From assembly GCA_038059415.1 (NCBI GenBank), contig JBBTJN010000179.1, forward strand, positions 1 to 54,153: a stretch of 54,153 bases of DNA. The letters are read 5' to 3'. Numbering within the stretch: the stretch's first letter is position 1; every line of letters starts with the position of its first letter. Shown here in pieces: positions 1-54,153 of this stretch. This DNA is from Elusimicrobiota bacterium. Lineage in GTDB: Bacteria; Elusimicrobiota; Elusimicrobia; UBA1565; UBA9628. The translations under genes were made by a program, and so were the position numbers. The notes beneath the pieces are model-generated. The model was given only the letters and a program-made list of their open reading frames with translations, did no database searches and was not told the DNA's origin.

Positions 1-578
1 TGATTCCCCCCTTCTATAGAACTATACTGAATGGCGGGATTGCTTGTGGCGTATATATAAAGCGTGCTTGAAACAGCGTCATAAAACCACTGTTCAAGAG
101 TCCCCTGCCTGTTTACCCAGCCCACATCAGCTAAAATACTGGCGCGCAACACCTCGCTATTATTCAACCATAATCTGTTAGGGTTCCTTGGATATGCCAT
201 TTTCCATATATTGCCGGAGTAAAGTGTCCAATTAGCGGAGACATCCCAACCCGTGATGGGAAGAATGCTTGAAATCACCGGCTTATCGCCGACTTCGTAT
301 GCTGACATAATAATGGGGTTATTTATAGTGCCAACTCCATTAAGATACATCGTAATCCCATCTTTCCACACGCCTCCTCTCTTAAATAAAATATTATCGC
401 CAGGGGAAAAGGTTTTTGAGGAGACCTTGGAAATTGTCTTCCATGGCGCTGATTGCGAAAGACCGTTGTTAGAGTCGGATCCGGAAGGGTCGAGGTAATA
501 AGTGGCGCCTTCGCTCAACCCGGCCGTCATCGGGACCGCGATCATCGCCCACCCCAATAACTTCATTATCTTGGCCAT
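1..578 (-). CDS. Secreted right-handed parallel beta-helix (pectin-lyase-like) protein, N-terminal 192 codons; runs off the left edge
   Basis: Not in the ORF track. Hand translation from ATG 578 (GGGGA upstream) is open to base 1: MAKIMKLLGWAMIAVPMTAGLSEGA-TYYLDPSGSDSNNGLSQSAPWKTISKV...FSPGDNILFKRGGVW. This is a signal peptide plus the typical TYYV..GSDSNxG...PWKT..PGD.ILFKRG start of beta-helix proteins. Visibly lower GC than the rest of the window. Confidence 0.8.
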   Translation of the reverse strand, partial: MAKIMKLLGWAMIAVPMTAGLSEGATYYLDPSGSDSNNGLSQSAPWKTISKVSSKTFSPGDNILFKRGGVWKDGITMYLNGVGTINNPIIMSAYEVGDKPVISSILPITGWDVSANWTLYSGNIWKMAYPRNPNRLWLNNSEVLRASILADVGWVNRQGTLEQWFYDAVSSTLYIYATSNPAIQYSSIEGGN

Positions 579-620
579 AGACGTCCCCTGCCCCAAAAGT
601 CTCGTGGGCCCTGAAGATTA

Positions 621-755
621 CTAATTTACGGATACGTTATTGGCCATGCTCCCGGAGCCATCCAGCAAGATCATGATATTTGTCTGCGGCGCGGCGGCTC
701 GGGCCGTCGCTGCGCCAAGACCCGGCAGGCCGACGTAAAAAACGATGCGCCTCAT
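621..755 (-). pseudogene. 44-aa remnant of a secreted vWA-domain protein
   Basis: Hand translation: MRRIVFYVGLPGLGAATARAAAPQTNIMILLDGSGSMANNVSVN*. Signal-like N-terminus followed by the vWA MIDAS motif (hydrophobic strand + DxSxS), then TAG TAA. Confidence 0.55.
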
Positions 756-888
756 GTTGGCTCTAGTGTAGGCTCGTTGCCGTTCGGAATCAATGCAAGT
801 TGGATGAAAATTCGATTAAAAATCGATTAAAACCGTTGCGGGTCAGCCACCCTTGACGAGCCGTCGTTTCGTTGTCAAACTCTGATCA

Positions 889-2151
889 GTGCAACCGCTT
901 CAGTTGGCCGCCGTCGTGGCCTCCAACGTCCTGCAATCCTATCTGCTGCTTATCGGCATGGTGGACATCGCCATCAGCTTGACCGGTTTGTTCTGGCGGA
1001 AGCAGCGCCGCGAGGAGCCCTCGCGGCAGCACCGCTTCGCCCTCATCATCCCGGCCCACAACGAGGAGAACGTCGTCGGCTGCTGCCTTGACAGTCTCAA
1101 TAAGCTCGACTACCCCAAGGACAAGTTCGATATTTTTTTGGTCGCCGACCACTGCACCGACGCCACCGTGCGCATCGCCCGGGAGCATGGGGCCGCCGTC
1201 TATGAGCATGTCGGTTCGGTGCGCGGCAAGGGCTTCGCCCTCAAGTGGGTCACGGCGAAGATTCTGGCCTTGGAACGCCACGACGCGCTCTGCTACTTCG
1301 ACGCCGACGCCCTGGCTCATCCAAACTTCTTAAACAAGATCAACGCACGGCTGCGGCCCGGGGTGAGCGCGCTGCAGGGACGCCAGATCTCCAAAAACCC
1401 GAATGACGGCTGGATCGCGCGCATGCTCAGCGTGGGTCTGATGATCAGCGCGCGCTTCTGGCACCTGCCCAAGGAACATCTTGGCCTTTCCGCCGCGCTC
1501 CACGGCAAAGGGATGTGCTTTCGCCCCGAGGTGATGCGCGAGCACCAATGGGACGGCGCCTGCCTGACCGAAGACTTGGATATGGAGATGCGGCTGGTGC
1601 GGGCCGGGATCCGCATCCGCTGGGTTGAAGACGCCGTCGTTTACAACGAGGAGCCGGCCACGGTCGCCGCGCACATGAAGCGCCTCTTGCGTTGGACCAG
1701 GGGGGGGATGCAGGTGGCGCGCAAGCATACCGCGCCCCTGTTCTTGCGCGCCTTCAGGCGCCTGGACCCCAGCGCCCTGCAAGCGGCCATCTGGTGCTCT
1801 TTGGTCTTCCGTCCGACATGGTGGATGGTCGCGGCCATGTACCTGACGCATGACTCCTTTCATGTGTCGTTTTGGATCTTTCACCATCTCCCGGCCGTGC
1901 GACCGCGGGTAAAGTTCCTTGTCATCATGCCGCTGCTGCAGTTTCCCGTCCTGGCGCTGTATTGGGAGCGCGCTCCCTGGAAGAGCTACCTGGCCTACTT
2001 GCTGCAGCCCGCGCTGGGATTATTCCGCATCCCGGTGTCCATCTGGAGCATGTTCAGCCCAGCCGATGATTGGTATCGCACGGAGCATAACAGCCGCGTC
2101 ACCATCGCCGACTTAGTTCCCTTGAAGCCCGCCGCCAGCGAGGCGGACTAG
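889..2151 (+). CDS. Membrane glycosyltransferase family 2 (cellulose/PNAG synthase-like)
   Basis: IIPAHNEE, ADHCTD, FDADA, TED and RLLRW (QxxRW variant) motifs; N- and C-terminal hydrophobic segments. Confidence 0.9.
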   Translation: MQPLQLAAVVASNVLQSYLLLIGMVDIAISLTGLFWRKQRREEPSRQHRFALIIPAHNEENVVGCCLDSLNKLDYPKDKFDIFLVADHCTDATVRIAREHGAAVYEHVGSVRGKGFALKWVTAKILALERHDALCYFDADALAHPNFLNKINARLRPGVSALQGRQISKNPNDGWIARMLSVGLMISARFWHLPKEHLGLSAALHGKGMCFRPEVMREHQWDGACLTEDLDMEMRLVRAGIRIRWVEDAVVYNEEPATVAAHMKRLLRWTRGGMQVARKHTAPLFLRAFRRLDPSALQAAIWCSLVFRPTWWMVAAMYLTHDSFHVSFWIFHHLPAVRPRVKFLVIMPLLQFPVLALYWERAPWKSYLAYLLQPALGLFRIPVSIWSMFSPADDWYRTEHNSRVTIADLVPLKPAASEAD

Positions 2152-2152
2152 A

Positions 2153-2959
2153 CTACGGCCTGGACGACGGATTGGCGGGGTTGTTTTGGAGCGCCTGCTG
2201 GTTCTTCTTCACCAAGTTCAGGATGTCCTTCTCGGAGGAGGGCGCGCCGCCGAGCATGACGCCCAGCGGTATCCCCGCAGCGTCGCCGAGCTTCCGGACG
2301 AAGGTCTTGACCGTGCTGTCGACATCCATGGTCGCGGCGGCCTGAGCGACCGCGTCGGGCGAAACCGATTTGATCTGTTTCATGACCACATGAGTCACGT
2401 CAGGCTCTCGAGCGTACTTGAACAGCAGTTTCGCGAAGTTAGGAGAGGCTGAGAGGCCGTTGAGGAACGCGATAGGGTCATGATCCTTGTGCCAGCGCAC
2501 GTTGAGCGCGGCCAGGTCGGCATGGCTGCCCCACTCCTTTTGATAGGCCTTCAAGACGGCGGAGCGGCTCACCTGGGCTAACCATATCTCGCGCAGCTTC
2601 GCCGTCTCGCGCAGGATGAGATCGCGGTCGATGCCCCCCTTCGGCTTGGGCGCGGAGGATTGTCCCGACGCGGGAGAGGCGCTGGGCGCGGAGTCCACGG
2701 AAAACGAGGGCAAGCCGGTCTCAATGGTCTGCATGGCGGCGGGCCTGCGCGTGCTTGACTGCGAAGAGGAGCGCGCGCTGACGGAGGAGGGCCGGGAAAC
2801 CTCCTGCGCGTCGAAGCCCGAGGTCTGCAGTGAAGACTTGGGGGGCCGGCTGTTCTGCAATACCGCCACGCCCGCGCCGATCAGGCACAACAGGGAAACG
2901 ACAACGAGATAGCGGCGCGCTGGTCTAGCTCCAACGGCATTCTCAGACGTGGGATCCAT
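2153..2959 (-). CDS. Hypothetical membrane-anchored protein
   Basis: 268-aa ORF with one N-terminal TM helix, a Ser/Pro-rich linker and a helical C-terminal domain; convergent with the GT2 gene. Confidence 0.7.
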   Translation of the reverse strand: MDPTSENAVGARPARRYLVVVSLLCLIGAGVAVLQNSRPPKSSLQTSGFDAQEVSRPSSVSARSSSQSSTRRPAAMQTIETGLPSFSVDSAPSASPASGQSSAPKPKGGIDRDLILRETAKLREIWLAQVSRSAVLKAYQKEWGSHADLAALNVRWHKDHDPIAFLNGLSASPNFAKLLFKYAREPDVTHVVMKQIKSVSPDAVAQAAATMDVDSTVKTFVRKLGDAAGIPLGVMLGGAPSSEKDILNLVKKNQQALQNNPANPSSRP

Positions 2960-3061
2960 AAGAGCGCTTCCCGACCAATATATCAGCCGTTTCCCAGCCT
3001 GTCAATAGATTGCTGAACTTGGAGAGGCGCGAGGACGCTTCGTCCCAGCCGCCACCTCAGG

Positions 3062-6000
3062 CTAATGATTATCACCGCTCGGAAGTCTCTTGTCCGGGTG
3101 CAAGCCGGGCGCGGCGCCCTTGGATTGGAGGGGTTTCTCCTGGAACGAGGAGTCGCGCGCGATGGCCATAGCGCGCAGGGCCGCGGCGGCCAGAAGAGGC
3201 TTGTCCTTGCTCATCAGCATTTTGAACAGAATCGAGGGCTGGGGCGCTCCGTCCGGGCCCAGGTGCGCGCGCGCGTATTCGGCGAACTTGCCGGAGCGGA
3301 CCACGATCTTGGCCCACGCCTCGGGCGCGGAGAAGTAGGCCTGCTCGTGCTGATAATCAAGCGCGTCGTGATCGGGGCTCACGTTCATGAGACGCTCGAG
3401 CGCCGCCAGATCCCCGGCCCCGCCCGACTTCTCCAGGGCCAGAACGTAGGCGAGCAGCACCGCCCAGTTTCCCTCGCCCACGGAGACATCGTGCTCATCG
3501 AGATATCTGTTGATGCCGTCCGACAGCCCTCCGGAGAGGCGCTCGCGAGCGACCAGCTCGGCCCAGGCGGCGGCCGCCGCGTAGCGCCCGCTGCGGTCTC
3601 CGGCTCCGCGCGTGCCGTTCAGGACCTTCCCAAGCAGGTCCCAAACGCCCTGCGTCGGCGCGCCCGTCTCGCCGAGGAGCTTGAAGATGGCGATCTTGAG
3701 CGTCGTGTCGGCCTTGTTCCACATCGAGTCATCGGAGAACGCGGCGACCAGCTTGCCTTGCATGCCCATGCGCCGGTAGAACTGCGCCAAGCCTTCGGGA
3801 TCCTCGAGGATGTCTTCTACGTCGGCTGGATAGCCCAGCGCGCCCAAAGCGCGCCAAACGGCTGGGAATATTTCTCGTCCATCGTTGGATTTGGCGCGAG
3901 AGAACGCCTCGCGCGTCGCCACGAGGCCTGCGCGCTTGTATATCTCGGCCAAGGCGGCGACGAAGGCCATCTTGAGCGGGACGAAGGCGTCGCCTTGCAG
4001 GAAGCTCGACTTGCGCAGCAATGCCTCTAGGAGCTCGATGTCGGCGCTCCCGCCCAGACGCTGGAGAACCAAAGCCGCGGTCATCGCCATCGGGCTCTCG
4101 GAGCCGAGCTTGACGGGGGGCGCGTCGCCGGACCAGCCGTGCTCGATGATCCAGTTCCGCATCAGAGCGGCTTCCTCGGGGCCGGCAATGCGCGCGTAGG
4201 CCTCGGCGGCGGCGATGCGGATGGAGAGGCCGTCCTGCTCCCCCTTCTGGAGGCGGGACTGGTCGATGAAGCGCAGGAGGAGGCCGCGCAGCTTGGCCGT
4301 CTCGTTGACTGGGTGCGCGGTGGCCGGCTTGTCGAAGGCGACCGCGGCCTTCTCCGTCGCCGGAGCGGCGACGGGCCGGGGGGCCTCCTTGAGTATCTCC
4401 AGCCAGATCTGGGTGCGGCCGGAGGCGCTCGCGTATCCCATGCGCGCGCCAGGGATGTCGCGCAGGCGGCGATAGAGGTCGAGCAGGTAGTGGTTGCGCA
4501 CGATAGGGGAATGGCGGTTCAGGTCGTCGACCATCCGCTGGGCGGCCTCGTAGCCGGCCGGCGGAGTGCCCGTGAAATGGGCGGCGAGGAACTCTCTGTC
4601 CGCCTGAGTCAACTCGGCGTCGAAGCTCACCGTCAGCCGCACGGCGCTCGCGGAGACGAAACTGGCCATTTCGAGCGGCTTGACGACGCCCGCTTTCTGC
4701 GCAACGCCTTTGGCGAAGGTTATGAACTGCTTGAGCCAGCCCTCGCCGACCTCTCCGGGCCGCACCGCGACGGCGGCGACGACGGGCGCGCTCCAACCGG
4801 CCCGCTCCACGGAGTCGCTCACGGCCGAGATCTCGGGGCGAAGCGCGGCGTCGACAGCTTTCGGGTTGTTGTGCAGAGCGGCGACGATCCTCGCCGACGG
4901 CGGCAGGCTCAAAGCCGAACCCGGAGAGAAGAAGGCCCGAGCCGGCGCCGCCTCGGACTTCTTCTCGCTCGCCGCAGGCGCGGCCGGACGCGCGGCGCGC
5001 ATCATTTTGTCGAGGAGGCTCTCGGAGGGCTCCTCCGCCTCGCCGTCGCCGACGAAACGCTCGATGAGCGCGAAAACCTCCGCGGCGACCTGGCGCGCCG
5101 CGCCTTCAACGCCGCTGCGCTCGATTTTTTTATCGGGCTTGGCCTCGGCGGCGAAGACGATCCTGCCGCCCTCGGCCCGGATTTTGATGAGGCCGCCACG
5201 AACGTTCTTGCGTCCCTGGGCGGCCTCTTCCAGGATCCACTTCGCCATCGGATCTATGATGTGCTTCTCGATGGCCGCGGTCATCGGGCGGGCGCCGTAG
5301 AGCGGCGAGAAGCCCTCGATGGCGAGGAAGTCGATGACCGACGGGTCGATCACCAGTTCCGTGTCGTGGCGGTCGACCAGGAGGTCCTTGAACTCCGCGA
5401 TCTGGAGCGAGGCGATCTTGACGATGTCCTGACGGCGCAGGCGGTTGACGCGTATCCACTTGTTCTTGGAGCGCGGGTCCTCGTCGAGGCGGTTCAAAAA
5501 CTCCGGACGGAAGCGGGCCTTGAGGCTCATGGACACGACCTCGTCGAGCTCCTTGTCCCAGGCGTCTTCGAGCTCCTTGATCTTAGAGGCGTGCAGCTCG
5601 GCGGAGGTAATATTCTTCTCAACGGCCTCGATCATGGTCGCGTACTTCTCGCCGTCGACCGTGCCCATGCCGGCGTTGGAGGTCATGATGATGACGGTAT
5701 TCTTGAAGTCGATGGTGCGGCCCTCGCCGTCGGTCAGGCGGCCGTCGTCTAGGATCTGAAGCAGAACGTCGAAGACCTTCGGATGGGCCTTCTCGATCTC
5801 GTCGAAGAGGATGACGGAGTAGGGCTTCTTGCGCACCGCCTCGGTCAGCTGGCCGCCCTCGCCGTAGCCGACATAGCCGGGAGGCGCGCCGGTCAGGCGC
5901 TGGGCGTTGTGCTCCTCCATGTACTCGGACATGTCCATGCGGATCATGGCCTCGGGGTCTTTGAAGAGAAAGCGCGCCAGCTCCTTGGCGAGATAGGTCT

Positions 6001-9000
6001 TGCCCACGCCGGTCGGACCCGTCAGCAGGAACTTGCCCATGGGCCGGTGGGGGTTGGAGAGGCCCGCCTTGTTGCGCCGGATGGCGTTGGCGATGGCTGT
6101 CAGTGCGGGCGCCTGGTTGACCACCCGCTCGCCGACGGTCTTCTCCATATCGTTGTAGCGCGACGGGTCGTCGGCGCCCATGTCGAGCTGGCCGGAGGCG
6201 ATACCCGTCTTCTGCGCGATGACGCGCTTGACCACATCGATGGTGACACGACTCTCGCCGTCCCTGATGGATTCGCGCTCGGCGTAGAGCGCCTCGGCCT
6301 TCTTGATGAGGCCGGCGATGTGGTTATAGGACTCTATGGGCAGGGCCAAAGTCGAGGCGACGGCCTTGTCCATCAGGACCTGGCGCGCCTCGTTGAAGGC
6401 GACGACGAGCCGGCTCCAGATTTCACGCACATCGAGGGTGAGCGCCGAGCGCAGGTTGTCCGGGCGCGCGAACTCGGCGCCATCCTGGACGGCCTTGATG
6501 GCCTTGTCCGGGTTGAAGTTCGTCTTGTCGAACTGGTCGGTGAGCTTGGCGGCGGCCACCAGGGCTTCATCCGGGATGAAGGCGTCGTGGAGCTTGAGCA
6601 GAGAGGCCTTGCGGGCCCGCAGGATAATGATGGTCTCCTCGACGGTGGACTCCACGATGTCGATCTTCTCGAAGCGCCGGCGAAAGGCGTCATCCTTCTC
6701 GATGAACTCCTTGTAATCCTTGCGCGTGGTCGTAGCGATGACGGCGATCTTGCCGTCCCGCAAGGGACCCTTCAGGGCGTTGGCGATCTTCTGGCCGTTG
6801 TTGTCGAGGAAGAACTTCTGGATCTCGTCCATCAAGACGATGACCTCGTTGCCGCGGGCGGGCTTCGCGTCATTGAAGCGCGGCAGGAGGTCGAGGACGG
6901 ACGAGAGGACACCTACGGGATTGTCGGCCGTCAGTATCTTGTTGATGTCGAGCTCGACGAGCCAGCGGCCACGCAGGCGCTGGAACTGGAGGAGGGTCTG
7001 CGAATCCTCGGTCGCGGCGTGCTCGGCGTCCTCGATCATTTCGGCTAGGCCCTCGGCGACCGCGGTCTTGCCGACGCCGGCCTCGCCCACGAGTATGACG
7101 CTGTTGCGCATCCCGCGCGGGGACGTCACGATGGGCAGCATCCGCTTGACCTCCTCGGCGCGGGCGACCACGGGAGGACGCGGCTCGCCGGGGTTCTTGG
7201 CCAAGGGCCGCAGGTAGGTCGCCAGGGCCTTGATCTGCGCGTCGGTGAGGGTCGTGCCGTCCTGCATTTTCCGTTTGCCAAGATAGGACAGCCATTCGGC
7301 GGCGGGGTCGCGGCGCGCGGGGTTCTTGGCGGCCTCGGCCTGGGCCTCGGATGCGTCCAAGTCCCCGCGCGCGGCGGCCTTGGCCCGGGCGGCCGGGGAG
7401 GCGACGACCGGGGCCTCGCCGGGCTGTTCCTTGAAAGGCTTGACCTCGGCGACGGCCGACCCTTCGTCCAGGGTCTCGTCGACCAGCATCTGGCGCGTTG
7501 CCGTCGCGTCGGCTCCGTTAGGGACCTCGAGGAGGGCGAGGAGTTTTTTGACGCTAAATTCCGGTAATTCCATGTACACCAGATTGAGGCGGCGCAGCTT
7601 CGCGTACTCCTTGATCGTCTCCTCGCTCGTTCCGGCTTTGAACTGGACGAGGAGAGACTGCGCATGGTCGTAGCTTACGGCCTCCGGGTAGGGCTGGATC
7701 AGCCGGTCCTCGAGGAAAGCGGCGGCGTTGGGGTGGACCGCGACGGCGAGCACCGCCTCGCTCGCGGCCAGCGTCTTGGCGGCGTCGGCGGCGTCTCGCA
7801 GGTTCTTCGCATGGAGAACGTAAGAGTCGTCATGGCGGGAAAGACGATTCTCCCCGAGCCCGCCCAGGAGGGCCTTGATCTCCTCGGTGGTGGTCTCCGG
7901 CGCGAACTTCACCAGAAGGGTGGAGACGCCGTAATGCGCCTTGGTATGCGAGATCACCTTGGCCGGCAGCGCCACGGCCGCGATTTGGTCGCGCACGACG
8001 AGCGAAACCTTCACGGACATGACCCACTGCTCTGCGGCCAACGCGCGCGCGATCTCCGCGGCATCCGCGGAGGTCTTCGCCGTTATAAGAAACCAGTCGC
8101 CGTGGTTCTCGACTTTATCATAAGCCCTCATGATCCGGTTGACGTCCTTCTTGGGCGCGCCCTCTTCAAAGTCCACGAGGACATTCCTGTCGGAGATATT
8201 CTCACCTAAGACCTTGCCTTGCCAGCGCGCCGTGTCGGCGGTTTCGGCCGCGGGCGCCACGCTCCGCGGCAAGGCGATGAGGTTGAAGAGAGCGCGGGAG
8301 ACGCGCACGTGACGCGCCGCCGGCACGCCCTGGAATATCCTCGCCGCGTGGGCGGCGTCGGCGAGATTGCCCAGCGTCAGCTTGATCTCGGAGATGAAAC
8401 CCAAGCCCTTGGGGGTGTACGTGACCTGGAGTTTGTGAGCAGGCAGACGGTCCTCTCGAGAGCTCAGGTCACTCATCAATTTCTTGAACTTATTCGGAAT
8501 CATCCACGTTTCGACGAATTGACGGTGACTCTCGCCGCTATCTCTCATTAAATCCGCAAACTCGCTCGAGGTCATCCGGTCGATCAACTCGACGGCGACG
8601 ACCAAGGCGTCGAGGGACTCGTCCAGCTCGACCCCCCCGCCCGCAGACTCCGGAACGCGGGCCGCCGCGGGGACCCGGATCACGGCCGCGGGCGTTTCGG
8701 CCTGCAAGAAGAACGTCTTGTGGGAGAGATCGCGGGAGATGCGCACGCGATGCGCCTCCCCCACGCCCTGCAATATCCTCGCCGTGAGGGCGGCGTCGTC
8801 GAGATTGTACAGCGTCAGCCTGGCCTCGGTAACGATACCGGAATTGGTCCGGAACATGCCATGGGGGTCGTGCGTGATCTGGCCTGAGAGGTAACTGGGC
8901 AGATAGCCATCTCCAATGAGCTTGGCCAACTTTGATCTAAACTCAGCCGGAGTCATATGGCCGGTGAGCTCGACGGCGACGACCAAGGCGTCGAGGGAAT

Positions 9001-11200
9001 CGTCTTGATATAACAACGCCCTGTGCTCAGACGGCGGGGGGGCGTCGGTCGTCGCCAGAGCGCCCAGCAGGCCAAGGGCTCCCAGGCCCGGGAGCCAAGC
9101 CGGGGCCTGATGCGCGAGCGCCTGGAAAAAGCCGGTCGCCCCGCCGGTGAGCGCCGGGGAAAAGCCGGCCGCGCCGTCGGCGAGCGCCGGAAAGAGGACG
9201 GCCGCAGCGCCGAAGATCGCCAGCGCCAGCATCACGCCCAGCCTGGTGAAGCCGCCTTGGCCGCCGGACTTGACCTTCTCCTTGCCGGCCTGATTGATGG
9301 CGTCCTTGAGCTTGCCTTCGTATTTCGGGTTCTCCCAGCGCTCGAAGATGTTGTGATCCTCGAACCACTTGCGCAGGCGGTTGAGGCAGGCTTCATTGCG
9401 CGGGTCGGCGAGGAGCTCCTTGATCTTCGCCAGTGTGTCGCCGTCCTCGGTGAAGATCTTCGCCTTGAGGAACTCGGCGGCTTTGTCCGGATAGGCCTTC
9501 AGGAAGACCTCGAGCTTGTCCTCTTTGGAGAGGGCTCGGAATGTCTCCTTGGCCATCATCTCGTCGACGAGCGCCTCGAGGGCGTTCTTCATGGCGTGCT
9601 CGGCCTCGAAAAGGCCGACCTCGCTCTGCATCCCCCGTTCCTCAGCGATCTGCGCGATCACCGCGGCCCACTCGCTGTAGAGCCGCATAACGTCGTTGAC
9701 GGCGGCCTCGGAGCGGACCTTCTCGCGGATGCACCAATAGTCGTAGGTGCAGGGCAGGGCCAGGAAGAGCAGCGGCAGGGACACGGAGAAGTGGAGATAG
9801 GCCACGGCATAGAACGCCGCCAGGGCGCCGAAGGTGACGGCGTTGGCCACGCGGTTGAGCGCCTTCTGGCTGTGAATGCCGAGCTTATCGCCCATGAAGG
9901 TCAACAGCGCCGTCGGCCCTTCATAAAAGCGCCGGAACATTCCCTGGTAGGCCCTCTCGACCTTCGGGTTGTAAACCCACTTGGCGTAGAAGCGCTCCGG
10001 CAGTATGCCGGCAAGCATCTTCCCGCCGTCGAGTTGCGGCAGGGGCAGGAGATTGAAGACGGTCAGGGCCAGGTTCATCTTGGCCAGGCCCAAGGCCACG
10101 CCGGCCGCGAGGCCTGCCGCGGGAAAGAGAACGAAGGCCGCGAAGGCGATCCCCGCCAGCGCCAGATTGGTCAGAGGCCCCGCGCCCGCCGCGTAGAAGG
10201 CGTTGCGCGCCGAGCGCGGACCGCCCAAGGGGCCGCGCAGGTTGTTGAAGTCCGCGTCCACGGCCTTGCCCGCGCCGATGAGGACGGGAAATGGGAGGAA
10301 CGCGCTCGAGAGCGCCAGCGAGAGCGCCGGCAGTATGATGGTCTTGAGCGGGTCGACGTGGTGGAAAGGGTTGAGGCTGTGCATGCCCGCCTCCTCGGCG
10401 GTGCGGTCGCCCAGCTTGCGCAGAACGGCGATGTGGGCGACCTCGTGGGCGAGCACGCAGACCACCAGCCCGGCCGCCATGCTCAGGACCGGCACGGCGC
10501 CGACGGACACGGCCGCCAAGGCGGCCGCCGCGAGGGAGAGCGGGGCGACGACCTTGACCCAGAGCGGAAGGGCCTGCGCCCGGCGGATATTCCCCACCTC
10601 GCGGGCGGCCTGCGGCGTCGGGATGGAGGAATCAGCGATGATGCGGTTGACGCGTTCCTCGGGCTTCATGAGACCGTGATGAACGTGACGGGGGTCGGTG
10701 ACTTGTGTCACCGGCGCGCTCTTCGTCAGAGCCGTCCGTACGTCCGCCCCGTCGAACGCTTCGCGGGGGGCGTCCTCGCCGATGCGCTCCCAGTAATATA
10801 TCTGGCGTGCGACCCAGGCCGCAACCCCGCCTTGCGAGGGCGCCGGGCCGGCGTTCTCCGTGACGAGACCGATCGGCCTGCCCGCCGTGAGCTTGGCGTC
10901 CACCTGGGGCGGTGGCGTCACCATCAAGGCGGGCAGAGAGGACGCGGCGGACAGCGAGGGAGACAGCAAGGGGAACAACGAGGAGGCGCCGAGGCCCATC
11001 GGGAGCACGCCGCCGGAGAGAGTCGCGGGGATCTCCGCCACGGGGCGTCCATAGGCGCCGGTCCGGCCGACGGCAACGTAGCTCAAGCTCTGGGCGAAGG
11101 CCTGTGATGCGGGCAAGCCGGCGGAACCCAAGAATATCGAGAGGCTGACGGCGAAGGCGACGGCGGACTTCATCGCCCGGACGGGCCGAATTGAGCTCAT
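3062..11200 (-). CDS. Giant multidomain protein: signal peptide, M50 site-2 protease, TM segments, repeat domains, ClpB/ClpC-like double AAA+, HEAT-like helical repeats
   Basis: M50 motifs HEVAH, AGPLTNL and FNLLPLPQLDGG. NBD1 GEAGVGKT / VLMDE / RRRF. NBD2 GPTGVGKT, RMDMSEYMEEH, GAPPGYVGY, ILFDEIEKAHP, GRLTD, FRPEFLNRLD, YGARP. Start uncertain: the ORF track uses 11281, but ATG 11200 or 11173 fit the signal peptide and the TATAAT at 11214-11219 better. Confidence 0.9.
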   Translation of the reverse strand: MSSIRPVRAMKSAVAFAVSLSIFLGSAGLPASQAFAQSLSYVAVGRTGAYGRPVAEIPATLSGGVLPMGLGASSLFPLLSPSLSAASSLPALMVTPPPQVDAKLTAGRPIGLVTENAGPAPSQGGVAAWVARQIYYWERIGEDAPREAFDGADVRTALTKSAPVTQVTDPRHVHHGLMKPEERVNRIIADSSIPTPQAAREVGNIRRAQALPLWVKVVAPLSLAAAALAAVSVGAVPVLSMAAGLVVCVLAHEVAHIAVLRKLGDRTAEEAGMHSLNPFHHVDPLKTIILPALSLALSSAFLPFPVLIGAGKAVDADFNNLRGPLGGPRSARNAFYAAGAGPLTNLALAGIAFAAFVLFPAAGLAAGVALGLAKMNLALTVFNLLPLPQLDGGKMLAGILPERFYAKWVYNPKVERAYQGMFRRFYEGPTALLTFMGDKLGIHSQKALNRVANAVTFGALAAFYAVAYLHFSVSLPLLFLALPCTYDYWCIREKVRSEAAVNDVMRLYSEWAAVIAQIAEERGMQSEVGLFEAEHAMKNALEALVDEMMAKETFRALSKEDKLEVFLKAYPDKAAEFLKAKIFTEDGDTLAKIKELLADPRNEACLNRLRKWFEDHNIFERWENPKYEGKLKDAINQAGKEKVKSGGQGGFTRLGVMLALAIFGAAAVLFPALADGAAGFSPALTGGATGFFQALAHQAPAWLPGLGALGLLGALATTDAPPPSEHRALLYQDDSLDALVVAVELTGHMTPAEFRSKLAKLIGDGYLPSYLSGQITHDPHGMFRTNSGIVTEARLTLYNLDDAALTARILQGVGEAHRVRISRDLSHKTFFLQAETPAAVIRVPAAARVPESAGGGVELDESLDALVVAVELIDRMTSSEFADLMRDSGESHRQFVETWMIPNKFKKLMSDLSSREDRLPAHKLQVTYTPKGLGFISEIKLTLGNLADAAHAARIFQGVPAARHVRVSRALFNLIALPRSVAPAAETADTARWQGKVLGENISDRNVLVDFEEGAPKKDVNRIMRAYDKVENHGDWFLITAKTSADAAEIARALAAEQWVMSVKVSLVVRDQIAAVALPAKVISHTKAHYGVSTLLVKFAPETTTEEIKALLGGLGENRLSRHDDSYVLHAKNLRDAADAAKTLAASEAVLAVAVHPNAAAFLEDRLIQPYPEAVSYDHAQSLLVQFKAGTSEETIKEYAKLRRLNLVYMELPEFSVKKLLALLEVPNGADATATRQMLVDETLDEGSAVAEVKPFKEQPGEAPVVASPAARAKAAARGDLDASEAQAEAAKNPARRDPAAEWLSYLGKRKMQDGTTLTDAQIKALATYLRPLAKNPGEPRPPVVARAEEVKRMLPIVTSPRGMRNSVILVGEAGVGKTAVAEGLAEMIEDAEHAATEDSQTLLQFQRLRGRWLVELDINKILTADNPVGVLSSVLDLLPRFNDAKPARGNEVIVLMDEIQKFFLDNNGQKIANALKGPLRDGKIAVIATTTRKDYKEFIEKDDAFRRRFEKIDIVESTVEETIIILRARKASLLKLHDAFIPDEALVAAAKLTDQFDKTNFNPDKAIKAVQDGAEFARPDNLRSALTLDVREIWSRLVVAFNEARQVLMDKAVASTLALPIESYNHIAGLIKKAEALYAERESIRDGESRVTIDVVKRVIAQKTGIASGQLDMGADDPSRYNDMEKTVGERVVNQAPALTAIANAIRRNKAGLSNPHRPMGKFLLTGPTGVGKTYLAKELARFLFKDPEAMIRMDMSEYMEEHNAQRLTGAPPGYVGYGEGGQLTEAVRKKPYSVILFDEIEKAHPKVFDVLLQILDDGRLTDGEGRTIDFKNTVIIMTSNAGMGTVDGEKYATMIEAVEKNITSAELHASKIKELEDAWDKELDEVVSMSLKARFRPEFLNRLDEDPRSKNKWIRVNRLRRQDIVKIASLQIAEFKDLLVDRHDTELVIDPSVIDFLAIEGFSPLYGARPMTAAIEKHIIDPMAKWILEEAAQGRKNVRGGLIKIRAEGGRIVFAAEAKPDKKIERSGVEGAARQVAAEVFALIERFVGDGEAEEPSESLLDKMMRAARPAAPAASEKKSEAAPARAFFSPGSALSLPPSARIVAALHNNPKAVDAALRPEISAVSDSVERAGWSAPVVAAVAVRPGEVGEGWLKQFITFAKGVAQKAGVVKPLEMASFVSASAVRLTVSFDAELTQADREFLAAHFTGTPPAGYEAAQRMVDDLNRHSPIVRNHYLLDLYRRLRDIPGARMGYASASGRTQIWLEILKEAPRPVAAPATEKAAVAFDKPATAHPVNETAKLRGLLLRFIDQSRLQKGEQDGLSIRIAAAEAYARIAGPEEAALMRNWIIEHGWSGDAPPVKLGSESPMAMTAALVLQRLGGSADIELLEALLRKSSFLQGDAFVPLKMAFVAALAEIYKRAGLVATREAFSRAKSNDGREIFPAVWRALGALGYPADVEDILEDPEGLAQFYRRMGMQGKLVAAFSDDSMWNKADTTLKIAIFKLLGETGAPTQGVWDLLGKVLNGTRGAGDRSGRYAAAAAWAELVARERLSGGLSDGINRYLDEHDVSVGEGNWAVLLAYVLALEKSGGAGDLAALERLMNVSPDHDALDYQHEQAYFSAPEAWAKIVVRSGKFAEYARAHLGPDGAPQPSILFKMLMSKDKPLLAAAALRAMAIARDSSFQEKPLQSKGAAPGLHPDKRLPSGDNH
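8590..8998. repeat. Internal duplication in the giant gene (381-bp / 127-aa period)
   Basis: Identical 28-mer cgacggcgacgaccaaggcgtcgaggga at 8590-8617 and 8971-8998 encodes SLDALVVAVE twice. Downstream LTL.NL.DAA..ARI.QGV..A..VR.SR is also repeated. Confidence 0.85.
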
Positions 11201-11213
11201 AGAAGAGACGATC

Positions 11214-11302
11214 ATTATAGGGACCGTTGACTTTAAGCAATAGAGGCTTAAGACCCAACAAAGCCGTGTCAAAGGTCCCATGCGTCAGGGGGGCTTTGGA
11301 CC
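11214..11302. promoter_or_regulatory. Divergent promoter region with a -10 box and a 12-bp inverted repeat
   Basis: TATAAT on the minus strand at 11214-11219. GGGACCGTTGAC (11220-11231) and GTCAAAGGTCCC (11268-11279) form an inverted repeat with one mismatch. A related GGGGCTTTGGAC lies near 11290. Confidence 0.45.
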
Positions 11303-11410
11303 GGGGCGCGCGCGTCCCGCTGGAGGTTCCAGGAAAGTCTTGACGGAGATCGGCAATTGGGGCTATCCTGGGCGCATGAGAGGCGCCGCATTTATCATGC
11401 TCGCTCGCTG

Positions 11411-11665
11411 ATGGATATCAAGTCCCTCATCCTCCAGAGCGAGGACTCGTTGCCGACGCTCGCGCAGCATCTGTCGACCGCAACGGCGGCGACACCCTCA
11501 CTGCCGACCATCACCGCCGATGCGTCAACCTACTGGAAGTTCGGTGGCAGCGCCGTCATGGGCCTTGCGGGGATGCTTTACCTGGGCTATGGGAAGAAAA
11601 ATGGCGATGTCTCGAAGCTGATCATCGGCGCCGCGCTGACGCTCGGCAGCCTTTTTTTATTCTAG
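11411..11665 (+). CDS. Small two-TM membrane protein
   Basis: ATG 11411 is in frame with the track ORF. C-terminus GSAVMGLAGMLYLGYGKK...LIIGAALTLGSLFLF forms two hydrophobic helices. Confidence 0.65.
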   Translation: MDIKSLILQSEDSLPTLAQHLSTATAATPSLPTITADASTYWKFGGSAVMGLAGMLYLGYGKKNGDVSKLIIGAALTLGSLFLF

Positions 11666-11718
11666 GCGTCGCGCCAGACCGGCTTGCGCTTGGCGAGGAA
11701 GGCGCTGCCCGCGGTCGC
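11662..11718 (-). pseudogene. Internally deleted remnant of the enoyl-CoA hydratase gene
   Basis: 11669-11704 matches 13067-13102 (35/36) and 11694-11718 matches 13674-13698 (24/25), joined at the shared CGAGGAAGGCG. It reads ATAGSAFL-AKRKPVWRDA*. Confidence 0.8.
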
Positions 11719-11726
11719 CAATTAAT

Positions 11727-12104
11727 TCAGGGCTCCTGAACTTGGCTCGGTTCAGCAAATGCTTTGGCGGCTCTTTTATTCGCGCGAATTTCTTGCTGGC
11801 GCTGTTTGTGGTCAAGCCGTTTGCGGTAATCAAATATTCTTTTCAAGAGTGACTGATCGGGCTTCGCAACACCCTTGAGCGCGATTAATTTCTGCGCTTC
11901 AGGAATGACGGGATGGATGTAGTGCTCAACCAACGCCTCATCCAAAAAAGATTCAGAGGCAATTTCACGCCCACCAAAATCGACGCTAACCGAATCACCT
12001 GACTTTAGCGCTGACGCAATCTTGTCGAAAAGCGGCTTACCATCCTCACGCGTGTATACGTGATCTCCGCAGATTTCGCTAATGAGAAGAGTGATTTGTG
12101 CCAT
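11727..12104 (-). CDS. STAS-like domain protein (DUF4325-like)
   Basis: TREDGKPLFDKI...VSVDFGGREIASESFLDEAL matches the STAS-like 'vDF.gv...s.SFldea' pattern; low GC. Confidence 0.75.
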   Translation of the reverse strand: MAQITLLISEICGDHVYTREDGKPLFDKIASALKSGDSVSVDFGGREIASESFLDEALVEHYIHPVIPEAQKLIALKGVAKPDQSLLKRIFDYRKRLDHKQRQQEIRANKRAAKAFAEPSQVQEP

Positions 12105-12107
12105 GGG

Positions 12108-12989
12108 TTATTGGAAGTTGAAGGGCGATCCGGATTCGGGCGCTTTATCAAAGGTCGCCATCGTTGCCGTGTCGAATGAAACGGTAACGATGGTTCCTTG
12201 AAATGCGACCGGCATGGGCAAAGTGCTGGTCTTTTTTTTGCGTTGAACATTCAGCCGTGAGGAGCCTGAGAACATCGACAGAGATCCTCCGTGGGCCTTC
12301 ACGTAGGCAACGATCTGTTTGAGTCCGAGCCCACCAGTATGGCCTGGACGCGAAGTGACGCCCTCCTCAAGAGCTTTCTTCAGGGCCTCTTCGTCGGTCA
12401 TCTCTTTGCCGTACTTCCCAGAGTTCAAAAGTGAGGCTCTAATTCCGATTCCGGAATCTGCGACACAAATACGAACGTCATTCTGTTTGGGGTTATACCG
12501 AGCGCAAATCCAAAACCCAAGCCCTGATTTTGCATGGTCGTTCGCGTTCGTTAAGAGTTCCGTAATCCAAATGCGGAGCAAGTACCGCTCATCTTCGCCC
12601 ACATTTTTAGCCTGTCGGCCGATAAATTCAGCGACGTGCTCCGGCACACTGCCTTCCATCTGCTTAAGCAAGCGGAGTTGCAAATTATTCGGAGCGACGG
12701 CATTTGCCAAATTCGTCGATTCAGTCAACTCAAGCAACCCGCAATTTTTTATGTACTCAGCGCTTTCCGCTTGCTGGGGCAGAATGATGGATACCTTTCG
12801 TCCCGCCTGGAGACGCTTCAGTGCAAAGTCAGCAAGGAGAATTGTGCCGAATGGCGAAATCCATTTCACGCCAGTGGCGTCAAGAACGACGTCCCCCGGA
12901 ACAGGGAGCGCCTCCTGCAAGCTGGCCAAGAGCGCGTTAGCTGCTCCTTCGCTCGTAAGTCGCGGAAGACGAATCTTTATTTCTGGCAC
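12108..12989 (-). CDS. STAS + GHKL/HATPase protein (anti-sigma Ser-kinase-like)
   Basis: N-terminal VVLDATGVKWISPFG (STAS). C-terminal ELLTNANDHA (N box), DSGIGI (G1), GGLGL (G2) and GT; low GC. Confidence 0.8.
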   Translation of the reverse strand: MPEIKIRLPRLTSEGAANALLASLQEALPVPGDVVLDATGVKWISPFGTILLADFALKRLQAGRKVSIILPQQAESAEYIKNCGLLELTESTNLANAVAPNNLQLRLLKQMEGSVPEHVAEFIGRQAKNVGEDERYLLRIWITELLTNANDHAKSGLGFWICARYNPKQNDVRICVADSGIGIRASLLNSGKYGKEMTDEEALKKALEEGVTSRPGHTGGLGLKQIVAYVKAHGGSLSMFSGSSRLNVQRKKKTSTLPMPVAFQGTIVTVSFDTATMATFDKAPESGSPFNFQ

Positions 12990-13062
12990 TTAATCTATCC
13001 TACAAAATGACCCATAACTAAGCCGTTGCCACGTTTGGTCCTACTTCAGATTAGACTTTAAA

Positions 13063-13833
13063 CTACTCGCGCCAGATCGGCTTGCGCTTGGCGAGGAAGG
13101 CGGCGCAGCCTTCGGTCGCGTCCGGCGTCTTCATGAGCTCCTTGAGGTAGGCCTCCTCCGCCATCTGGAGCTTGGCGGCGAAGTCATCGGGGTGGAGACG
13201 GCGCAACAGCCGCTTCGAGAGCTTCAAGGAACTCCGGCTCATCGACGTGAGCCTGGAAAGATACTTCCCGCACTCCGACTCGAAACTCTCCGCGGGAAAC
13301 ACCAGGCTCGCCAAGCCGAGCCGCAGCGCCGTCTGCGCGTCGATGGCGCGGCCGCTTAAGAGCAGCTCGCGCGCCGCGCCCGCAGGGCAGATCCTGGGAA
13401 GAAGGACCATCGCGACGGGAGCAAAGACCCCGAGCTGAATCTCCGGCTGGCCGAACTGCGCGTTGGAGGAGGCCAGGACCACGTCCGCCGGCAGCGCCAG
13501 CTCGCAGCCGCCGCCGAGCGCGGCGCCCTCCACGCAGGCCACGACGATCCCCTCGAAGGCGGCGAGCTTCTTAATGGCGCCATGAAATACGCTCAGCATC
13601 CGCTCGACCTTATCGGGGAGATGGTCTCCCACATCCGCCCCAGCCGAGAAGGCCTTCCCTCGCCCTTTGAGCACGAGGAAGGCGCTGCCCGCGGCCGCGT
13701 CGAGGGCCGCGCCGATCTCCACGAGCATGTCCAGGTTCAGGATGTTGAGCGGGGGGCGGTTGAGCGTCAGCGTGAAAATCCCTCCCGCCTCGCAGGTTTC
13801 AATGGTCTTAAACGACGTCGCCGGCGCTGTCAT
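13063..13833 (-). CDS. Enoyl-CoA hydratase/isomerase (Dch/BamR dienoyl-CoA hydratase-like)
   Basis: LNRPPLNIL, AFSAGADV.DH, ALGGGCEL, FGQPEIQLGVFAP. ATG 13833 overlaps the upstream TGA. Confidence 0.85.
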   Translation of the reverse strand: MTAPATSFKTIETCEAGGIFTLTLNRPPLNILNLDMLVEIGAALDAAAGSAFLVLKGRGKAFSAGADVGDHLPDKVERMLSVFHGAIKKLAAFEGIVVACVEGAALGGGCELALPADVVLASSNAQFGQPEIQLGVFAPVAMVLLPRICPAGAARELLLSGRAIDAQTALRLGLASLVFPAESFESECGKYLSRLTSMSRSSLKLSKRLLRRLHPDDFAAKLQMAEEAYLKELMKTPDATEGCAAFLAKRKPIWRE

Positions 13834-14591
13834 AGATACTGTCCTCCATCCACTTGGATAACGACGCCCGTGATGTGGCGCGCTCCCTCGCCGCACAAAA
13901 ACGCCACGGTATTGGCGACGTCCTCAGGACGCCCGAGACGCCCCAGGAGCGTCTCGGCCAAGGCCTTCGCTCGGAACTCATCGGGCACGCTCGCCGCCAT
14001 CTCCGTCTCGATCATGCCCGGCGCCACGCAGTTGACGGTGACGCCCGCGCCGCCCAGCTCGCGGGCGGCGGCCTTGGTGAGGCCGATGATGCCCGCCTTT
14101 GAGGCGCAGTAGTTCGCCTGTCCGAACTTTCCGCGCAGGCCGTTGATCGACGAGATGTTCACGATCCTCCCGCCGCCGGACTTGCGCAAGCGCTGGGCGG
14201 CGGCGCGAATGTGGTTGAAAGTCCCCTTAAGGTTGACCGCGATGACGTCGTCGAATTGAGCCTCGGTCATCTTCCACAGCACGGCGTCGGCGGTGATGCC
14301 GGCGTTGTTGACGAGGATGTCGAGGCCGCCGAGATCGCAGGCCGCCGCCTCCACGCAGCGCTCGACTGCCGCGGTGTCCGCGGCGTCGACGATGGCGCGG
14401 TGCGTCCGGCGGCCCAGTCCGGCCAACTCCTGGGCGACGGCTTCCCCTTCCTCAGGAGGCCCCTTGTAGTCGAACGCGACGTCGGCGCCCCTGCGGGCCA
14501 GTTCCAGACAGATCGCCTTGCCGATTCCGCGGCTGCCGCCCGTCACGAACGCCTTCTTGCCGTGAAGTTCCATCACAGGAGCACCGATCAT
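13830..14591 (-). CDS. SDR oxidoreductase (FabG-like 3-oxoacyl/hydroxyacyl-CoA reductase)
   Basis: TGGSRGIG, NNAGIT, ISS and YCASK motifs; ATGA overlap at 14588-14591. Confidence 0.9.
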   Translation of the reverse strand: MIGAPVMELHGKKAFVTGGSRGIGKAICLELARRGADVAFDYKGPPEEGEAVAQELAGLGRRTHRAIVDAADTAAVERCVEAAACDLGGLDILVNNAGITADAVLWKMTEAQFDDVIAVNLKGTFNHIRAAAQRLRKSGGGRIVNISSINGLRGKFGQANYCASKAGIIGLTKAAARELGGAGVTVNCVAPGMIETEMAASVPDEFRAKALAETLLGRLGRPEDVANTVAFLCGEGARHITGVVIQVDGGQYL

Positions 14592-16282
14592 AACCTCATC
14601 ACCTCGCCTCGCCCGTTGTCGCCCGAAGCGAACATCGCCTCGATCTCTCGGGCGTAGTCCGCAAGGATCTTGGAGCGCACGAGCTTCATGGTCGGCGTCA
14701 ATTGTCCGTTGGCGAGGCTCGGTACCCCATGTATCAGAACCGCCGCCTTGGGGCGGGCGTACTTCTCGACGATCGCCCGCGACGCCTTCGCCAGCTCCTC
14801 CTGGAGGAGTTCCCTCGCCGGCAGGCCGCGGCTGCGGGCGGCCTCGGCTACGGCCGCGGGATTGGGGAACACGAGGGCCCCCACGTAGTCGTGCCCGCCG
14901 CCGACGACGATGGCATATTGGACGAGGGGACTTTCCGCCAGGGCGTTCTCGACGTTCTGCGAGATCACCATCTCCCCGTTGCTGAGCTTGAACATGCCGT
15001 CCACGCGGCACTTAATGACGAGGCCGCGGTCTCGGATTTCTCCGTAATCTCCCGTGCGCAGCCAGCCGTCCGGCGTAAAAACCCGCGCGGTCCGCTCCGG
15101 GTCCTTGTAATAGCCGAGCATCACGTTGGGGCCCTTGACCAGGATTTCCCCATCCGAGGCGATGCGGACCGCCACTCCGGGAATAGGCGCGCCGACGGCC
15201 CCCGGCCGGCGCCGGCAGTTGAAACGCGTGACGGTGACGCAGGGGGAGGTCTCGGTGAGCCCCCAGCCCTCCACCACCGGGACGCCTTTCTTCTCGTAAG
15301 CGTCGGCGACATGTTTGGGCAGGGCCGCCGCGGCCGTGAAGACGAACCTCAGGTCCGGATGGAAGATGTCCCGTTCGGCGTCCTTGAAGCGGCGGCTCTC
15401 CTCGACTAGAGCCTGATGAATCCGCGGCACGCTGAAGTAGATCGTGGGTTTGACCCGCTTGAAGTTCTCGATGAGCGCCCGCACGTCCTTCCCGTAGCTG
15501 TCGTCGAGAACGAGGTGGGCCCCGCTGTAGAGCGCGCCAAACAGCTCGAAGATTCCGCCGAAGCTGTGATGCCAGGGCAAATACGAGAGGACGCGTCCGC
15601 CGGGCTTGAGCTTCCAGAGGAGATCCAGCGCCCGCCGCTGGGAGAGGATGTTGCGATGACTTAGGAGCACGCCCTTGGGCCGACCGCTCGTCCCCGACGT
15701 GTACATGAGGAGAGCCGGGTCGAGCGGACGCGCCCGCCGCGCAGCCCTCTTAAACGCGGGCGTCGGGCCGCCGCTCACAAGCGCCGAGAAGGCGCTCACG
15801 CGGGGGCCGGCCTTTTTCCGCGCGGACCGCCGGAAGCCGTCCATCACGAAGATACGCTTAAGGCCGCGCGCGGCGCGCGTCGAGAGAACCACGCCGAGGC
15901 GCTCCGCGTCGGAGACCGCGAGGAAGCGCGCCCCCTAATGCCCCAAAATGTAGTCGAGCGGCTCGACGGGATAGCCGGCGAAGATGGGGCAGGCGACCGC
16001 GCCCACGCTCATCACGGCCAATTCGAAAACCAGCATCTCGCTGCGGTTGCGCGAGCAAATCGCGGCCACCTCGCCCTTGCCCAGCCCGAGCCGCAGCAGG
16101 GACTCGCCCACCTGGGAGACCTGCTCATAGAGGTCCTCCCAAAGCAAGGTCCTGCCGCCGCCGGCCCCCTTGTCGCTGAGAACCGGCATGCCGCGAAAGC
16201 GCTCACAGCGCTCCCGGAGCATCACCGCGATGCTGGCGGGATAACGGCCGAGCTCGACTCGACTACGCAGCGTTCGTTGCAT
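14588..16282 (-). pseudogene. Long-chain acyl-CoA synthetase (AMP-binding) interrupted by an in-frame TAG at 15935-15937
   Basis: Track ORFs 15935..16282 and 14588..15892 are in the same frame: YILGH*GARFLAVSD. Motifs YTSGTSGRPKG, EGWGLTETSP and WLRTGD are intact. Confidence 0.8.
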
Positions 16283-17042
16283 GGCTCTGCCTGCTCATCA
16301 ATGCGGCGCCCAGCGCCCCCACGAATTGCGCCTGCGGCGCGACGAACGGCGCCCTGCCGAGCTTCTCGGCTAGAATGTCGGCGATGACGGGATGGGTCGC
16401 GATGACGCCGCCGCTGAGCGCCACCTCTCCGTCCAAAGGATCCATCTCCAGTATCCTTTTGACGACGGATTCATAGCAGCCGCGAAGAATCCCCTCCGGG
16501 CTCGCCCCCTCCCGGATGTGGTGTATGATCTCGGTGCAGGTAAATACGGTGCAGTAGCTGCCGATCTCTACGGCCTTGCCGGCCCGGCGCGCCATCGCGC
16601 TGATCGCCTCCGGCGCCACGTCGAGGCGGCGCGCGATCTCCTCCAGGAACGCGCCCGTGCCGGCGGCGCACTTTCGGTTCATCTTGAAATCGAGCTGGCA
16701 GCCGCCCTCATCCACGCGGACGACCTTATTGTCCTGCCCCCCGATGTCGACGACGACGTGAGGCCGAGGGAGGTGGTGGTAGCTGCCGCGCGCGATGCAG
16801 GAAATCTCGGTCTTGGTCGGGGGCTTCTGGAGGCAGCGCGAACGCCCGACCCCGGTCGCCACGACCCACGAGCTCGGCGTCCCTTTTGCGGCGGTCTCCT
16901 CGAGAGCTCGCCGCGACGCGCTCTCGAAATCCATTCCCGTCTTAAGGACATGTGTCGCGAGAATCATCGCCTCCGAGTCGATCACGACCGCCTTGGTGAA
17001 CGACGAGCCGATGTCCACCCCCGTAAAGCGCATGCTCGCCAT
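16263..17042 (-). CDS. ATP-dependent [4Fe-4S] activase (HgdC / BadF-BadG-BcrA-BcrD family)
   Basis: GVDIGSSFTK, ATGVGR, TEISCIARG, DIGGQD, MNRKCAAGTG, CTVF, GALGAA. Confidence 0.9.
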   Translation of the reverse strand: MASMRFTGVDIGSSFTKAVVIDSEAMILATHVLKTGMDFESASRRALEETAAKGTPSSWVVATGVGRSRCLQKPPTKTEISCIARGSYHHLPRPHVVVDIGGQDNKVVRVDEGGCQLDFKMNRKCAAGTGAFLEEIARRLDVAPEAISAMARRAGKAVEIGSYCTVFTCTEIIHHIREGASPEGILRGCYESVVKRILEMDPLDGEVALSGGVIATHPVIADILAEKLGRAPFVAPQAQFVGALGAALMSRQSHATNAA

Positions 17043-17046
17043 GGCG

Positions 17047-18294
17047 TCAGCCCCGAGGGGCCCGAGCCGCAAGCTGCTCAGCCAACGCCTCGACCGTGGT
17101 TTCGGTCTGGTCTTCGGAAAAACAGCGCAGATCGCAGAGGTCGCCGTAGAGCGTCGTCGAGGCTACGCCGTGGCCCTCGAGCAGGCGCTGGGGCAGCCCG
17201 AAGCGGGAATTCGTGTTGTAGGGGCAGGTCTTCGCCTCATGGAAGAGAATCGCATCGATGGAATACGCCTTGACGGCATCGACGAGGTAGGACTCCTTGT
17301 AGTCCTCGCTGCGGTTGATGAAGACCTTGAGGTTCGCCTCGGCCATGGATTCAAACGGCCTCCGGCAGTCGAGCTCGTCGAAGACCCAGGAGAGGCAGTA
17401 GGTCGAAGCGACGGCGCAGATCTTCAGGCGCGTAAAGAGATCGGAGAAGAAACGCAGCTTGCCCCAATTGGGCATCCCGTCCCAATAGAACCGCAGGCGC
17501 TCCCCCTCAACGGCCGCGATGCCATCGCGAACCAGCGCTTCGGCTTCCTCGACCAAGCCCCGATAGTAGTCGCGCGTCGCCTCCTTGCCGCGCATCACGA
17601 CGATGGGCGCCATGTGGATCGTCGCGTCAAAGAACGTGATCGGCGACGGCCGAGCGCGTCCCGTCTCAAGAAAACGCTTCCAATGTGCGCTCGCCTGCGA
17701 GGAAAGCTTGACGACCTCCGCCAGCCGCGCGCGGTTGAGCGGCGCGCCGGCGATCGGCGCGAGAGTCACGGCCATGCGCTCAAGCTGCTGAGCCACGTCG
17801 GCGATGGACTCGGGGCCGACCGTGCCGGCCTTCCAGGGAGAATGGATCCCAAGCACGGGAACGCCGAACTCCCTCCCGTAAAAAGAAAACCAATCCTGGA
17901 CCTCGCGGCACTGGCTCGTGTTATAGACGAGGACGTCGGGCTTAGGCGGGGCGTCGATGCCGTAGGCATCTTTCAGAGGAGACTCGCCCCGCAGATGCGC
18001 CCCGATGTCGGCCGTCAGATACGAGCAGATGTCCGGCGAATATCCCTTCGCGTTGGCCTGCCCGATGAAGCCCGTGGCCAGGCGGCGCGCGCCCAGAAGC
18101 GCGCCGTGGTTCTCGGGGAAGTAGAGATGAAAGCCCATCGCCTCCAGGAGTTCGACGGGGCCCGCGCTCGTGCACCAAGCGACTTTCCGGGCGGGGTCCT
18201 TGCCCGCAGCGTCCAGGCCTGCGTAGTAATCCTTGAGAAGGACGTCAAGCTTTTGCCTCGATGCCCGGAGCCGCGAAGATTTTTCTGACGCCAT
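17047..18294 (-). CDS. 2-hydroxyacyl-CoA dehydratase / class I benzoyl-CoA reductase-family subunit
   Basis: [24 protein letters not shown] and KTC cluster cysteines, C-terminal [20 protein letters not shown] 18294 has an upstream GGAGG. Confidence 0.85.
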
Positions 18295-18295
18295 C

Positions 18296-20245
18296 CTACC
18301 TCCCGGTGAACGCCGGCGGCCGCCGCTCAAGCAATGCGGCAAGCCCTTCGCGCGCGTCTTGGGTCGAGAATATTTCACGAATCCGGCCGAGCTCCAGGGT
18401 GAGCCCTTCATCGAGGCTGACCCGCAATCCGGCGTCGATAAGCTCATTGGCCGTCTTCAGCGCCCGGGGGGCCTTCTTCGCCAGGCCCAAGAGGGCTTTG
18501 GCCAAAGTCGGATCCGCGCCGTCGACAGGCTTGCCGGCGAGAAGATCGGGGATGCGTCCGTCGGCGAAGGCCTCGCGGACCTTCGCGAAGCCGGGCCCCG
18601 GCTCAGGGCGTTCCCGCGGCGACACGCCGGAGCCGGCTAAACGCTTGGCGTGCTCCAGAGCCTGGTCCGGCGGGAGCACGGCGTCCGCCAGCCCCAACGC
18701 GACCGCCTCTTGTGCCCCGAGAGGGGTCCCGGTGAAGATGTAGAACTTGGCCAGTTCCTTGCCGACGAGGCGCGGCAGCCTCTGGGTTCCGCCCAGGCCG
18801 GGGTAGATCCCTAAAGAAGTCTCCGGAAGCCGGAACATCGCCTTCGGCGTGACGACGCGCGCGCGGCAGGCCAGGGCCAGTTCCGTGCCGCCCCCCAAGG
18901 CGGCCCCATCGACGAGGGCGACCACCGGCTTGGCCGAAGCTTCGATGAGGCGCAGAAGATCCGAGCCGAAGCGGGTGAAGCGAAGAATGCCGTCGAAATC
19001 CCCCGTCTCAATGGAGCGGGCGAAGAACTTCACGTCCGCCCCGGCCATGAACGCTTTCCCCCTCCCCTCGAGAACGATTCCGCGCACATCGGGATCCGCC
19101 TGCGCCGCGACGACGGCGTCTCTCAGCTGCACGGCCAAGACCTCATCGAGCGCGTTCAAGGTCTCGGGACGGTTGAGCACGATGCGCGCCACGCCGTCTT
19201 CCTTGATGAGTTCCACGTAACGGAGATCCCATTTCTTCAGACCGAGCCGGTTCATCTCCTCAAACGGCCCGCGCGCCCAGCGCAGGCCGATGCGCGCCCC
19301 GCGATCGATGTCCTCGCGCGTGGCGCCGCCCTCATCGGCCAAAGCGGCGGCGACCTGAAACACCACGCCCCAGAGCCTCTCGGCGACGGCGTCAAACCGC
19401 TCGGGCTTGGGCTCTCCGGCGATGATCCAGGGGACGTTGGCCGCGGTCTGCTTCTTGAGTATCTCCGCCGGAGCGTAGAACGCCCCCAGCGGACGGCTGA
19501 GTCCCTCGGCGGCGTGGCAGGCGATCGGCACGCCCGTGGCGTTCATGAGCGCGAAGGGCCCCATGCCGACGGCGAAGGCGCGCTCGGCCGCCGCGTCGAT
19601 CGTGGCCATGTCCGCGGTCTTGTCCTCAAGCATGCGCGCGGCCTCGTTGAGCCAGGGCACGAAGAAGCGGTTGACCGCGAAGCCGGGGCAGTCGCGCACC
19701 GTGATGGGCGTCTTGCCCATCGCCCGCGCGAAGGCCAGCACGGCCGCGAAGGCCGCGGGCTCGGTCCCCTCGATGGGGATGATCTCGACGAGGCGGTTCT
19801 TCACGGGATGGAAGAAAAAGTGCATGCCGAGAAAGCGCGCCGGGCGGCGCGTCGAACGCGCCAGATCGGCCACCGAAAGCGACGACGTGTTCGAGGCGAA
19901 GATGGCGTCCGCTCGGACGATCCCGTCGAGGCGGGAGAAGAGGTCTTTCTTGGCCTTCTCGTCCTCGAAAATGGCCTCGATGACAAGATCGGCGTCCTTG
20001 AGCCGCGCGAGGTCCGTCGTGAACGTCATGCGCTCGAGCGTGGCCTGCGCGTCCTCGGGGCGAAGAACGCGCCGCTTCTGTCCTTCCTCCAGCAGACCTT
20101 CTATGGCCTTGCGGGCCTTCTCCAGATAGGCCGCCCCCTGGTCGACGAGCACCACGCGCGCGCCCTCCATGGCCATCTTCTGGGCGATACCGCCGCCCAT
20201 CGTCCCCGCCCCGACGACGCCCACCGTGCGGATTTCCTGAATCAT
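18296..20245 (-). CDS. 3-hydroxyacyl-CoA dehydrogenase fused to a C-terminal enoyl-CoA hydratase
   Basis: [33 protein letters not shown], followed by [25 protein letters not shown] and LPETSLG. Confidence 0.9.
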
Positions 20246-21198
20246 GAGCACCCCTTGTTCTGAATGTGGTATTCGAGGCCCTTGATCAGGGCCGTGACCG
20301 TCTGGTTGTAGGGGACGGCGACCCCGGCGCGAACGCCTCGCTCGGCGATGCCGCCGTTGAGGAAATCGATCTCCGTCTTGCGCCGGTTTTCGCAGTCGGC
20401 GCACATCGAGGGTTTGTGCGGCCCGGCCTTATTGAGATAGTCGACGCAGTACTGGAAGAAGCCCGCGGGGAAGCTCACGCCCTCCGTCGCGGCGACCGCC
20501 ATCCCCTCACGGATGATGCCCTCGGCGAGGGCGCGCAAAGGCGGCATCCCCATGACGTCCGCGATGGTCAGGTTGGTCAGGGAGCTGATGGCGCACAGGG
20601 CGGAGTTCAGTATCACCTTCTCCCACACCTGGAACTGGATATTATCGCTGTACTGGGTCGCCAGCCCCGCGGCCGTCAGGACCGCCGCGAGCTCGCGCGC
20701 GGCGGGGACGCTGCCGGGCTCGAACGCGCCCATATGGTTCGGGGAATTAAAGAACCCCACCCCGACGGTTTGCGCATCGACGATGCGGCCGGCATAATTG
20801 ATGACGACTCTCATGACGTTCTTTCGCGTCCCGAGCGCCTGCGCGATGACTTCCTCGGTGCCCAAGCCGTTCTGGAAGCTGACGACGATGAGCCTATCGT
20901 TCTTGAGGGCCTTCACATCCCCCATGACCTCATCAAGAATGCAGGCCTTGATGGATAAGAACAGGATTTCGGGCGGCTTGCTGCGGAGTTCCGAGAGGGA
21001 CTGGTAGACTTCCCCGACCGGAACGACGAAGTCGCCGGAGATGCAGCGGCGCGGGTCCGAAATCTTGACCCCCGAACGCTTGAGCTGCGCGACGCGCTCG
21101 GGCGAGGCGTCGACCAAGACGGTCTCCTCGCCCTTCTTGAGCAGATGGCCGGCCAGTATGCTGCCGACGACTCCCGTTCCCACGACCGCGATTCTCAT
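20242..21198 (-). CDS. panE: 2-dehydropantoate 2-reductase family protein
   Basis: GTGVVG, FQNGLG, WEKVILN, PSM..D, TEIDFLNG, PYN. Confidence 0.85.
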   Translation of the reverse strand: MRIAVVGTGVVGSILAGHLLKKGEETVLVDASPERVAQLKRSGVKISDPRRCISGDFVVPVGEVYQSLSELRSKPPEILFLSIKACILDEVMGDVKALKNDRLIVVSFQNGLGTEEVIAQALGTRKNVMRVVINYAGRIVDAQTVGVGFFNSPNHMGAFEPGSVPAARELAAVLTAAGLATQYSDNIQFQVWEKVILNSALCAISSLTNLTIADVMGMPPLRALAEGIIREGMAVAATEGVSFPAGFFQYCVDYLNKAGPHKPSMCADCENRRKTEIDFLNGGIAERGVRAGVAVPYNQTVTALIKGLEYHIQNKGCS

Positions 21199-21208
21199 CG
21201 TTTTCCCC

Positions 21209-22189
21209 TCATGCCAGACCCGTCAATTCCCGCAGCGCCCGCGCGACGAATACCCCGGCCATGCGCCTGCGGTAGGCCGCCGGGAAATCCGCGTTCGCCA
21301 CCGGGCGCGCCCGGCGCACGGCGGCGCTCGCCGCCGCGGACACGCGCTCAAGAGTCGGCTTGCCGCCCGCCATCAACGCCGCCGCCTCGTCGGCGATGAT
21401 GGGTGACGAGGCCAAAGCGCCCAGAACGATTCGGCACGCCGAAACCACCCCGCCCTTCATTTGCAGGGAAACCGCGACTCCGAGCGCCGCGAAATCAAAA
21501 GAGCCGCGTCGACGGAGCTTGCGATAGGTCGAAAGTCGCGGGCTTAAGTCAAGCTCGACTGCGGCGATCAGCTCTCCCGGCGCCAGCCGCAGGAAACGCG
21601 CTCCCGTGTCCTGGTAAATAGACTCCAAGGCCGCCTCGCGTTCGCCGGCGAGGCCGACAATCCGCACGTTCGCTCCCAGCGCGATGAGGGCCGGCTGCAG
21701 GTCCCCCGAGGCGACGGCAAAGCAGCGCTCGGAGCCGACGGCGGCCCGGCACGGCGCCTCTTGGTCCGTCTTGAGGCAGAAGCCCGAGGCCTCGCGCCAG
21801 GAACCGCTCTGATCGTAGAAGCTACAGCGGGTGTCGAGGGCAAGATTGCCCCCGACGGTGGCCGAAGATCTTATCTGCGGCGTGGCCACGCAGGCCGCGG
21901 CCTCGCGCAGGGCAGTCAAGCTCGCCAGGACGGGAGACTCAAGCAGATCCTCGATACGGGTCCCCGCGCCGATGACCACCCGGTCGCCGCGCCGTTTAAC
22001 GCCGGAGAAGCCCTTGACTCGGCTTAGGTCCACGAGCGTGCGCGGCCGCAATTGGCGCCGCTTGAGTTTGGGCACGAGGTCGGTGCCGCCGGCGAACGCC
22101 GCCCCCTCGGGCCCGGCCTCGGCCAAGAGTCGCGCCGCCTCAGCGAGGCTGAGCGGAGAGACGATGCATATCTTGGGCAGCCTAAGCAT
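21209..22189 (-). CDS. hcrB: 4-hydroxybenzoyl-CoA reductase beta-like subunit (FAD, [4Fe-4S])
   Basis: AGGTDL, ATVGGNL and the four-Cys insertion RC.FYDQS..WR....FCLK.....C.......RCFA characteristic of HcrB; RRRGSFDF. Confidence 0.8.
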   Translation of the reverse strand: MLRLPKICIVSPLSLAEAARLLAEAGPEGAAFAGGTDLVPKLKRRQLRPRTLVDLSRVKGFSGVKRRGDRVVIGAGTRIEDLLESPVLASLTALREAAACVATPQIRSSATVGGNLALDTRCSFYDQSGSWREASGFCLKTDQEAPCRAAVGSERCFAVASGDLQPALIALGANVRIVGLAGEREAALESIYQDTGARFLRLAPGELIAAVELDLSPRLSTYRKLRRRGSFDFAALGVAVSLQMKGGVVSACRIVLGALASSPIIADEAAALMAGGKPTLERVSAAASAAVRRARPVANADFPAAYRRRMAGVFVARALRELTGLA

Positions 22190-24446
22190 CTTGGCGCACT
22201 CGAATGGGCTCGGGAAACAGGACTTCCGGGAAACGGTCCGGACCCAGCCGCCCCGAGCCCCCGCGGGCCTTCGCGTCGAGCGCCTCCAGCACCTTTTCCG
22301 GCGTGAAGGGAGTCGAGTCGATGCGCACGCCCACGGCGTCGTAAATGGCGTTGGCGACGGCCGGGATGATGGGAATCAGAGGACCCTGCCCGACCTCCTT
22401 GGCGCCGAAGGGGCCGCCGGGGTCATTGGACTCCACGAGATGAATATCGAGCTCGGGCATCTCGAAAAGACCGGGAACCTTGTAGTCGAGAAGCGACGGC
22501 TTGCGGTGCAGTCCGCTGGAATGAAAGACCTGCTCCTCGCAAAGCGCTTCCCCCAGCCCCATGTGGATGCCGCCCTCGATCTGCCCGAGGACGCAGGCCC
22601 GGTTGAGCGCACGCCCGATATCGTGGGCGAAATGTATCTTCTCCACTCGCACGAATCCCGTCTCGCAGTCGCAGCGCACCGAAGCCACGCAGGCGGAGAA
22701 ACTGTAGGCCGGCGAGACCCCGACGCCCGAGCCCTTGAACGTGCCGAACTTCTTGGGCGGGGTGTAGCTGCCCCAGGCCTCCAGGGTCTTGGTCTTCTCG
22801 AGCGCTATGCGCAGGGCGGCCTCGAAAGACAAGCGGGGTCCGGCCAACCGCGACACTTCCGCCTTGAGGTTTTCGGCCGCTTGCTTGGCGGCATTGCCCG
22901 CCATGTAGGTCACACGGCTGGAATAGGAGCCGAGATCGAGCGGCGTCAGTTCGGTATCGGCCGCCACCAGGCGGATGCGCTGCGGAGAGATTCCCAGCAC
23001 CTCGGCCGCCACCGTGACCACCACGGTGTCGGAGCCTTGCCCGATGTCGGTCGCGCCCGAATAGAGCGTCAGCACGCCGCCGGCCGTCGCCTCGATACGG
23101 ATGCGGGAGTGAGGGCCTTCGTTCCAGTAGATGGGAACGCCGGCTCCGGAAAGGTAAGAGCCCAGCGCGAAGCCGAGTCCCCGCCCGTGCGGCAGGCGGC
23201 CGTAACGTCGGCGAAAGTCCGAGGCCTTGGCCACCTTCTCAACGCACTCGCGCAGGCCGTTGGAGCCGATGCGAAGCATGTTGACGGTGATGGAATCGGG
23301 CGTGGTCAGGTTCTTGAGGCGCAGATCCACGGGGTTTATGCCCAGCTGTTCGGCCGCCTTGTCGATGTGCACCTCGAGCGCGCAGCGCGGCTGGGGGATG
23401 CCGTGCCCGCGCTTGGGGCCGCAGGGAGGCTTGTTGGTCGAGAAACGCGCGGCCCGGAAACCGTAGTGAGGCAGGCGATAGGTGGTCGGCTGGAGCGCGC
23501 CGTGGTAGTAGGTGCAGACGATCCCGAAGCTCCCATAAGCGCCGCCGTCGAGGCAGGCCTCGAAATCGAGATCGAGTATCCGTCCGTCCTTGGCCCAGGC
23601 CGAGCGGATGCGCATCAGAGAGGGATGGCGCCCGCGATGGCAATAGAAGACCTCTTCGCGGGCGAGGGCGAACTTGACGGGACGTCCGGTCCGCCGAGCG
23701 AGTTCGGCGGCGCAGATATCATGGGAGAATGGGTCGAGCTTCCCGCCGAATCCCCCGCCCAGGCTGGGGACGATGACGCGCACCTTCTCTTCGGGCATCG
23801 CGAAGATCTTGGCGACGATCTGCCGAAGGTGAAAGGGGGTCTGGCTCGAGCACCGCAGCGTGAGCTTGCCGTCTTTCCAGACCGCGAGGGCGGCGTGTTC
23901 CTCCAGAGCCAGGTGCGTATTGCCCTCGTAAAAGAAAAGATCCGTGCGCTCCAGGGCGGGCGCCGACCCGGGCTTCTCGCCGAATTCATAGGCGATCGCC
24001 TTGTGCAGGCGGCCATCGGGCCCCGGAGGCTCTTGGGCCGCCTCCTCGATGCCGAGACAGGGAGTCAGCAGCCGATACGAGACGTCAATAAGCTCGAGCG
24101 CCCGCGCGGCGGTCTCCTCGTCGTCGGCGGCCACGGCCGCCACCGGCTCGCCTACATAACGCACGCGCCCGATGGCAAGGGCCGACTCATCCTGGCTGCT
24201 CGGGATGATGCCATAGCGGGCCGGAAGGTCGTCGCCCGTGATGATGGCGCGTACTCCCGCCAGCTTCGAAGCGCGCGAGATATCGATGGCGATAATCTCG
24301 GCGTAGGCGTGCGGACTGCGCAGGAGACGGCCATGGAGCATGCCGGGAAGGCTCAGGTCGTCGGTGTATTTCGCGCGCCCCGTCGCCTTCGCCAAGGCGT
24401 CGATCTTACGCAGGCTGCGACCGATATATTTATATCTTCGAGTCAC
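22182..24446 (-). CDS. hcrA: 4-hydroxybenzoyl-CoA reductase alpha-like subunit (xanthine oxidase family molybdopterin subunit)
   Basis: GGGFGGK, HRGRH, GPKRGHG, DLGSYSSRVT, GQIEGG, GAKEVGQG. Confidence 0.8.
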   Translation of the reverse strand: MTRRYKYIGRSLRKIDALAKATGRAKYTDDLSLPGMLHGRLLRSPHAYAEIIAIDISRASKLAGVRAIITGDDLPARYGIIPSSQDESALAIGRVRYVGEPVAAVAADDEETAARALELIDVSYRLLTPCLGIEEAAQEPPGPDGRLHKAIAYEFGEKPGSAPALERTDLFFYEGNTHLALEEHAALAVWKDGKLTLRCSSQTPFHLRQIVAKIFAMPEEKVRVIVPSLGGGFGGKLDPFSHDICAAELARRTGRPVKFALAREEVFYCHRGRHPSLMRIRSAWAKDGRILDLDFEACLDGGAYGSFGIVCTYYHGALQPTTYRLPHYGFRAARFSTNKPPCGPKRGHGIPQPRCALEVHIDKAAEQLGINPVDLRLKNLTTPDSITVNMLRIGSNGLRECVEKVAKASDFRRRYGRLPHGRGLGFALGSYLSGAGVPIYWNEGPHSRIRIEATAGGVLTLYSGATDIGQGSDTVVVTVAAEVLGISPQRIRLVAADTELTPLDLGSYSSRVTYMAGNAAKQAAENLKAEVSRLAGPRLSFEAALRIALEKTKTLEAWGSYTPPKKFGTFKGSGVGVSPAYSFSACVASVRCDCETGFVRVEKIHFAHDIGRALNRACVLGQIEGGIHMGLGEALCEEQVFHSSGLHRKPSLLDYKVPGLFEMPELDIHLVESNDPGGPFGAKEVGQGPLIPIIPAVANAIYDAVGVRIDSTPFTPEKVLEALDAKARGGSGRLGPDRFPEVLFPEPIRVRQDA

Positions 24447-24933
24447 GAGACCTTCTTTTCATCTTCCGGGCGGCCAGCCCGACGGCCTCCAGAATCCGGT
24501 AGTATCCGGTGCACCTGCAGAGATTGCCCGAGAGAGCTTCCTTGGCGCAGTCCCCGCGCCCGTCGCAACGATGCCCTTTCTTCTCGAGATGGGCCTTGGC
24601 GGAGAGGATCATCCCCGGCGTGCAGTAACCGCACTGCACCGCCCCCGCGTCGGCGAAGGACTCGACGAGGGGATGTTTCTCGGAGACGCCTTCGATCGTC
24701 GTCACCGAACGCCCCTCCGCCCGGGACGCCACCGTGAGGCACGAGTAGACAGGCTTGCCGTCGAGCAAGACGGTGCAGGCCCCGCACTCGCCGAGCTCGC
24801 AGCCGTGCTTGGTGCCGGTGAGTTTCAGGTCCTCGCGGAGCACCTCGAGGAGGGTGCGGTGGGGCGAAACGCGCAGACTGCGGCGCTTGCCGTTCAATGT
24901 GAACCGGAGCGCGCGGCCAGAGGCGGCGCTCAC
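24430..24933 (-). CDS. hcrC: 4-hydroxybenzoyl-CoA reductase gamma-like subunit (2x[2Fe-2S])
   Basis: GTKHGCELGECGACTV...SCL, QCGYCTPG, GNLCRCTGY. GTG 24933 overlaps the thiolase stop. Confidence 0.85.
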   Translation of the reverse strand: MSAASGRALRFTLNGKRRSLRVSPHRTLLEVLREDLKLTGTKHGCELGECGACTVLLDGKPVYSCLTVASRAEGRSVTTIEGVSEKHPLVESFADAGAVQCGYCTPGMILSAKAHLEKKGHRCDGRGDCAKEALSGNLCRCTGYYRILEAVGLAARKMKRRSRDSKI

Positions 24934-26141
24934 GCCGCCTCCACGACGACGGCGATCCCTTGACCTCCGCCGATGCAGGCCGAGGCCACGCCGTAGCGCT
25001 TCTTGCGCCGGCGCAGCTCCAGAAGGACGGTCAGGATGAGGCGGGTTCCCGTGGCGGCCAAGGGATGCCCCAGAGCGATCGCCCCTCCGTTGACATTGAC
25101 CTTGTCCCGGTCGAGGCCGAGCGCCTTCTCGACGGCCAGGTACTGAGCGGCGAAGGCCTCGTTGATCTCGAAGAGGTCGATGTCCGCCAAAGCGAGGCCG
25201 GCGCGAGCGAGCGCCGCGCGGATGGCGGGGACCGGTCCGATGCCCATCTCCTTGGGGGAGACGCCGGCGGCCGCCCAGGACACCAGGCGACCCAGCACGG
25301 GCAGGCGCTTCTCGCGGACCGCGAGGCCCGAAGCCATGACCACGGCGCAGGCGCCGTCGACGACGCCGGAGGCGTTGCCGGCGGTCACGCAGCCTTCCTT
25401 GCCGAAGGCGGGCCGAAGTGCGGCGAGACTCTCGAGGGTGCCGTCTTCGACGCAATGGTCGTCCTCGGCGAAGCTACGCCCCTTGTCGAGGTCGACGGGC
25501 ACTATCTCCTCCTTGAGAAATCCCGCCTTCTTCGCGCGCGCCGCCTCGCGGCAACTGCGCAGGGAGAAGGCGTCCTGCTCCCGGCGGCTTATCCCGTGGA
25601 TGCGCGCGAGGTTCTCCGCGGTCTGGGCCATGTTGAGATCGGCGATGGGATCGTGGAGGGCGTTGAGGAAATAGTCCTCGAACTTGTAGTGGCCGAGCTT
25701 GACGACTCCGCGCAGGCCGCGCACGACGAACGGCGCCTGGCTGAGGTTCTCCGCGCCTCCCGCCGCGACGAACCGCGCGTCGCCCAGGCGGATGAGGGCG
25801 GAGGCGGACACGACGGACTGGATGCCGGTCCCGCAGATGCGCGCCACGCTCAGCGCGGGCACGCTCTCCGGGACGCCGGCGCCGAGAGCCACGTGGCGCG
25901 CGCCGTAGATGGCATCGGGGCTCGTCTGCAGGGCGTTGCCGAAGACGACGTGGTCGAGTTCGCTCGCCGCGACCCCCGACCTGGCGATCGCCCCGCGCAG
26001 AGCCGTCGAGCCCAGGCTCAGCGCCGATACGGACTTAAACGCCCCGCCGGGCTTGCCGACGCCATTCTTGCCCCCGGCCCATTCCGCGAACGGCGTCCTG
26101 ACGCCGGCCAGTATGCAGACGTCGGAATCGGACGGTTCCAC
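24930..26141 (-). CDS. Acetyl-CoA C-acyltransferase (thiolase)
   Basis: RICGTG, NEAFA, GAIALGHP, CIGGGQG. GTG 26141 has an upstream GGGAG; start uncertain. Confidence 0.9.
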   Translation of the reverse strand: MEPSDSDVCILAGVRTPFAEWAGGKNGVGKPGGAFKSVSALSLGSTALRGAIARSGVAASELDHVVFGNALQTSPDAIYGARHVALGAGVPESVPALSVARICGTGIQSVVSASALIRLGDARFVAAGGAENLSQAPFVVRGLRGVVKLGHYKFEDYFLNALHDPIADLNMAQTAENLARIHGISRREQDAFSLRSCREAARAKKAGFLKEEIVPVDLDKGRSFAEDDHCVEDGTLESLAALRPAFGKEGCVTAGNASGVVDGACAVVMASGLAVREKRLPVLGRLVSWAAAGVSPKEMGIGPVPAIRAALARAGLALADIDLFEINEAFAAQYLAVEKALGLDRDKVNVNGGAIALGHPLAATGTRLILTVLLELRRRKKRYGVASACIGGGQGIAVVVEAA

Positions 26142-26219
26142 TACGACGTCTCCCGCGGCGCAAATCTCGATTCGCTCATTTTGCCCGACACCATCATAGC
26201 GTAACGAAGCCGCCGACAG

Positions 26220-26265
26220 CAATGGAATGTTTACTCATAATTATATGTTGTAAAATGAGGCACCT
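26220..26265. promoter_or_regulatory. AT-rich divergent promoter with an imperfect palindrome
   Basis: TTTAC-TCATAATTATATGTT-GTAAA lies between the divergent thiolase and glutaryl-CoA dehydrogenase genes. Confidence 0.45.
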
Positions 26266-27519
26266 ATGACCCCCATCCCCCTCGCCGAAAAAACGCAGCT
26301 CCCGACCGCCCGGGATTTCTACGCCTCCGACGAACTCTTCCTCAACGACGAGGAGAAGATGGTCCGCGATTCGGCGCGGCAATTCGTCAAGACCGAACTC
26401 CTGGGGCGCATCCGCGCCTGGGACGAAGGCAGCCTCGCGCCGTACGCGAAGGGAGAAGACCTGACCCGGGACATCGCCCGAAAGATCGCAAGCAGCCTGA
26501 GCCTCTTCGGCGCGACGCTGCCGGACCTGGGCAAGTACGTCGGCGAGTCGGATTTCATCCCCATGTCCCCCGCCGCCTACGGGGCCGCCATGCGCGAGAT
26601 CGAATACGCGGACACCGCCGTGCGCAGCCTCGCGTCCGTGCAAAGCTCGCTGGGCATGTTCGCCATTTACTCCTTCGGATCGGAGGAACAGAAAAAGAAG
26701 TGGCTCCCCTCCCTCTACCGAGCGGAGAAATTAGTGTGCTTCGGCCTGACCGAGGCGCAAGGCGGGTCCGATCCCGCCAACATGCAGACCCGCGCGGAGA
26801 AGACCTCCGGCGGGTGGATATTGAACGGCGGAAAGGTCTGGATCACCAACGGCTTCGCGGATGTCGCGGTCGTCTGGGCGAAAACGGACGAAGGAATCCG
26901 CGGGTTCCTCGTCGAGAAGGGGACCCCGGGATTCTCGACGCGCCATGAAGTCAAGTGGGCCATGCGCGCCGGCACCGCCTCCTCGCTGTCCTTCACCAAC
27001 TGCAAGATCCCGGCCGACAACCTCCTGCCCAAAACCGTCGCCAAGCCGGGCCAGGACCTCAAGTGCTTCCTGAACTGCCTTTCCGAGGCGCGCTACAGCA
27101 TCGTCTGGGGCGCGGTCGGCGCCGCCCGCGCCTGTGTGGAGGAGGCCGTCCGCTTCTCGCAGGAGCGCATCCTCTTCGGCGAGCCGCTAGCCGCCAAGCA
27201 GGCGATCCAGTCGAAGCTCGTCTGGTCCCTCAACGAGACCGAGAACGCGAATCTCGTCGCCATACAGCTGGCGCGGCTGAAGGCCGCGGGCAAGCTCCAC
27301 TACGCCCACATCTCTCTGGCCAAGTACAACAACGTCGACAAGGCCATCTCGGTCGCTCAGCGCTGCGTGGACATGCTGCCGGCCGACGTCTTCACGTTCG
27401 AGGCCTACGATTCGGGCCGGCACCTGCGCAACATGCAGATCGTCAAGAAGTACGAGGGAGCGCACGAAATCCACGCCCTCGTGGTAGGCCGCGCGATCAC
27501 CGGCGTCTCCGCCTTCTAA
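26266..27519 (+). CDS. gcdH: Acyl-CoA dehydrogenase, glutaryl-CoA dehydrogenase-like
   Basis: RSLASVQSSLGM, CFGLTE.QGGSDP, LNGGKVWITN, CLSEARYSIVWG, YEGAHEIH.LVVGRAITG. Confidence 0.8.
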   Translation: MTPIPLAEKTQLPTARDFYASDELFLNDEEKMVRDSARQFVKTELLGRIRAWDEGSLAPYAKGEDLTRDIARKIASSLSLFGATLPDLGKYVGESDFIPMSPAAYGAAMREIEYADTAVRSLASVQSSLGMFAIYSFGSEEQKKKWLPSLYRAEKLVCFGLTEAQGGSDPANMQTRAEKTSGGWILNGGKVWITNGFADVAVVWAKTDEGIRGFLVEKGTPGFSTRHEVKWAMRAGTASSLSFTNCKIPADNLLPKTVAKPGQDLKCFLNCLSEARYSIVWGAVGAARACVEEAVRFSQERILFGEPLAAKQAIQSKLVWSLNETENANLVAIQLARLKAAGKLHYAHISLAKYNNVDKAISVAQRCVDMLPADVFTFEAYDSGRHLRNMQIVKKYEGAHEIHALVVGRAITGVSAF

Positions 27520-27554
27520 ACCTTCCGGCTCACGGAATTTAAGGATCGATGGGT

Positions 27555-29285
27555 CTAAGCATCGGTCGGGGTGACGCGGAAAACTTCCGCGAGCGTCGTC
27601 CGGCCCTTCAGGACTTCGATCATGCCGGCCATGCGCAGCGTGCGCATTCCGGTCGCTTGCGCGGCGCGCAGGATCTCGTTGACCGAGGCCCGGCTCTGGA
27701 TCAGCAGGCGAAGAGAGTCTTCGACCTCGAGGAGTTCGAAGAGCCCGATGCGTCCCGAATAACCGCGACCGCCGCAAGCCGCGCAGCCGCGCGGCCGGTA
27801 CAGCGTCGGCACGATGGACATCACCACCTCTCTCGGCAGCGAGACGGCGAGGCGGTCGAGGGTCTTCTTGGGCGGGTCGTATTTGACGCGGCACTCCGTG
27901 CAGAGCCGCCGGACCAGGCGCTGCGACATCACGGCTTTCAGCGCGCCGGCGATCAAAAAGGGGTCGACTTGCATATCGATCAAGCGCGCGATCGTCGATG
28001 GGGCGTCGTTGGTGTGCAGAGTGCTCAGGACGAGACGGCCGGTCAGCGCCGCCGAGAAGGAGATTTCCGCCGTCTCCAGGTCGCGAATCTCGCCGACGAG
28101 AAGAATGTCAGGATCGAGGCGCAGCGCCGCGCGCAGTCCGATGCTGAAAGTCATGTTGATTTTCGGGTTGACCTGAATCTGCGTGATGCCGCCCTCCTGC
28201 TGGCGATCGCCCTCAAGAATCGGGAACTCGATGGGATCCTCCAGGGTGAGGATCTTGGCCGAGGGCGTGCGGATCATCTGGATGAAGGAATAGAGCGTCG
28301 TCGTCTTGCCCGAGCCGGTCGGCCCGGTCACGAGCAGCATCCCGGTGTTCTGGAGGCCCAGGTCCTTGAGCCGGGCATGAATGTAGTCGGGCATGCCGAG
28401 GTCGTTCATGCTGACCTTCGCCGCGCGCGCGTCGAGAATGCGCATCACGAGGTTCTCTCCGTAGTGAGTGGCAATCGTCGCGATGCGCAGGTCCACGGTG
28501 CGCGTTTCGAGCTTCATGCTGATGCGTCCGTCCTGCGGATGGCGCGTATCGGTGATGTCGAGATTGGCCATGATCTTAAACACCGAGATGATCTGCGGGT
28601 GGACCGCCAGCGGCATGCGGTGGACGGTGCGCAGCATGCCGTCCGTGCGATAGCGCAGGAGAAGGGACGACTCCTGCGGCTCGATGTGAATGTCCGAGAC
28701 GTGCTGGTTCAAAGCGTCTTCGACGAGGGTTCGGATGAACCTTCGGATAGCGCTGTCGGACATTTCGTTGAGCGTCAGGCTCGCGAGTGGCGAGGACTCC
28801 TTCGCCTTTTCAGCGACGCCGCGGATCAGGTCCTCCATGCTCGTCGTCTGAACCGGACCCCGCGACATTTCCTCGACGTAAGGGTCGTACTGGTGCTCGG
28901 GCACGCCGACCATCATGACCTCGTAGCCCGTCATAAAAGTGACCACGTCGGAAGCCTCGACATCGCGCGGGTTCACCATCCCCAGCGTGAGAGATTGACC
29001 TTCAAGGCCGAGCGGTACGACCCGGTGGCGGATGATCAGAGGCAGGGGAATTAATCCAAAAAAGCGCTTCTGGGTTTCGGGCTGAATCGGGATGAACGGG
29101 ACCCTGTAGTACTCGGTGAGGCTTTTGCAGAGATCTTCGACCGTGAGCAGGTTCAGATCGATGAGGTTCTGGGCGAGCGAGTGGCCATTTTCCTCGACGG
29201 CTTGCTGCGCCTTAAGCAGGCTCATCTCGGAATACTTCTGCGCCTGCAGGGCGGCTTTGGCGTCCTGTCCGGTCCCGGCCGTCAC
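27555..29285 (-). CDS. GspE/PilB family secretion or pilus assembly ATPase
   Basis: SDIHIEP, GPTGSGKTTTLY, TLEDPIE, LRLDPDILLVGEIRD, STLHTND, Zn motif CTEC...CAAC, GRIG. Confidence 0.9.
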   Translation of the reverse strand: MTAGTGQDAKAALQAQKYSEMSLLKAQQAVEENGHSLAQNLIDLNLLTVEDLCKSLTEYYRVPFIPIQPETQKRFFGLIPLPLIIRHRVVPLGLEGQSLTLGMVNPRDVEASDVVTFMTGYEVMMVGVPEHQYDPYVEEMSRGPVQTTSMEDLIRGVAEKAKESSPLASLTLNEMSDSAIRRFIRTLVEDALNQHVSDIHIEPQESSLLLRYRTDGMLRTVHRMPLAVHPQIISVFKIMANLDITDTRHPQDGRISMKLETRTVDLRIATIATHYGENLVMRILDARAAKVSMNDLGMPDYIHARLKDLGLQNTGMLLVTGPTGSGKTTTLYSFIQMIRTPSAKILTLEDPIEFPILEGDRQQEGGITQIQVNPKINMTFSIGLRAALRLDPDILLVGEIRDLETAEISFSAALTGRLVLSTLHTNDAPSTIARLIDMQVDPFLIAGALKAVMSQRLVRRLCTECRVKYDPPKKTLDRLAVSLPREVVMSIVPTLYRPRGCAACGGRGYSGRIGLFELLEVEDSLRLLIQSRASVNEILRAAQATGMRTLRMAGMIEVLKGRTTLAEVFRVTPTDA

Positions 29286-29674
29286 GGCGCACTCCGCGTT
29301 GAGAGGTGGCGCGCGACCGCGGCAAGGAGCGTGGGGTAGTCCGGCGGCTTTGTGAAGTGGTCGTCCGCGTACGACTCGTAGGAGCGCACTTCGTCGTTTG
29401 GGGTCAACTTTCCCGTCAACATGATCACGGGGAGCTGATTAGGGAATGCCCTCTCCTTGAGGCGCAGGCAAAGTTCCCACCCCACCAACGACGGCAGGAG
29501 AACATCGCTGATGACGAGATCCGGCATGCGAACCTCGGCTCTGCCCAGGGCCTCAAGCCCATCCTTGGCGCATTGGACTTCGTAGCCCGCCTCCTCAAGC
29601 CGATGGGTCAATATCGCAAGCATCTCGGGCATATCGTCAACCACGAGGATGAGAGCCTTGCCTGAGCCGGCCAT
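29282..29674 (-). CDS. Single-domain response regulator
   Basis: ILVVDD, ISDVLLP, MLT, KP. Confidence 0.9.
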   Translation of the reverse strand: MAGSGKALILVVDDMPEMLAILTHRLEEAGYEVQCAKDGLEALGRAEVRMPDLVISDVLLPSLVGWELCLRLKERAFPNQLPVIMLTGKLTPNDEVRSYESYADDHFTKPPDYPTLLAAVARHLSTRSAP

Positions 29675-30084
29675 TATCCAACCTGCTTGTCCACGGAACT
29701 ATTCTCGTCTCTCTTGAGGAGGCGGTTGACGGTGGCGAGCAGTTCCGCCTCGTCGATGGGCTTGCTGATGAATTCGTTGGCGCCCACTTCGAACGACTGG
29801 AGCATATCCACGGGGGTGTTCTTCGAGGTCATGACGATGATCGGAATATGATCGTTTACGATTGCCGCGCGTATGCGCAGGCAAGTTTCCCAACCGTTGA
29901 GAGTCGGCATGACGACGTCCAAGACAACGAGATCGGGATGGATACTCCCGAGCTTCTCCAGACCTTCCTTCCCGTTCACGGCCAAGTGAACCCCAAAGCC
30001 GTTGGCGGTCAACAATATTTCGAGATATTTGCGGTTCAGCGCGGAGTCGTCAATGACAAGTATTTGCTTTAAATCAGAACCCAT
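29674..30084 (-). CDS. Single-domain response regulator (PilH-like)
   Basis: ILVIDD, VLDVVMP, MTSK, KP. Confidence 0.9.
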   Translation of the reverse strand: MGSDLKQILVIDDSALNRKYLEILLTANGFGVHLAVNGKEGLEKLGSIHPDLVVLDVVMPTLNGWETCLRIRAAIVNDHIPIIVMTSKNTPVDMLQSFEVGANEFISKPIDEAELLATVNRLLKRDENSSVDKQVG

Positions 30085-30163
30085 AAGCCGTCACTCCACT
30101 CGGTCATCCAAGACCGTCACCAATGGAATAGCTCATTAATCGCTTTCCGTCAAGCCAATCTCC

Positions 30164-30892
30164 TTAATATTCCGTCGCGACTCCCCATTGGGGGGGAGGC
30201 AGGGCCTCGACGGGTTCGCTCACGTGGGGGCTTGGGGCGGCCTTTGTCGCGAACTCCTCGTGCGGGGCGGGCTGGGCGGACGTCGATGGCAGGGCGGGAG
30301 GCAGGACGGGAGGCAGGGCGGGAGGCAGGGCGGGAGGCAGGGCGGGAGGCGGGACGGACGCCGTAGGCGCGACGTCACGGCGGCTGTCATCGCCAAGTCG
30401 GCGCTGCTGCTCCGCCAGTCTGTCGCGCTCGAAACGAAGCTTCTCCTCATCAAGCCGACGGCGCTCCTCGCGCAGGACCTCCGCTTGATGACGAAGGCGC
30501 TGCTCCGCTAGCTGCGCTTCGGCCGAGGACAAAATGGCGTAGCGTACGCGAAGATCCTCGGTCCAGGCGCGTAAGTCGCAGCGCGTCTCCTCCAAGCGGC
30601 GCCTCTCGTCGCGCAGACGAAGGAAGAGTCTTCGCAGGAGGCCATGTCGCGCGTCCCGGACTTCGCCCTGGGCCGAGGAGAGCGCGGCCTCTCCTTTCTG
30701 AGCCCACGAGGCCGCACCAGGCCCCGCGACCGGGACACCGGGAGGCACGGGCCGCTCGAGATCCTGACAAGCCTCCTCGAGACCGCAGCGCGACTCCTCC
30801 AGCGAGGCAAGCAGTTTGTCGATCCCAATCGGTGATTTTGGTTCTTTTTGGGTCATCACCATGAGTGTAGACCTCATCGCCAAAATTATCAA
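30164..30892 (-). CDS. Hypothetical coiled-coil protein with Pro-rich tail
   Basis: Glu/Arg/Leu-rich helical middle and PPAL repeats; co-directional inside the cluster; start uncertain. Confidence 0.55.
   Translation of the reverse strand: MIILAMRSTLMVMTQKEPKSPIGIDKLLASLEESRCGLEEACQDLERPVPPGVPVAGPGAASWAQKGEAALSSAQGEVRDARHGLLRRLFLRLRDERRRLEETRCDLRAWTEDLRVRYAILSSAEAQLAEQRLRHQAEVLREERRRLDEEKLRFERDRLAEQQRRLGDDSRRDVAPTASVPPPALPPALPPALPPVLPPALPSTSAQPAPHEEFATKAAPSPHVSEPVEALPPPQWGVATEY
30288..30350. repeat. 12-bp tandem repeat, five copies (PPAL)
   Basis: GGCAGGGCGGGA units, one with a substitution. Confidence 0.9.
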
Positions 30893-30949
30893 GACCAGGA
30901 TGTTAAATGAATGTTTCCAACTCCATCGGGCGTTTGCCGCGGAAGTCGG

Positions 30950-31966
30950 TCAACCCCAGGCGGCGACGAGGTCAATGAGCGCGGTTCCGATCTTCTGCGC
31001 AGGCAGGATGTGATCGACGACGCCGGCGCTGATAGCTTCCTTGGCCATGCCGAAAATTATGCTCGAGGCCTCATCCTGCGCGTAGGTGGCGCCCCCAAGT
31101 TCCTTGATCTTCCTCATCCCCGCCACTCCGTCCTCTCCCATTCCGGTCAGCAGGACGCCGATGCAGCGCTTGCCGAAGACCTGCGCGGCATCCGCCATGG
31201 CGAGGTCAATCCAGGGCTGGATGTGATGGGGCGACACGCGGCTGACGAGCTGGATCTTGCCGCCACCCTGATGGGCCGCGAGTTTGACGCTGATCCCGCC
31301 GGGCGTCAGGTACGCCGTGCCCGCCCGCAGCGCGACCCCGTTCTCGACCTGCTCGACCGGGATTCTCGTGGAGTTCCTCATGCCGTTTGCGACCAGGTCG
31401 GTAAACTCCGCGGAAAGGTGCTGAACGATGAGCACGGCCGCGGGGAAGTCCGGAGGGATCTCCGCAAGAACGCGCTTGACGGCCTTGGGCCCGCCGGTCG
31501 AAGCGCCGATGACGACCAGCGCGTCCGCCACGCGCTTGCCGCGCTTCTGGAGTCTGCGTTCGAGCATGGTCGCCGTCGTGACCGATGCGATTTCGCGCAG
31601 CTTGGCGAGATATGAGGACGGAAATCGCGCCCACTCCTTGCCGCCGGGTTCCGGTTTGCGCAGGTGATCCAAGGCGCCGCGCCCCATCGCCGCGGCCGCA
31701 ATCGAGCTCTCCAGGGGTTTGTCGCCGCTCATCATCAAAACGGGCAAGGGGTCGTACTTCATCATGGCGTCGAGTATCTGCAGCGCGTTCATGTCCGGCA
31801 AAATCGCGTCGAGGCTGATCGCATCGGGGAGCGTGCCGCGCATGAGACTTAAGCCTTCGCGTCCGGTCGAAGCGATGCCCAGCAGTTCCATGCCGGGATC
31901 GCCGGCGACGATATCCCCCAGCATGGGTCGGCCTCCCTCGACGACCAAGACCCGAATGCGCTTCAA
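30950..31966 (-). CDS. cheB: Chemotaxis methylesterase CheB (REC + methylesterase)
   Basis: IGASTGGP, VQH and LTGMGEDG (Ser-His-Asp triad intact), QDEASSIIFGM; the REC acidic pocket is degenerate (VEGG). Confidence 0.9.
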   Translation of the reverse strand: MKRIRVLVVEGGRPMLGDIVAGDPGMELLGIASTGREGLSLMRGTLPDAISLDAILPDMNALQILDAMMKYDPLPVLMMSGDKPLESSIAAAAMGRGALDHLRKPEPGGKEWARFPSSYLAKLREIASVTTATMLERRLQKRGKRVADALVVIGASTGGPKAVKRVLAEIPPDFPAAVLIVQHLSAEFTDLVANGMRNSTRIPVEQVENGVALRAGTAYLTPGGISVKLAAHQGGGKIQLVSRVSPHHIQPWIDLAMADAAQVFGKRCIGVLLTGMGEDGVAGMRKIKELGGATYAQDEASSIIFGMAKEAISAGVVDHILPAQKIGTALIDLVAAWG

Positions 31967-31999
31967 CGCATCACCCTTCGATTGTTTTGCCGATCCCGA

Positions 32000-32809
32000 T
32001 CAGCCGATTTTTTCATACACGTTATGCGCGACGTCGAACGGCGCGAACAAGTTTTCAGCCGTCAGGCTCTCGATGCCGCCCAGGATTAAGAAGCCTCCGC
32101 GAGATAAAGTCCTATGAAAAAAACCCATGATGCTGTCGCGGCCCGAGGCGGACATGTAGATCAGGACGTTGCGGCAGACGATCAAGTCGGCGATCGGCAG
32201 CTCTTTCATCGAGGTGAGATCGTGTTTGGAGAACCGCACGGCATCTCGCGCCGTGGATCGAATCATAACCGCACCCTCGATCCTCTCGAAATAACGGCCG
32301 TAGGGCTCGGGAACCGCGGCCGCCGCCTCGCCGGCATAAACCGCTTTGCGCGCGAATTCGATGGACTGAGCGTTGATGTCGGTCGCCTGCACGGAATATT
32401 TAAGATCGGGGTTATGGCCGCGTATGAAATTATGGAGGATCATCGAAAGGGTATAGGCTTCTTCGCCGGTGGCGCAACCGGCGCTCCAGACCCGGAGTTC
32501 CCCCGTGTGGCCGCGTCTGAGGAGCATCTCGGGAAGCACGCGCTTTTCCAGGGACTCATAGACGCCTAGATCGCGGAAGAACTCCGTGACGTTGATCGAC
32601 AGCACCCTCAGCAGTTCCTCCCGTTCTTCGGGATGCCTCTTCAATATGACGACGTAGTCCATATAGCCGGCAATATGCCAGCGCTCGAGCCGCCGGGCCA
32701 GGCGCCGTTCGAGAAATTCCCGGCCATAGGGAGACAAATCCATCCCATATCTCAGCTGAAGGAGATTCTTGAGTTTATCGAAATCGTCTCGGATGGGAAG
32801 ATCGGCCAT
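32000..32809 (-). CDS. cheR: Chemotaxis methyltransferase CheR
   Basis: INVTEFFRD, WSAGCATGEEAY, ATDI, CRNVLIY. Confidence 0.95.
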   Translation of the reverse strand: MADLPIRDDFDKLKNLLQLRYGMDLSPYGREFLERRLARRLERWHIAGYMDYVVILKRHPEEREELLRVLSINVTEFFRDLGVYESLEKRVLPEMLLRRGHTGELRVWSAGCATGEEAYTLSMILHNFIRGHNPDLKYSVQATDINAQSIEFARKAVYAGEAAAAVPEPYGRYFERIEGAVMIRSTARDAVRFSKHDLTSMKELPIADLIVCRNVLIYMSASGRDSIMGFFHRTLSRGGFLILGGIESLTAENLFAPFDVAHNVYEKIG

Positions 32810-32815
32810 GCGCGC

Positions 32816-32959
32816 TCAGACGAGCATCAGGCGAACGGCAGGCCGTAGGTCCTGAAAAATAAACAGCGTTTCACACTGCGCGTCCAGGCTTGCGCAGGAG
32901 AATACAGCGTGCGCGGTCGACATCAGCTCCGAGTGATCCACGATTAAGGCGGTCTTCAT
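32816..32959 (-). pseudogene. 47-aa internally deleted remnant of a REC-CheC paralog
   Basis: MKTALIVDHS resembles the start (MKTALVVDNS) and FSCASLDAQCETLFIF resembles the end (YSCESLGIVCETIFML) of ORF 33891..35645. GGAG RBS present. Confidence 0.65.
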
Positions 32960-33029
32960 ATGTCTCCCGTTCGGATCGGACGACGACTGGGCGGGCGAAA
33001 GGACGCGACGGCGACGCCGCGCGCGAGGA

Positions 33030-33446
33030 CTACGTCCCGGGAATCTTCGGCGCGAGGGTCGCCGTGATCTTAGCCAGCAACCTGGCCGCATCCACGGGCT
33101 TTACGATATAGCCGGCGGCCCCGTAGCCGAAGGCCTTCTCCACGTCCTTGCCTGTCTGCGAGCCCGTGACCATGATAACCGGGAGCGGAGCGGTCTTGGG
33201 GTTGCTTTTCAAGCGTGCCAGAGTTTCAATCCCGTCCATTCCCGGCATCATCATGTCCAACAAGATCATCTTCGGCATATGAGCCTCAGCCAACTTAAGG
33301 GCGTCGAGACCGTTGGACGCCTCCAGCATCTCATAGCCCGCGGGTTCCAGGATCATCTTGATGCTCATGATGATCAGCCCGGAGTCGTCAACGACCAAAA
33401 TCAACGGTTTACCGCTTCTGGCCGGTTTCGAGGAAAAAAAGCCCAT
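33030..33446 (-). CDS. Single-domain response regulator with MGFFS N-terminus
   Basis: AGGAGG RBS, ATG 33446; ILVVDD, LLDMMMP, VT, VKP. Confidence 0.9.
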   Translation of the reverse strand: MGFFSSKPARSGKPLILVVDDSGLIIMSIKMILEPAGYEMLEASNGLDALKLAEAHMPKMILLDMMMPGMDGIETLARLKSNPKTAPLPVIMVTGSQTGKDVEKAFGYGAAGYIVKPVDAARLLAKITATLAPKIPGT

Positions 33447-33475
33447 GCCTAAAACCTCCTTGTCGCACGCGCTCC

Positions 33476-33916
33476 TTAGGCGTCGGACTTGCGGCGGGTG
33501 GTGTCGTTTCTCATGATTCGCCCGATCGCGTCTTTGAGCTTGCCCCATTCGGCCGGCTTCGACACATACTCGCAAGTCCCCATGTGAGCATACTGATCCC
33601 GAACGAGCTTCTGATCGACGGCGCTGACGATAATGAACCGCGCGTCGGCGTCAAAATCCACGATGCTTCTAATCGCCTCGAGCCCGGAGCTTTCGGGCAT
33701 GTTCATATCCATCGTCGTGATGTCGGGGTGCGTTTCCTTGTACAGGGCGAGGGATTCCGCGGCGTTCTTAGCCTCGCCCACCACCGTGTGACCGTTGGAC
33801 TCCAGCATGTCCTTTAAGAACATCCGAGTAATGAGGGAGTCATCCGTGATCAACACCCGGCAGGCCCGCGCCTTCTCTTTGCAACCACCTTCATGAGCGT
33901 CCATTTCCCCTCCCAA
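33476..33916 (-). CDS. cheY: CheY-like response regulator
   Basis: LITDDSLITRMFLK, TMDMNMP, VSA, SKP; Thermotoga/Bacillus-type CheY pattern. Confidence 0.8.
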   Translation of the reverse strand: MGGEMDAHEGGCKEKARACRVLITDDSLITRMFLKDMLESNGHTVVGEAKNAAESLALYKETHPDITTMDMNMPESSGLEAIRSIVDFDADARFIIVSAVDQKLVRDQYAHMGTCEYVSKPAEWGKLKDAIGRIMRNDTTRRKSDA

Positions 33917-35645
33917 TTAACTTATCCAGGCTGTCCACGTGCAACATGAATATCGTTTCGCAGACGATGCCCAAACTTTCGCATGAATATTTATTTTTCG
34001 CCAGAACCCCTTGATCCAGGGAACTGAAAATTTGACCGGAGGCCTGCTTGATGATATCCGGCACGGACTTAGCCAGGAATTCGGGAGGCGTGCTGAGAAT
34101 GGCGCTCCCCATGGTGTCTGCGAAAACGTTGAGCAAGTTGGTGATCATGATGTTCCCCCATTCCATCGTCGCCAGCTTGATCACTTCCTTGTCCGGGATC
34201 GACGTCAAGTGTTTGTTGACCAGAAGGGCGGACATGCGCTCGGCGCTTTGTTGAGGGACAAGAAAGAGGCACACGATGGGGGTATCGCCGGACACCGTCA
34301 TCTGAATGGACACCGACTCCCAGTCTTTGGAGTCGAACAAGGATGCCAGCTTCAAGTCGGAGCCCTGATAAAGCTCGACGGACGATAAAACCCACGTCGA
34401 ATTGCACATGACATTGAGAGCTTCGATGCAGCGCTGCGCTCCATCCCGCAGCAATTTCTTGAGATTCTCGGCTTCCTCCCGGCTGATGGAGAAAGTATTT
34501 TTTTCGACCGGACCGACCTCGAGCTCAAGGGCGAGGGCGGCCTTCAGAGCGTCTCCGGTCAAGGGCTTATGCAGGACGGAGAGGGCCCCTAAAGTGAGCA
34601 ACTCCGCCTTGACCTTCTCCTGGGAAACCGATGTCACCATGATCACCCGGGCCTGCGGATTGGTCAATTTAATGCTCCGGAGCACATCCATGCCCGAGCC
34701 CCCGGGCATCACGAGGTCAACGGTCACGAGGTCCGGGCGCAGATCGTGGTACGCCTTAATGCCCTCCGGGACGTCGCAGGCCTCGCCGACCACGTCAAAA
34801 CCGTGCTCTTCGAGCAATCCCCGAATAATGGCGCGCATTACGACGGAATCATCCACCACGAGAGCCCGCTTCTTGACGACGCCCTGCGTGAATTTGGATT
34901 CCTCATCGAGAGCGTGCGCCAGTTCATTGATGGTCAATGGCTTATGTATGACGGCCAGGGCGCCGAGGCCCATCAGATCTTCCCTAATTTTTTCCTGGGA
35001 AACGGACGTCACCATGATCACCCGAGCCTCGGGGTTGATCCATTTGATGCGTTTGAGCACGTCCATGCCGGAACCGCCGGGCATCACGACATCGACGGTG
35101 ACCACGTCAGGGCGAAGCACCTCATACGCCTCGATGCCCGTCTTGACGTCGTCCGCCTCCCCGATCACCGCTACACCGTACTCCTCCAGCACCTCGCGCA
35201 CCATGGCGCGCATCACCGCGGAATCATCCACGATGAGAGCCCGCAGTTTCCCGGCGACAGACGCGGCCTCTTTGGACGCGGACGGATTGGAGGCGATGCA
35301 CGCAAGCGCCTCCTTCAAACCGTCGCTCGTCAACGGCTTGCGCAGGACCGCCGACGCGCCCAACGCCATGGCCCCATGCTGCGAATTGTCCGATCCGATG
35401 TCGGAGACGATGATGACGCGAGCGCCGTCATGTCTCTCATGAATATTTTTCAGGACCAGGAGGCCGGAGCCTCCCGGCATGATGATGTCGAGGGTGACGA
35501 GATCAGGCTTGTAGGCTTGGTAGGCGTCGATTGCTTCCTGAACGTCGCCGGCTTCGGCGATCGTCTCGATGTCATTCTCGCGCAGAATTTCCTTGATGTA
35601 GGTCCGCACAAAACGGGAGTTGTCGACGACTAGGGCAGTTTTCAT
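33891..35645 (-). CDS. Triple CheY-like REC domains fused to a CheC-like phosphatase domain
   Basis: Three copies of ALxVD(N/D)S...T(L/V)D.xMPGGSG...KPLT, then a CheC-like tail with MEWGNI (ExxN) and STPP. Confidence 0.85.
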   Translation of the reverse strand: MKTALVVDNSRFVRTYIKEILRENDIETIAEAGDVQEAIDAYQAYKPDLVTLDIIMPGGSGLLVLKNIHERHDGARVIIVSDIGSDNSQHGAMALGASAVLRKPLTSDGLKEALACIASNPSASKEAASVAGKLRALIVDDSAVMRAMVREVLEEYGVAVIGEADDVKTGIEAYEVLRPDVVTVDVVMPGGSGMDVLKRIKWINPEARVIMVTSVSQEKIREDLMGLGALAVIHKPLTINELAHALDEESKFTQGVVKKRALVVDDSVVMRAIIRGLLEEHGFDVVGEACDVPEGIKAYHDLRPDLVTVDLVMPGGSGMDVLRSIKLTNPQARVIMVTSVSQEKVKAELLTLGALSVLHKPLTGDALKAALALELEVGPVEKNTFSISREEAENLKKLLRDGAQRCIEALNVMCNSTWVLSSVELYQGSDLKLASLFDSKDWESVSIQMTVSGDTPIVCLFLVPQQSAERMSALLVNKHLTSIPDKEVIKLATMEWGNIMITNLLNVFADTMGSAILSTPPEFLAKSVPDIIKQASGQIFSSLDQGVLAKNKYSCESLGIVCETIFMLHVDSLDKLIGRGNGRS

Positions 35646-35699
35646 TAATTTACCGAGTGTAACAGGGCTCCATGTAATTGTCCAGGTCCGCGCAAACGC

Positions 35700-36080
35700 T
35701 CATGCCGGCTTTTGCGGCGCGCGAAATGCCTGGGCAATCGCCGCCTCAAGGGCCGGCCAACCTCCCGACTTGGTCGCGTAGGCCTTGGCGCCGGAAGCGG
35801 AGATTCGATCAGCGGCTCGGCCGTCAATCAAGGCGCTCACGGCGATCATGCGCGCGTCGGGATCCAGTTTCAGCACCTCTCGTATGGTGTCGATGCCGTT
35901 TTCACCGTCGAGCATGAGGTCTACGGTAACCAAATCGGGCTTCGTCATCCTGTAAAATTCCACGGCTTCGCGGGTGCCTTCAGCTTCACCGATCACGGTG
36001 TGGCCATGATCTTCCAGCATCTTCTTCAGCAATTTTCGCGCGTAGGGGGCATTATCAACGACCAGAATTGTATATGACAT
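35700..36080 (-). CDS. cheY: CheY-like response regulator
   Basis: ILVVDN, VTVDLML, VSA, K. Confidence 0.8.
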   Translation of the reverse strand: MSYTILVVDNAPYARKLLKKMLEDHGHTVIGEAEGTREAVEFYRMTKPDLVTVDLMLDGENGIDTIREVLKLDPDARMIAVSALIDGRAADRISASGAKAYATKSGGWPALEAAIAQAFRAPQKPA

Positions 36081-36083
36081 GGT

Positions 36084-36281
36084 TTAGAATAGCTTATTTC
36101 CCGGTATGAGACCCATCGCGGGCCCCGGCCTCCGGGGATCGAACTGATAAGGCGTGCCGACCGAGCCGTGGCACTGGGCGCAATGGCGCGCGTAAACGTC
36201 CTGCCCTCGGACGGAAGCATGGGCGGACGCCGGAACAAAAAGCGCCGCCGAGGAAAAGACGAGCGTCGCGAGGCTAATCAT
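36084..36281 (-). CDS. Short or truncated exported c-type cytochrome-like protein
   Basis: Signal peptide ending AHA, then GQDVYARHCAQCHG (class I cytochrome c G..vY...CxxCHG); start overlaps the cheB stop. Confidence 0.65.
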   Translation of the reverse strand: MISLATLVFSSAALFVPASAHASVRGQDVYARHCAQCHGSVGTPYQFDPRRPGPAMGLIPGNKLF

Positions 36282-37356
36282 CGCCGTTTCCGACGCCGCC
36301 GCTGACGCCGAACTGCGCCAACGCCGGAGAAAATTCCTCGGGCTTGCAGACTCGAGTCGCGACTCCCGCTTTCAAACACGCCTCCGGCATCGAAGGTGCC
36401 GCGGCCGTGCGCGGATCCTGCACCCATACCTCCCCCCCCTTGTCCCGGATGGCGCGCGCACCCTCCACGCCGCCCTCTCCCATGCCGGACAAGACGATGC
36501 CGACGGCTTTGCGCCCAAAACACTCCGCCACGGATTTTAAAAATGCATCGTGGTTCGGCTGAAGCGGAATCTGCCACTCGGTGAAGGTCTTGACCTTCTC
36601 CAGCCGGGATATCCGCCCGCACGAAGTCTTTTGAAGAAGAAGCGTTTTATCCGTGGGCGATAAAAGAATGACCCCCTCCCGCACGACCTCGCCGCCCTGC
36701 GCCAACTTGACGGGGAGCAGGACCTTGCTCGCCAGGGAAGCGACGAAATGAGTCCACACCGGCCCATACATATGCTGCGCGACCAAGACGCCGGCCGGAA
36801 GGTTGGGAGGCAATTTCAGCAGAATATCCCTGAGAATCTCGACGGCGCCGGTGGAGGAAATGATCCCGACGCCCCTGCGCGCCGCCCAAGCTTTCTCGCG
36901 TCCGAGAACATGCTTGCGCGTTTCAAGATAATCGATTATCAGCTTATCTGAAGAGGTGCCCGCGGCCCGGGTGATGAGTTCCCTCAGCGATTGCGCAATC
37001 ACTTGCATTTCGGGAAGCGTCCGGGGCTTGACTAAAACCATAAGGGCGCCGTGCTCGTAACACTCCAGAAAAATCTCGCTGTCGGAGGGACAATACACCG
37101 AGGAAAACATTATGACCGGCACGGGCGCCTGCCTCATGATCTCGTCGAGAAGAGCGACCCCGTCCTGCGGGGGCAGGAACAGATCAAGCAGCAGCACGTC
37201 CGGCCTGTCGTTGCGGATGGCCGGCAGGACGGAGGCTCCGTCGAGGATCTGCCCCGTGATCCGCACGCCCATGGCGGGCGTGAAAACCTGCGGGATCCAC
37301 GCCTGGAACGAAGCGGAAGAATCCGCGACGAGCATCTTGTACGCGGGGCTCGTCAT
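36274..37356 (-). CDS. cheB: CheB-like protein, atypical active site
   Basis: REC domain plus ISSTGA, AQHM, LSGMGEGG (catalytic Asp position is Gly) and QDP..A..PSMP. Confidence 0.85.
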   Translation of the reverse strand: MTSPAYKMLVADSSASFQAWIPQVFTPAMGVRITGQILDGASVLPAIRNDRPDVLLLDLFLPPQDGVALLDEIMRQAPVPVIMFSSVYCPSDSEIFLECYEHGALMVLVKPRTLPEMQVIAQSLRELITRAAGTSSDKLIIDYLETRKHVLGREKAWAARRGVGIISSTGAVEILRDILLKLPPNLPAGVLVAQHMYGPVWTHFVASLASKVLLPVKLAQGGEVVREGVILLSPTDKTLLLQKTSCGRISRLEKVKTFTEWQIPLQPNHDAFLKSVAECFGRKAVGIVLSGMGEGGVEGARAIRDKGGEVWVQDPRTAAAPSMPEACLKAGVATRVCKPEEFSPALAQFGVSGGVGNGDD

Positions 37357-38180
37357 GCGCCTATTTTCTTGAAAATGCTCGACTGGCCGGACAGCGTCTC
37401 GAATAAGCCCTGGTTATTCTCCCCAATAAGCACCTCGCTCGCCCCTAAAACGAATATCCCTCCGGGAACCAAGGCCGCGTGGAAGTTGCGCAGCGCCTCC
37501 GCCTTGGCCTCCTTCGTTAAATATATCAGGGAGTTGCGGCAGGAGATAAAGTCCACGTGCCGGCCCATCAACGGGGTCAAATAGCTGTGCTCGACGAATT
37601 GGACCATGCTCGTGACCGCCGGAGAAACTTGGACATATCCATCCTTCTTTGAAAAATATACTTTCGTGCGATGCTCGGAGACCTTGGCGATGGAAGCCTC
37701 CGGGTAACGCGCGGTTTTGGCGCGGGCCAATGAAACCGGATCCACGTCGCTGGCGATGATCTTGACCTCGGGTTTCTTCCTGATAAGCCGCAACAGCTCA
37801 AGGATGATGATGGCGATGGTGTACGGCTCTTCACCGCCCGCGCAGCCCGCGGACCATATGCGGACCGGCTCTCCGGCCCTCGACAACAACGGCTCGAATA
37901 CGTTGGCGGCCAGATACTCCCAAACGGCGACGTCCCGAAAAAACTCGGTGACGTTGATCGTCAACCTGTCGAAGAGATCATCGAGCTCCTCCGGCCTCTT
38001 CTTGATGATCGCTTCGTACTTGGCGATATCGCCATCCATGATATTGACGGCGATCAATCGATTTTCAACGTGTCTTCGGATAAACGTGCGGCGATAATCG
38101 TGGAAATTCAGTCCGCGCCTGACCCGCAGCCTCTCGATGAGGCTGTCAAGCGCGGCATCCGAAAGTCCCGGGGAGCCCAC
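37353..38180 (-). CDS. cheR: Chemotaxis methyltransferase CheR
   Basis: INVTEFFRD, WSAGCAGGEEPY, ASDVD, CRNSLIY. Confidence 0.95.
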   Translation of the reverse strand: MGSPGLSDAALDSLIERLRVRRGLNFHDYRRTFIRRHVENRLIAVNIMDGDIAKYEAIIKKRPEELDDLFDRLTINVTEFFRDVAVWEYLAANVFEPLLSRAGEPVRIWSAGCAGGEEPYTIAIIILELLRLIRKKPEVKIIASDVDPVSLARAKTARYPEASIAKVSEHRTKVYFSKKDGYVQVSPAVTSMVQFVEHSYLTPLMGRHVDFISCRNSLIYLTKEAKAEALRNFHAALVPGGIFVLGASEVLIGENNQGLFETLSGQSSIFKKIGA

Positions 38181-38182
38181 GT

Positions 38183-39754
38183 CTATTTCGCGCGCAGCTT
38201 AAAGTTCTGCACGATGCCGTTAAGCGTGTCCGACATGGACTGAAGCTCCATGCTCGCCGTGTACGTCTTGTTGGCGTCTTCCGTGAAGCCCTGGCTCAAA
38301 TTCGACACCATCTCGACGCTCGCCGAGATCTCCTCGGTCGTCGCCGAGTGCTCCTCGGCCGCCGCCGCGATCTGCGAGACCATGTCCGTCACCTGGCCGA
38401 CCATCACCACGATGCGCCGCAGCGACTCGCCGGCGCGGCTGGAGAGCTCGACGCCGCGCGTCACCTCTTTGCCGCCCTCCTCCATCGAAAGGACCACGCC
38501 CTTGGTGTCCTGCTGGATCGTGCCGATCATGTCGGCGATCTCCTTGGTCGCCTGCGTCGTGCGCTCGGCCAGCTTGCGCACCTCGTCGGCCACGACGGCA
38601 AAGCCCCGTCCCTGATCGCCCGCGCGCGCCGCCTCGATGGCCGCGTTGAGCGCCAGCAGGTTGGTCTGGTCGGCGATGTCCTCGATGACCTTGATGATCG
38701 CCCCGATCTGATCGGAGGACTTGCCCAGCGCGTGCACGACCGACGTCGAAGCCGCCACCGCCTTCGAGATGATCTGCATGCCGTGAACGGTCTGCTCCAC
38801 GACCTCGCCGCCGCCCTTGGCCTCCGCGGCCGCCTGCTTGGCCGCCTCGGCCGCGCGCTGGGAGTTGCGCGCCACTTCCGCCACGGTCCTATTGAGCTCG
38901 CCCAGGGCCTTGGAGACCTGACCGGTTTGATTGGACTGCTTGGACGCCGAATCCTTCATCCTCGTGGCCGATTCGCCCATCCCTTTGGCCGATTTCGTCA
39001 AAATACCCGTCGTGTCCAGCAGGCGTTGGATGATGTCGTTGAGCCGCGCCGTAAACGCGTTGAAGCACTTCGCCAGCAGCCCCAACTCGTCGCCGCGATC
39101 GACTTCCAATGTCTGGGTCAGATTCCCCTCGCCGATATCGTTGCCGAAGGTGATGAGGGACTTGATTTGATTCACCGTCGAGGTCGTGAATGAATACGTG
39201 GGCAGAATGATCACGAGGAAAACCACGACGGCCGCGATGACGGAGATCAGGATGCCTCGGTTCAGCGCCTTGTTCGTCTGCGTGTCGAAAATCTCGATCA
39301 ACTCCGCGGCGCTTTTCTGGAGGTTTTCCCCCGCCAGGTGATAGTTGTCGATATAGCTGTTGCCGACCACCCGGTCGTATTTGATGTAAGCTTCCGCCGT
39401 TTCCGCGCCTTTAGTCTGGAAGTCGTTGAACAGCTTCTCGAGTTCGACGATGCGGCCCAGCGTGGCCGCGTCGTTCTTGTAGGCGACGCGCAAGGCGTCC
39501 AGGGTCGCCTTGGCGCCGTCGGCGGACTTGGTGATTCTGTCCTTGGATTCCGCCTTCCAAGTCAACGCGTAATCGGTGGACCAGATAACGAGGTCGTTGA
39601 CGAACTCGCGCATCTGTATCATTTTACGAGAGTCGCTCACGGAGGCCTTGACGTTGCTGGACGTGTAAGTGTTGTAACCTAGAACGGTGACGACGATCGC
39701 GATAATGATGCCGGCTCCCAACATGATCTTTCCGATCAGCATGCGCTCTTTCAT
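38183..39754 (-). CDS. Methyl-accepting chemotaxis protein (TM, helical sensor, TM, HAMP, MA), copy 1
   Basis: [11 protein letters not shown] (HAMP); [40 protein letters not shown]. Confidence 0.95.
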
Positions 39755-39909
39755 ACTTCCCCCTGAAACCTGCGTAGCGTCCCGTGCACTTCAGCGCCCA
39801 TGACATAAAGCCACCGAGGCGCAAAGACACGAAGAACACGCTTTGGGTCGTGCCTGCGGTTCCCGTTGTGCCCCCGTGGTCATATGCCTTTAATCGATCA
39901 ACAGAGCCA

Positions 39910-39947
39910 ACTGAAGCCCGCCTGGCCCGAGCCTGGCGGGCTTCAGT
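39910..39947. other. Strong intergenic hairpin (REP-like or mRNA stabiliser/attenuator)
   Basis: Perfect 13-bp stem ACTGAAGCCCGCC / GGCGGGCTTCAGT, 18 bp past the DUF3365-like stop; no long U-tract. Confidence 0.6.
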
Positions 39948-39965
39948 CCGGCATGACCCTCCGAT

Positions 39966-40718
39966 TTATTCCTTGATGGTGAAGCTCAGCGCCGCGCCGG
40001 GCGCCCCGTCCTTGAAGCCATCCTTCAGACCGCCCGAGATGTCGCGCTCGCCCTTCGGCTCGCCATGACATTTCAGGCACCCGGCCTCTTCCGTGTAGTA
40101 CTCGGGTTTTATGTAGCGCAGAGTCCCGTCGACCACCTCGGAAATGGCTTTCCCCTTCGGGTAGCCCGGGTCCATGAACTTCTCGATGCTCTTCCTTTCC
40201 CACGAGTCGGGCGCATTCTTCACGTTGCGCACGATGAGCGCGGTGGTCTTGCCCGTGATACCGCTGCCCTGCTGGTTGAATATCTCAAAGGCTTTGCGGG
40301 CAAAAAGCGCCGGCAGGAACCCCTTGAAACCCATGCCTTTTTTGTTGATTAAGCCCTGGGCGTCGGTGAGGACCGTCCGCTGAGCCTCCAGCAGGCTCTC
40401 CATGCTCTTGCCGCTCAACCCCCCTTTCTTGATCTCCTTGTTCAGATCGATTTTCTCCTCCAACAACATCGCCTTGAGCGTTGCGGTAAACGAGTCCGCC
40501 GTGAAGCCCTTGGCCTCTTTCGTAGGGTCATTGATCAATGTCTGGTTAGAGGAAACGATCTTGCGGCCCAAGCTCGCCACGCGTTCGACCTTTTTCACCA
40601 CTTCAAGCTTATTGTCAGCTCCCTTGTCAGCTCCCTTCTGAGCGCGAAGACCCTCGACGCCCGACAGACTGATCGCCAGGACCAGCAGTCCCGTCCGCCA
40701 TTGAACCAACTTTTTCAT
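39966..40718 (-). CDS. Exported DUF3365 / Tll0287-like c-heme protein
   Basis: Signal peptide; KGFLPALFAR, RNVKNAPDSWE, LRYIKP, CLKCHGEP, G.K.G...GALSF match the Tll0287-like pattern with CxxCH. Confidence 0.8.
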   Translation of the reverse strand: MKKLVQWRTGLLVLAISLSGVEGLRAQKGADKGADNKLEVVKKVERVASLGRKIVSSNQTLINDPTKEAKGFTADSFTATLKAMLLEEKIDLNKEIKKGGLSGKSMESLLEAQRTVLTDAQGLINKKGMGFKGFLPALFARKAFEIFNQQGSGITGKTTALIVRNVKNAPDSWERKSIEKFMDPGYPKGKAISEVVDGTLRYIKPEYYTEEAGCLKCHGEPKGERDISGGLKDGFKDGAPGAALSFTIKE

Positions 40719-40733
40719 CTTATCCCCCTTGAT

Positions 40734-42311
40734 TTATGCCGATTCTCGCAGCTTAAAGTTCTGCACGATGCCGTTAAGCTTGTCCGACATGGACTGAAGC
40801 TCCATGCTCGCCGTGTACGTCTTGTTGGCGTCTTCCGTGAAGCCCTGGCTCAAATTCGACACCATCTCGACGCTCGCCGAGATCTCCTCGGTCGTCGCCG
40901 AGTGCTCCTCGGCCGCCGCCGCGATCTGCGAGACCATGTCCGTCACCTGGCCGACCATCACCACGATGCGCCGCAGCGACTCGCCGGCGCGGCTGGAGAG
41001 CTCGACGCCGCGCGTCACCTCTTTGCCGCCCTCCTCCATCGAAAGGACCACGCCCTTGGTGTCCTGCTGGATCGTGCCGATCATGTCGGCGATCTCCTTG
41101 GTCGCCTGCGTCGTGCGCTCGGCCAGCTTGCGCACCTCGTCGGCCACGACGGCAAAGCCCCGTCCCTGATCGCCCGCGCGCGCCGCCTCGATGGCCGCGT
41201 TGAGCGCCAGCAGGTTGGTCTGGTCGGCGATGTCCTCGATGACCTTGATGATCGCCCCGATCTGATCGGAGGACTTGCCCAGCGCGTGCACGACCGACGT
41301 CGAAGCCGCCACCGCCTTCGAGATGATCTGCATGCCGTGAACGGTCTGCTCCACGACCTCGCCGCCGCCCTTGGCCTCCGCGGCCGCCTGCTTGGCCGCC
41401 TCGGCCGCGCGCTGGGAGTTGCGCGCCACTTCCGCCACGGTCCTATTGAGCTCGCCCAGGGCCTTGGAGACCTGACCGGTTTGATTGGACTGCTTGGACG
41501 CCGAATCCTTCATCCTCGTGGCCGATTCGCCCATCCCTTTGGCCGATTTCGTCAAAATACCCGTCGTGTCCAGCAGGCGTTGGATGATGTCGTTGAGCCG
41601 CGCCGTAAACGCGTTGAAGCACTTCGCCAGCAGCCCCAACTCGTCGCCGCGATCGACTTCCAATGTCTGGGTCAGATTCCCCTCGCCGATATCGTTGCCG
41701 AAGGTGATGAGGGACTTGATTTGATTCACCGTCGAGGTCGTGAATGAATACGTGGGCAGAATGATCACGAGGAAAACCACGACGGCCGCGATGACGGAGA
41801 TCAGGATGCCTCGGTTCAGCGCCTTGTTCGTCTGCGTGTCGAAAATCTCGATCAACTCCGCGGCGCTTTTCTGGAGGTTTTCCCCCGCCAGGTGATAGTT
41901 GTCGATATAGCTGTTGCCGACCACCCGGTCGTATTTGATGTAAGCTTCCGCCGTTTCCGCGCCTTTAGTCTGGAAGTCGTTGAACAGCTTCTCGAGTTCG
42001 ACGATGCGGCCCAGCGTGGCCGCGTCGTTCTTGTAGGCGACGCGCAAGGCGTCCAGGGTCGCCTTGGCGCCGTCGGCGGACTTGGTGATTCTGTCCTTGG
42101 ATTCCGCCTTCCAAGTCAACGCGTAATCGGTGGACCAGATAACGAGGTCGTTGACGAACTCGCGCATCTGTATCATTTTACGAGAGTCGCTCACGGAGGC
42201 CTTGACGTTGCTGGACGTGTAAGTGTTGTAACCTAGAACGGTGACGACGATCGCGATAATGATGCCGGCTCCCAACATGATCTTTCCCATCAACATTCGA
42301 TTCGTACCCAT
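40734..42311 (-). CDS. Methyl-accepting chemotaxis protein, copy 2
   Basis: Same motifs as copy 1; ATG 42311 has an upstream GGGGAG. Confidence 0.95.
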
Positions 42312-42331
42312 AAATTTCTCCCCAGCCGTCT

Positions 42332-43399
42332 TTACATGACTTCCCGACGCCTCGTCTGCTTCCACTTGATCCAAAGCTCTCCCGTCTCCGTGAGCAATTC
42401 CACGGATCTTGCCTGCGATCCCCCCAAGTCCTCGCCGGAGAGACGGACTCCGTTGCGCTTAAGCTCCACGCGCAGCACCTCGGCGTTTCTCGCGCCGATG
42501 GTGCCGCTCAAAATAGATCCCTGCGGCATGATCATATCCGCGCCGCCCACCAGCCATGAGGAAACCTTCGTCTTGGAACGCATCGTTTTCAGCAACGCCG
42601 TCACCGCCGTATCGGCATACTTGCCGGGTCTTGCGATGCCCGAATCCTCGGAGGGGCACTTCGGCAACAGCACATGAGCCATCCCCCCCTTCTTTTGATG
42701 AGCATCATACATCGCGACGACGACGCATGACCCTAAATCCGTCGCCTTCAGGACCATCGGGGCGCTGACCGTCTCCAACGCCCCGATACCAACCGAAACC
42801 GTCATCGCTTTTCCCCGAAGCGCCCACAAGCGGACATTCTCCAAAGAGTCGGGAGATAGCGCGAGAATAAATTGGCCGAATTTCGGCACAAGTTCCCACG
42901 AAAAATCGACGAACATGACGACCCCGCTGCCGGAAACGCCTTGAGCCAGCATCAGCTTGCTCCACGACGTTAGCCACGGCCCCTGCTCGATCCTGGGAAC
43001 CGACGGGTATATCTCCATTCGCAGCGCCTTGCTCAACTCCGCCATCACTCCGTTGACTAAGATGTTCCCGGCCTCTTCCATGGCGGAGCCCATGAAATCC
43101 TTTAAGTTTCCAGGGGGCGGGATGCCGAGCTGCTTGAGGACCCGATCCATGAATTTTTCCGCGTTGGGAACCGAAAAGCTCAGCGCCGCCGTCCCGTAAA
43201 GATCGCCCTGCATCGACATAAACACGCTGTAAACGTTCTGTTCCGACGTGAACAACCCGATCGGCGGTTGGTTGAACGGAACGCGCAGCATCCCCCAAGT
43301 TTCCGGAGACACATGGCCGTTGAGCATGTTTCCCAGCCCGCGCGCGCCCTCCAGCGCCGCCTTCCCCAATGCCGACCGCACCCGATCTTCCTCGAGCAC
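42332..43399 (-). CDS. CheC-like / CheD fusion protein
   Basis: N-terminal CheC-like domain ([10 protein letters not shown]...LS..L...I.PSVP). C-terminal CheD ([30 protein letters not shown]). Start uncertain (GTG 43399 or ATG ~43450-43462). Confidence 0.85.
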
Positions 43400-43427
43400 A
43401 CCCCAAGACGAGTGTTCCGAGGATAAG

Positions 43428-45263
43428 CTACTCAAAAAATACCCGCGCATCGGTGCCGTCATAAAGCGGCGGGCGTAAAACGTCTTGCCTCGTCCGCGCC
43501 GGCGCCGCAATCGGAGTCGACGAGAACTCCGGGATGACTTCAGCCTTATCTCCATGCTGAACCAACGCGTTCAGGTCGACCGCGCGATCGTTGAGCCGGA
43601 AATACCGATGACTCCTCTCGGTCGGAGTCAACACATCACGCAGCCGGGTCCCCTCTATCGTCAAGCGCATCCGGTCGGACAGAGGCTCGGTGCAATCGAC
43701 CAAACGGCCGTTGGAAACAACCCGGACCGCGATGTCTCGGAGATGCCCGTTGACGGCCAGCATGCGACGAACGTTCCCGAGGGCATCCCCGACGGTGCCC
43801 GCCGCCTCCTCATGCTCGCAAGCCGCGACAAAACTGATCCGATCTCCCGCCGCGATCGGGGTATTGGAATCAACCGGCATCCCATTGAGCTCGACGCGGG
43901 CCGGAGAGACCGCTCGCGCCTGGAAAATACGGAACTCCCCATTCACCGTATATGTCTTGGAGACCCCCGGCCAACCGAATATTTTCTTTGCCGCAATCCC
44001 CGAAGCCATCAAAGCCGAGAGCACGGTCATCGGACGGCCGATGTCCAGCAGAAAAAACCGTTTGTCGTTGATGAATATCTTCTTAAAACAAACGCCCCCC
44101 TCAACGGACGCCACCTCGGCGATGCCCAGAGGAGTGGCCGTTTCCGGTCCCAAGGACCCGCCATGCATGTCTTTAAACGTGCGCATTCCTTCCGGGGAAC
44201 GAATCCCTACTCGTTGAAGTGGAATCTCAAGGGCTTGCGCCAGCATCTCCAGCAAGCCCGGGGTCCGACTCCCGCCGCCGACGCAGAGGACCCCTTGGGG
44301 AGCTTTCCCGCCGCTGAGCTCCAGAATGCCGCCCGCAATCCTCGAGGCAAGCTCCGCCACGGCGGGAGCGATGGCGCCTCGCACTTCCTGGCTGGTCAAC
44401 CGCAACGGCTGCTGAAAAATGTCCGCCGCCTTGATGACTCCCCCGCCGCTGATCTCGCGCTTCATCTTTTCCGCTTCGTTGAACTCCAACAGGAATTGGC
44501 CGCAAATCCTTTCCGTGATCGAATCCCCGGCGTAAGGCACCATGGCGAAGGCGCAGACCGCGCCCTCGGACACCAATGCGATGTCGGAAGTCCCGGCTCC
44601 GATATCGACAAGAGCCAAATCCAAGCGGCGCAAATCCGGGCTGATCGTCGCCTGAAGGGCGGCGATAGGCTCAAGCGTCACCGAGGCGACCTCAAGACCC
44701 GCCGACTCCAGCACGTCGATCTGGCTCTCCAACACCTGCCGCGGCAAAAATGTCGCGAGGACTTCGACTTCAAGACGATCTCCCTGATGACCGACGGGTT
44801 GGGCGATCGCGATGCCTTCCAGGAGATACCGCCGGACCACGTAGCCGACGCAGGAATGCTGAATTTTTGACTGATCGTTGGCGGTCTTCCGCCCCAGCCG
44901 GCGCAACGCCGATTCCAGAGCGTCGAAAGTCAACTGCTCCACGTCCCCGGTCTCCAAGACCCGATCCTTGGGACAATTCATGGCCGCATTTCCCACGACC
45001 GTCTTCAGATTTCTTCCCGCCACGGCGACCGCCACATCCCGCAGTTCCAGGCCGCTGCGCTCGGACAGGGCCCGTACCACCTGCCGAACGACCTGCGTCA
45101 CTTTCGGCACGTCCTGAATCTGGCCGGCGCTCATCGCTCGGGTGGGATGCTCCTGGGTCTCGCTCTCTAGAATCTCCAGCATGTCTCCCCGCCGCTCGGC
45201 AACGACCCCCATCACTTTACGCGTACCGATGTCGAGCGCGAAAATCGTGCGTGATTGCATCAC
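43428..45263 (-). CDS. FtsA/PilM-family actin-like ATPase with C-terminal ThiS/ubiquitin-like repeats
   Basis: ALDIGTRKV, LEPIAA, VDIGAGTSD, AEKMK, VGGGS. The tail has repeated (V/L)NG...D.xxP...GD.I motifs. Start overlaps the cheA stop. Confidence 0.85.
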   Translation of the reverse strand: MMQSRTIFALDIGTRKVMGVVAERRGDMLEILESETQEHPTRAMSAGQIQDVPKVTQVVRQVVRALSERSGLELRDVAVAVAGRNLKTVVGNAAMNCPKDRVLETGDVEQLTFDALESALRRLGRKTANDQSKIQHSCVGYVVRRYLLEGIAIAQPVGHQGDRLEVEVLATFLPRQVLESQIDVLESAGLEVASVTLEPIAALQATISPDLRRLDLALVDIGAGTSDIALVSEGAVCAFAMVPYAGDSITERICGQFLLEFNEAEKMKREISGGGVIKAADIFQQPLRLTSQEVRGAIAPAVAELASRIAGGILELSGGKAPQGVLCVGGGSRTPGLLEMLAQALEIPLQRVGIRSPEGMRTFKDMHGGSLGPETATPLGIAEVASVEGGVCFKKIFINDKRFFLLDIGRPMTVLSALMASGIAAKKIFGWPGVSKTYTVNGEFRIFQARAVSPARVELNGMPVDSNTPIAAGDRISFVAACEHEEAAGTVGDALGNVRRMLAVNGHLRDIAVRVVSNGRLVDCTEPLSDRMRLTIEGTRLRDVLTPTERSHRYFRLNDRAVDLNALVQHGDKAEVIPEFSSTPIAAPARTRQDVLRPPLYDGTDARVFFE

Positions 45264-46978
45264 AGGAAACCCTCCTGAATGTCGACTATCATGATGGCCC
45301 TGCCGTCACCAAGGATGGTCGCGCCCCCGATGCCGTTGATCGTTTTTAGAAACCCGGTCAAGTTCTTCAAAACGATCTCCTGGCGGCCCACCAACTGGTC
45401 CACCACGAGCGCGAACCGCGCGGTCCGGGACTGCACCACCAGGGCGTATCCCATCGCGTTCGACGGAATATTAAAAAACTTATTCAGGCGCACGAGCGGC
45501 AGGACCTCGCTGCGCAGGGCGATCACCTCTTGTTTATCGATGATCTTGGGCTTGACGATCCCCAAGGAAACGATCTCCAGGACATCGGCCAAGGGAAGAG
45601 CGAAGGTCTGCTCTCCCACCTGGAACAAAAGCGCCTGAATGATGGCCAGATTTAAAGGTAAAAACAACGAAAACCGGGACCCTTGCCCCAGCACGGAATG
45701 GATATCGAGATGTCCATTGATCGATTCGACCGACTCCTGCACCGCGTCCATGCCCACGCCTCGGCCGGAAAATTGGGAGACCATCTCCTTGGTGCTCAAG
45801 CTGGGATGACAGACGAGATACAGAGCCTCTTCATCGCTCATCTTGAGCGCTTTCTCCGCGGAGATCGCGCCCAGCCTCACCGCTTTTTCCTTCACGCGCG
45901 CAACGTCGATGCCTCCGCCGTCGTCGATGACGTCCACCACGGCGTAATTCTTTTCCCGCCGGGCGACCAGGGAAACCGTCCCGACCGTGGATTTCCCGGA
46001 AGACTTGCGCTTCTCCTTAGACTCGATGCCGTGGTCGATGGCGTTGCGCAGCAGGTGGACGACCGCCTCGTTGATTTTCTCCAGAAGCACGCGATCGACG
46101 GAGATGCCGTTATCTTGAATGACGAAGGATATTTCCTTGCGCAAATCGTGCGCGATATCCCGGACGACCCGCTGATAGCGTTCGAAGATGTCGTCGACGG
46201 GTACCATGCGCGTCTTCAGGACCTCTTCCTGCAGCTGAGTGCTGAGCCGCTCTAAAAATTTTACTTCGGAGATGAGCCCCGGCACGCCCAGTTCCCGGCT
46301 ATGTTGGATGAGGCGGCTTTTCGTGATGGCCAACTCCCCCACCAGATTCATGATGTCATCTAGGTGCTTAAGCTGTACGCGCACAACCGTGTTGCGTATG
46401 GCGTTCTTCGCGTTTTTGCGAGCCTCTTTCTTTTCGGCATCCTCCTCCAACATCTCGGACGGGACCGCAGGTTCCAGCGTCGCGACGGGCGCAACCGCGA
46501 CCGGGGCGGGGGCGACCGGGGCGGGGGCGACCGGGGCGGGGGCGACCGGGGCGGGAGCGACCGGGGCGGGAGCGACCGCCTGCCCCTGCGGCGGCGCGCC
46601 GACGCTCAGCGCCCTCTGCAAGTTATCTATGGAAGTCTGAATGTCGACTCCCTTATCCTGACCGGATTGGAACTCCAGCAAGAGGGCATGGAAAATGTCC
46701 AGAGAGGCCAGCATCACGTCGAGCGCCGACGTGCTCATATTGAGCGCGCCGTCTTTGATTCGTTCCATGCCATCTTCAAGATGATGGGCGTACTCCGCCA
46801 TTTTCGAGCATCCCATCGTGGCGGCGTTGCCCTTGATCGTATGCATCACCTGAAAGATGGTTCGAAGGCTGCCCTCATCCTGGGGCTCTTTCTCGATCGC
46901 CAACAGGGCCTGCTCAAGCCGCTCGAGCAGCTCCTCGCTCTCGCTGACGAAAATCGCGTTCAGTTTTGATAAATCCAT
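45260..46978 (-). CDS. cheA: Chemotaxis histidine kinase CheA (no P2 domain)
   Basis: HPt MHTIKG; VRV....LD.IMNLVGEL; HLLRNAIDHGIE; DDGGGID; SGRGVGMD; C-terminal CheW domain GATILGDG. Confidence 0.95.
   Translation of the reverse strand: MDLSKLNAIFVSESEELLERLEQALLAIEKEPQDEGSLRTIFQVMHTIKGNAATMGCSKMAEYAHHLEDGMERIKDGALNMSTSALDVMLASLDIFHALLLEFQSGQDKGVDIQTSIDNLQRALSVGAPPQGQAVAPAPVAPAPVAPAPVAPAPVAPAPVAVAPVATLEPAVPSEMLEEDAEKKEARKNAKNAIRNTVVRVQLKHLDDIMNLVGELAITKSRLIQHSRELGVPGLISEVKFLERLSTQLQEEVLKTRMVPVDDIFERYQRVVRDIAHDLRKEISFVIQDNGISVDRVLLEKINEAVVHLLRNAIDHGIESKEKRKSSGKSTVGTVSLVARREKNYAVVDVIDDGGGIDVARVKEKAVRLGAISAEKALKMSDEEALYLVCHPSLSTKEMVSQFSGRGVGMDAVQESVESINGHLDIHSVLGQGSRFSLFLPLNLAIIQALLFQVGEQTFALPLADVLEIVSLGIVKPKIIDKQEVIALRSEVLPLVRLNKFFNIPSNAMGYALVVQSRTARFALVVDQLVGRQEIVLKNLTGFLKTINGIGGATILGDGRAIMIVDIQEGFL
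46497..46578. repeat. 15-bp tandem repeat, about 5.5 copies (PVAPA) in the CheA linker
   Basis: GCGACCGGGGCGGG(G/A) units. Confidence 0.9.
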
Positions 46979-47007
46979 GGTTTAAATTTCCGACCAGCGG
47001 TCGTAAA

Positions 47008-47520
47008 TCACTTTTTATCCCATGCGGTGCTTTCCAGAATCAACTTCTCCATGTTCTTAAGCATCTTGTCCAGGTTAAGAAGCAGGATCAGCCGGTTGGG
47101 AAGTTTAGCCACGCCCAGAATATAATCCACGTCCACCTTGGGCAAATTAGCCGGAACGCCTTCTATGATGGCTGGAGCGATCCGCAAGACGCCGGTCACC
47201 GAATCCACGGTGAACCCCACCATCTGCGTTTCGATATGCGCCACGATGATCCTCGCTTTTGTCGAGTCCGTCACGCCTTCAATGGCAAAACGTTCTTTGA
47301 GGTCGATGATCGGGACTATTTTTCCGCGAAGGTTGCAAATCCCTTTGACGAACGGGGGCATGTTCGGAACCACCGTAATGGTGGTCGCCCGCACGATTTC
47401 CTGCACCTGCGTGGCCGATACCGCGTATTCCTCTTCGCCAAGGCCGAAGAGGACCCACTGGATTCCATCGCCTTTGCCATCGCCGTCTTTCTCTTTCGCT
47501 GAAAAATTTACTTCTTGCAT
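47008..47520 (-). CDS. cheW: Chemotaxis adaptor CheW
   Basis: F.LG.EEYA, VQEI, VP..PPFVKGICNLRGKIVPIIDL, GFTVDSV. Confidence 0.95.
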   Translation of the reverse strand: MQEVNFSAKEKDGDGKGDGIQWVLFGLGEEEYAVSATQVQEIVRATTITVVPNMPPFVKGICNLRGKIVPIIDLKERFAIEGVTDSTKARIIVAHIETQMVGFTVDSVTGVLRIAPAIIEGVPANLPKVDVDYILGVAKLPNRLILLLNLDKMLKNMEKLILESTAWDKK

Positions 47521-47565
47521 CACAGTTGCCCTCCAACGGCGCTCAACGACAATCCATCGCCCTCT

Positions 47566-48624
47566 TCAATTGGGTCGGGGGGATTGCTTTTTATTTTTAG
47601 CCGGCAATTTCACCAAAACGCAGCCCCCGGCGCCGGGCGTGATCGAAATCTCGATGTCTCCACCATGCGCGCGCGCGATTTTTTGCGCCCAACTCAACCC
47701 GATCCCGCGCTTGTTCTTCTTCATGGTGAAAAACGGTTCAAAAGCCTGTTCGGCAATGTATTCTTCCATACCTTCCCCGCTGTCCTGGAAGAGAATATAG
47801 GTCCATTGCCGCTGGATATCGCCGTAAGCTCCCACGGTCAGGGTGCCCCCTGCGGGCATGGCCTCGACGGCGTTGGTTAAAACGGCGTCAATGACACGCT
47901 TAAAAAGCGCGGGATCACACTCCGTGGGAGGAATCGAACCGGTGTCGATTTGCCAAAGCACCTTGGTCGCCGGAGTCGTCGAGATGGGGTGACTCGCCAC
48001 CACGCTGTTGAGCCACGAATTGACTTGAATGTCTTCCAGCTTCAGCTCGATGGGACTAAGCAGTTCGACGTACTCCTCGATGAAGCTCATGCTGCTTTCC
48101 ACGGACCGCTGAGCAAGCGCGATGAATTTAGCCCGGAAGTCTTCATCCGTCTTTTTTGCAAAGACCGGGAAGATCTGCAAAACGCTTCCGACGCTGTTGC
48201 GCAAATGATGCAACAGGACCATCGGGGAATCCCAGGATGCGATTTTGGAGTCGTCTTTCCTGGTCGATGAGCCATCATCCTGCAGGAGCGCCTGCACTTT
48301 GGCGCGCAGCACGGTCTGGGTAAAAGGCTTGAATAAAAAACCTTGAGCCAATCCATGCACCCAAGGGCTGTAGGCGTCGGAAGCGCTCATGATTAAGATG
48401 GGGAAAGTATGCCCGTTTTCCCTGAGTTGCTGGCACACCTGGTAGCCGGATATGTCCGGAAGTTGAACGTCCAGCAAAACGACGTCCGGCTTCTCTTTTT
48501 CCGAGACGGCGTAGGCGCTCTCGCCGTTTTGAACGGTTAGGACCGTATGCCCGGCCGGTTCCAAATATTCTTTTGTGGCGCTGCAGATAAACTGGGAGTC
48601 GTCCACGACCAATATTTTGGCCAT
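47566..48624 (-). CDS. Hybrid REC + histidine kinase (cytoplasmic, no sensor domain)
   Basis: ILVVDD...LLDVQLP...KP; H-box-like LHHLRNS; NAVEAM, DSGEGM, FEPFFT, GIGL, HGG. Confidence 0.85.
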   Translation of the reverse strand: MAKILVVDDSQFICSATKEYLEPAGHTVLTVQNGESAYAVSEKEKPDVVLLDVQLPDISGYQVCQQLRENGHTFPILIMSASDAYSPWVHGLAQGFLFKPFTQTVLRAKVQALLQDDGSSTRKDDSKIASWDSPMVLLHHLRNSVGSVLQIFPVFAKKTDEDFRAKFIALAQRSVESSMSFIEEYVELLSPIELKLEDIQVNSWLNSVVASHPISTTPATKVLWQIDTGSIPPTECDPALFKRVIDAVLTNAVEAMPAGGTLTVGAYGDIQRQWTYILFQDSGEGMEEYIAEQAFEPFFTMKKNKRGIGLSWAQKIARAHGGDIEISITPGAGGCVLVKLPAKNKKQSPRPN

Positions 48625-48775
48625 TACCTGTGCATCCAACGACCCCAACAGAAGTTAATCTTCATGAAATAAAACCGCCCTGATTGATCGGCCAATGGTA
48701 ATATACATACCAGTGCCTGTCAAGTGCGTATTTCGGACCGATGATTGCTCCCTCCATTTTGGATAGACTCGTCGC

Positions 48776-49171
48776 ATGATTCCCGTCTGCGCCGGCGTCA
48801 TCCTTCGCTCGGGCGCGGTTCTCCTCGCCCGGCGCGGTCCCGGCCGCAAGCACGCAGGTAAATGGGAATTCCCCGGCGGCCGCATCGAGGAGGGAGAAAC
48901 CCCCGCCTCGGCGCTCGTGCGCGAGCTGCGCGAGGAGCTCGGCATCGAGGCGACGGTCGGCGCCGAGGCCGCTCGGACGCGCCATGTCTACGATTTCGGG
49001 GAGATCGAGCTGATCGCCTTGCTCGTCACTCAGTTCACCGGCGAGATAAAGCTCACCGACCACGACGCGGTCAAATGGGCCGAGGCGCGGCGCCTGCTCG
49101 AGTACGACCTGGCGCCCGCCGACATCCCGATCGCAAAAGTCATCGCGGCCTACCGCCGGCGCAGGCATTGA
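48776..49171 (+). CDS. NUDIX hydrolase (MutT/NudG-like)
   Basis: WEFPGGRIEEGETPASALVRELREELG Nudix box; LAPAD. Confidence 0.9.
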   Translation: MIPVCAGVILRSGAVLLARRGPGRKHAGKWEFPGGRIEEGETPASALVRELREELGIEATVGAEAARTRHVYDFGEIELIALLVTQFTGEIKLTDHDAVKWAEARRLLEYDLAPADIPIAKVIAAYRRRRH

Positions 49172-49199
49172 AAAACCTCGGCCTTGACCGGGCGCCGAG

Positions 49200-50375
49200 T
49201 CAAGCCTTGAGGCAGCGCACAAGCGCGCGGTCGAGGTCGGCGGTGAGATCATTCGCGTCCTCGATGCCGACTGAGAGCCGGATCAACCCGTCGCTCAGGC
49301 CCGCCTTCAGTCGCTCTTCACGCGGAATCGAGCCGTGCGTCATGGACGCGGGGTGGCTGATCAAGGACTCGACGCCGCCCAGGCTCTCGGCCAGGGCGAA
49401 TATCTCGCAGGATGAGAGCATCCGCTTGGCCCGCTCCATGTCGCCCTTGAGTTCGAAGGCGACCATCCCGCCGAAATCGGACATTTGTCCTTTTGCCGTT
49501 TCGTGGCCGCAATGAGTGGGCAGGCCGGGATAATGGACGACGGCGATTTCAGGATGCGCCAAAAGGTGCTTGGCGACGATCATCGCGTTGCGACAGTGCC
49601 GTTCAATTCTCAGGGCGAGCGTCTTCGTCCCCCTCAGGAGAAGAAAGCAGTCGAGAGGCCCGGGCACCGCGCCAACGGCGTTCTGTAGAAACTTGTACTC
49701 CTTATGGAGCGCCTCGTCGTTGATGAGGATCGCGCCGCCGACGACGTCGGAGTGACCTCCGAGATATTTCGTCGTTGAATGAACGACGACGTCGGCGCCG
49801 AGGGACAGCGGACGCTGGAGGGCGGGAGAGGCGAAGGTGTTATCGACGACAAGTCTCGCCTTCCTCGCGTGGGCCAGCTTCGCCAGCGCGCGGATGTCCG
49901 TGATCTTGAGCAATGGATTGGAAGGAGTCTCGATCCAGACTAATTTCGTCTGAAGCGTGAACGCGGCCTCGACGGCAGCCAAATCGGTGGTGTCCACGAA
50001 AGTGAAGGTCACGCCAAAGCGGGCGAAAACCTTGGTGAACATCCGGTAAGTGCCGCCGTATAAATCATTGCCGCAAACGACATGATCGCCGGAAGAGAGC
50101 GCTTCGATCACCGTCGACGCGGCGGCCATCCCCGACGCGAAGCACAGGCCGAACGATGCGCCTTCAAGCGACGCCAAATTCATCTGGAGCGCGTTGCGGG
50201 TAGGATGCACCGTGCGCGCATAGTCATAGCCCTTGTTCTTCTCCGGCCGCTCTTGGACGTAGGTCGAGGTCAGATAGACCGGCGTCATGATGGCACCGGT
50301 CGTCGGGTCGGGGGACTGGCCCGCGTGGACGGCCCGCGTGGAGAAGCCCAGCTCATCGGAGGATTTGCTGTTCAT
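49200..50375 (-). CDS. Cystathionine gamma-lyase/synthase (PLP)
   Basis: TRAVHAGQ, YAR..HPT, FASGMAA, YGGT, ETPSNP, VDNTFA, HSTTKYLGGHSD, AESLGGVESL, RLSVGIE. Confidence 0.92.
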   Translation of the reverse strand: MNSKSSDELGFSTRAVHAGQSPDPTTGAIMTPVYLTSTYVQERPEKNKGYDYARTVHPTRNALQMNLASLEGASFGLCFASGMAAASTVIEALSSGDHVVCGNDLYGGTYRMFTKVFARFGVTFTFVDTTDLAAVEAAFTLQTKLVWIETPSNPLLKITDIRALAKLAHARKARLVVDNTFASPALQRPLSLGADVVVHSTTKYLGGHSDVVGGAILINDEALHKEYKFLQNAVGAVPGPLDCFLLLRGTKTLALRIERHCRNAMIVAKHLLAHPEIAVVHYPGLPTHCGHETAKGQMSDFGGMVAFELKGDMERAKRMLSSCEIFALAESLGGVESLISHPASMTHGSIPREERLKAGLSDGLIRLSVGIEDANDLTADLDRALVRCLKA

Positions 50376-51430
50376 GCCGGATCGGCGAGCATCTCGGAGA
50401 CGATGCGCTCGACGTCCTTCGTCTGGGGCTGGATAAAGTACTCGAGGTTCGGCGACAGGGCGATGCCCGGGGTGGCCTTGCCGGCCAAGAGGCGCGGGCG
50501 GACCTTGAGCTCGTAGAAGCATTCATCCACGAGCCGGCGGATCAGATGCTCCGCGAAATTGGTGATCTCCGTTTCCTCGTTGACGAAGACCACTCGGCCG
50601 GTCTTCCTCACCGATGCTTTGATTGCGTCCCAATCATAAGGGATCAGGGATCTCAGATCGATGACCTCAACGCAACCGCGACCTTCGGCCGCAAACCTGC
50701 GCGCGACATCGAGGCAGATCGGGGCCATGCGGCCGTGCGTGACAATGGTTGCGTCCGCGCCGCCGTGAGAAATCCTCGCTTTGCCGATCTCCACCGTGTA
50801 GTCGGTCAGCTTCGGCCAAGCCGCCTTCCACTTCGTGCGGTCGCCCAGCGGCGCGTCGATCATGCCGTGCAGAAGCTTCTCGTCGTCCGGTTCGCCGGGG
50901 ATGAGCTCCGCGCCCTTCGAACGAAGAAGGGCCTTCGGCTTGAGGAAGAGGACGGGATCGTTGCTCTTGATCGCCGCGATCATGAGGCCGTACGCGTCGA
51001 TCGGCGTCGAAGGGCAGACGACCTTCATGCCGTGCAACTTAGAAGCGAAGGAATCGAACGAATGTGAGTGATAAATGCTTCCATGTATGCCCGAGCCGGT
51101 CGGCGTCATCACGACCATCGGCGTCTTGTAGCGTCCACCCGACGACCAGTGGCCGTTGGCGGCGAGCTTGAGCATGTCGATGACGTTGAAGATGTAGTCG
51201 ACGAACTGAATTTCGGCGACAGGGCGGCCGCCGGCCCACGCGAGCCCGAGCGCCGCGCCGATGATGCCGCGCTCATCGAGCGGGGCATTCCACGCTTTAT
51301 CGAGGCCCTGCGTGGCGGTGAACACTCCGCCCAAGGGCGGGCCCACATCCTCTCCCAATATCTCGGTGACGCCCAGGTTCTGCTCGCCGTAGCGGAGCGC
51401 CATGCGGATCGCCTGCGCCATGTTGGCCAT
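50372..51430 (-). CDS. 2-oxoacid dehydrogenase E1 beta subunit
   Basis: GEDVG..LGGVF..T, PLDE, VAEIQFVDY, HSHS, VIDLRSL.P. Confidence 0.9.
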   Translation of the reverse strand: MANMAQAIRMALRYGEQNLGVTEILGEDVGPPLGGVFTATQGLDKAWNAPLDERGIIGAALGLAWAGGRPVAEIQFVDYIFNVIDMLKLAANGHWSSGGRYKTPMVVMTPTGSGIHGSIYHSHSFDSFASKLHGMKVVCPSTPIDAYGLMIAAIKSNDPVLFLKPKALLRSKGAELIPGEPDDEKLLHGMIDAPLGDRTKWKAAWPKLTDYTVEIGKARISHGGADATIVTHGRMAPICLDVARRFAAEGRGCVEVIDLRSLIPYDWDAIKASVRKTGRVVFVNEETEITNFAEHLIRRLVDECFYELKVRPRLLAGKATPGIALSPNLEYFIQPQTKDVERIVSEMLADPA

Positions 51431-51431
51431 G

Positions 51432-52469
51432 TCAGCTGCCGCCCTTCGTCGGATAGGACGGCGGGAGGCCGTCGGCGAACACGTCTTCCCATACGGTCTC
51501 GACCGCGGGGAAAGGCTCGGTCTTGACCTGATGATGAGCCGCGTCGAGGGCGGCCATCTCCGCGTCCCAGGTCCTCTTGAAATCAGCGGCCTTCGCCAGG
51601 CCGAACCGCGTCATATTCGTCTCGAGCAGCTCGATGCAGTCCGTCCCGGGGATACGATTGGCGCCGGAGGAGGAGGAGTGCCCGTACAGGCGGCTGCATC
51701 GAGCCTCGAGCAGATAGGGCTTTCGATTTTTACGAATATAGGCGAAGGCCTCCTCGAGCGCGGCCCACGACTCGGACACGTCGTTGCCATCGACGGTCTT
51801 GCCCGGCATGTCCGGAAACACCTTCGCCCAGTCGGAGATGTTCTTCTCTCCGTGCTGGGTGCGCATCTCCGTTGAGATGCCATAGCCGTTGTTGACGACG
51901 ATGATCAGTATGGGCAACGGCAACACGGGGCGATTGGCCCATACGAGGCAGGAGTGGAAGTCGCCCTCGGCCGTGCCCGCGTCGCCGCCGTTGACGATGG
52001 TGATCGCGTCGGTCTTGGCGTGCGCCTGCGCGATGCCAGTGCCGATCGAGGTCGAGTATTGAGTCTCGATCGTCGGAGAGACAGGGACGACGTTGATCTC
52101 GGGAATCGCGTAATGGTTGACGAAATTGCGGCCCTTGGAGTAGGGGTCGGTCGCGACCGAGCGCATCTGACGGATCGCGTCGATCGATTTGGCGCCCATC
52201 GCCATGACGATCGCGGCCGAGCGGTAGTGAAGATGAAGAAAGTCGAAGTTCATGCCGCGGCCTTTTTTGACCTGGAGGCCGAGAGACACGTTGAAGGCCT
52301 CCTCTCCGGGGCCGCCGATCCAGAAAAACCCGTCGCCTCCCTTGCTCATTTTAATAAGCCGTTCTTCCAACAGGCGGGCGCGGACCATCAGCTCGTGTAT
52401 CTTGAGAAGCTTGGCGGCGCCAAGCTTCTTGTACGGATCGGCGACGACCGGGGCTTTGGCGGTGGACAT
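51432..52469 (-). CDS. 2-oxoacid dehydrogenase E1 alpha subunit
   Basis: GEEA, HYRS, TPP motif GDAGTAEGDF...NN.YGIS, VDGND, RLYGHS. Confidence 0.9.
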   Translation of the reverse strand: MSTAKAPVVADPYKKLGAAKLLKIHELMVRARLLEERLIKMSKGGDGFFWIGGPGEEAFNVSLGLQVKKGRGMNFDFLHLHYRSAAIVMAMGAKSIDAIRQMRSVATDPYSKGRNFVNHYAIPEINVVPVSPTIETQYSTSIGTGIAQAHAKTDAITIVNGGDAGTAEGDFHSCLVWANRPVLPLPILIIVVNNGYGISTEMRTQHGEKNISDWAKVFPDMPGKTVDGNDVSESWAALEEAFAYIRKNRKPYLLEARCSRLYGHSSSSGANRIPGTDCIELLETNMTRFGLAKAADFKRTWDAEMAALDAAHHQVKTEPFPAVETVWEDVFADGLPPSYPTKGGS

Positions 52470-52477
52470 TGGCGGTC

Positions 52478-54031
52478 CTATCGACCCTCGAGTTTAACCG
52501 CCCGGTCGGCGCCCCGCTGCGCGAGCTTATGGGAAGGGAACTTGATTGAGACTTCCTTATATAGCTCGATCGCCTTGGCGTTGTCCTTGATCGTGTCCTC
52601 GTAAACGCCGGCTGCGTCGTACAGCGCCTGGGGAGCTTCCTTGGCGCCCGTGTAGTCGTTGGAGATCTTGCGTAGGATTTCGGCCTGACGCGGGTAGTCC
52701 TTGAGGTCTCGACGCGCAAAATCCGCGGCCTGCAGCAGCGCGTCGATTCCGTCCTGCCCACCGTGCATCGCAGACAGCCGCAGCAAAGTTTTCACGGCGT
52801 CCTCGCAGGAACCGAGGCGATCGCGCTGCAACTTGGCGATCGACTTGAGCGATTTAAGAGACGCAGGCGTCTTCGGGAACATCTTCACGATCCTCTCGTG
52901 CATCTCGACAGCGAGCGCGTATTGGTGGAGCTTGTCGTCGAAGAGCCGGGCGGAGTTCTCGAGCGCGGCCTGCACCTCGGGCGCCTTCGGATACATCTCG
53001 ATGAGCTCCTGATAGGCGTCGATCGCCTTCTTTGGATCGCGCAGAGAATCGGCGTACAGATCCGCGATCGCCATCTGTGCCGCGGAGCGTGACGCGCTCT
53101 CGGGGTACAGCACGAGGAGCTTGCGCCACGACAGCAGCGCCGCCGCTGGCTTGTCGTTGGCCGCGTGCAGGCGCGCAAGCGCGGACTGAAGCCTGTCGCC
53201 GTCCTTGTGGCTGGGAAAACGAACGGTGAAATCGCGAATCTCGGCGGCGACGGGCTCGTACAGCGCGTCGGGCGCCAACTCCGCGACCTTCCGCCAGAGC
53301 GCGGACAGGCGATCGGCCCTGTCGGAGGTCTCGGGCAGCTTCACGAGATCGTTCAGGATCGGGCGGTGCTTGCGCGACGCCTTCTTGTCGATCAAGGTCA
53401 GGAAGTCGGACTTCGCGCGCAGGCCGATCTTCGTGTCCGGGTACTCGTAGAGGAGGCGGAGCAAGGATGTGGCCGCGGGCTGCCAATCTCCATTTTTCTG
53501 CTTAAGGCCGGCCAGGAGAAGCATGGCCTCAGGCGCCTGCTCGGAGACGGGATGGCGGCGCACGAACACGGCGAGCTCCTCCATCGCGGCTTCCTGCACC
53601 TTGCCGTCAAAATCTTCAGCCGCGGCCTTCGCGAACACAAATTCCTCGGTGGAGCCAACGGCTTTACCGGCGGAGTCGACGGCTTTAGCGGCGGAGTCGA
53701 CGGCTTTAGCGGCGGAGTCGACGGCTTTAGCGGCGGGGGCCGGCTTCGGCTCCAGCTTCGGTTCGGGTTCCGGCTTTAATTCGAGCTCCGGCTTCGGCTT
53801 CGGTTCCGGCTTGGGCTCGGGTTTAGCCTCCTCTTTCGGCTCGGGCTTCTTTTCATCGAGCATCGAGGGGCGCGGCGGCGCCTTCGGTTCTACCTTCGCC
53901 GCGGCCGACGCGGCGGCTCTCGGCGTGTCGGCGACCTCCGCCGCGGGTGCGGCCGGGGCCTGGACTGGCGCTTCTTCTTGAGCGAACGCGGTGACGGCGC
54001 AGAACAGCAACGACGGAAGGATCAGTTTCAT
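52478..54031 (-). CDS. Exported TPR-repeat protein (BamD/CpoB-like repeats)
   Basis: Signal peptide (AFA), Pro/Glu/Lys-rich linker and repeated 'A...Y..L...YP.S' helical pairs. Confidence 0.85.
   Translation of the reverse strand: MKLILPSLLFCAVTAFAQEEAPVQAPAAPAAEVADTPRAAASAAAKVEPKAPPRPSMLDEKKPEPKEEAKPEPKPEPKPKPELELKPEPEPKLEPKPAPAAKAVDSAAKAVDSAAKAVDSAGKAVGSTEEFVFAKAAAEDFDGKVQEAAMEELAVFVRRHPVSEQAPEAMLLLAGLKQKNGDWQPAATSLLRLLYEYPDTKIGLRAKSDFLTLIDKKASRKHRPILNDLVKLPETSDRADRLSALWRKVAELAPDALYEPVAAEIRDFTVRFPSHKDGDRLQSALARLHAANDKPAAALLSWRKLLVLYPESASRSAAQMAIADLYADSLRDPKKAIDAYQELIEMYPKAPEVQAALENSARLFDDKLHQYALAVEMHERIVKMFPKTPASLKSLKSIAKLQRDRLGSCEDAVKTLLRLSAMHGGQDGIDALLQAADFARRDLKDYPRQAEILRKISNDYTGAKEAPQALYDAAGVYEDTIKDNAKAIELYKEVSIKFPSHKLAQRGADRAVKLEGR
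53658..53736. repeat. 21-bp tandem repeat, about 3.8 copies (AAKAVDS)
   Basis: ACGGCTTTAGCGGCGGAGTCG units; adjacent (EP/KP)n repeats. Confidence 0.9.
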
Positions 54032-54153
54032 TTGTATAACTCCGAGGCGCGGGAAACGGCGTTGACGACGTCGTACTTGGTCACGATGTCGTAGGCGGAC
54101 TTGCCCGTCTTGATCAAAACGGCCGGACGGTCGGGCGTGAAGTAGCGCAGGAC
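54028..54153 (-). CDS. 3' end of a CBS-domain protein, possibly cystathionine beta-synthase (partial)
   Basis: Hand translation VLRYFTPDRPAVLIKTGKSAYDIVTKYDVVNAVSRASELYK* resembles a CBS-domain end (avlv....giiTk.Dll). The stop overlaps the TPR gene ATG. Confidence 0.5.
   Translation of the reverse strand, partial: VLRYFTPDRPAVLIKTGKSAYDIVTKYDVVNAVSRASELYK

Follow-up and report, generated by a model that had tools for sequence, protein, structure and literature searches.

The window, a 54,153-nt stretch of contig JBBTJN010000179.1 from an Elusimicrobiota bacterium, carries on its minus strand a chemotaxis (che) gene array in which a gene for an FtsA-like protein (FtsAL) lies between cheA and a gene that fuses a CheC/CheX-like domain to CheD (Table 1). 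The series cheW, cheA, FtsA-like gene and cheC/D reported in the initial annotation was present, with the cheA stop codon overlapping the FtsAL start. We scanned 35 window proteins, taken from open reading frames picked by length and GC3, a selection by which small genes may be missed, and detected no FtsZ, FtsQ or PilN/O/P family among them, in agreement with the earlier observation that ftsZ, ftsQ and pilNOP are missing nearby. The same set contained no E1-like (ThiF/MoeB), JAB or sulfur-transfer genes near FtsAL.

Table 1. Genes of the che array and domains of FtsAL in the window.
Feature	Coordinates	Strand	Basis
Receiver-HATPase hybrid	47566-48648	-	ORF call, Pfam
cheW	47008-47523	-	Pfam CheW 7e-37
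cheA, 572 aa	45260-46978	-	Pfam; NCBIfam CheA
FtsA-like gene (FtsAL)	43428-45263	-	ORF call; stop TAG 43428-43430
FtsAL, modelled actin-fold ATPase domain with FtsA-type 1C subdomain, residues 1-385	44109-45263	-	Model pLDDT 83.5
FtsAL, predicted beta-grasp domain 1, about residues 388-485	43809-44102	-	Tail model, VIA-align
FtsAL, predicted beta-grasp domain 2, about residues 497-582	43518-43775	-	VIA-align
FtsAL, predicted disordered linker and 13-residue remnant (PLYDGTDARVFFE) of the last beta-grasp domain	43431-43517	-	BLASTP against P0002; alignment A1
CheC/CheX-like and CheD fusion, 376 aa from ATG 43462	42332-43462	-	Pfam CheD 2.8e-18, CheX 0.0013; NCBIfam CheD
MCP	40734-42374	-	Pfam
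Tll0287-like gene	39966-40718	-	Pfam
Second MCP	38183-39754	-	Pfam
CheR	37353-38180	-	Pfam
CheB	36274-37356	-	Pfam
Same-strand continuation: receiver proteins, one with three receiver domains	within 27555-36080	-	Pfam
Second CheR	32000-32809	-	Pfam
Second CheB	30950-31966	-	Pfam
Unknown 242-aa gene	within 27555-36080	-	Pfam scan
PilB/MshE-type ATPase, far end of the same-strand array	27555-29285	-	Pfam

The CheA protein contains Hpt (P1), dimerisation (P3), HATPase (P4) and CheW (P5) domains and lacks P2; its linker is an (APAPV)n stretch, with a 15-nt tandem repeat at 46497-46578. The junction of cheA and FtsAL reads GTGATG, with the cheA stop TGA at 45262-45260, and the candidate starts of FtsAL are GTG 45263 (4-nt overlap, 611 aa) and ATG 45260 (1-nt overlap, 610 aa); the sequence AGGAGGG is located near this junction at 45276-45270. 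At the other end of FtsAL, the start of the CheC-CheD fusion, assigned from homologues, lies 35 nt ahead of the FtsAL stop codon, and the corresponding overlaps in relatives are 38 nt (L004) and 35 nt (L092). The fusion keeps the S-x3-E-x2-N-x22-P consensus motif together with the CheD GSCV/AH residues (alignment A3).

FtsA was the best structural and sequence match of FtsAL, over about 370 residues. Pfam returned FtsA (6.9e-14) and also PilM_2, MreB and ThiS, and a PDB profile match aligned FtsAL 4-371 to FtsA 8-375. Foldseek matched the model to E. coli FtsA 7q6d with a TM of 0.84 on the target across about 400 columns, compared with 0.75 for the best PilM and 0.65 for the best MreB (FtsA comparisons: TIGR01174, PF14450; PDB 7q6d, 7q6g, 1e4f, 4a2a). 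The nucleotide motifs D10-I-G-T-R14, D219xGAGTxD226 and G328GGS331 were invariant across 20/20 aligned members (alignment A1). FtsAL scored 136 bits on TIGR01174 (FtsA), below the cut-off of 175.85, and 65.7 bits on TIGR01175 (PilM), below the cut-off of 133. Canonical FtsA was found over the cut-off, at 189-390 bits, in 60/60 other Elusimicrobiota genomes sampled, both proteins are encoded in G007 and G054, and FtsAL stood apart from 5 canonical FtsA sequences in the tree with 100% SH-aLRT. No FtsA over the cut-off was found in the window's own genome, an absence that is uninformative because this genome is 77% complete and contig C135, which is not the FtsAL contig, begins within its ftsZ. 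We rejected a canonical FtsA identity on the basis of the TIGR01174 score, the coexisting FtsA in relatives and the tree split; this is not the FtsA of the divisome, an identity that would have counted against the reading of the initial annotation.

By its fold, its architecture and its separation from canonical FtsA, FtsAL is a non-divisome paralogue of FtsA. It shares with FtsA the actin fold, the 1C subdomain and the nucleotide motifs, whereas the C-terminal amphipathic helix is replaced by a predicted beta-grasp tail and the neighbours are cheA and cheC/cheD instead of ftsZ. PilM (TIGR01175; 2ych, 5eou), an ATPase-fold protein of the type IV pilus alignment complex and a cytoplasmic adaptor of a motility machine, likewise has an FtsA-like fold, and the searched FtsAL hosts carry type IV pilus genes; however, the match of FtsAL to PilM is weaker, no pilN/O/P/Q neighbours occur among the scanned window proteins, and a PilM-like gene (L002) is encoded separately in the same genome.

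The initial annotation had described ThiS/MoaD-like repeats in place of the amphipathic helix, and modelling bore this out, predicting tandem ThiS/ubiquitin-like beta-grasp domains and no such helix. The Pfam ThiS match in the tail had an E value of 2e-5, and the AlphaFold model of the tail alone reached a pLDDT of 87.6. In VIA-align, domain 1 (model residues 3-100) matched SAMP1 4hro (Z 7.6), BubA 9eav (7.4), TGS 2eki (7.3) and ThiS 3cwi (6.7), and domain 2 (model residues 112-200) matched Raf RBD 3ny5 (Z 6.3), ThiS-like 2cu3 (5.7) and Ubl 7mrj (5.7); the tail model as a whole matched the beta-grasp folds SAMP1, ThiS, MoaD, TGS and BubA at Z 6-7.6, with SAMP1, ThiS and MoaD at Z 6.6-7.6, as well as linear polyubiquitin and ISG15. 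Beyond residue 385, the protein is predicted to consist of beta-grasp domains, a disordered linker (pLDDT < 50 at residues 579-599) and a terminal strand remnant ending in ...ARVFFE. As a predicted string of beta-grasp domains, the tail resembles its best fold matches, which are tandem ubiquitin-like proteins (linear polyubiquitin, ISG15, the bacterial multi-ubiquitin proteins 9cd2 and 9d5a) and ThiS/MoaD/SAMP, but its domains are internal, lack a C-terminal Gly-Gly and share only 8-28% sequence identity with these proteins. BLASTP showed that the window copy is about 62 residues shorter in its terminal domain than P0002, to which it is 76% identical. The most conserved tail motif of the family sits in this last beta-grasp domain (alignment A1), most of which is lost here, and the window copy may be impaired.

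Linkage to che genes, which could have been peculiar to this one genome, recurs across several phyla. The count of homologues beside cheA, for which the initial annotation had called, placed CheA directly or nearly upstream of FtsAL in 5 of 80 genome loci (L004, L005, L029, L064, L071), in the two other carriers from Elusimicrobiota (L085, L086), and in 2/80 metagenome loci, with 2 more within 3.4 kb; the metagenome loci were recovered with an alignment query, a single-protein query having found nothing. The che-linked hosts are Elusimicrobiota (the window, L004, L085, L086), an unclassified bacterium (L005), Omnitrophota (L029) and the archaeon Methanolobus (L064, L071), and the metagenome loci L092 and L095 show the same placement. 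A CheC-family gene adjoins FtsAL in all che-linked loci (one gene off in L099), and the arrangement of FtsAL flanked by cheA on one side and cheC/cheD on the other, with overlaps of stop and start codons, is repeated across these phyla, the archaeon included. In 72/80 genome loci no che gene is adjacent to FtsAL and the neighbourhoods vary, for example aroA/ytxJ in Bacilli, tagA/ctsR in Syntrophomonadaceae and minCDE/rodA in one Thermosediminibacterales MAG; most family members stand alone, the Bacillota and Thermotogota copies lying outside che operons, and CheR adjoins FtsAL in a Bacillota clade of its own (L014, L027, L065). The tree placed 8 che-linked rows outside a clade (support 99) of 74 Bacillota/Thermotogota rows, together with L025, whose upstream DNA is missing. 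A PilB-like gene was rejected as a conserved neighbour: among the fetched loci it occurs, besides the window, only in two non-che metagenome loci (L097, L146), and a further PilB-like match (L084) is a contig of the window's own genome without FtsAL.

We then compared the distribution of FtsAL, a family found in hundreds of species, with that of chemotaxis and motility genes. Among 201 Bacillales genomes, FtsAL was present in 122/187 CheA-positive and 0/14 CheA-negative genomes (Fisher p 9.8e-7), and among 250 Clostridia genomes in 53/91 CheA-positive and 0/159 CheA-negative genomes (p 8e-30); both p-values ignore kinship and overstate the association, because related genomes are not independent. 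In the joined samples, CheA was present in 175/175 FtsAL carriers and FtsAL in 0/173 CheA-less genomes. FtsAL was absent from 65 of the CheA-positive Bacillales and 38 of the CheA-positive Clostridia, indicating that chemotaxis as such does not require it. All 53 Clostridia carriers also have FlhA, and because the presence of CheA, FlhA and CheD nearly coincides in this class, the pattern there cannot tell whether FtsAL serves chemotaxis or motility in general; the few informative Clostridia genomes (3 CheA+/FlhA-, 1 FlhA+/CheA-, 6 CheA+/CheD-) contained no FtsAL. None of the 6 bacterial genomes in which FtsAL is che-linked yielded an FlhA. Of these hosts, 5 were searched further: all 5 carry 3 or more genes of the PilT family above the cut-off, and in 4 the FtsAL-linked CheA is the sole CheA.

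To assess a possible partner, we ran complex predictions for FtsAL together with the CheC-CheD fusion. The three runs gave ipSAE values of 0.37, 0.38 and 0.26 (median 0.37), against 0.00 for the best of 3 controls; the ipSAE mark is reached by 116/157 solved complexes and 2/215 mismatches, but scores of 0.60 or below, the range of the present values, comprise only 18/157 solved complexes and 2/2 of the marked mismatches. At least 62% of contacts agreed between runs, and the partner pLDDT was at least 74. The prediction reported no interface and lends this pairing weak support.

Taken together, we lean towards the view that FtsAL is a chemosensory accessory acting at the Che core (CheA, CheC, CheD and receptors) and not at the motor. 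No sampled genome without chemotaxis genes carries FtsAL, which is therefore probably a component of chemotaxis signalling that has been overlooked. The initial annotation had proposed a scaffold or positioning factor for arrays, or else the output of the pathway. The link to chemotaxis was supported by the recurrent che loci and the co-occurrence with CheA, whereas the output part was weakened, because the hosts differ in their motility machine (flagella in Bacillota, presumably archaella in Methanolobus, pili only in FlhA-less Elusimicrobiota) and the Che core alone is common to all. In the proposed mechanism, the ATPase domain would self-associate as in FtsA in a nucleotide-dependent manner and the beta-grasp tail would dock Che partners; self-association and docking together would allow FtsAL to organise or regulate the signalling complex. 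A CheC-family protein, the most constant neighbour, is the leading candidate partner. The che system of the window probably steers type IV pili, since no flagellar export gene was found in the host genome.

The output reading would make FtsAL an effector, the target of a CheY-P-like regulator or a CheC/FliM-like adaptor, working in a PilM-like way on a type IV pilus or envelope machine. CheC and the switch protein FliM are homologous, PilM ranks second among the structural matches, the che-linked bacterial hosts combine many PilT genes with the lack of FlhA, the same-strand array of the window ends in a PilB/MshE-type ATPase, and in L134 the start of FtsAL overlaps a PilZ gene. If FtsAL were an output adaptor, it should track one motility machine, yet it spans three; the PilB-like neighbour is confined to the three loci named above, and in the window's genome PilM is encoded apart, with pilN/O/P not adjacent to FtsAL. 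We hold this reading to be unlikely. A small but appreciable chance attaches to a protein without a direct Che role, serving motile cells as a cytoskeletal or envelope factor (flagella placement, cell shape), with the che linkage a product of gene-order drift in one clade. The varied neighbourhoods, often of envelope or division type (minCDE/rodA, tagA, the murC region), are consistent with this, as is the FlhA co-occurrence in Clostridia, which is as strict as that of CheA (53/53 carriers). Against it, FlhA-less genomes retain FtsAL inside a che operon that mostly holds their sole CheA, the cheA–FtsAL–cheC/cheD placement with codon overlaps is found again in several phyla, an archaeon included, and CheR adjoins FtsAL in the separate Bacillota clade.

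The truncated tail also raises the question of whether the window copy is decaying, disabled by in-frame loss of the last beta-grasp domain and retained by operon position only. The missing residues and the conserved motif of that domain point in this direction; however, the frame remains open, no nucleotide-binding motif has been lost, FtsAL still overlaps both neighbouring genes at its start and stop, the 610-aa form is represented by two distinct sequences from independent assemblies, and other short members of 597-649 aa exist (L028, L061, L052, L041). We consider decay very unlikely.

The accessory reading can be extended, tentatively and with more doubt than confidence, to an ancient core accessory of the CheC/CheD-type system, in which FtsAL would polymerise like actin in an ATP-dependent manner and bind CheC/CheD or CheA through its poly-ubiquitin-like tail. 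ParC/ParP and PpfA are ParA-type ATPases that position chemosensory arrays, and the initial annotation had drawn the analogy with them; like these, FtsAL is a putative ATPase encoded with che genes and outside the phosphorelay, but their deviant Walker A fold is unrelated to its actin-like fold. To our knowledge FtsAL is absent from model organisms, and under this extended reading that apparent absence would be the only reason why it was overlooked. In the passages matched by a full-text search, no paper addressed che-operon proteins resembling FtsA or actin, or the FtsAL architecture, and experiments on family members were likewise not found; the term FtsA had 0 occurrences in the text seen of PMC7289035, PMC1949818 and PMC1779556. 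A Protein Atlas search yielded no cluster name more specific than 'FtsA family'.

Few signalling systems have been studied as closely as chemotaxis, whose parts list is regarded as almost complete. If proven, FtsAL would add to this list a new type of component, an actin-fold ATPase that carries a poly-ubiquitin-like tail, and FtsA-type proteins would have been reused beyond cell division and pilus assembly. The chemotaxis role is directly testable because culturable carriers exist (Bacillales, Thermotoga, Methanolobus). Should the ancient-accessory reading be true, it would concern a CheC/CheD system common to Bacillota, Thermotogota, archaea and several candidate phyla, and chemosensory arrays would gain a nucleotide-controlled cytoskeletal element.

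ORF and Pfam analysis revealed a long chemosensory array on the minus strand of the window. The initial annotation had read a cheW, cheA, ftsA-like, cheC/D series here, with the cheA stop overlapping the ftsA-like start, and the ORFs, Pfam matches and junction sequence bore this out. Both candidate starts of the gene for the FtsA-like protein (FtsAL, also the name of its family), GTG 45263 and ATG 45260, overlap the cheA stop TGA (45262-45260), and AGGAGGG lies 7-10 nt upstream of them. The most likely start of the cheC/D fusion is ATG 43462, which falls 35 nt within the FtsAL gene; its homologues overlap FtsAL by 38 nt in L004 and 35 nt in L092, two loci of relatives. The two MCP products (523 and 546 aa) are almost identical and differ only at their ends, a 300-nt stretch located by a repeat finder being 100% identical between the genes, and the intervening Tll0287-like gene (PF11845) carries a CxxCH motif. 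CheA lacks its P2 domain, in place of which stands an (APAPV)n linker; P2 is also absent from the CheA of locus L005 and present in those of L029 and L064. At 27555-36080, the same strand carries no fewer than seven genes with receiver domains (one product has three), the second CheR and CheB, a 242-aa gene of unknown kind and the PilB/MshE-type ATPase with an MshEN domain, a continuation through which the che system may be connected with type IV pili.

Features of the window and of related loci
Feature	Location	Strand	Basis or remark
Receiver-HATPase hybrid	47566-48648	minus	ORF + Pfam; first in array order
CheW	47008-47523	minus	ORF + Pfam
CheA	45260-46978	minus	ORF + Pfam
15-nt tandem repeat encoding CheA linker	46497-46578		5.5 copies
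FtsAL, 611 aa	43428-45263	minus	ORF + Pfam
CheC/CheX-like plus CheD fusion	42332-43462	minus	ORF + Pfam
MCP	40734-42374	minus	ORF + Pfam
Tll0287-like gene	39966-40718	minus	ORF + Pfam
Second, near-identical MCP	38183-39754	minus	ORF + Pfam
CheR + CheB, several receiver proteins, second CheR + CheB		minus	ORF + Pfam
PilB/MshE-type ATPase	27555-29285	minus	ORF + Pfam; last in array order
Fatty-acid beta-oxidation cluster	13063-27519		
Two large ORFs within cluster range	16795-18288; 21831-24737		no Pfam match
Giant ORF, 2739 aa	3062-11281	minus	Peptidase_M50 fragment, ClpB-like AAA domains (AAA_2, ClpB_D2-small)
Small sensor between cheA and FtsAL	L085:10073-10927; L095:5979-6833; L086:10996-11748		GAF-PAS or receiver-PAS
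PilZ gene	L134:6318-6956		overlaps FtsAL start
ComFB gene	L029:7973-8236		directly downstream of family member
HD-GYP-type and GGDEF genes	L017:6018-7514, 12117-13808; L027:8679-9815		neighbours of family members
Cut ftsZ	C135:3-425 (L084)		contig of the window's own genome
PilT-family gene	C135:596-1621		follows cut ftsZ

The beta-oxidation cluster comprises enoyl-CoA hydratase, AMP-binding ligase, 3-hydroxyacyl-CoA dehydrogenase/hydratase fusion, thiolase and acyl-CoA dehydrogenase genes.

FtsAL matched Pfam FtsA (6.9e-14), PilM_2, MreB and ThiS (2e-5), and scored below the NCBIfam cut-offs for both FtsA (TIGR01174; 136 bits, cut-off 175.85) and PilM (65.7 bits, cut-off 133). The full-length AlphaFold model (pLDDT 83.5, pTM 0.71) matched E. 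coli FtsA (7q6d) with a TM of 0.84 on the target, compared with 0.75 for the best PilM and 0.65 for the best MreB match. In a PDB profile search, residues 4-371 aligned with FtsA residues 8-375, a span that takes in the 1C subdomain. Nucleotide binding is very likely retained, judging from sequence, because three motifs, which we take to be phosphate-1 (D10-I-G-T-R14), phosphate-2 (D219xGAGTxD226) and adenosine (G328GGS331), are invariant across 20 aligned family members.

We rejected the possibility that FtsAL is the division FtsA, since the other Elusimicrobiota genomes sampled have a separate canonical FtsA and the tree separates the two. Canonical FtsA scored above the cut-off in all 60 other Elusimicrobiota genomes sampled (open frames mostly ~410-450 aa), while the long form occurred among Elusimicrobiota sampled only in the window's own genome (G000), G007 and G054, the latter two carrying both proteins. 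A maximum-likelihood tree (88 rows, quick search, LG+G4), a comparison proposed in the initial annotation, split the family from five canonical FtsA sequences with 100% support. Canonical FtsA was not found in G000 (77% complete); its ftsA, expected upstream of ftsZ, was probably lost in an assembly gap, because contig C135 starts partway through ftsZ. Another FtsA-like paralogue, ~380-465 aa long, matches only the first 250-280 FtsA model positions (87-109 bits) and differs from canonical FtsA, from PilM and from the long form (G027, G030, G033, G036, G039, G044, G046, G048, G050, G052, G058).

The tail-only model (226 residues, pLDDT 87.6) matched linear polyubiquitin, ISG15, bacterial multi-ubiquitin proteins and ThiS (3cwi) in Foldseek. 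VIA-align matched residues 3-100 to SAMP1 (Z 7.6), BubA (7.4), TGS (7.3) and ThiS (6.7), and residues 112-200 to ThiS-like and Ras-binding beta-grasp domains (Z 5.7-6.3), values ordinary for small domains. The consistent match list, together with the Pfam ThiS match, supports a predicted beta-grasp fold. The model suggests two complete domains of ~90 residues, a model-dependent count; each holds two 'NG' hairpins, so the NG...GD.I motifs first noticed outnumber the domains. The closest relative is P0002 (76% identity), next to which the window FtsAL is short of ~62 residues in its last domain; only the final 13 residues of that domain remain, in frame. We take this deletion to be real, not an assembly error, because independent assemblies yield the 610-aa form in two different sequences.

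The family is large: a relative was encoded in 589 of the first 600 pattern matches listed in the genome collection, most proteins being 700-730 aa. Of the 80 best genome loci, five have a same-strand cheA upstream (L004, Elusimicrobia; L005, unclassified bacterium; L029, Omnitrophota; L064 and L071, Methanolobus) and three have CheR next to FtsAL (L014, L027, L065). Both other Elusimicrobiota carriers (L085, L086) have FtsAL inside che operons. The 80 metagenome loci include CheA upstream in L092 (4-nt overlap) and L095, a divergent che cluster with a PilZ gene in L134, and adjoining CheR in L115 and L141. Every che-linked locus has a CheC-family gene next to FtsAL, apart from L099, where CheA and CheC are followed by an unrelated glycosyl-hydrolase gene and then FtsAL. 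Other neighbourhoods vary: in Bacilli the neighbours are aroA and ytxJ/ytxH/ytxG, in Syntrophomonadaceae tagA and ctsR, and in a single Thermosediminibacterales MAG minCDE and rodA. In the tree, rooted by the outgroup with unresolved basal order, 74 Bacillota and Thermotogota rows form one supported clade (99), outside which fall the eight che-linked rows and L025, a locus that lacks its upstream DNA; L014, L027 and L065, the rows with CheR alongside, group together in a clade of their own (97). Genes for second-messenger or motility regulators are found repeatedly next to family members, and three che-linked loci have a small sensor gene between cheA and FtsAL.

FtsAL occurred in 122 of 187 CheA-positive and 0 of 14 CheA-negative genomes of a Bacillales-level order (201 genomes; Fisher P = 9.8e-7), and in 53/91 CheA-positive and 0/159 CheA-negative Clostridia (250 scored; P = 8e-30), P values that overstate the case because related genomes are not independent. 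None of the 175 carriers in these two samples lacked CheA. CheA was also present in 44 of the 46 genomes behind the fetched loci, the other two being small MAGs. All 53 Clostridia carriers also have FlhA and CheD; CheA, FlhA and CheD nearly coincide in this class, so that chemotaxis and general motility are inseparable in this sample. Hosts lacking FlhA partly tell the two apart. No FlhA was found in G000, G007 or G054 (G007 and G054 being 96-98% complete) or in the genomes of L004, L005 and L029; 3-8 PilT-family genes scored above the cut-off in all five FlhA-less che-linked hosts searched, and the FtsAL-linked CheA was the sole CheA in 4/5 hosts searched. These results indicate that the family tracks the Che core across hosts with differing motility machines.

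Full-text literature searches found no paper describing the FtsAL architecture or any actin-fold protein encoded in che operons, and a term look-up showed FtsA to be absent from the main text of beta-grasp domain surveys and an archaeal taxis review. The common element of FtsAL hosts is the chemosensory core, not one particular motor, and we therefore favour FtsAL as an accessory that works on CheA, CheC, CheD or receptors, or alongside them. Against this, the majority of family genes are encoded on their own, the family is missing from many chemotactic genomes, and the window FtsAL no longer has the tail domain that is most conserved. Complex prediction of FtsAL with the CheC-CheD fusion gave ipSAE values of 0.37, 0.38 and 0.26 (best of three controls 0.00), with runs agreeing in at least 62% of contacts and partner pLDDT of at least 74. 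Of 157 solved complexes, 116 reached the mark, as did 2 of 215 mismatches; only 18 of those 157, plus both mismatches, gave scores ≤0.60. The predicted complex thus lends weak support and does not establish binding. As a chemosensory accessory, FtsAL would self-associate in a nucleotide-dependent manner as FtsA does, and its beta-grasp tail would dock partners.
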